DNA of 32,000 nt from Pseudoalteromonas tetraodonis. GTDB taxonomy: Bacteria; Pseudomonadota; Gammaproteobacteria; Enterobacterales; Alteromonadaceae. Below the pieces are notes generated by a model. That model was given only the letters and a program-made list of their open reading frames with translations. It had not been told where the DNA came from and did not search any database. Positions 1 through 32,000 of the stretch are shown one piece after another; the stretch's first letter is position 1, and each line of letters starts with the position of its first letter. Where the stretch lies: contig NZ_CP011042.1 of assembly GCF_002310835.1 (NCBI RefSeq), positions 120,001 to 152,000 of the forward strand, written 5' to 3'. The position numbers and the translations under genes were made by a program.

Positions 1-1152
1 TTTAAGTATTTCTTCGCGGTGGGCTACAAACAAAAAGTGTGCGTTTGGGTTTTTATCGTAAACAGTTTTAAAGTCGAACGCCGATATAATGGTTTTACCC
101 GTGCCCGTTGCGGCAACCACTAAATTTTTAAAGCGATTATGCACGCTACGTTCAACGCTTAGTTTTTCTAAAATAGCGAGCTGGTGCGTTTTTGGTGTTA
201 TATCAAAATAAAACTGGCTACTTGCTTGGCCAACACCGCGTTGCTCATTAAGTGAATTTATGAGCTTTTCTTTACATTCAGCTTTGCCAGTAAATAGTTC
301 GAAATCTGGCGATTGCCAGTAGGTTTCAAAGGTACTTTTGGTTTTAGCTATAATGTGCGGTATTTCTTGCGCGGTAATTTTTAAGTTCCACTCAAGGCCG
401 CTGGTAAGCGCTGAATGCGACAAATTAGACGAGCCAATATAACCGGTATGAAAACCCGTATTACGCATAAACAAGTATGACTTTGCGTGTAAGCGCTCTT
501 GCTGGTTGTTGTAACTAAGTTTTACTTCAGTGTTTGGTAGGTTTGCTAAAAACTCCACCGCTTTAGCATCCGTTGCGCCCATGTACGAGGTGGTAATAAC
601 TTTGAGCTTATTGCCGCTTTTGGTAAAGGCTTCAAGCTCATTTTTAAATATGCGCAGCCCTGTCCATTTTATAAATGAGACAAGCCAGTAAATAGTGTCG
701 GACGATTTAATCTCGCGCTTTAGCTCGGTTTCGAGCGATATACCTGCATTAGCACCGCTAAATAATTCGCTTTGTGTAAGCCCTGTTAGCGGAAAAATAT
801 CGTGAGAGTAATCTTTAAGATTTGCAGCAATAGGGTTTTGAGTATTAAACAGTGCAGTAAGAATACGGCCTTGGCTGTCGATAAGGTTTTCATTGATCAG
901 CTCGTCATCGCGGATATGATCTTTAAGCCACAGCACAAGGTTGTTTGCGAGGTTAATTTGCTCGTGCAAACGCTCGCTTGAATTAGGGATTGCATCAATG
1001 GCATGTTCAACCAGCTTGCCTAAAAAACGCGAAAGCCACGTAGCCGCCTCAGCCGATTCTAGTTGGCGTTCGCCCACATAAAATTGGTCACGATTTAAAT
1101 TTTGCTCAATTACTTGTGTAATTAACTGCTCGTAAATACCAATCTGTTGCAT
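1..1152 (-). CDS. PLD-family nuclease domain fused to an SF2 (ResIII/DEAD-like) helicase. Only the N-terminal 384 aa are present; the gene continues off the left edge.
   Basis: Absent from the ORF track because it is open at the window edge. My minus-strand translation from ATG (1152..1150) reads MQQIGIYEQLITQVIEQNLNRDQFYVGERQ... with no stop through position 1. It contains QQERLHAKSYLFMRNTGFHTGYIGSSNLSHSAL (HxK...GSxN PLD motif) followed by FKNLVVAATGTGKTIISAFD (Walker A / helicase motif I). Confidence 0.75.
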   Translation of the reverse strand, partial: MQQIGIYEQLITQVIEQNLNRDQFYVGERQLESAEAATWLSRFLGKLVEHAIDAIPNSSERLHEQINLANNLVLWLKDHIRDDELINENLIDSQGRILTALFNTQNPIAANLKDYSHDIFPLTGLTQSELFSGANAGISLETELKREIKSSDTIYWLVSFIKWTGLRIFKNELEAFTKSGNKLKVITTSYMGATDAKAVEFLANLPNTEVKLSYNNQQERLHAKSYLFMRNTGFHTGYIGSSNLSHSALTSGLEWNLKITAQEIPHIIAKTKSTFETYWQSPDFELFTGKAECKEKLINSLNEQRGVGQASSQFYFDITPKTHQLAILEKLSVERSVHNRFKNLVVAATGTGKTIISAFDFKTVYDKNPNAHFLFVAHREEILK

Positions 1153-1410
1153 TAAATCGCTCCCTGTTTGCGAGCATTCAGTTTACTAAAAAATGCAATG
1201 TAAACAAGCATTAACTCATTATTGAATTAAAGGCAGCTGTTAAGATAATTCCCCCGTCATTTTGCCCGAAAAGACTCAATTGATGAGTAATTAATTGCAT
1301 GGAAGCAATTAAAGACGTGACTTCGCCATGGACGGCGAATACACGGCGTTTACGTTCATATCAATTTAGGCTTTGAGGAAAGTGCAAAATGCTCGGGGCG
1401 CCGAGAGATT

Positions 1411-1442
1411 CCAAAGAGAAGTCGGCGGTTACTTCTCTTTGG
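1411..1442 (-). other. 12-bp perfect-stem hairpin downstream of the lipoprotein gene. It may be a terminator or a short relative of the intergenic repeat family.
   Basis: ccaaagagaagt (1411-1422) / loop cggcggtt / acttctctttgg (1431-1442). There is no T-run on the minus strand after it. The caaagagaag..gcgg string resembles the repeat core seen at 4194-4273 and 27770-27835. Confidence 0.3.
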
Positions 1443-1481
1443 TTGCCGTCGCCAACGCGACATTTTCTTTAGTTAATTAGA

Positions 1482-2144
1482 CTATTTATTAATTTCTTCA
1501 ACAGTTCTAATTACAGCTTTTTTTAAAGCGCTGCGCATAACTTCGTTAGTTAATTGATCCAATAATGTCTTATGGAGGACCCCCATACCCTCATTATTGG
1601 CCATAGTTGCATCAAATAATTCACGTGTAATTAATTCTTCCCCTAGCTTATTTACTAATGAAAGTGAAAAAGAAACATTTCTATTGCAGTCTAAAGTCCA
1701 CGCACCATGACAATTAACATCAAAACTCATCAGGTCTGCAGAAATTAACATTTCAACTTGATTATTTATTGCAATATTACTTAGTAGTTTCGCTTCGCTA
1801 GATGCGGGTATTATGTCAATCTTTTTTGCATTTACACCTAATGATTGAAGTTCATCAATAAAGGCATTTCTTATAAAGTCGGCAACTCTAACAAATTCCT
1901 GTCCATCACTTGTCATGCCGATTGTTGCAGGGCCCATTCGCATAACTGCTTTTTCTGCTAATTCATCTTTAACAGTGGCAAGGTTTCTTTTATCTCTCCA
2001 TTGGGTTACACCAATAGAGTCGATGTTTTTAACCTCTACACTTTCGATTGTTTTTTTATGGTATTCCACAGGGAATGAGTTTTGTATAGTACAACCAGAT
2101 AAAATGGATAAGAAAGTGGCAGTTATAGTAAGTTTTTTTAACAT
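1482..2144 (-). CDS. Lipoprotein of unknown function
   Basis: ORF track 1482..2192. Internal Met17 (ATG at 2144..2142) gives MLKKLTITATFLSILSGC with an L-S-G-C lipobox and GGA about 10 nt upstream. No domain recognised. Hand counts of four 60-nt samples give about 35% GC. Confidence 0.6.
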   Translation of the reverse strand: MLKKLTITATFLSILSGCTIQNSFPVEYHKKTIESVEVKNIDSIGVTQWRDKRNLATVKDELAEKAVMRMGPATIGMTSDGQEFVRVADFIRNAFIDELQSLGVNAKKIDIIPASSEAKLLSNIAINNQVEMLISADLMSFDVNCHGAWTLDCNRNVSFSLSLVNKLGEELITRELFDATMANNEGMGVLHKTLLDQLTNEVMRSALKKAVIRTVEEINK

Positions 2145-2484
2145 ATATTTATTTCCATATAAGGCTAAATATCGCACTTTTATCAAGTGCAAACCTAAAA
2201 AAGTTTAATTACTTACAATGATACACAAATTTTTATGAAAATAAGATCAATACTTTCAAATGGCTAAGTTATATTACAAATATAATAAACAGGTAAAAAT
2301 TTGTAGGGGTCATTTCTATATAACTAAAAAGTAGATACAAACTCTCATCACAAACTGCTACAACAATCCCGCTCAGGCATGATTTAACAATTTGCTTAAA
2401 CTATCTGTTTCTATTTTAGATTCAATCCTCTATATTCAGCCTAGGCGCCCAAAGGAAAAACAGCACTCAATTTAGGGATAAATA

Positions 2485-2961
2485 ATGATTAAATGGATTT
2501 TATTGATACTACTTTGCGTATTCACTTCTCTCCCGCAAGCATACGAGCAATACTCGCAAGAACATTGCGATAGTATTGTAAAAGAACGTGAAACAATACG
2601 TTCACGGTTGCGTCAAAGCTATAAGGTGAAAGAAGGTGAGCGGTTAAAAGCACGGTTTAAATATTTGTTTGAAGAACTTGCAAAGCATTGTGATAAGCCC
2701 AAACAAACCAATCGAACATATCAACGCTCTTCGGCTTACAGCTCAAGTAACAATGCATTATTGCACACGCGGGTGCCTAATATGAAATTGCATAGCGACA
2801 GCTATAGCGATCCCGAAAAGCTAGCTGCATGGTCTGAATTTTATACTTTACCAAAGCGATGCCGTTCAAAAGGAATGCAATCATCCGATTTCGTGTGGTG
2901 CAGTGAATACCGTGGTGAACAAAAGCGCTTATTTGAAGCCCAGTGGAACAAGCGACGATAA
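2485..2961 (+). CDS. Secreted hypothetical protein (158 aa)
   Basis: Signal-peptide-like N-terminus MIKWILLILLCVFTSLPQA, then a Cys-bracketed basic helical segment (HCDSIVKERE...AKHCDKP). The stop at 2959-2961 lies 2 nt before the next ATG. Confidence 0.55.
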   Translation: MIKWILLILLCVFTSLPQAYEQYSQEHCDSIVKERETIRSRLRQSYKVKEGERLKARFKYLFEELAKHCDKPKQTNRTYQRSSAYSSSNNALLHTRVPNMKLHSDSYSDPEKLAAWSEFYTLPKRCRSKGMQSSDFVWCSEYRGEQKRLFEAQWNKRR

Positions 2962-2963
2962 AG

Positions 2964-4094
2964 ATGTTGAGCACAAAATGGCGCGTGCTATTTGTATTTA
3001 TTGTGCTGTTAATTGCAGCGGCACTTATTGCTAATCACCTAACTGGGCGGGTATTCAACTACCATGATCCTATTGGCAGTGTACGGACTATTTACGAGGA
3101 TTTAAAAGTCGAAATCGAAGTAGTTGAAGAAACAGAGCAAACCCTAATTAAACCCTCTGCAGGCTCGTTTACCACTAAAACAGTAATACAAAACCATTTA
3201 CCACAAGCCGATACAACGCGTTGTACAGATGTTTCATTAGGTGAAGTTAAATATAAGCGTAATGGCAATATTTACACTTGGACTGATAGCCATGGTGTGC
3301 CCCATTTTAGTGATACTAAGCCAGACTTTGCGGTTGAAACACTTGATACTGACTTAGTTGAGCCGCTCGATTACTTTGAATTAACGCTACAGGCCGCTAA
3401 TTTACCGCCGTCGTTTACAGAAGAATTGCGGATAAAACTAAATACTGTGTTTAAAGTATATGGCCAAATTATAGGGGCAGATGCATTAAAAAAGGTAAGG
3501 TTAAACCTGACTGTATTTGCAACACGAAGTCGTTACGAACAAGCGATTAAACAGCGCGGGGCAGATCCAAGTAATACTGATGGTATATATTTTCATGCTA
3601 CTAACTCTGCGTTTATATATTATCGAAACGAACAAAGCGCAATGCGCACAGCAATACACGAAGCGGTACATGCTATAAACAAAGCAATACTAGGCACAAC
3701 TCCTCGTTGGCTTAATGAAGGGCTGGCTGAATATTTTGAATATACCAAAAACAGCATGCAATTAGTCAGCATTGAACCTCACCTAAGTTGGATAAGTAAC
3801 AAACACATAGCGCAAAGTGTTTTCACTATTAATTGGTTGATAGGTTTAGATAACAAATGGCAAACAGCTGATGACACTAAACTTTATGCGAGCAGTTGGG
3901 CGGCGATATATTTTTTAATGGGCTCGAGCAAAGGCAAGCAGTTTTTAAAAAGCGTTATGTTAGCCGAGCAAAATTCACCTTGCAGTAAACTCACAGCTGA
4001 AACACTGGAAAGTATGTTGTATCAGCACTTTCCGCAGCTATCTAAAGACTATAAAACATGGTTAAACAAACCATTTATAAAGCACCGTTTTTAA
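2964..4094 (+). CDS. Membrane-anchored DUF4124-like / gluzincin (peptidase-MA-like) protein
   Basis: ORF track 2943..4094 starts at GTG. ATG at 2964 gives MLSTKWRVLFVFIVLLIAAALIA as an anchor. YTWTDSHGVPHFSD resembles the DUF4124 signature. AIHEAVHAI...WLNEGLAEYFE is HExxH plus a downstream Glu. Confidence 0.6.
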   Translation: MLSTKWRVLFVFIVLLIAAALIANHLTGRVFNYHDPIGSVRTIYEDLKVEIEVVEETEQTLIKPSAGSFTTKTVIQNHLPQADTTRCTDVSLGEVKYKRNGNIYTWTDSHGVPHFSDTKPDFAVETLDTDLVEPLDYFELTLQAANLPPSFTEELRIKLNTVFKVYGQIIGADALKKVRLNLTVFATRSRYEQAIKQRGADPSNTDGIYFHATNSAFIYYRNEQSAMRTAIHEAVHAINKAILGTTPRWLNEGLAEYFEYTKNSMQLVSIEPHLSWISNKHIAQSVFTINWLIGLDNKWQTADDTKLYASSWAAIYFLMGSSKGKQFLKSVMLAEQNSPCSKLTAETLESMLYQHFPQLSKDYKTWLNKPFIKHRF

Positions 4095-4170
4095 AAAGAT
4101 ATTTAAAGCTGCGCTTTTCGCGTCAGCAAGCTTAACGCCTACGCTGATAAAAAGCGCTAGGTTGTGTTTT

Positions 4171-4300
4171 CTGCCCGTCGCTCGCTGCTCGAAACCCGCT
4201 GTCTTCTCTTTGTGCAAATATAGTTTTAAGTGATTTATTCGCAAAGAGGTTATGAGGCGCTGCGCTAAAGAGGTAACGCAAAAGGGACTAGGCGCTTTAA
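4171..4300 (-). repeat. Intergenic structured repeat, copy A (inverted relative to copies B, C and D)
   Basis: The reverse complement reads cctctttagcgcagcgcctcataacctctttgcgaataaatcacttaaaactatatttgcacaaagagaagacagcgggtttcgagcagcgagcgacggg. This aligns by eye with 6120-6215, 27755-27835 and 27951-28033. Confidence 0.7.
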
Positions 4301-4346
4301 GCTCGAACCTCGAAGCTCGAAGCTCGAAGCTCGAACCTCGAAGCTC
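4301..4346. repeat. Heptamer microsatellite (tcgaagc/tcgaacc) x6
   Basis: gc|tcgaacc|tcgaagc|tcgaagc|tcgaagc|tcgaacc|tcgaagc|tc, read directly. Confidence 0.9.
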
Positions 4347-4392
4347 ATTTCGTATCTATTTAAATAATATTGCAATCATATTAAATACCGCT

Positions 4393-4435
4393 AAACTAAT
4401 CATTAGTATATTAATGACCGATTAGGTAGTCATTT
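4393..4435 (+). promoter_or_regulatory. Operator-like leader of hipBA, with three (a/g)tcatta half-sites
   Basis: taatcatta (4397-4405), a 6-nt spacer, then taatgaccg (4412-4420) form an imperfect inverted repeat (7/9). A third half-site gtagtcattta abuts the hipB ATG. HipB-type XRE repressors are known to bind palindromic operators upstream of hipBA. Confidence 0.4.
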
Positions 4436-4735
4436 ATGAGATCTGAACAAGCATTAAAACTGGCGCGTCGATTGGGTGATTTAATTCGCCAGCATCGTAC
4501 TTTACTTTATACCCAGAGCACGTTCGCTAAGATGATTGGTGTATCTCGCTCCACGGTACAAAAGCTTGAGCAAGGGGAGGTAGTAAAAAGCGATATATTG
4601 TTTGAATCCCTTGTTGTACTTCAATTGCAAGGCTCATTACTGGATGAAATTAACGAGCTTGCCGCAGATGTGGGCGGTTATAATGCAAGACAGCGTAAAA
4701 GCAATAAAACTCAGGTGATTAACGATGACTTCTGA
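4436..4735 (+). CDS. hipB: HipB-like XRE-family HTH antitoxin
   Basis: 99 aa. The HTH is QSTFAKMIGVSRSTVQKLEQGE. It overlaps the downstream HipA-family gene by 11 nt. Confidence 0.8.
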   Translation: MRSEQALKLARRLGDLIRQHRTLLYTQSTFAKMIGVSRSTVQKLEQGEVVKSDILFESLVVLQLQGSLLDEINELAADVGGYNARQRKSNKTQVINDDF

Positions 4736-5930
4736 AGCCTATGTATTTATTGACGGTTTAGAAGACAACCCGGTAATTTGTGGTTTTTTTAAGTTAAATA
4801 CACAAACAGGCCGAGGTGAGTTTAATTATGGTAAAAGTTACCTTGCGCGCTCTGATGCGTTTGCGCTCGATCCGCTGCATTTACCATTACAGCCTGGCAT
4901 CGTTAGTTATTCTGCCAATAAAGGTGTGTTTGGGGTGTTAAGTGATGCGGGGGCTGATTCGTGGGGGCGTAAGCTTATACTGTCGCTACATAATACCAAA
5001 CCAAAAAATGAGCTAGAATTTTTACTCGCAGGCTCTGGGTATGGTGTTGGCGCCTTGGTATTTAGTTTGTCGCGCAGCGCATCAAAACATAAAGCGAATA
5101 AAAATACTTTAGCCGATTTAGCCTTATTGGATCAAGCAAAGGACGATTTGCTCGCCAATAAAACGATTTCACAGGAAGCAAAAAAAGCCTTTGAATTTGG
5201 TCAAAGCATGGGGGGAGCAAGACCTAAAACCTCTGTGAAAATTGACCAAAAACTTTATTTGGCAAAGTTTAATCGTCAAGACGATTTGTTTAATTTAGCT
5301 AGGGCTGAGCATGGCGCTATGTGTATGGCTAATGAATTGGGGATTCGCACTGCAAATACCCGTATTCATGAAACAGAAAATGGCGATGTTCTGTTAGTTG
5401 AACGTTTTGATGTAAGCGATGACTTACCAACTCATCACTTTTTAAGCGCCAATAGCTTATTACAAAAACCAAAAGTCGCGATAAACGACTTAGCAACATA
5501 CTATAGCTACGGTGAATTGGCTGAATTTATTCGCCACCACACAGGTGAGTTCGCTGCTGATGCTACAGAGCTCTACAAGCGAATGGTATTTAACGTATTT
5601 ATTGGTAATACTGATGATCACAGCCGAAATCATGCATTTTTGTATCACTTTTCAGGGCAAACGTGGCGTATGAGCCCCGCTTATGATATTACCCCTATTA
5701 ATAACTCAAAGCAGCATGGCATAGGGCTTGGTGATGATGGCCGATATGCTAGTATCGATAATTTACTGTCGCAAGCCAAACGCTTCGGCCTCAACAAGGC
5801 TCAAGCAACAAAAATAATTGCCGAGGTTGAGAGCTATACTCGCCAGTGGCCAGCGCACTTTAAACGTTTTGCTAATATCAGTGATATTGACATAAAACGC
5901 TTAGAAAGCGTGATACCCTCTATAAGTTAA
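4725..5930 (+). CDS. hipA: HipA-family serine/threonine kinase toxin
   Basis: 401 aa. It has a GGARPKTS phosphate-binding loop, the NTDDHSRNHAF catalytic motif and MSPAYDITP (Mg-binding Asp). The HipA N-terminal coupling region is present. Confidence 0.9.
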   Translation: MTSEAYVFIDGLEDNPVICGFFKLNTQTGRGEFNYGKSYLARSDAFALDPLHLPLQPGIVSYSANKGVFGVLSDAGADSWGRKLILSLHNTKPKNELEFLLAGSGYGVGALVFSLSRSASKHKANKNTLADLALLDQAKDDLLANKTISQEAKKAFEFGQSMGGARPKTSVKIDQKLYLAKFNRQDDLFNLARAEHGAMCMANELGIRTANTRIHETENGDVLLVERFDVSDDLPTHHFLSANSLLQKPKVAINDLATYYSYGELAEFIRHHTGEFAADATELYKRMVFNVFIGNTDDHSRNHAFLYHFSGQTWRMSPAYDITPINNSKQHGIGLGDDGRYASIDNLLSQAKRFGLNKAQATKIIAEVESYTRQWPAHFKRFANISDIDIKRLESVIPSIS

Positions 5931-5938
5931 AGGCTAAT

Positions 5939-5986
5939 AAAGCAGTCATTAGTGGTTTAATGACTGATTAAGTAGTCATTTATTAA
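5939..5986 (+). repeat. Second copy of the hipBA operator-like leader, just downstream of the hipA stop
   Basis: Ungapped alignment of 5939-5986 with 4393-4440 gives 38/48 identical by hand count (33/38 in the core). It contains a perfect 9-bp inverted repeat, cagtcatta (5943-5951) / taatgactg (5958-5966). The position equivalent to the hipB ATG reads ATT. Confidence 0.65.
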
Positions 5987-6023
5987 TTGGCGCTTATATG
6001 AACCTTAAAGCGGGAATGAGAAG

Positions 6024-6235
6024 GCAGCGGGCTTCGAGCGACGAGGCGCGGGTAAAATGCAAAAGCCTATAAATACGCGATATAAAATTGCTGCTACAGA
6101 ATAATATTTGGCTTTTTTATTTCCTCTAAAAGCGCAGCGTCTCATAATCTCTTTATGAATAAATTACTTAAAAATTATTTGAACACAGAGAAGACAACGG
6201 GCTTCGAGCGACGAGTAGCGAGCTTGTACAAACAC
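6024..6235 (+). repeat. Intergenic structured repeat, copy B
   Basis: gcgatataaaattgctg...ggcttttttatttcctctaaaagcgcagcgtctcataatctctttatgaataaattacttaaaaattatttgaacacagagaagacaacgggcttcgagcgacgag. The gggcttcgagcgacgag string occurs on both sides (6029-6045 and 6199-6215). Confidence 0.7.
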
Positions 6236-6273
6236 TAGAACCTAGAACCTAGAACCTAAAACCTAAAACCTAG
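6236..6273. repeat. Heptamer microsatellite: tagaacc x3, taaaacc x2, then a partial tag
   Basis: tagaacc|tagaacc|tagaacc|taaaacc|taaaacc|tag, read directly. Confidence 0.9.
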
Positions 6274-6334
6274 CTCGTAGCCCGAAACCCGCGTTCCAAA
6301 CATAAAACGCGCTGCATAAAGCCCTGCCTACAGG

Positions 6335-7183
6335 TTAGTCGGCCAGGGCGCTATTTGTGGGTTGATAAGCGCCATTATCTAACGCATCAAAGTAGGCTTG
6401 ATAACGGCCGTTTTGTTTAAATTTAAGTAATTGCTGGTTAAATATTTCAAGCCGCTGTTCACTGAGTGGGTTATTTTTAGGGAACATCATAAAGCTTTGG
6501 TTTACCAACAATGCTTTGGGGTGGTGATTAATAGCGCTGAATAGGTCAGGTAATTTACTCGCTAATGTGAAATAGCCTACGCTTTGCTCTTCGGCAAAGG
6601 CGTCGATTCTGCCCATAGCTAAGCGTTTAAAGTTTTGCTCTGTGGTACTTACTCGCGACATATCGAATAAGCCTTCATCGGCTGCTTTATCAAAGTCTTT
6701 GCCGTAACTGTAGGCAAGCCCACCACCGAGTAATAAGCCTTTTAAATCGTTTAGATTTTGCCAATCAAAAGGGCGTTGTTTATGATAAAAAAATACAAAA
6801 CGCTCGTTTAGCACTGGCTCACTGTAAAAATAATTCTTAGTACGTTGTTGTTCAAACATCCATACGGCAGTGGCTGCGTATTTATCATTAATGGTGTCGT
6901 GGTAAGCACGCGGCCACGGTAAAAAGGTAAAGTTAACTTTAATGTTAGCTTGTGCAAATATATCGGTAATTAAATGCGCAACCACGCCTTTGTGAGGCAG
7001 CGATTCGCTTAAAAAAGGTGGCCATTCGCCTGTACTTATATTTAAAGTAGCATGGTGATTAGGCGCTTTGCTTGAGGGTTGTATTGCTTCAATTGCGTGC
7101 GTGTAATGACTGGTAAAAGCCATCAGCAAAAAAGATGCGATATAAATACGGTATCTTAATTTAGCTGATAACATAACATGCAT
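6335..7183 (-). CDS. Periplasmic solute-binding protein (family 3 / amino-acid ABC-type SBP fold), orphan
   Basis: 282 aa. The signal peptide is ...ASFLLMAFTSHYTHA. The EWPPF...LPWPRA... layout is typical of transporter substrate-binding-domain proteins. No permease or ATPase gene is adjacent. Confidence 0.65.
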   Translation of the reverse strand: MHVMLSAKLRYRIYIASFLLMAFTSHYTHAIEAIQPSSKAPNHHATLNISTGEWPPFLSESLPHKGVVAHLITDIFAQANIKVNFTFLPWPRAYHDTINDKYAATAVWMFEQQRTKNYFYSEPVLNERFVFFYHKQRPFDWQNLNDLKGLLLGGGLAYSYGKDFDKAADEGLFDMSRVSTTEQNFKRLAMGRIDAFAEEQSVGYFTLASKLPDLFSAINHHPKALLVNQSFMMFPKNNPLSEQRLEIFNQQLLKFKQNGRYQAYFDALDNGAYQPTNSALAD

Positions 7184-7345
7184 GTGTATAAGTCTCTCCT
7201 TCTATTAAATATACCCTTTTGGGATATAAAGCGGCTTTGAGCGTTGCTTAAAAAACAGGCTATTTTAAAGGCGTTAACTGAATGTAGGCTTAAGGGCTAT
7301 ACCGTCGCTTTACAGACTTATTTTAAGTATTTTTATGTTACCGCG

Positions 7346-8836
7346 TTATTCTTTTGTTTGCATGTTTTTTGCGCGTTCTTCTGCATCGATGAGTGCTTGT
7401 GATTTAGGCGCGCGTTTTTTTTCTTCTATTTTTGGTTTTTGTGGTGAATTTGGATCCCAGCTTTCATCAAGCGATAAATTAGCAAATGGATTGCTGCTTT
7501 GTGGTGAGTTATCAGGCTTACTTGGCTCTTCAGGGGCAACCTTTACTTGCTCAGGCATTACTTTTATTTTTTTAGTTGGTAGTGGCGCGTCGGGATCGAA
7601 AGTGCGTACTTCTGGCTCTTTAAAGTCGTGTTCAGTGGTTGAGCTTAATGATGAACGCTGCGTTTTTGCAGGATGGAAATCAGCTTGTGGCTGATGGGGT
7701 ACAATGGGTTCAGGTGCGCTGTGTGAAGGCTTTATAGGCGCTTCTTGTTGTACCTTTTTGATTGGCTGATTTATAGGATTACGCTGAATTTTGGTTTGTT
7801 TGGCTTCGGGGTCAAAATCTCTTACTTGTGGCTCGGCAAACTCTGTTGCATTTTTTATCCGCTCTAAGGTTGCTTTAGCAGCTGCTTCAAACTCTGCCGT
7901 GTTAGGCTCCGGCTTTATTTTCACTGTATTAACTCGACTAGAATCAGGCTCTTTACCCTTGCTTTCGACGGCTGGGTTTTGCAGAACAGAGCCAGTCACC
8001 ATCGGCTCAGTAACAACACTGTGAGTTTGATCATTGTCGTGACTTGGGGACATTTGCAATGGTATGCCAGTATCAGCCGTTTGTTTATTTTGCTTAATAT
8101 TGCGCAGGCGCATTAATACCACAACCGTAATTACCACAATTAACAATAGTGCCACACTTGGTAATACTAGCGAGATTATATTAGCCCCTTTGGGCATTGA
8201 AGAGGCAATAACGGCTGTTTGCTCGCTGGCTTTTATAGTGATAGGTACGGCGGTTTGTGCAGGCTCAACGGTGGCTTTTTTTACCTCTGGTTGCGTATTT
8301 TCCTCAGTGTTTGATAATTCACTGGCCGGTATTTTGCCGGGCTGTGCATTTTTTTCAGAAGCGCTGCTTTGTTCAGCCGCTGCTGTTACATTGACTTGTG
8401 ACTCATCAGGTGCTGTTGTGGTTGATGCTACTGGGGCATTTTTTTTAGCTTGCTCTATAGTTTGAGTGGCGCTTTTTTCGATTACATTATTTTGGGGTCC
8501 AGTTGCACTTTGCTCAGTTGCAGCGTCTGGGAACGTTGACTGTAAAGTGGGTTCTGTTTGTTGTGATTTTACAACCTCCGGGGTCGATTGTTCAATAACC
8601 GGCTGCGGTTTAGGCTTTGGTACTGGCAAAGTGCGTGCCGCTTGCGGATCACTGCAGTTTTTTTCAAAGTCTCGCGCAGCATTACGGTATTTACGGCTGG
8701 CTTTATTATTGCTGTGTTGCTGCATTTCTTGTTTTATAAGAATACACATAGCTTCGTTATAAGCGGCACTGCTGGCACTATAAAACAAAGCAAAACAAAA
8801 AAGTAAGCAACTCAGTAACGGTTTCATAAAACTCAA
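7346..8836 (-). CDS. Bitopic low-complexity (P/Q/E/T/K-rich) membrane protein
   Basis: 496 aa. It has the signal peptide MSFMKPLLSCLLFCFALFYSASSA and one central TM segment, IISLVLPSVALLLIVVITVVVLM. The internal repeat is EFAEPQVRDFDPEA / DFKEPEVRTFDPDA. Confidence 0.7.
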   Translation of the reverse strand: MSFMKPLLSCLLFCFALFYSASSAAYNEAMCILIKQEMQQHSNNKASRKYRNAARDFEKNCSDPQAARTLPVPKPKPQPVIEQSTPEVVKSQQTEPTLQSTFPDAATEQSATGPQNNVIEKSATQTIEQAKKNAPVASTTTAPDESQVNVTAAAEQSSASEKNAQPGKIPASELSNTEENTQPEVKKATVEPAQTAVPITIKASEQTAVIASSMPKGANIISLVLPSVALLLIVVITVVVLMRLRNIKQNKQTADTGIPLQMSPSHDNDQTHSVVTEPMVTGSVLQNPAVESKGKEPDSSRVNTVKIKPEPNTAEFEAAAKATLERIKNATEFAEPQVRDFDPEAKQTKIQRNPINQPIKKVQQEAPIKPSHSAPEPIVPHQPQADFHPAKTQRSSLSSTTEHDFKEPEVRTFDPDAPLPTKKIKVMPEQVKVAPEEPSKPDNSPQSSNPFANLSLDESWDPNSPQKPKIEEKKRAPKSQALIDAEERAKNMQTKE

Positions 8837-8907
8837 AAGTGGTTAAGCATCAATGCCCTAATCTTAAGCGTAAAGTGAAAAATTATCTAGAAGCGCCTAG
8901 CGTTAAT

Positions 8908-9175
8908 TAGGGTCTGTTGACCTTTGCGGATTACAATTTGTTCAAACTAGGGGCGGTTTAATCGCGGCGCGAGGTTTGTAACCTAGTGGACTAAGTAAAA
9001 ACCGAGCAACAAAGAGTAAATCGCTCCTAGGCAGAACCCGAAGGGCAGCGCCTGTTTGGCATTGATGCTGCGTTATCGCCTATTTATGGGGAACAACCAC
9101 ACTACATAGGCTCTGCCTTGCCTAAATACCAAACAGACTGCTGCAAATTTAACCTTGAAAGGTCAACAGACCCTA
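8908..9175. mobile_element. 268-bp MITE-like non-autonomous element
   Basis: Perfect 18-bp terminal inverted repeats: tagggtctgttgaccttt (8908-8925) and aaaggtcaacagacccta (9158-9175). Read another way, these are 16-bp TIRs flanked by a TA/TA duplication. The element has no ORF. Confidence 0.6.
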
Positions 9176-10636
9176 GTCAATTACCATTAAGCTTCGGTAC
9201 TCGTCGTAAGCAAATTGATCGGTCATACCGCTAATGTAGTCTTGAATTAACCGACAGCGATAATAAAATTCATAGGCTGCAAAATGATCGGGCTCTTCTT
9301 GCATCGCATTTATGGCATGCTGATAGCTACTTAAATGCTTTTTAGAGAGCTTTTTAACGAGTCTCGATTCTATTAATAAGCGGTTGTCGCCATGCAATGC
9401 ACGTTTAAAGTCATCGCTACTCAAAAGCAGCAAAGGTTTATAACAATCGAGTAGGCCATTAATAATACGGTAGCCTTGCAGTTCGAGCTTTTCGACTTCT
9501 TTGTGCGAAAATACATGCTCAAGCGCGACTTGTTTGAGCGCTTGGGTTGCTGCATGCAGGTAGCTGCGATCTTCTAATAATGCATGGTTAAAGTCGCCAT
9601 GATAAATTGGCTCTATGTTTTCAATAAAGCGTTTTGCGGCATGGTTTACTAGCGGGTGCAGTAATGACACGCGTAAATAAATAAAAAACTCACTATTAAA
9701 ATTAAAGGGCTGTGCTTGTGCCCGTTCTATGGCGTAGTTTATGGCGTCGTCCACAAAGCTTTGGTGTTGGGTGTCGTTAAGGGCTAAGTTAATTAGCGCT
9801 TTTTGATACTGCTTTTTTAGTTGCTCGCATAATAACTGTGTGGTGATAATGTCTTTTTCTACGGCGTCTTCTATGTCGGCAAGGCAATAAGAAATATCGT
9901 CAGCGGCTTCCATAATATAACTGGCAGGGTGACGGCAATAGGGCTCCATTTTCAGCTCAGTTTGCAGTGCCTCTACAAAGCTTTTTTCACTGTAGTAATA
10001 CCCCACTTTTTTCATAATGTAGTTTTTATTTTGAGGAATATCTTGCTTCGCTAAACTTGCAGGGCGGGTGTACTTTAAAATAGCGGCAGTTTGGCTATAG
10101 GTTAAATTTAGGCTCAGCAAAGAGTGAATAATACGTATTCCTTGGGCGTTGCCTTCAAAGCTGCAAATATCTTGGGCTAAATGTTTAAAAATAACGCCAA
10201 TGCTGCTGTTTGTTGTTTGGCAACGCTCAGGCGTAATGCTGGCTAAATTAGCATTAAACCAATTATTAATAGCCGCTTCGCCAAAGTGACCAAATGGTGG
10301 GTTACCAATGTCGTGCATCAGGCAGGCCATTTCTACTAGGGTTTCTAGTGGGCGCTCTAAACCCGACAAACCATATTCTTTTTGTTGCTGGTAATTTAAA
10401 TTGGCAAAAATGCGCTGCACAATAAAGCGGCCAACTTGCTGAACTTCTAATGAGTGAGTTAGGCGCGAACGCACTGCCGCGTTGCGCTCCAGCGGAAATA
10501 CTTGGGTTTTTTGTTGCAGCCGACGAATGGCTGCACTATTAATAATTCGGCCACGATCGCTCTCAAGCGCCATTTGTAAATTGGCAGTGGTGCGCTGCAT
10601 ACGTGCAGGGGTTACTTTGCTACTGAAGTTGATCAT
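9173..10636 (-). CDS. dgt: dGTP triphosphohydrolase (Dgt-type HD-domain dNTPase)
   Basis: 487 aa. RLTHSLEVQQVGR...CLMHDIGNPPFGHFGE is the HD-domain signature of Dgt. Length and C-terminus (DEYRSLMVID) are consistent with enterobacterial-type Dgt. Confidence 0.9.
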   Translation of the reverse strand: MINFSSKVTPARMQRTTANLQMALESDRGRIINSAAIRRLQQKTQVFPLERNAAVRSRLTHSLEVQQVGRFIVQRIFANLNYQQQKEYGLSGLERPLETLVEMACLMHDIGNPPFGHFGEAAINNWFNANLASITPERCQTTNSSIGVIFKHLAQDICSFEGNAQGIRIIHSLLSLNLTYSQTAAILKYTRPASLAKQDIPQNKNYIMKKVGYYYSEKSFVEALQTELKMEPYCRHPASYIMEAADDISYCLADIEDAVEKDIITTQLLCEQLKKQYQKALINLALNDTQHQSFVDDAINYAIERAQAQPFNFNSEFFIYLRVSLLHPLVNHAAKRFIENIEPIYHGDFNHALLEDRSYLHAATQALKQVALEHVFSHKEVEKLELQGYRIINGLLDCYKPLLLLSSDDFKRALHGDNRLLIESRLVKKLSKKHLSSYQHAINAMQEEPDHFAAYEFYYRCRLIQDYISGMTDQFAYDEYRSLMVID

Positions 10637-10785
10637 GGTAATCCTTTTTATGTGAATTAAGCACTTATTAAACGCACGATTATTTATTTTTAATAGTTTG
10701 CTTTAATTTATCAGCATGTATCATAAAGTAACAACTTGCTTTAGTATTATTTTTTATAAAATTAACATACATCTAGGTATTTAAA

Positions 10786-12006
10786 ATGAAGTTGTGGATC
10801 ACTAAGGTAATGTGTTTTTGCCTTTTATTGGGTGTGAATAGTGCGTTTGCCGCTAAAGAGCAAACGGTTGTTATGATCTCTATTGATGGCTTGCGTTGGG
10901 ATTACATTGAAAAGCACGGTGCGCCTAATTTAAAAGCAATGGGTGAGCAAGGCGTAAGAGCGCAAAAAATGCAGCCTGTTTATCCTACTAAAACGTTTCC
11001 AAATCATATTTCGGTGATCACCGGTTTACTGCCAGTTAACCATGGCATTGTAGATAATAAGTTTTGTGACAAAGCGCGCAATAATGAATGCTACAGCATG
11101 GGGAAAGGACAAAAAGACAGTACCTGGGTACGCGGCACGCCACTGTGGAATTTAGTTAAAATGCATGGGCTTAAATCGGCGGTATACTTTTGGCCTGAGT
11201 CGGATGCGCGCTTTAATGGTATGACGCCTGACTATTATTTTCATTACTCTAAACAAGGTGACTACCAAGACCGAATTGATCAAATCATTCAATGGTTAAG
11301 CTTACCTAAAGCACAGCGCCCACGTTTTGTGGCGAGTTATTTTTCGTTAGTCGATAGCATGGGGCATGAATATGGCCCTGATGCGGTGCAAACGCGTGAT
11401 GCCGTTAAACAGCTAGATGCGCTGATGGGGCAATTAAAAACCCGCTTGAGTAAGTTAGAGCAAGAGGTAAATCTGGTGATTGTGTCTGATCATGGTATGG
11501 CACAAGTTGAGCCTGAGCAGAGCATTGTTGTGAGCAGCTTACCTAAAGATGATAATTTTATGGTTGTTAATACCGGTCCTCGATTACTCATTTATACTAA
11601 AAGCGATGCTAAAAATGCAGATGTAGAGGCTTATAAAGCCCGTTTACAACATGCAGCAAAAGGACGTTACACGGTACTAACAGAGGAGCAGCTTGCAGGA
11701 TATCACTATAATAAAGGCACTCGTGTGGGCGATATTGTGGTACAAACGACAGCGCCTGCGGTATTTAGCAGTAGTGCTAAAGTGCCTTACTTAGGAACGC
11801 ATGGCTATGCCTATACCGATGATATGGCAGCGACATTTATTGCTACCGGGCCGGCGTTTAAAAAAGGGGTGAGCATTGAGCGAGTGAATAATTTAGATAT
11901 TTACCCTGTGCTTGCTAAGGTGATGGGTTTAAAGCTAATGAGTAAAGTGGATAGCGATGGTAAAACCTTACTCCCTGCCATACAACAGAAAATGATTAAT
12001 CATTAA
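10786..12006 (+). CDS. Secreted nucleotide pyrophosphatase/phosphodiesterase (NPP, alkaline-phosphatase superfamily)
   Basis: 406 aa with a signal peptide. VVMISIDGLRWDY...YPTKTFPNHISVITG...DSMGHEYGP...VSDHGM are NPP metal-site and nucleophile motifs. Confidence 0.85.
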   Translation: MKLWITKVMCFCLLLGVNSAFAAKEQTVVMISIDGLRWDYIEKHGAPNLKAMGEQGVRAQKMQPVYPTKTFPNHISVITGLLPVNHGIVDNKFCDKARNNECYSMGKGQKDSTWVRGTPLWNLVKMHGLKSAVYFWPESDARFNGMTPDYYFHYSKQGDYQDRIDQIIQWLSLPKAQRPRFVASYFSLVDSMGHEYGPDAVQTRDAVKQLDALMGQLKTRLSKLEQEVNLVIVSDHGMAQVEPEQSIVVSSLPKDDNFMVVNTGPRLLIYTKSDAKNADVEAYKARLQHAAKGRYTVLTEEQLAGYHYNKGTRVGDIVVQTTAPAVFSSSAKVPYLGTHGYAYTDDMAATFIATGPAFKKGVSIERVNNLDIYPVLAKVMGLKLMSKVDSDGKTLLPAIQQKMINH

Positions 12007-12010
12007 AAAA

Positions 12011-12026
12011 GAGCGCCGAGGCGCTC
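12011..12026. terminator. GC hairpin between convergent genes. The T6 tract is on the minus-strand side.
   Basis: gagcgc / loop cgag / gcgctc. It is preceded on the plus strand by aaaaaa (12005-12010), which forms a U-tract for minus-strand transcripts. Confidence 0.5.
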
Positions 12027-12048
12027 CGCAAGGGAAACTTAATTGGTA

Positions 12049-12071
12049 AGCATGGGTAATTTACCCATGCT
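12049..12071. terminator. 10-bp perfect hairpin between convergent genes
   Basis: agcatgggta (12049-12058) / loop att / tacccatgct (12062-12071), followed on the plus strand by gatattgttattt. Confidence 0.45.
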
Positions 12072-12125
12072 GATATTGTTATTTAAGCTGAATTTTGAGA
12101 ATACATTTATTATTCAGAATTGAGC

Positions 12126-12869
12126 TTATTTAAAGTTAGCGATACTGGTTTTTGTGTCGGTAACGGTACGAATGGCGTACGACTGATTGGTCACCCCAAA
12201 TGGGATACCGTTTACGCTCCAGTTAGGGTTTGAGAAATAGTCGTACTGTGTTGCACTGCCAAATACAAATGGGTAGGCCATAATACTGGCAAATTCATTT
12301 TGTACACCGTGCCCCATACCATCAACGTATACACCACCGGCTGTATCGCCTTGCTTACGTGAATGCGCTAAACCTTGGTTATGACCAAGCTCATGAACAA
12401 AGGTTGTGGCTCCACAATCGATTGCGGTGATTGAGTACATGCGGCTGCTCATTGAGCTGTATAAATTACCATTTGTGCCTTGGCCAACCCATGCTAAGCC
12501 ACATGAAATTAAACCGTTACCTGCACTTTGGCCTGTACCGAGTACGGCAACCATGTCGGCTTTCCAATCATTGCGTAAACCATCTACGTAACTACTATTT
12601 GTGACGGCATTTAACCAATCTTCAGAAGGGGTTACTGCATAGTCACCTAAATTTTGAGTCCCAACTAAACGTAGCGTAATGTCAACGCCATTTTGGCTGT
12701 ATACTTGGTTACTAAAAGCAATAAGCTGATTAATTTTGGTATTGATATTACTGGTAGCTGCTGCAGATTGATCGGTATATAAAATACCAATATCAATGGT
12801 TTCTGCTGACACTGTGCTGGCCGCACATAGCGCCGTTGCAATAGCGGCTGTTGAAATTACTTTTTTCAT
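12126..12869 (-). CDS. Secreted metzincin zinc metalloprotease, catalytic domain only (reprolysin-like / peptidyl-Asp M72-like)
   Basis: 247 aa with the signal peptide MKKVISTAAIATALCAASTVSA. FVHELGHNQGLAHS is the HExxHxxGxxH motif. Confidence 0.8.
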   Translation of the reverse strand: MKKVISTAAIATALCAASTVSAETIDIGILYTDQSAAATSNINTKINQLIAFSNQVYSQNGVDITLRLVGTQNLGDYAVTPSEDWLNAVTNSSYVDGLRNDWKADMVAVLGTGQSAGNGLISCGLAWVGQGTNGNLYSSMSSRMYSITAIDCGATTFVHELGHNQGLAHSRKQGDTAGGVYVDGMGHGVQNEFASIMAYPFVFGSATQYDYFSNPNWSVNGIPFGVTNQSYAIRTVTDTKTSIANFK

Positions 12870-12941
12870 TGTTGTATTTCCTTACTTTTTACGATTGCAG
12901 TGTTTACTGCTAGGTCTTGTTGCCTGCGTTGACAGGTTTGT

Positions 12942-13655
12942 TTAAAAAGAGGGCGTGTTTTCAGCACGAGGTGCAAATGGATCTATGTCATCCGCATTTT
13001 TTGGTGCAGGTTCACCAACCTGATGCTCTATATGTGTTTTATATAGGTCACGCTTAGCTGCAATCCAGCCATATTGACCTTTACTTTCAAAAACATAATT
13101 ACCACTTGGGGCTGTAAATTGACCGTAAACCGCATCATTGCCAACGGTTAATATGGTGGTGTGCATTGCGCCATTGGCCCCAATAACCTGACCAACAATG
13201 CTTTTATCGCCGTTACTGGCACGGGTAACATTGGTTATTTCAGCGCTGTAGGTTTCTGCGGTTTGCGGTATTGCAAGGTCAAAATTATCACCCGTTTTGA
13301 GGGTTTTTAGCGCCGCTAGATCAAATTCTATGTAGGCTTCATTTTGTAAATCGGTTGGCAGTACTTTTGCCGCTTTAAGTATTTCTTTAGCCTTTGCTGA
13401 AGGTTTATTAATTGCGTCAAATGAGTTTGAAGGTACGTTTGATTCAATGTTAGCGGGTTTTGCTGCAATAGGGTCTTTACTCATATCAATGGGCGATGGG
13501 TTATGTGTTTTTTTTGCAAACTCAGAATCAACAGGAACGATATCAATAGCAATGGGCGCTTCTACCTCATCGGTTTTTTTCTGATCATTAAGCAGCGTAT
13601 ACAAGGCAAATACAGACAAAGGAATAGCGATAGTTAAAACAATGTAACGTTTCAT
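12942..13655 (-). CDS. Membrane-anchored or secreted hypothetical protein, upstream partner of the metzincin
   Basis: 237 aa with the N-terminal anchor MKRYIVLTIAIPLSVFALYTLL. It lies 72 nt upstream of the protease gene on the same strand. The C-terminal part (FDLAIPQTAETYSAEITNV...GQVIG...LTVGNDAVYGQF...GNYVFE) resembles, from memory, the N-terminal pro-region of long M72-like proteases. Confidence 0.6.
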   Translation of the reverse strand: MKRYIVLTIAIPLSVFALYTLLNDQKKTDEVEAPIAIDIVPVDSEFAKKTHNPSPIDMSKDPIAAKPANIESNVPSNSFDAINKPSAKAKEILKAAKVLPTDLQNEAYIEFDLAALKTLKTGDNFDLAIPQTAETYSAEITNVTRASNGDKSIVGQVIGANGAMHTTILTVGNDAVYGQFTAPSGNYVFESKGQYGWIAAKRDLYKTHIEHQVGEPAPKNADDIDPFAPRAENTPSF

Positions 13656-14024
13656 CTGTTTCTCTTTTAGGTTAAATGGTGAACTAATTGTTAAGTTTTA
13701 TCTTAAAAAAAGAATTAGATCAAATTTAAATTGTAACCATAAAGTGGTAATTGCTTTTTTTATAACTTATTGTAAGTATTTGCTTTACCTTTTTTAGGTA
13801 TACTTTTTTGGTTTAATAGGATGGCTTTTTTGTAGTAATGGCGCACCCTGTGGCATGTTTTTGGGTACGTGTGTGTTTTTTAAATCACACCGATTTTGAC
13901 AAGTAAAACTGACCAATAAAATTTTTTAGTAACGTGATCATTTTTCATTATTCAAAGGGCTAATTGCAAAGTATAAATAGGCAAAGTATGTTGTATCGTT
14001 AAACACCTATTAAAAGAGGGAATT

Positions 14025-15182
14025 ATGGCAGGGACTGATCAGTTACTTAGTCGAATTATGGCAGGACTTGTTGCGGTCATTATTGGTTTTTCAAGTTCTA
14101 TTGCATTGATTTATCAAGTGGTGATCACCTTAGGTGGTACACCTGAACTTGTGGCAAGCTGGATATTAATGCTGGGGCTAGTAATGGGCGGTACGTCTAT
14201 TATGCTGTCGTTTTATTATAAGGTGCCCATTTTAATTGCATGGTCGACCACCGGTGCAGCATTACTGATCTCAAGTGCCCAGGGCTACAGCTTACATGAA
14301 GCGATAGGCGCATTTATGCTATCAGCCTTATTGGTATTGGTATCTGGCATTACCGGTTGGTTTGAAAAAATCATGAACCGTATTCCCAGTGAACTGGCCT
14401 GTGCTATGTTAGCGGGGGTATTAGTCACATTTGGTATTGATGTGTTTAACTTTATGAACGACTTGCCATTGGTGATTGGTTTAATGGTGGTGGTGTACTT
14501 TATTGGCAAGCGCTTTTTTGCTCGTTTTGCAATGCTAAGTGTATTGTTAGCGGGTATATTTTTAACCTGGTATATGGGAAATATCGATACTAGCACCGTG
14601 CAGTGGCAGGCAAGCAGCTTTGCTTATATTGCACCAAGCTTTAGTTTGCAGGCATTTATAAGTATTAGTATTCCTTTGTATATAGTAACTATGACTTCAC
14701 AAAACTTACCCGGTTTCGCTATTTTAAAAGCGCATAACTATAAAGCGCCAATATCATCGTCATTAACTGTGACCGGGTTAATAAATTTAGTAACCGCGCC
14801 ATTTGGCACCTATTCAATTAATTTAGCGGCCATTACGGCTGCTATTTGTATGAGCGAAGAGGCCGATAAAAACCCTGATAAGCGCTATTGGGCGAGCATT
14901 GCTGGTGGGATGTTTTACATTATTATGGCGCTGTGTGCTGCAATGCTAGTGGCGATTGTAGCAAGCCTGCCGCAAGCACTGGTATTGGCGTTAGCGGGTA
15001 TTGCTTTGTTTGGCACCATCGCTAATAGTTTGCAGCAGTCTTTGCACAGCCCCGAATATACAGAGGCGGCCATTATTACCTTTTTAGTTACGGCTTCTGA
15101 TTTAACGTTATGGTCAGTCGGCTCTGCGTGCTGGGGGATAATAGCAGGGGCACTCACGTTAATGGTGACACGTAAGAGCTAA
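14025..15182 (+). CDS. benE: BenE-family benzoate/H+ symporter-type membrane protein
   Basis: 385 aa and polytopic. GLVAVIIGFSSSIALIYQ...APILIAWSTTGAALL... is typical of BenE/YdcO. RBS gaggg lies 5 nt before the ATG. Confidence 0.8.
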   Translation: MAGTDQLLSRIMAGLVAVIIGFSSSIALIYQVVITLGGTPELVASWILMLGLVMGGTSIMLSFYYKVPILIAWSTTGAALLISSAQGYSLHEAIGAFMLSALLVLVSGITGWFEKIMNRIPSELACAMLAGVLVTFGIDVFNFMNDLPLVIGLMVVVYFIGKRFFARFAMLSVLLAGIFLTWYMGNIDTSTVQWQASSFAYIAPSFSLQAFISISIPLYIVTMTSQNLPGFAILKAHNYKAPISSSLTVTGLINLVTAPFGTYSINLAAITAAICMSEEADKNPDKRYWASIAGGMFYIIMALCAAMLVAIVASLPQALVLALAGIALFGTIANSLQQSLHSPEYTEAAIITFLVTASDLTLWSVGSACWGIIAGALTLMVTRKS

Positions 15183-15332
15183 GAGCAGATTTTAGGTGTT
15201 AGGTGCGGGGATCGGGTGTCGAGCAACGGGTTTGGTACTGTGCGCGCGAGGTAAACTCACGCCTACAGTCGATCACCGCACTTAGCTGATCTCTTGCTGA
15301 TCGCTGACAGCTAAAACCTAACCGCTGCTCTT
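15181..15332. repeat. About 150-bp imperfect palindromic element filling the benE/hemH convergent gap
   Basis: Outer arms are aagagcag (15181-15188) and ctgctctt (15325-15332). Inner arms are gtgcggggatcg (15203-15214) and cgatcaccgcac (15270-15281), matching 11/12. Degenerate 7-nt periodic strings (ttaggtg ttaggtg cggggat cgggtgt cgagcaa cgggttt; ctaaaacctaacc) recall the heptamer arrays elsewhere in the window. Confidence 0.45.
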
Positions 15333-15339
15333 CCCGTTT

Positions 15340-16359
15340 TTATAGCATTGGTTTTAACACATCAAACATGGCGTCTATGTGATCGTCACGGTCGTTAAGC
15401 GCTGCTATATAACGGTATTTTTCGCCGCCGGCTTCTTCAAAAATCTCTCGGTTTTCACCTTCTAATTCTTCAAGTGTTTCTAGGCAGTCGGCGCTAAAGG
15501 CAGGGCTGATAATAGCCACATCTTTAATTCCTTCGCCAGGTAAGCTCTCAAGAGTTGCATCTGTGTAAGGTTTTAACCATTCAGCTTTACCAAAACGGCT
15601 TTGGAAAGTGGTGATCACTTTGTCTTTATCTAGGCCTAGCTTTTCTACCACTAAACGGGTGGTTTGTTGGCATAGGCAGTGATAGGGGTCGCCATTATCT
15701 AAAAACTGTTTAGGCATGCCGTGATACGAAAACACCATTTTTTGTGGCATGCCGTGTTTTTCTAAATCTTCGCTAATGCTGTTAGCAAGCGACTCTAGGT
15801 AGGTTGGGTTTTTGTGATACCCATTTACAAAGTGTAGCTCAGGCACCCAGCGCCATTTTTTTAATACATTTGCCACGGCATCAAATGTTGAGCCTGTGGT
15901 TGGACTTGAATATTGTGGGTAAAGTGGTAACACAATAATGCGGGTTAAGCCTTTATCTCTGAGCTCTTCAAGGCCCGCTTCGATTGATGGATTACCATAG
16001 CGCATCGCCATAACCACTTCGGTGTTGGTATAGCCGTGCTGTTTTAATAAGGCATTTAATTTAATGCTTTGTTGGCGTGTAATGTGGGTCAGTGGCGAGC
16101 CATTTTCAGTCCATATGCTTTTATACAATTTAGCTGAGCGCTTTGGGCGTATACGCAAAATGATGCCATGCAGAATAAGCATCCACACAATACGCGGTAT
16201 TTCTACGATACGAGGGTCTGACAAAAACTCACGTAAGTAAATACGCAATGCACTTGCTGTTGGGGCATCGGGGCTACCTAAGTTGGTCAGAAGTATTCCC
16301 GTTTTTTGGTTAAAACGCCCGTCGTGGGGATTGTCGGTAACGGCAGAAAATCGCGACAC
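15340..16359 (-). CDS. hemH: Ferrochelatase
   Basis: ORF track 15340..16374 begins at TTG. The sequence ttgAAGGAGcacaacGTG places a consensus RBS 6 nt before GTG at 16359, so I prefer that start. GILLTNLGSPDAPT...LREFLSDPRIVE...PLYPQYS are ferrochelatase motifs. Confidence 0.9.
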   Translation of the reverse strand: MSRFSAVTDNPHDGRFNQKTGILLTNLGSPDAPTASALRIYLREFLSDPRIVEIPRIVWMLILHGIILRIRPKRSAKLYKSIWTENGSPLTHITRQQSIKLNALLKQHGYTNTEVVMAMRYGNPSIEAGLEELRDKGLTRIIVLPLYPQYSSPTTGSTFDAVANVLKKWRWVPELHFVNGYHKNPTYLESLANSISEDLEKHGMPQKMVFSYHGMPKQFLDNGDPYHCLCQQTTRLVVEKLGLDKDKVITTFQSRFGKAEWLKPYTDATLESLPGEGIKDVAIISPAFSADCLETLEELEGENREIFEEAGGEKYRYIAALNDRDDHIDAMFDVLKPML

Positions 16360-16437
16360 GTTGTGCTCCTTCAAGCAATGGATTTATAGGTATCTATTTA
16401 GGCTTAGTATAACGAATAAAAGAGTATTTTAGATCAA

Positions 16438-17775
16438 TCATTTAGCCATTTTAACCATAATTCTAAATGGGGTCGGCTTTTTGGCTTCGAGTTGTTGTAG
16501 CTTAACAATCGATTTCGTATTGAAAATATGTCCTTTAGGCAAAAGCATAATACCTGTATGGCTGTGCAGTGAGTTTGCCAATATCATATTTTCTTCGAGT
16601 TCTTGTGCGCTCATCACCTTTATTGAACCAATAGAGCTGTCAGAGGCAATGAGTTTAGCGTGGCTGGCTTCAAGTGCATCGACAATACGCGGGTGGTATA
16701 AGCTGCCACTGTTTGATTTAATACTATTGAGCGCAAATTGATGGCGTTGTTTTGTTGTAAGTAACGGCTCACTTTGCTCGTAACTCTCCCAATAGTCACG
16801 AGCAACACTGAGCACCATAGCACCAATGGGAATATCGTTTTTAGCAAGTCCTTTGGGAATACCTTTGCCATTGTAGCGTTCGAATTGGTGGTAAATTGCA
16901 TCAGACACATCGCTTAAATGAGTCGCAGGCATGAGCATTAATTGTGAAATACTTGGGTGGGTGTAAAATGTTTTTCTTTGAACTTCATTAAGCTCGTTAA
17001 TGGGTTTGTTGTAAAGCTCAGGGTCCATAGCAAGTAAACCAATTTGAGCCAAATACCCCGCAATAGGCGCAAGTTCAATGCTTTTTTGCGATACGTTAAG
17101 GTAACGCGCTATTTGAGTACATGTACCGGCTATATTTTCTGCTCTTTTACCATCGAGATAGGGGTTTGCATTGATAAAATTATAAAGCAGTTCAACAGTA
17201 GATTGGTGCTCTCGTTTTTCACTTTCATTAGCGACTTCAAGTTTTTTTAATACGCTTCTTATTTGTTTTGTCCGCTTTTCGACGAGTTGCTCTAGGTTAG
17301 TATTCAGCTCTTTTAATTGTTCATTTTGCTGATTTACATGGCGCTGTAAAATCTCATTTTGCTTTTTGAGTCTAAACTTTTCGACGCCTGATTGGATAAC
17401 GCTAATTAAGTGATCGTTTTGCCAAGGCTTTTGCACGTAGGCGTGAATGCCTCCTTCATTAACAGCACTAATTGTTGACTCTAAATCAGAAAAACCAGTT
17501 AACAAAATACGCTGGCTATCGGGGGCAACTTTTCTTGCTTTAGCTAAAAACTCAGCACCACTCATTAGTGGCATACGCATGTCACTGATGACGACATCAA
17601 ACTGTTTTTTTTGCATTTTTTCAAGTGCATCATGGCCACTGGTTGAAACACTCACATCAAATTTATATTGGCGCAACAGTCGTACTAAAGATTTGAGTAC
17701 ATTGGCCTCATCATCTAGGCATAAAATGCTCGGCGGCTGTTCATTTAATTGCTCTAATACATCAATGTCCGTCAT
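16438..17775 (-). CDS. Response regulator: REC, coiled coil, then a degenerate HD-GYP domain (HnoD-like architecture)
   Basis: 445 aa. The REC domain reads ILCLDDE...VVISDMRMPLMSG...KPW. The C-terminal domain aligns to HD-GYP but reads YLAQIGLL where LHDIGK is expected, and YHQFERYNGKGIPKGL where HHERxDGxGYPxGL is expected. Confidence 0.85.
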   Translation of the reverse strand: MTDIDVLEQLNEQPPSILCLDDEANVLKSLVRLLRQYKFDVSVSTSGHDALEKMQKKQFDVVISDMRMPLMSGAEFLAKARKVAPDSQRILLTGFSDLESTISAVNEGGIHAYVQKPWQNDHLISVIQSGVEKFRLKKQNEILQRHVNQQNEQLKELNTNLEQLVEKRTKQIRSVLKKLEVANESEKREHQSTVELLYNFINANPYLDGKRAENIAGTCTQIARYLNVSQKSIELAPIAGYLAQIGLLAMDPELYNKPINELNEVQRKTFYTHPSISQLMLMPATHLSDVSDAIYHQFERYNGKGIPKGLAKNDIPIGAMVLSVARDYWESYEQSEPLLTTKQRHQFALNSIKSNSGSLYHPRIVDALEASHAKLIASDSSIGSIKVMSAQELEENMILANSLHSHTGIMLLPKGHIFNTKSIVKLQQLEAKKPTPFRIMVKMAK

Positions 17776-18014
17776 TTTTTTACCAATAAGATAGTGAGTT
17801 GTATGGCTAAATTTAGTCTAAGCTTTGGTTGTAAACAACTGATTTATTTAAGCCGTTTCCAAGTATAGTATTTGAACAATACGCAAATCATTGTTGTTAG
17901 GATTAAATAAGGTAACGCTGTGTTGTAGTTTGTATCTATTTTTACTGTAATTCTCTGTAATTCAACGTGAAGATGAGTACTGATATATAAGCAAAATCGA
18001 GAGTGTGACATAGC

Positions 18015-19424
18015 TTACTCAATTTGTTTGTTGGCATGTAATATGGTCAGTACGTCGTCAGTTAATGTGGGCTTCTTAGGTAACGTAATATAAAAAGCAG
18101 TGCCTTGGTTTAACTGGCTTTCAACCCGAATTTGGCCACTATGTTGCTCTATAATTGCTTTACTTATAGCTAGCCCTAACCCTGTGCCTTGGCCTATTGG
18201 TTTTGTAGTATAGAAAGGGTCAAAAATTTTATTTAATTTGTCCTCATCAATTCCACTGCCATTATCGGCAATGGTTATATAGGCATTTTTTTTATCGGCT
18301 TTAGTGGTAATAGTGATGACACCGACTTTGTCGCAAATGGCTTGAGCGGCGTTAAAAAATAAATTTAAAAATACCTGAGAGAGCTGGGTCGAACGTCCTG
18401 TGATGATAACGGGTTCTGTGTCGTAGTGTTTTTCAACGTTGGCGTTGTATTTAATTTCGTTCCAGGCAACACGTAATGTGTTATCAATGAGCTCTGTTAT
18501 ATCAATATCGCCAATTTGGGTTTGATCCGGATGAGCAAATTGCCTTAATCCTTGAACAATCTCCTTAACACGATCAGCCCCTTCAGTCATTTCAGCAATG
18601 ATATCGCTTGAGTCTGTTTGTAATTCATCAAATTGATAATGTTGTAGCGTATCTGCTAATGTTTGCTGCGCTATGGCTTTTTCTGCTTTGAGTGCGTTAA
18701 TTAAATGACTAAATTGCTCAAGGTTGTAAGCCAAATTTTGGATATTACTGACAATGTAGCTTAAAGGGTTGTTTATTTCGTGTGCAACGCCTGCCGCCAT
18801 TTGCCCTAACGAAGCCATTTTTTCAGAGTTGATTAACACTTGTTCAATGTTACTTTGTTTTTCTTCCATTTCTTTTTGTTTAACAAGTAAATTTCGTTTT
18901 TCAAATTGTGAAATTGTATTCCCTGCAAAGCTGACAAAGCGTTGCATTAAAGTAATATCGTGCTGATTAAATGCGCCAATTGTTTCTGAAAAAATATAGA
19001 GCTGGTAGCTTTCTGTACTGGTACTTACTGGGGTGGTGAGCATTGCATGCTGCGAATGCCAAAAAGGATCAGTTACTTGCCAATCAGGAAGTTGGTGTAA
19101 GTTAAATACATTTTTAATGTCTCTATTGGGTTTATTTAGTGCTTTGAGTTGGGTAATTATTTCATCACTTTGTGGGTGCGATGCTGTAATTAACGTCGTG
19201 GTTTCATTGCTGGGGTTTATTTTAATTAAAATAGCCGCAGAAAAAGCAATGGCTTGCTGCAAAATATCAAAAAACTCAGTGAGTAAGGTTTCAGTTTTGT
19301 CGTTCTTTAAAATGGCATCTAAGCCATTTAAGATCAGGCTATTAAAGGCACGGTTTTCTTCAAGTGCTAAATTATGAACTTGTAATAAGTGTAGCTTTTC
19401 TAACAGTATTTCATTGCTACTCAT
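18015..19424 (-). CDS. Cytoplasmic sensor histidine kinase (GAF-like N-terminus, HisKA, HATPase_c)
   Basis: 469 aa. The H-box is AAGVAHEINNPLSY, the N-box is LNLFFNAAQA, G1 is DNGSGI and G2 is GTGLGLAIS. No TM segments. The start overlaps the FIST gene stop (ATGA, 19421-19424). Confidence 0.9.
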   Translation of the reverse strand: MSSNEILLEKLHLLQVHNLALEENRAFNSLILNGLDAILKNDKTETLLTEFFDILQQAIAFSAAILIKINPSNETTTLITASHPQSDEIITQLKALNKPNRDIKNVFNLHQLPDWQVTDPFWHSQHAMLTTPVSTSTESYQLYIFSETIGAFNQHDITLMQRFVSFAGNTISQFEKRNLLVKQKEMEEKQSNIEQVLINSEKMASLGQMAAGVAHEINNPLSYIVSNIQNLAYNLEQFSHLINALKAEKAIAQQTLADTLQHYQFDELQTDSSDIIAEMTEGADRVKEIVQGLRQFAHPDQTQIGDIDITELIDNTLRVAWNEIKYNANVEKHYDTEPVIITGRSTQLSQVFLNLFFNAAQAICDKVGVITITTKADKKNAYITIADNGSGIDEDKLNKIFDPFYTTKPIGQGTGLGLAISKAIIEQHSGQIRVESQLNQGTAFYITLPKKPTLTDDVLTILHANKQIE

Positions 19425-20605
19425 TCAGGGCCACCAAAGATTTCGCATGAAATCATTAAATTACCATGTTTACTTGTTGAATCGCTGAATGTGCCGAGCT
19501 CCCCAAAAGTAAAGCCCATAATAAACGGTGTGTTGGGTAATTGTGCTGCAATAGACTCTTTAACTTCTTGCATGGCGTCTTTAATTGACAGCATACAGCC
19601 TCCGCAAAAAATGATAATGGCGCCGGTAATATTTTTTATGGCATGGAGTTCTGCCAATTTAGTTAATGAGGTGACAACCATATCACCTCGTTTAATTAAT
19701 TGCTCTGGGCTTCCCGAAGCTAAATAAATAGTATCGCCAACGCTTAAATTTGAAAATAATTCTAGCGTGCCATTTTCAGCTACCGCTGGATGACTTAACA
19801 GTAATCGAGGGATTTCATCATTTAAAGAAAGGGCGCTTGCCAATGGGGTCATTGTTGATTGAGCAAGGATATTTCCTGAAGTTAAGGCGTTTAAACCTAT
19901 GTTTTTTCGCCACTGATTATAAACATCAAACGCGGGCTGGTTATCAATTGTTTTTAATAAACGACCATCCACGTCTGTCACTGTACCTTGCTGGTCGGTT
20001 TTATCGTAGCCTGAACTATAAAAGCCGAATGTTTCTACACTGGGGTATAACACCGCAATAATAAAACCTTGTTGGTATACATTTTCAGTATCGCTAAAAC
20101 ACCACTTTGCTGAAATATCGTTGTCGGCGCAACTTCCTCCAAAAACAGGTATACGCTGCCCGATAGCATCTTGAATTCCCTGCAAAACCAGCTCCTCATT
20201 ACCTGGGACTTGAAAGCACCAGACCATTTTTGGGGCGAGGCCTGCTTGGCCTGCATTAGCAATGGCTTTAAGTACGGTTTGAGCAGCATTTTCTCTTAGA
20301 TTATCGGCTGCATTACAACTTGCAACACCATAATGACCATTTGAGTCTTTAATCGAGAATAAACTAATACTTTGCTCATTTAATGATAGGGTTTGGTCGG
20401 TTGATGACCCAAGACACGAAGAGATGATTAAACAATTGCGAGTGTTTTTTAAAAAGCCTGGCTGGTTATTAAAAAGGTATTTAATGGTATCGGTTGTAGC
20501 AAACCCAAGCAGTAAATCTGGGCTGTTGTTCGTAAACTGACTAACAGGTTGGATAAATTTATCTATATCGCTGCCGTGAGTGTGAAAAGTATCAATGGCG
20601 AACAT
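19421..20605 (-). CDS. FIST-domain sensor protein (FIST_N + FIST_C; NosP-like size and context)
   Basis: 394 aa and cytoplasmic. IPVFGGSCADN, VTDVDGRLLKTIDNQPAFDVY, IIFCGGCM and MGFTFGELG match my memory of FIST_N/FIST_C conserved blocks. It is translationally coupled to the kinase. Confidence 0.7.
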   Translation of the reverse strand: MFAIDTFHTHGSDIDKFIQPVSQFTNNSPDLLLGFATTDTIKYLFNNQPGFLKNTRNCLIISSCLGSSTDQTLSLNEQSISLFSIKDSNGHYGVASCNAADNLRENAAQTVLKAIANAGQAGLAPKMVWCFQVPGNEELVLQGIQDAIGQRIPVFGGSCADNDISAKWCFSDTENVYQQGFIIAVLYPSVETFGFYSSGYDKTDQQGTVTDVDGRLLKTIDNQPAFDVYNQWRKNIGLNALTSGNILAQSTMTPLASALSLNDEIPRLLLSHPAVAENGTLELFSNLSVGDTIYLASGSPEQLIKRGDMVVTSLTKLAELHAIKNITGAIIIFCGGCMLSIKDAMQEVKESIAAQLPNTPFIMGFTFGELGTFSDSTSKHGNLMISCEIFGGPE

Positions 20606-21078
20606 AGATGCCCCTTGGTAATAACAATAGCCACAACCGTGGATGTTTTAATTATTAATAATCGCTTAGAATTTATTCTAGACTATATATTAAATAGAAT
20701 GAATTTAGCTGCTAATTATTAGTCGATATCACCTTTGCCCACGAGTTTTATTTGTCGTGCTGCGTTTAAATTTATGTTAGCGTTGCGTTAAAATCAAGCT
20801 AATAATATTGACATTTTCAGCCCCGGTAAAGCTGAATAAGGTTGCTAATTACTTATATCCTCATCAGTGTATAGAAACGCTGGATCAATGTAGGAGGCCT
20901 AAAAGGGCACTCATTAGCTGAGCGAGGTAATTATAGCTACGAGTAAATAACTTTATTGCTTATGTGTTTAGGCACAACATGCTGATGTGAATTTATTTAA
21001 ATCATTAAGTAACGATACATGGATGAGCTGTGTGAACAATTTACTAGGCACAAGTAAAACTCATTTGAGGTATAAATA

Positions 21079-23087
21079 GTGGCTTTGCGAATTTTATTGG
21101 TAGACGATGAACTCAATGTATTGAAATCTTTAAAACGAGTACTTGTTCGTTCAGGTTATGATGTAATGACGGCATCCACTGGTTTTGAGGCACTTGAAAT
21201 ATTAGCGGCTAATCAAGTTGAGATAATTATTACTGACTTTAGAATGCCAGAAATGAACGGCGCTGATTTATTACGCCAAGTTAAAATTAATTGGCCCGAT
21301 TGCGTAAATTTAGTGCTCAGCGGGTATGCTGATTTTAAGTCTGTGGTTGAGTTATTAAATCAGGGATTAGTATTTCGTTTTTTAGAAAAGCCATGGGTTG
21401 ATAGTGAGCTACTTGAAAACATTAGCGAGGCGAAAGTAAAATATGAACAGCGCCGAGCTAAAAGAGTAAGAGATCAGTTATTAATGGGCAGTATGTCGGC
21501 ATTAATAGAAATAGACAATGACGGCATTATTAATCGTTTTAATGCACCTGCCGCTGAAATCATTTCAGATATTCATTTATACGAAAACAAACACCTCGCC
21601 AATTTAGATACAGCTCAAAACAAAGCGGTAAGTCAGTCGTTTGTTGATAAGCAAAGCAGTACACTTTTTATTAATTATGCTTGCACTTCTGATCTAGCTA
21701 AAAGCGAAGAAGTTATGATTGAGCGTTGTTTACATGACGGTTTTTGCCAGCTTTTAAAGTTATCAATTAACTCAAATAGTATGAGTAATATTTTTCAACT
21801 TACCAGAACACCATCAGTGGTGACTAACGAGTCTGATTTTTATCATCATTTAGCCCTGTGTGAAGCGAATAAAGAATGTTATGCCCTCGTTTATATAGGT
21901 ATTGCGCAGTTTCAATTAATCAATGATCTGTTAGGCGCAGAAGATGGCAGCCACCTTATAAAATTGGTTTTGGAGGTGCTAAAAGGCGTATCAAAGCAAC
22001 CGGTGAAAGTTCTTCATAAGAGCGCCGATCGGTTTGTATTATTTGTTCCTGAAATTAAATCTGATAGTGAAATTTTAACCGATTTAAATAAGGCGATGAA
22101 TGATCTGAAAAAACTACTCCCTAGTAAATATAACGATGCCCATGTGCAGCTTTATGGCGTGTATGGGTTGTTTCCTGAAGATAATTTGAAAGGAAAAGAA
22201 CTCGTTAATCAAATGCAGTTGACGATGAATTACCAAGTAAGTGAACAACAGCGTATTTGTTCTCGGTTTGATCCTCAGCTGGTAGCCGATTATAAAAAGA
22301 ACTTTGAGTTAAGCCGTTTATTATTAACAGCGGTAAGTAATGATGAACTGTCGTTGCGTTTTCAGCCAAAAGTAGACACTAAAACAGGGCAAATATTGAT
22401 TGCTGAGACGCTTATTCGCTGGTATGAGCCGAGTAAACATGGCTGGGTACCGCCAGCTCATTTTATCCCGATTGCTGAATGTGATGGCCAAATTATATCA
22501 ATAGGACGCTGGGTTATTTCTCAAAGTTGTAAAACGTTAAAATATTGGACAGAGAACAATACAGGCGTGCGTGTATTGGCAATTAACTTATCTGCTAGAC
22601 AATTAAAAGATGATCCCGATTGGATTGACTTTATGCTCGAGTGTTTAAGTCGCAATAATTTAGAGTCATCACAGTTGGTTTTTGAGTTAACAGAAACCTA
22701 TTTAATAGAAGATTTTACTATTTGCGAACAACAGTTAATAAAATTAAGAACGTGGGGTTTAAGTTATTGATTGATGACTTTGGTGTAGGTTACTCATCAC
22801 TTGGCTATCTTTCTAAGTTGCCAGTAGATGGTGTTAAACTAGATAGAGCCCTTATTGCTGATATAGAGTCGTCTTTAGCGATGCAAAGTATGATTCGTAA
22901 TATTACGCGTATGTCACATGATCTAAATCTTAAAGTTGTTGCTGAGGGAGTAGAAACAGCCTATCAATGTGAATTAATTAAAAAGTTAGGGTGTGACTAC
23001 ATACAAGGCTATTACTATAGTGAGCCTTTAGAGCAGGATGATTTTTGTAATTACTTAAGCCATTTCAATTCTCAAGGTGCGCAATGA
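21079..23087 (+). pseudogene. REC, PAS-like, degenerate GGDEF and EAL phosphodiesterase gene, split by a 1-nt frameshift (ORFs 21079..22770 and 22722..23087)
   Basis: GTG start with RBS gagg. The REC domain reads LLVDDE...IITDFRMPEMNG...KPW. The GGDEF position reads KSADRF. The EAL motifs are split: IAETLIRW, NLSARQL and FELTETY lie in frame 1, while LLIDDFGVGYSSLGYL, KLDRALI, AEGVET and QGYYYSEP lie in frame 2. Adding one A in ttaAgaac (about 22744-22750) would give ...QQLIKLKNVGFKLLIDDFG. Confidence 0.75.
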
Positions 23088-24241
23088 GTTCAATAGCGGT
23101 AGTCATACTAGATGACGATGCTTTTTTATTAAAAGTATTACAAAGAACTATTCATCGAGCCTTTCCAGAGGTTGATATAATGACAACCTCTGATATTGAT
23201 GAATTTTGGCAACTACTAAACACTAAGCAAGACCTAGATTTAGTATTAAGTGATTATTTAATGCCGCAAATGAATGGTTTGGATGTTTTAGAGCAATGCT
23301 CGTCGCAAAACCCTTACCCAGTGAGGGCATTACTTACTGGCGATATGACACTGAGTACCATGATGCGACAGCCTAATGTTGTGCATGCTTATCTTGCTAA
23401 ACCGTTTAATGAGGCAGACATAACCGCACTTTTTAACAATGTGGCGGCGTTAAAGTCGTTACCCTTTGCTTTTAATGTGCGCAGGCAGTTAGGGGCTATG
23501 ATCAGCTTTCCTGTTTATCCTCTTATTTTGAAAGAACTCAGGGAGTTAGTACAAAGCGATGAATTTGATTTACACGACATTGCCCATGTTGTTTCTCAAG
23601 AGCCAATAATAACTGCTAAATTGTTGCAACTTGCAAACTCATCTTATCTTGGGTTTGTAAGGCCAACATCGTCAATTGATGAAGCTGTGTCGAGGCTCGG
23701 AACAACGATATTAATGGCTATCACCACTTCTTTATTAGTTGCCAAAAATTTTGAATCATCCATTCCTTCGGCTATCCATGAGAAACAATTGAATATAGCA
23801 GCGAATTACGCTAGTTGTGTTAAGCGTTTTGCTAAGCAGGCAGGTTTTAACTTACATGATCAAGAACTATTATTTTCAGTGGCGTTATTGAGTTTTGTTG
23901 GCAAAATTATTTTGCTGTCTCAAGGGGAAAGTGAAGCGTATTTTGAGCATGAAAAAGCCGTGAGTGAAGAATATGCTAGTTCTAACTTTATTTCGGCCTA
24001 TGTTTTAAAGTTATGGGGATACGACACGAAAATGTGTAGCTTATTAATGAGTTGCCATGATTTAGCCGCCACTGATGATAATGAGTTAATTCCGCTTAAT
24101 CATACGTTATTTATTGTTAGGCAAATTCTTTTTGATAAACACTCCCCCATGCAGTTACGCGCATACTGTGACTCAAAAGGTGTAGACCCTATACTTTGCC
24201 ATCTAATTAGTGAATTTGATTGGCATAGTTATACCTCTTAA
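23084..24241 (+). CDS. Response regulator with a C-terminal HDOD domain
   Basis: 385 aa. The REC domain reads VVILDDD...LVLSDYLMPQMNG...AKPF. The HDOD region reads FPVYPLILKELRELVQSDEFDLHDIAHVVSQEPIITAKLLQLANSSYLGF...IDEAVSRLG. The ATGA overlap with the upstream EAL gene is at 23084-23087. Confidence 0.8.
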   Translation: MSSIAVVILDDDAFLLKVLQRTIHRAFPEVDIMTTSDIDEFWQLLNTKQDLDLVLSDYLMPQMNGLDVLEQCSSQNPYPVRALLTGDMTLSTMMRQPNVVHAYLAKPFNEADITALFNNVAALKSLPFAFNVRRQLGAMISFPVYPLILKELRELVQSDEFDLHDIAHVVSQEPIITAKLLQLANSSYLGFVRPTSSIDEAVSRLGTTILMAITTSLLVAKNFESSIPSAIHEKQLNIAANYASCVKRFAKQAGFNLHDQELLFSVALLSFVGKIILLSQGESEAYFEHEKAVSEEYASSNFISAYVLKLWGYDTKMCSLLMSCHDLAATDDNELIPLNHTLFIVRQILFDKHSPMQLRAYCDSKGVDPILCHLISEFDWHSYTS

Positions 24242-24679
24242 ATAGGCCTGTACAAAATATTGTTTAAAAATGGACAGTACTACATAACTAGCTATGTATA
24301 GTTTTTTCTGAGTACCCTTTCTTCCCTTTATTATCTACTTTAGTCTTATAAAAACCGCATAAAACCTCATTTGGAGTGTATTTTTTGCTCATTGCAGAGT
24401 AAAAAATATACAAAACCGTTATTTTCACTAATTATGAATAAAACCTCATTATTAACATTGTATTAACTTTGGGCGCTGTGATATTAAATTGCTACTTTGG
24501 TTGTATTTTGAGCTTTTATAGGTGTTATTTTCCTGTTTTTAAAGTTATTTGCATTCTTATGCTAATTTTATCAAATTTTTTGTTTCTTTTTGTTTGTGTA
24601 TGTTGCTAGGATGTTGGCAATGGGATACAGGAATATACCCCACACATATTATAAGAATACACAAAACAGGGTCATCATT

Positions 24680-27208
24680 ATGTCAACATATCGTTTAAAC
24701 ACCTTGGCTGTAGCGGTTGCTTTTGCTTTCAGTGCACCAAGTATGGTTAATGCACAAGAAGCGCCTGCTAAAGCTGAAAAAAATATCGAACAAATATCTG
24801 TGTTAGGGTCGCGAGTTTCTAACCGAACAGCAACAGAGTCGTCATCACCTATTGATTTAATTGACGCGGATGATTTAAATAAAGGCGGCTTTACCGAGCT
24901 TGGGCAAAGCTTACAAGCGACAGCGCCATCGTTTAACTTTTCTCGTACACAAGTTTCTGACGGTTCCGATTTATTTCGCCCAGCAACATTACGCGGTTTA
25001 CAGCCAGATCAAACGCTGGTTTTAGTCAACGGTAAGCGCCGCCATAATCAATCTATTTTTGGTTTAACTAGTACCGTGGGCGGTGGCTCTGCGGGGACTG
25101 ATATGAATGCGATCCCGCTTATTGCCTTAAAAGGGGTTGAGGTTTTACGTGATGGTGCGGCGGCGCAGTACGGCTCAGATGCGATTGCGGGGGTTATCAA
25201 TTTATCACTTAATAACTCAACAGATTTAACCACAGGTTATGTGCAATACGGTGAAACGGCAGAAGGCGATGGGGAAACAATTTCTGCAGGTTTAAATCGT
25301 GGTTTTGAACTAGGCAACGAAGGTGGATTTATTAATTTATCGCTTGAGTATCGCGATGCAGATAAAACCAATCGTGCCGAGCGAGATACCGGTGGTTCAC
25401 TTAATGTCGCACCAGGTACTTTATCGGACGAAGTTCGTTGGGGACAAGGTAATGCAGAGAGTGAATTTACTTCGGTATTTTACAATATGGCATTGCCAAT
25501 GAGTGAGGGCGAGCTTTACTCATTTGGTGGTTATTCTGAGCGTACTGCACTAGGTAACGGCTTTTATCGTAACTTTAACGAAGCATCTAAAAACGTGATT
25601 CAAGTCTATAGCGATGGATTTTTACCGCAAATAGACAATGAAGCACAGGATATCTCTGTTTCAATCGGTTTTAGAGGTGATATTAACCCTGATTGGAATT
25701 ACGATGTATCGGCGGTATATGGTGAAAACCAATACGACTTTACCTCACGCAATACATTAAATGCCTCTTATGCTGCTGAGTATTTATTTAATAACCCAGG
25801 TGCAAGTGATGCCGATATTGCTGCAAATGCAGGACCAACTGAGGGGTATTCGGGTGGCTTTAGGTTTGACCAAACAACATTCAACGCGGATGTGAACGGG
25901 ATTGTTGATATTGGCCGCAGTGAGCCTGTGTACGTGTCAATTGGTGCTGAATACCGTAAAGAAAACTATGAAATTGTACCCGGTGAAGAAGCCTCATACG
26001 CGTGTGGCACTGCTAACACAGATACTTCATACCCATCTGTGAACGATCCGAATCAATTTGCACAATGTGGTTTTCAAGCTTACAACGGCCTTCGCCCTGA
26101 AGCATCAAATAAAAGTGATCGCGATAGCTACGCCGTTTATATTGACGCAGAAACCATGGTTACCGATGCGTGGAATGTTAGCGGTGCACTTCGTTACGAA
26201 GATTTCTCTAATGCGGGTGACGACATAATTGGTAAAGTAGCCACGCGTTATGAATTTAACGATGATTTTGCGGTACGTGGTGCATTATCAACGGGTTTTA
26301 GAGCGCCATCATTACAGCAAAGCGGTTACACTGCGTTTACCACTAACTTAGGTTCTGACGGCACGTTAAGCCAGTCGTTTACAGCAACAACGGGCTCAGC
26401 ATTTCCAGCTGCATTAGGCGTTGATAACTTAAAGCTTGAAACATCAACTAACTACAGTGCAGGCTTTGTTTATGATGTGACCAGTGATTTATCGTTAACG
26501 GTGGATTTTTACCGTGTAGAAATTGAAGACCGTATTACACTGGGCAGCTTGTTATCGGCTAATGATGTGGCATTTAGTCCTGATGCAGTTGCCGCGCTAC
26601 AGGCAACGGGTGCAGTACAAGCGAATTACTTTTCAAACTCAGTGAATTCGACAACGCAGGGTGTTGACATTATTGCGTCCTATCGCACCGATTTATATGA
26701 CGGTAATTTTTCTGCTACGTTTGCCGGTAATTTAAATGAAACTAAAATTGACAGTGTTAATGCAGCACCGGGTATTCCTGAAAATGTAGCACTTGATGAT
26801 ATCCAAAGTAGTTTTTTAACTGATGGGCAGCCGGGCGAACGTGCAACGCTTACGTTTGATTATGAGCGTGACGCGTATAGCTCAATGATCCGCTTTAATT
26901 ACTTTGGCGAAACCGATGTGAAGTACTTTGGTAATGACCATATTGAACTTGCAACAGATGGCTCATTTAAAGCAACCAGTACGGTAGAATCAGCCGTATT
27001 AGTGGATTTAAATGTAAGTTATCAAATTAACGATATGTTTGCTCTATCGGTAGGTGCAGACAATGTATTTGATGAAACACCGGATGAATTAGGCGATGAT
27101 GAAGTATTAAACGCTATTTCAAATGGGGCATTTAAATATCCGTTACGAGCCGTACCCTATGGCTTTGATGGTCGTACTTACTACGCAAAAGTAAGCTTTA
27201 GTTTTTAA
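24680..27208 (+). CDS. TonB-dependent outer-membrane receptor
   Basis: ORF track 24590..27208 begins at TTG. Met31 (ATG 24680) gives the signal peptide MSTYRLNTLAVAVAFAFSAPSMVNAQE. The plug reads IEQISVLGSR...LRGLQPDQTLVLVNGKRRH...IERVEVLRDGAAAQYGSDAIAGVINL. The C-terminus is YYAKVSFSF. Confidence 0.9.
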   Translation: MSTYRLNTLAVAVAFAFSAPSMVNAQEAPAKAEKNIEQISVLGSRVSNRTATESSSPIDLIDADDLNKGGFTELGQSLQATAPSFNFSRTQVSDGSDLFRPATLRGLQPDQTLVLVNGKRRHNQSIFGLTSTVGGGSAGTDMNAIPLIALKGVEVLRDGAAAQYGSDAIAGVINLSLNNSTDLTTGYVQYGETAEGDGETISAGLNRGFELGNEGGFINLSLEYRDADKTNRAERDTGGSLNVAPGTLSDEVRWGQGNAESEFTSVFYNMALPMSEGELYSFGGYSERTALGNGFYRNFNEASKNVIQVYSDGFLPQIDNEAQDISVSIGFRGDINPDWNYDVSAVYGENQYDFTSRNTLNASYAAEYLFNNPGASDADIAANAGPTEGYSGGFRFDQTTFNADVNGIVDIGRSEPVYVSIGAEYRKENYEIVPGEEASYACGTANTDTSYPSVNDPNQFAQCGFQAYNGLRPEASNKSDRDSYAVYIDAETMVTDAWNVSGALRYEDFSNAGDDIIGKVATRYEFNDDFAVRGALSTGFRAPSLQQSGYTAFTTNLGSDGTLSQSFTATTGSAFPAALGVDNLKLETSTNYSAGFVYDVTSDLSLTVDFYRVEIEDRITLGSLLSANDVAFSPDAVAALQATGAVQANYFSNSVNSTTQGVDIIASYRTDLYDGNFSATFAGNLNETKIDSVNAAPGIPENVALDDIQSSFLTDGQPGERATLTFDYERDAYSSMIRFNYFGETDVKYFGNDHIELATDGSFKATSTVESAVLVDLNVSYQINDMFALSVGADNVFDETPDELGDDEVLNAISNGAFKYPLRAVPYGFDGRTYYAKVSFSF

Positions 27209-27231
27209 TTTTTAGGTTAAGTTAAACCAGC

Positions 27232-27261
27232 AAAGGCGCCGTTTATAAAGGCGCTTTTTTT
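27232..27261 (+). terminator. Rho-independent terminator of the TonB-dependent receptor gene
   Basis: aaaggcgcc (27232-27240) / loop gtttataaa / ggcgc (27250-27254), followed by ttttttt. Confidence 0.7.
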
Positions 27262-27297
27262 ATGGCTAAAATATATTTAAAACAGCATTAAAAATGA

Positions 27298-27325
27298 TTG
27301 CATGCTTGAAAATTAAGCATACAAT
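27298..27325 (+). promoter_or_regulatory. Candidate sigma70 promoter for arfA
   Basis: TTGCAT (27298-27303), a 16-nt spacer, then TACAAT (27320-27325). It lies 67 nt upstream of the arfA ATG. The 14-bp perfect palindrome gggatatatatccc (27344-27357) lies in the leader. Confidence 0.35.
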
Positions 27326-27391
27326 CGCCATCAATAACACAGTGGGATATATATCCCTCGTTATACTCATTTTATTAATAGGAAAAAATAA

Positions 27392-27592
27392 ATGGCGAAA
27401 AAAAGCAAAGCAAAAGCGGTTAACAAATCCGCAGTAGACACTGGGCGCGGTGTGATAAAACACAACGCATTGGCAGCACTGGTAACCTCTAAAGTATTTA
27501 AACCGCAAGTGGTTAAAGCCAAAAAAGGCAAAGGCTCGTTTAAACGCAGTAACAAACATGCAGGACAAGAGTCCTATTTAATCGCGGCTTAA
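27392..27592 (+). CDS. arfA: Alternative ribosome-rescue factor A
   Basis: 66 aa. GVIKHNALAALVTSKVFKPQVVKAKKGKGSFKRSNKH aligns with E. coli ArfA [37 protein letters not shown] (recalled from memory). RBS agga is upstream. Confidence 0.85.
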   Translation: MAKKSKAKAVNKSAVDTGRGVIKHNALAALVTSKVFKPQVVKAKKGKGSFKRSNKHAGQESYLIAA

Positions 27593-27610
27593 ATAGCACC
27601 GATCAAATAG
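27574..27610 (+). promoter_or_regulatory. Hairpin spanning the arfA stop codon (candidate RNase III / non-stop mRNA element)
   Basis: ctatttaatcg (27574-27584) pairs with cgatcaaatag (27600-27610), 10 of 11 positions. The stop TAA (27590-27592) sits in the loop. A smaller hairpin aggac-aaga-gtcct lies just upstream. Confidence 0.4.
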
Positions 27611-27653
27611 GGATTTTGTTGCGAGTTAGCTAAGTGTTTGCTGAAATAAGGCG

Positions 27654-27835
27654 GGCTTCGGGCTTCGGGCTTCGAGCATAGAGCTATGCTTCATAATTTT
27701 AATCCTGGGGCGATGTAAAATCGCTGCTATCGGCCTATGTTTGGCTTTTTACTTCCTCTAAAGCGCAGCGCCTCATAACCTCTTTGTGAATAAATCAGTT
27801 AGAAGATGTTTGCACAAAGAGAAGAGAATGAGGAG
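27654..27835 (+). repeat. Intergenic structured repeat, copy C, with a 5' heptamer array (ggcttcg x3)
   Basis: ggcttcg|ggcttcg|ggcttcg|agc (27654-27677). Then aattttaatcctggggcgatgtaaaatcgctgctatcgg...ggctttttacttcctctaaagcgcagcgcctcataacctctttgtgaataaatcagttagaagatgtttgcacaaagagaagagaatgaggag. Confidence 0.75.
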
Positions 27836-27887
27836 AAAATGAGCAGACAAAAAATACGGACTTTTGATTGTATGCATCTAATTATAC

Positions 27888-28033
27888 TTAATAATTTTAA
27901 TTCTGACGCGATATAAAATCGCTGTTACCGCTTTATATATGGCTTTATATTTCCTCTTTCAGCGCAGCGTCTCATAACCTCTTTGTAAATAAATCACTTA
28001 AAACATGTTTGCACAAAGAAAAGTGAGTGAGGG
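27888..28033 (+). repeat. Intergenic structured repeat, copy D (tandem with C, offset about 198 bp)
   Basis: aattttaattctgacgcgatataaaatcgctgttaccg...ggctttatatttcctctttcagcgcagcgtctcataacctctttgtaaataaatcacttaaaacatgtttgcacaaagaaaagtgagtgaggg. Confidence 0.75.
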
Positions 28034-28100
28034 TTAATGTGAAAATATAAAAACAGGAATGCTCTTCCCGTAGCTCTTAGCTCGCTATCAAAACATGAAG

Positions 28101-28129
28101 GGCGCGGTAGGTTTTAAACCTATCGCGCC
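28101..28129. terminator. Strong 13-bp-stem hairpin immediately downstream of the Grx-MauE gene, with a T-run on the plus-strand side
   Basis: ggcgcggtaggtt (28101-28113) / loop tta / aacctatcgcgcc (28117-28129) with one G-U pair. It is followed by tttttatt on the plus strand, and by cttcatgtttt when read on the minus strand. Confidence 0.6.
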
Positions 28130-28135
28130 TTTTTA

Positions 28136-28861
28136 TTATTTAACTAGCATCCAGATACCGGCTGCTATCATAAATAGGTTTTCGGTTAGTGAAATAAAGC
28201 CAAGCGGTACATTGCTATCGCCGCCAACACAGGCACATTTAAGTTCGCGTTTGTCTATATACACGGCTTTAATCACGGATATTGCGCCGACACTACCAAT
28301 CAACAAAGAGATAGGTGCAACCAAGTAAACCGGAAGTGCTGCAATCATGGCCACGCCAACAAAGGCTTCTAAAAATGGATATACATAAGCGTAAGGAATC
28401 ACTTTCATGGCAAGTAAGTCGTAAGTGATAAAGGAATTTGAAAAACTGTTTAAATCTTGCAGCTTTTGAATGGCCAGTACCGCCATGGTTAATGCCACGA
28501 AAAGCTCAAGTGTATACATGCTTAGCCCTGCACCACTTAACGAAAAAGCTAAACTGAGCAACAAGGTAACCGCAAAAATCGCTATCACAGGGGTATAGGT
28601 TGTACCTTGCTGACCGGCAGGCGATTTATTAAAGAAACTTCTAAGCTCATCGTAGCCACCGATGCGCTTATCATCTATAAACGTTTGTGGTGTTGTTTCT
28701 ACGTCGTGTTGCTGTTTAAACGCATCGGTTTGCGCTCTTGAGGTGAGTAAGTGATCGTTTACTTCAAAGCCTTGACGTTCAAGTAAATCTTTAGATTTTA
28801 AACCAAATGGGCAAATATGTTCATCGGTTGCCATTCTATACAATTGGGCTGACTTGGCCAT
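28136..28861 (-). CDS. Glutaredoxin-like domain fused to a MauE/DoxX-type membrane domain
   Basis: 241 aa. The N-terminus YRMATDEHICPFGLKSKDLL...TPQTFIDDKRIGGYDEL has a glutaredoxin/GST-N fold pattern. Four or five TM helices follow, with the KCACVGG motif typical of MauE-like proteins. Confidence 0.7.
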   Translation of the reverse strand: MAKSAQLYRMATDEHICPFGLKSKDLLERQGFEVNDHLLTSRAQTDAFKQQHDVETTPQTFIDDKRIGGYDELRSFFNKSPAGQQGTTYTPVIAIFAVTLLLSLAFSLSGAGLSMYTLELFVALTMAVLAIQKLQDLNSFSNSFITYDLLAMKVIPYAYVYPFLEAFVGVAMIAALPVYLVAPISLLIGSVGAISVIKAVYIDKRELKCACVGGDSNVPLGFISLTENLFMIAAGIWMLVK

Positions 28862-29067
28862 ATTTTACTCCTGTATATTTATACCAATTTGCAATAATAC
28901 TTAATCATTTTGAGGGGGCAAACCAGACGCTCACAGACGTTAAAAACGTCTCATTTAGAACAACTCAATAACGAAATTTTTTGCCTTGCTATCGACACGA
29001 TTTTCCTCCCTCAAAATAGCTCAGTTAATTAAGCGAATTGGTATTGGAAAGGTTAACTGAGTTATAT

Positions 29068-29094
29068 AACCTTGAAAGATCAACAGGCCCTAAG
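29068..29094. repeat. Solo copy of the MITE terminal repeat
   Basis: aaccttgaaagatcaacaggccctaag compared with aaccttgaaaggtcaacagaccctag at 9151-9176. There are two substitutions and one extra a. I found no matching opposite end nearby. Confidence 0.45.
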
Positions 29095-29224
29095 TGTAAA
29101 ATTTACAACATGTGCCGTTTTATTGTTAATAAACTCAGTGGTACAGGCTATACGTTCAAAAATCAAGCCGCTTTTAATGCTTTAAGCGCTGAAGGGGGAC
29201 TTGCAGCGCGTGCCAGCTAATTAA

Positions 29225-30247
29225 TTATAAAGCTATGGGAGGGGCTGTTGAATCTCTGACAACCAGTTCTGGTGTGTATAGTTTAATAATATCGCGGTCA
29301 TTGCCATTACGAATTTGCGCTATCAGTAAGCTGGCTGCATCTTCAGCAATTTTATTATTTGGCTGATGCGCTGTAGTGAGCTTTGGCCATGTTTGGCGTG
29401 AGAATGGGCTATCCTCAAACCCTGTAATAGAAAGCTCGCTGGGTATATCAATGTTCATTAATCTGGCTGCAAATAACGCACCGGCGGCTATTTCATCGTT
29501 ACATGAGACGATAGCGGTTGGCCTGTTTTGTTGATTAATGAGTGTTTTAGCACCCTCAACCCCGGATTCAAATGAGTATTCGCCATCAATAATTAAGCTA
29601 GGGTCTATAGTAATGTCGTATTGTTTTAAAGCCGCTTTGTAGCCCTCTAAGCGCTCTTTGGTGGAGTTATGTTCGCTGCCCCCAGCTAAAAAGCCGATGC
29701 GTGTGTGGCCATTATTTATAAGGTGTTCGGTAATTGATTTAGAGGCGAGGTTATCGTCAATCATAATACAGGGCGTTAATGTATCGGGGGCGTCGTGCCC
29801 CGATAAAATACGCACAACTTTTAGGTCAAGCTGTGTCAGCTTTTCAACAAAATGTGGCATCTCTGAAAATGGCGGCGTGAGTAAAATACCGGCAATTCGG
29901 GTGCGTTTTATCATGCTGGTTATTTCGTCAATAATATGTGCTTCTTTGGCATCGCATGGGTGGATAAGTAGTTCAAACCCTTGCTTTTTACACGTATCTA
30001 AAATGCCGTTTTGCATATCTATAATATAGTAGGCATTTGGATTGTCGTAAATGTAAGCAATGCTGTAAGCTTTTGTTCCTGCGAGACTTCTTGCAGCAAG
30101 GTTAGGCTGAAAGTTCAACTTTTTAACCGACGCCATGACTTTCTCACGGGTGTTGTCACGCACCGAGGTTTCGTTATTTATTACTCGTGATACCGTTTTT
30201 ATTGATACCCCGGCATCTTTTGCCACGTCGTTTATTGTTGTTCTCAT
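29225..30247 (-). CDS. LacI-family transcriptional regulator (NagR-like by context)
   Basis: 340 aa. The N-terminal HTH is TINDVAKDAGVSIKTVSRVINN, followed by a periplasmic-binding-protein-like sugar-binding core. It is divergent from the chitobiase gene. Confidence 0.9.
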   Translation of the reverse strand: MRTTINDVAKDAGVSIKTVSRVINNETSVRDNTREKVMASVKKLNFQPNLAARSLAGTKAYSIAYIYDNPNAYYIIDMQNGILDTCKKQGFELLIHPCDAKEAHIIDEITSMIKRTRIAGILLTPPFSEMPHFVEKLTQLDLKVVRILSGHDAPDTLTPCIMIDDNLASKSITEHLINNGHTRIGFLAGGSEHNSTKERLEGYKAALKQYDITIDPSLIIDGEYSFESGVEGAKTLINQQNRPTAIVSCNDEIAAGALFAARLMNIDIPSELSITGFEDSPFSRQTWPKLTTAHQPNNKIAEDAASLLIAQIRNGNDRDIIKLYTPELVVRDSTAPPIAL

Positions 30248-30570
30248 AGGCTTAATAGACCTTTACATATCATTTTGGGTACTAATTTATCTTTATCGGT
30301 TAACAACTACAGCAAAAGCAGTTAACAGTGCTCGGTTTTTATTATTTGACGGCTAAATTATAAAGACATCATTGAATATTAACAGTTAATTTATACGCCT
30401 TTCTTGTGAGAATGGTAGATAAAGTTTTAGGTAATAATTTAGTCATATTTAAATTTAATTTAAATACAATAGTTTAAAAGAATATTAAGCACATACATGT
30501 AAATTTTTTGTATCTTTTTTGCCCTTCTGTGTAGCTATAAAAGAAAAAAAAGGATACATTAACAACTTAA

Positions 30571-30584
30571 TGACAGCGTTGTCA
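30571..30584. promoter_or_regulatory. Candidate LacI-family (NagR-type) operator
   Basis: TGACAgCGtTGTCA matches 12 of 14 palindromic positions and has the central CG characteristic of LacI-family operators. It lies 173 nt upstream of the chitobiase ATG, in the divergent intergenic region. Confidence 0.55.
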
Positions 30585-30756
30585 TAAATTGGTGCGCGCT
30601 GTTAATTATTATTTAAACCCTAGGGTAGCGGATTGTGTGCGCTAAGGTGGCAATTGCTAGATGTGAATAGTGATTGATTTAAAAGCGGGATTAATTTAAG
30701 TATCTGAAAGAGATACTTGAGTGACTAAGTTAATAACAATAGAGGGAAAGTAGCGA

Positions 30757-32000
30757 ATGAAGATTAAATCATTACTGACAGCATGCTGCTTAGCACTGGG
30801 TTTGAGTGCGTGTCAGGGCAATGTTGATGAACAAAATACGGTATCGGTTCAGCTAAGCCCTGCAAACGATAGCGCCGTAGAGTTACTTGCTAAAACCTTA
30901 CAAATAAAATATCAGCAGGTTGATAACCGTCCATCAGCACAGTGCGATCCAGATATAGAAAACGGTCACTGTTTTAAAGCGTATTTACATTTAACCGCCA
31001 ACTCGGCGATTAACTTTGACCAATGGAAAATTTACTTTAGTCAAATTACACCTATTCAAACGGCGGTTAGCGATGAATTTACTATTAAACGTGTTAATGG
31101 CGATATTCATGTCATTGAGCTTAAAGACGGGTTTACTGGCTTTAAAGCGGGTGAGACTAAAACGATTACTTTTTATGCGCACTTTTGGTCATTATCGCAA
31201 AGCGACGCAATTCCTAATTATATAGTTGTTAATAATAATGACACCGCTAAAGTGATTGAAAGCACAAAACCTAAAATTGACCCAGAGACAGGGTTAGAGG
31301 TGTTGCCACATGTTATGCCTTACACCGATTATGAACGTCAGTTTAAACGTACCGCGAATGATAAAACGCAGTGGCTTAGCGCTGAGCGCTTGTTTGAGCG
31401 CAATGAAAAATATGACTTTTCTGCTTATTTAACGTCGCAAAATCAAGTGAGCAATGTGATTGCTCAACAAATTATTCCGTCCCCACGTTTTAGCGAATTT
31501 AGCCAAACTCAAACGCTAGATATAAGCCAAGGGCTTAATATTAACTACTCAGGAATAGATAAAACACACTTATCTGCCGCAACACAAAGGTTAGCACTAC
31601 TAGGTATTAATATAAGCGATGATGCAGCGGCCATTAAGGTCACACTTAATACAGTAACTAAAAATGATGAATTTGAAGGCAGCTATAAGTTAGCGATTAA
31701 AGCTGATGAAATTGTGATTAATGCCGCTGATGAAGCGGGCATTTTTTATGCTTTGCAAAGCTTAGCGAGTTTGTATCAGGTTAACAGTAATATGTTACCT
31801 GTGGGAGAAGTAATTGATGCACCGCATTATCAGTTTAGAGGTGTGTTGGTGGATGTTGCGCGTAACTTTCGCGACAAAGGCTTTATTTTAAAGCTGCTTG
31901 ATCAAATGGCGGCTTATAAACTTAATAAGCTGCATTTACATTTAGGTGATGATGAAGGTTGGCGTATAGAAATCCCATCACTTCCTGAACTTACGGATAT
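30757..32000 (+). CDS. chb: Chitobiase / beta-N-acetylhexosaminidase (GH20) lipoprotein. Only the N-terminal 414 aa are present; the gene continues off the right edge.
   Basis: Absent from the ORF track because it is open-ended. My translation is MKIKSLLTACCLALGLSACQG (lipobox)...CFKAYLHLTANSAINFDQWKIYFSQITPI...INGDIHVIELKDGF (chitobiase N-terminal CHB_HEX-like domain)...HYQFRGVLVDVARNFRDKGFILKLLDQMAAYKLNKLHLHLGDDEGWRIEIPSLPELTD (GH20 catalytic-domain start). RBS is gaggg. Confidence 0.9.
   Translation, partial: MKIKSLLTACCLALGLSACQGNVDEQNTVSVQLSPANDSAVELLAKTLQIKYQQVDNRPSAQCDPDIENGHCFKAYLHLTANSAINFDQWKIYFSQITPIQTAVSDEFTIKRVNGDIHVIELKDGFTGFKAGETKTITFYAHFWSLSQSDAIPNYIVVNNNDTAKVIESTKPKIDPETGLEVLPHVMPYTDYERQFKRTANDKTQWLSAERLFERNEKYDFSAYLTSQNQVSNVIAQQIIPSPRFSEFSQTQTLDISQGLNINYSGIDKTHLSAATQRLALLGINISDDAAAIKVTLNTVTKNDEFEGSYKLAIKADEIVINAADEAGIFYALQSLASLYQVNSNMLPVGEVIDAPHYQFRGVLVDVARNFRDKGFILKLLDQMAAYKLNKLHLHLGDDEGWRIEIPSLPELTD

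Follow-up and report, generated by a model that had tools for sequence, protein, structure and literature searches.

In Shewanella oneidensis MR-1, SO_2539-SO_2541 and a second kinase, HnoS, form one described network (PMC6335343), in which HnoD is SO_2541, a protein whose HD motif has become SE and whose HHE motif has become QLE (bioRxiv 10.1101/2021.11.05.467447). The function of the Hno/NosP network has been described elsewhere (PMC6335343, PMC8738867, PMC8846402, PMC12570481). By homology, a NosP-type FIST protein would bind a co-translated soluble kinase and let NO determine how fast this kinase autophosphorylates, and the kinase would hand phosphate to receiver domains encoded around its own gene. 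Among the receivers, HnoB would be an EAL phosphodiesterase activated by phosphorylation; HnoD/NosR, with its dead HD-GYP domain, would restrain HnoB, a restraint released by phosphorylation; and HnoC would repress the network genes; we propose a REC-HDOD protein as a further target. The Shewanella content of this scheme is drawn in part from reviews. By gene order and accession order, SO_2542 and SO_2543 are presumably the genes studied as NosP and NahK, and from gene order we take SO_2542 (AAN55572.1) to be the protein studied by Nisbett et al. (2019), the title of whose paper reportedly connects NosP with this network.

The window, that is, the whole 32,000-nucleotide stretch of DNA that was analysed, contains a locus (Table 1) that we consider likely to be the Pseudoalteromonas orthologue of the S. 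oneidensis NosP branch of the NO/c-di-GMP network (SO_2538-SO_2543), related to the Burkholderia nosRPK operon. It is a partly broken copy of a known NO-to-biofilm signalling cluster and no novel assembly, and chance is excluded for its gene arrangement, which recurs in dozens of genomes. The initial annotation held that this combination had not been characterised as a unit; that claim is not supported, as the same gene set, REC-HDOD included, makes up the MR-1 cluster.

Table 1. Features of the locus, in window coordinates
Feature	Position	Strand	Basis
hnoD/nosR-type gene, REC + degenerate HD-GYP, 445 aa	16438..17775	-	ORF, Pfam, NCBIfam
Intergenic region upstream of nosR	17776..18014	-	conserved stretch
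Soluble histidine kinase gene, nosK/nahK/hnoS type, 469 aa	18015..19424	-	HisKA, HATPase_c
nosP-type FIST sensor gene, 394 aa, SO_2542 orthologue	19421..20605	-	FIST, FIST_C
Perfect 14-bp palindrome upstream of nosP	20667..20680	.	exact-match scan
hnoC relic (HTH_17-REC transcription regulator)	~20793..21075	+	alignment to intact P. tetraodonis gene
hnoB-type gene, broken	21079..23087	+	ORFs 21079..22770 (563 aa) and 22722..23087 (121 aa)
G_GGT_TTA heptamer in X_XXY_YYZ register	22755..22761	+	read from sequence
REC-HDOD response regulator gene, 385 aa, SO_2538 counterpart	23084..24241	+	Pfam REC, HDOD

Sensor and kinase

The open reading frames were correctly delimited at the outset, as were the ATGA overlaps at nosP/kinase and hnoB/REC-HDOD (both read directly from the sequence) and the 473-bp interval between nosP and hnoB (20606-21078); the gap between nosR and the kinase gene, given as 240 bp, is 239 bp. 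Pfam searches matched REC and HD_5 (E 8.6e-29) in the NosR/HnoD protein, HisKA and HATPase_c in the kinase, FIST (7e-22) and FIST_C (3e-14) in the sensor, REC, GGDEF (35 bits) and the N-terminal half of EAL in the longer hnoB frame, and REC and HDOD (1.4e-22, 80.6 bits) in the last protein, which bears out a count of three receiver proteins and one kinase. The phospho-acceptor residues are intact in all three receivers. None of the scanned ORFs of the window encodes a recognised H-NOX.

The sensor is a stand-alone FIST_N and FIST_C protein, encoded upstream of the kinase gene that it overlaps. The NosP/kinase reading proposed for the pair now stands on firmer ground than analogy, namely on full-length homologues of MR-1 proteins in a conserved neighbourhood. 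NO or haem sensing by the FIST protein may be expected from this homology, and S63, C64, H272, C334, C337 and H380 are invariant among 18 homologues; no solved NosP structure or defined haem ligand was found for comparison of the haem pocket. It is unlikely that the pair instead responds to something else than NO (such as another small molecule or redox state) and shares only fold and wiring with NosP. Such a reading could draw on the variable sign of the NO effect on NosP-controlled kinases between species (PMC12570481), and on the generic ligand-binding nature of the FIST fold: the AF2 model (pLDDT 89) has the FIST domain of human FBXO22 as its best PDB match, and the nearest solved structures, FBXO22 and Toblerone-fold hydrolases, contain no haem. 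It could also draw on the NCBIfam NosP equivalog NF041558, against which the protein scores 22.4 bits where the curated cutoff is 450. However, the S. cutis orthologue of MR-1 NosP likewise gives no match to this equivalog at E<=1e-20, and because it fails too, the model seems to be narrow and limited to Pseudomonas-type NosP. The window protein is moreover syntenic with MR-1 SO_2542 and 40% identical to it over 379 aa, at full length, and H272, C334, C337 and H380 do not vary across the clade.

The kinase had been described as a soluble GAF histidine kinase. It is a soluble histidine kinase, but the GAF assignment of its N-terminus stays below threshold (GAF_2 E 0.089 in the window protein, GAF_3 E 0.0027 in an Alishewanella orthologue). 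The N-terminal domain is kept in 35 loci, and alignment with the kinase of the S. cutis cluster gives 34% identity at full length. The protein shares the motif AHEINNP with NosK of B. pseudomallei (PMC12570481). Phosphotransfer from this kinase is predicted by homology.

Intact receivers

The NosR/HnoD protein reaches 514.4 bits against the NCBIfam NosR family NF053512 (model positions 1-422, cutoff 400), where the S. cutis HnoD orthologue reaches 455 bits. Its alignment with MR-1 HnoD (AAN55571.1) covers 422 aa at 41% identity. Its receiver keeps the DD, D, T and K residues. Compared with PDB 4r8z and 5z7c, its HD, HHE and GYP motifs read AQ, QFE and GIP. The domain has also lost the first His and, in the ADxxDA motif, the Asp; judged by these metal-binding motifs, the HD-GYP domain is catalytically dead, and the HnoD-like reading of the initial annotation is upheld. 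Ahead of nosR, the ~50-110 nt next to the gene can be aligned with the equivalent DNA in three other contigs (L089, L090 and L091), a conservation that holds even where another gene module separates the kinase and nosR. The conserved stretch is probably a promoter of its own for nosR; the minus strand of the interval between the two genes showed no terminator-like site.

REC-HDOD had been regarded as an extra branch. It is no such thing, because it is present wherever the neighbouring DNA can be read: it accompanies the NosK-type kinase at 31 of 35 loci, the contigs of the other four ending upstream, and no other partner is as constant in this FIST/kinase clade. Among 35 homologues, residues D10-12, D57, T85 and K106 show a conservation of 90% or more, the protein is 37% identical over 324 aa to its S. 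cutis counterpart, and in the window SF stands in place of the missing HD pair. REC-HDOD is the one under-studied feature of an otherwise known NO-signalling cluster.

Conservation and decay of the cluster

About 22 loci carry the full set of genes (REC-HDOD, REC-GGDEF*-EAL and HTH_17-REC, divergent from REC-HD-GYP*, FIST and kinase; asterisks mark degenerate domains). They represent at least five genera and come from Alkalimonas, Rheinheimera, Alishewanella, Shewanella cutis, Arsukibacterium and Chromatiaceae. Synteny in Alkalimonas, Rheinheimera, Alishewanella, Shewanella and Arsukibacterium confirms the expected conservation of the neighbourhood. The S. cutis proteins share >=90% clusters with MR-1 AAN55569-AAN55572, and their lengths (370, 658, 192, 441 and 121 aa) are those of SO2538, SO2539, SO2540, SO2541 and SO2547 (PMC2500165, Table 1). 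About ten loci in Alteromonadaceae are minimal and carry REC-HDOD, FIST and kinase alone, and in Pseudoalteromonas nosR has moved downstream of the kinase.

Within its genus, the window strain has the most reduced version. The network had been called complete and assembled at one site; here, hnoC is lost, as is the PAS-kinase/CheC-X/CheY module of relatives, and hnoB is frameshifted. The initial annotation also reported no DNA-binding output, and a divergent promoter region between nosP and hnoB. This region in fact houses the decayed hnoC, a gene for an HTH (MerR/excisionase-like) and REC repressor that is present in the window only as a relic: about 315 bp of the REC domain are deleted, stops occur in all frames, and RWINVGGLKGHSLAERGNY and KSLSNDTWMSCVNNLLG are the recognisable remnants. 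The relic aligns to the P. tetraodonis gene (L087:6213-6812), which is intact and encodes 199 aa. The gene is also intact in a more distant relative (L091). The 473-bp interval is a product of decay and not of design. It also contains the palindrome TAGAATTTATTCTA, a candidate operator by its sequence, which occurs in exact form nowhere else in the window and sits in a block conserved across Pseudoalteromonas alignments.

The HnoB-like reading is sustained by the intact allele, which is 36% identical to MR-1 HnoB over 678 aa, and by the conserved neighbourhood. Of the proposed architecture, REC, a degenerate GGDEF (its motif reads SADRF) and EAL were recovered, but the PAS-like linker had no Pfam match even at E<=10. 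Relative to a near-identical contig (L085) that encodes an intact 669-aa hnoB, one T is lost at ~22752/22753 (AACGTTGGGG to AACGTGGGG). The deletion splits the EAL domain between ELTE and DDFG, with ETL..R, N and ELTE in the upstream frame and DDFG, K, EGVE and QG in the 121-aa downstream frame (profile positions 137-236 of 236), so that all catalytic motifs are present and no intact ORF unites them. Intact 669-aa genes also occur in P. issachenkonii and P. tetraodonis (L081 and L087 in addition to L085). The split is decay and not design, and with 2 differences in 2010 nt from the intact allele the deletion is very recent. Two outputs, hnoC and hnoB, have been genetically lost, which leaves the sensor, the kinase and two non-catalytic receivers as the intact parts. 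Direct hydrolysis of c-di-GMP as an output is probably lacking in this strain, or else very weak.

It is quite unlikely that the locus in its entirety is decaying and without function, a remnant whose intact genes have merely not yet mutated, despite the hnoC relic, the missing PAS-kinase/CheC-X/CheY module and a frameshift found in at least four assemblies. Every gene is under purifying selection (dN/dS 0.02-0.13 against P. issachenkonii and P. tetraodonis), with one exception for the kinase, whose ratio of 0.645 against P. issachenkonii is uninformative because dS is 0.007 and substitutions are very few; against P. tetraodonis it is 0.078. The values for the intact nosP, nosR and REC-HDOD genes against sister species are 0.05-0.11. 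The 2 differences that date the frameshift are too few for later selection on the other genes to be measurable, which leaves room for a dead locus. However, REC-HDOD, FIST and kinase form a stable three-gene unit in Alteromonadaceae, and a reduced set can therefore be functional.

The broken hnoB gene could still yield a low level of full-length enzyme through a -1 ribosomal slip at the G_GGT_TTA heptamer, a speculative route that would restore the EAL frame and that we regard as very unlikely. The deletion does set the heptamer in register, two codons downstream of it and three codons before the stop. However, the heptamer is ancestral Gly-Phe coding sequence and no evolved signal, no notable stimulatory RNA structure was found downstream of it (z = -1.09), and selection has had too little time since the mutation to shape a recoding site. 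Bacterial slippage without stimulation is usually low. A single residue (L to W) would set the slipped product apart from the intact allele. An error of sequencing or assembly, with the gene intact in the organism, is suggested by a single-base difference in a TT/GGGG context but is hardly credible, as GCA_007991235.1 has the identical frameshifted sequence, as do Logan assemblies made independently from DRR237655, SRR5690247 and SRR5690248, the intact allele comes from a different run (DRR783986), and no long homopolymer lies at the site.

Comparison with described systems

Non-catalytic HD-related output domains are also known from the REC-HDOD regulator GsmR of Xanthomonas campestris and the HDOD protein SadB of Pseudomonas (PMC4114195, PMC6543031). 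Neither has a known link to FIST/NosP kinases, and where the window protein has REC, SadB carries a YbaK domain. The Legionella pneumophila NosP-NahK-NarR system (PMC8846402) likewise leads from a FIST sensor through a kinase to a receiver protein with GGDEF-EAL output, although NarR is a bifunctional active cyclase/phosphodiesterase and has no HnoD-type or HDOD partner. The nosRPK operon of Burkholderia pseudomallei and B. thailandensis (BPSS1646-1648; PMC12570481) shares the FIST sensor, the REC-degenerate HD-GYP regulator and a soluble kinase with no recognised sensor domain and an H-E-I-N-N phosphatase motif. It differs in having only three genes, in the order nosR-nosP-nosK, with no EAL, HTH or HDOD receivers, and its degenerate motif is HG/GTP where the window has AQ/QFE/GIP.

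In the S. oneidensis MR-1 cluster, nosR/hnoD lies upstream of nosP, whereas in the window it follows the kinase and has an upstream region to itself; hnoC is a mere relic and hnoB is frameshifted in the window, the downstream hybrid Cache kinase and PAS-kinase/CheC-X/CheY genes of MR-1 are missing, and no hnoX/hnoK partner was seen within the window. The gene set is otherwise the same (SO_2538 REC-HDOD, SO_2539 HnoB, SO_2540 HnoC, SO_2541 HnoD, SO_2542 NosP and SO_2543 HnoS/NahK), with pairwise identities of 34-41% over full length. Both clusters have REC-HDOD adjoining hnoB, overlapping FIST and kinase genes, a degenerate HD-GYP domain in HnoD and a degenerate GGDEF domain in HnoB.

Gene layout and domain status

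All gene coordinates proposed in the initial annotation were recovered in the ORF list, and its two ATGA overlaps and its domain calls were borne out by direct reading of the sequence and by Pfam. The GAF domain assigned to the kinase drew only sub-threshold matches (Pfam, E ≤ 10), and the PAS-like linker assigned to HnoB, the REC-GGDEF-EAL protein, drew no Pfam match at E ≤ 10; the AF2 single-sequence model of the kinase N-terminus (pLDDT 52) is too poor for judging the GAF call. The gaps within the locus measure 239 bp and 473 bp. No terminator-like site was found between the kinase gene and nosR, a simple promoter scan performed no better than on shuffles, and the window ORFs scanned included no H-NOX gene.

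Features of the locus and of the rest of the window (positions in the window)
Feature	Position	Strand	Product and domains
HipA-family toxin kinase	4725-5930	+	HipA_C, E 4e-47
HD-domain protein	9173-10636	-	HD_assoc domain; adjoins the 10786-12006 gene
Type I phosphodiesterase/nucleotide pyrophosphatase	10786-12006	+	adjoins the HD_assoc gene
ORF	1482-2192	-	no Pfam match at E ≤ 1e-5
ORF	2485-2961	+	no Pfam match at E ≤ 1e-5
ORF	7346-8836	-	no Pfam match at E ≤ 1e-5
ORF	12942-13655	-	no Pfam match at E ≤ 1e-5
Ferrochelatase (hemH)	15340-16374	-	
REC/HD-type gene (nosR)	16438-17775	-	445 aa; Response_reg + HD_5
Histidine kinase	18015-19424	-	469 aa; HisKA + HATPase_c
FIST gene (nosP)	19421-20605	-	394 aa; FIST + FIST_C
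REC-GGDEF-EAL gene (hnoB), frame 1	21079-22770	+	563 aa; Response_reg + GGDEF + N-terminal half of EAL
REC-GGDEF-EAL gene (hnoB), frame 2	22722-23087	+	121 aa; C-terminal half of EAL
REC-HDOD gene	23084-24241	+	385 aa; Response_reg + HDOD

All three receivers retain the acidic pocket, the phospho-acceptor Asp, the Thr/Ser, and the Lys. Compared with the HD-GYP enzymes 4r8z and 5z7c, the nosR product has lost its metal ligands (HD to AQ, HHE to QFE, and GYP to GIP, with the first His and the ADxxDA Asp missing). HnoD of Shewanella oneidensis is likewise degenerate, with SE for HD and QLE for HHE (bioRxiv 10.1101/2021.11.05.467447), as is NosR of Burkholderia pseudomallei, with HG/GTP (PMC12570481). 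The GGDEF motif of HnoB reads SADRF, and the HDOD domain has SF at the position of an HD pair. The EAL catalytic residues are complete as a set; the frame break separates ELTE from DDFG and leaves neither hnoB ORF able to form a complete active site.

Invariant residues in the FIST clade include H272, C334, C337, and H380. In Foldseek searches with the AF2 model of the FIST protein (pLDDT 89), the best PDB matches were the human FBXO22 FIST domain (TM 0.48-0.56) and Toblerone-fold hydrolases, matches that carry no information on haem. FBXO22, the nearest solved fold, was captured in complex with BACH1. A PDB sequence search with the FIST protein gave no match at E ≤ 1, and to our knowledge no bacterial NosP structure exists.

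The flanking genes encode ferrochelatase, BenE, and a TonB-dependent receptor (Pfam). Ferrochelatase is the final enzyme of haem synthesis, and its gene, hemH, lies directly downstream of nosR; the two are adjacent in all Pseudoalteromonas loci seen (L002, L081, L082, L087, and L089-L091 in our numbering of homologous loci), and hemH was not detected beside the cluster in other genera. Its position next to a presumed haem sensor is probably a coincidence. The four window ORFs without a Pfam match encode 158-496 aa; the gene at the position of the last of them is listed as BamI_lipocalin in the gene-call tables of related loci, and no record of the exact 496-aa product was found in the assembly collection.

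Orthology with the Shewanella cluster and decay within Pseudoalteromonas

The window derives from a Pseudoalteromonas: its FIST protein matches that of P. issachenkonii (L081) at 98% identity and that of P. tetraodonis (L087) at 97%, and NCBI contig BJXY01000008.1 (GCA_007991235.1) carries an identical locus. A FIST-alignment scan of species-representative genomes, in which the window domains were mapped onto the ORFs by phmmer, returned at least 80 loci; S. oneidensis and most Pseudoalteromonas genomes were not among them and were covered instead through protein-cluster membership and exact-protein look-ups. One common cluster was present at about 22 of the loci listed (Alkalimonas, Rheinheimera, Alishewanella, Shewanella cutis, Arsukibacterium, and Chromatiaceae), with REC-HDOD, REC-degenerate GGDEF-EAL, and a ~190-aa HTH_17-REC gene on one strand, and REC-degenerate HD-GYP, FIST, and a kinase with the N-terminal domain of the window kinase on the other. 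Pfam bore out these architectures in S. cutis, whose proteins share clusters at ≥90% with AAN55569 (HnoB), AAN55570 (HnoC), AAN55571 (HnoD), and AAN55572 (the FIST protein) of S. oneidensis MR-1; since AAN55571 is SO_2541, AAN55572 is SO_2542. The S. cutis lengths of 370, 658, 192, 441, and 121 aa match SO2538, SO2539, SO2540, SO2541, and SO2547 (PMC2500165). The window proteins are homologous to these over their full length, with identities of 40% (NosP), 41% (HnoD), 36% (HnoB, intact allele), 37% (REC-HDOD), and 34% (kinase). Shared clusters, lengths, and full-length homology together identify the locus, as judged from sequence, as the orthologue of the gene cluster that encodes the published multicomponent network.

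The 473-bp gap, previously taken for a promoter region, contains instead a relic of hnoC: P. tetraodonis L087 carries an intact 199-aa HTH_17-REC gene between hnoB and nosP, to which the region aligns as the same gene, now diverged, interrupted by stops in all frames, and short of ~315 bp of its receiver. The relic is common to the window and P. issachenkonii, and a different decay pattern was found in another Pseudoalteromonas genome (L001). Contigs L001 and L002, both with the locus, belong to one Pseudoalteromonas MAG (M30B23), and L002 has frameshifts throughout every gene, pointing to a poor-quality or mixed assembly. An Hpt/PAS-kinase/CheC-X/CheY module lies between the kinase gene and nosR in the more distant relatives L091 and L089 and is absent from L090, L087, L081, and the window. 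It contains a CheC-CheX phosphatase and a 121-aa CheY-like receiver (L091:9624-12251; L089:9827-12044); in Shewanella the same module stands at the cluster end (L012:13673-15899), its 121-aa receiver having the length listed for SO2547. These comparisons show a stepwise reduction of the locus within the genus, which has gone furthest in the window. Purifying selection acts on every gene compared (dN/dS 0.02-0.13); the sole outlier is the kinase against P. issachenkonii, where the ratio of 0.645 is uninformative because dS is only 0.007.

The region upstream of nosP has a perfect palindrome, TAGAATTTATTCTA (20667-20680), within a block that is conserved across Pseudoalteromonas; it may be what remains of an operator for the lost HnoC. 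The region upstream of nosR has a different one, CTAAATTTAG, of 10 bp (about 17810-17825). A search for a palindromic operator shared by the two regions found no further copy of the nosP palindrome anywhere in the window, and we therefore make no operator claim.

The break in hnoB results from the loss of one T at about 22752. The deletion recurs in three read sets assembled independently as well as in the NCBI assembly, and the near-identical contig L085 carries an intact 669-aa hnoB differing at only 2/2010 positions; it is therefore real and very recent. Intact 669-aa genes also occur in P. issachenkonii and P. tetraodonis L087. Against these two, hnoB (21079-23087) has a dS of 0.30-0.33, compared with 0.01-0.17 for its neighbours, which suggests that the segment comprising hnoB and the hnoC relic was swapped by recombination with a more distant allele. 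As a further effect of the deletion, G_GGT_TTA (22755-22761) now stands in the register of a classic -1 slippery site, and a slip there would bring back the reading frame at the cost of one L-to-W change. This heptamer is the ancestral Gly-Phe coding sequence, no stimulatory RNA structure stood out after it, and functional recoding is unlikely. In Alkalimonas delamerensis, the hnoB orthologue (L005:4000-5973) has an in-frame stop inside DDFGCGYS(stop)LSYL, ~17 codons past the site of the window frameshift, which is either a second, independent disruption in a cultured strain or a sequencing error; that its truncated product also measures 563 aa is a coincidence.

REC-HDOD as a candidate kinase target

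By comparative genomics, REC-HDOD is the most faithful neighbour of the NosP/kinase clade. Among the loci listed, it lies within 7 kb at 31 of the 35 in which FIST is followed by a window-type kinase, and at the other four the contig stops short of its expected position; it is also present in the full clusters L050 and L058 (kinase N-terminus unscored) and on contig L024, which stops before the kinase. It was found at none of the 41 other FIST loci listed, where FIST is paired with hybrid kinases or EAL proteins. About 10 of the Alteromonadaceae loci listed (Alteromonas, Aestuariibacter, Marisediminitalea, and related MAGs) consist of REC-HDOD, FIST, and kinase only, leaving REC-HDOD as the sole receiver. 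The receiver residues DDD, D57, T85, and K106 are ≥90% conserved across 35 homologues, some only 26% identical to the window protein.

Because REC-HDOD, the counterpart of SO_2538, occurs at every kinase-clade locus with upstream DNA available, is the only receiver in the three-gene loci, and conserves its phospho-acceptor residues, we tentatively propose that it may be a genuine phosphotransfer target of the NosP-controlled kinase, perhaps the primary and ancestral one, a proposal to which we give slightly less than even odds. HDOD is regarded as non-catalytic; among HDOD proteins, binding of c-di-GMP is described for SadB and an effect on motility genes for GsmR (PMC6543031, PMC4114195). No joint mention of HDOD with NosP, FIST, or H-NOX was found in the searchable literature. 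If REC-HDOD is such a target, its HDOD domain would, without recourse to the HnoB phosphodiesterase, either pass the NO signal on to targets in motility or biofilm formation or bind c-di-GMP. Such an output would explain why strains can lose hnoB and hnoC yet keep the rest. The association of REC-HDOD with the NosP/kinase clade provides a defined kinase and signal for testing HDOD, a widespread domain without a known mechanism. Within Pseudoalteromonas, loci reduced to different degrees form a natural series, in which hnoC and the PAS-kinase/CheC-X/CheY module are each present or absent and near-isogenic strains stand one base apart in hnoB; the series could be used to dissect the contribution of each branch.

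Comparison with characterized networks

The initial annotation was right about the kind of system; its claim of novelty fell away, and two features that it read as design are products of decay. In S. oneidensis, NosP reportedly acts on the second kinase of the network, as described by Nisbett and colleagues in 2019. The kinases HnoK and HnoS feed HnoB, an active phosphodiesterase, HnoD, an inhibitor of HnoB, and HnoC, a MerR-type repressor (PMC6335343, PMC8738867, PMC9938897). In the nosRPK operon of Burkholderia, NosR is phosphorylated by a soluble kinase under the control of NosP, a FIST protein (PMC12570481); the H-E-I-N-N motif of that kinase is also found in the window kinase, and the window REC/HD-GYP protein passes the NCBIfam NosR family (514 bits against a cutoff of 400). 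The locus is a degraded member of this known system and itself adds little, since work in Shewanella and Burkholderia has already taken the network apart; the single lead that merits pursuit is the idea that REC-HDOD is a conserved output of NosP-controlled kinases.
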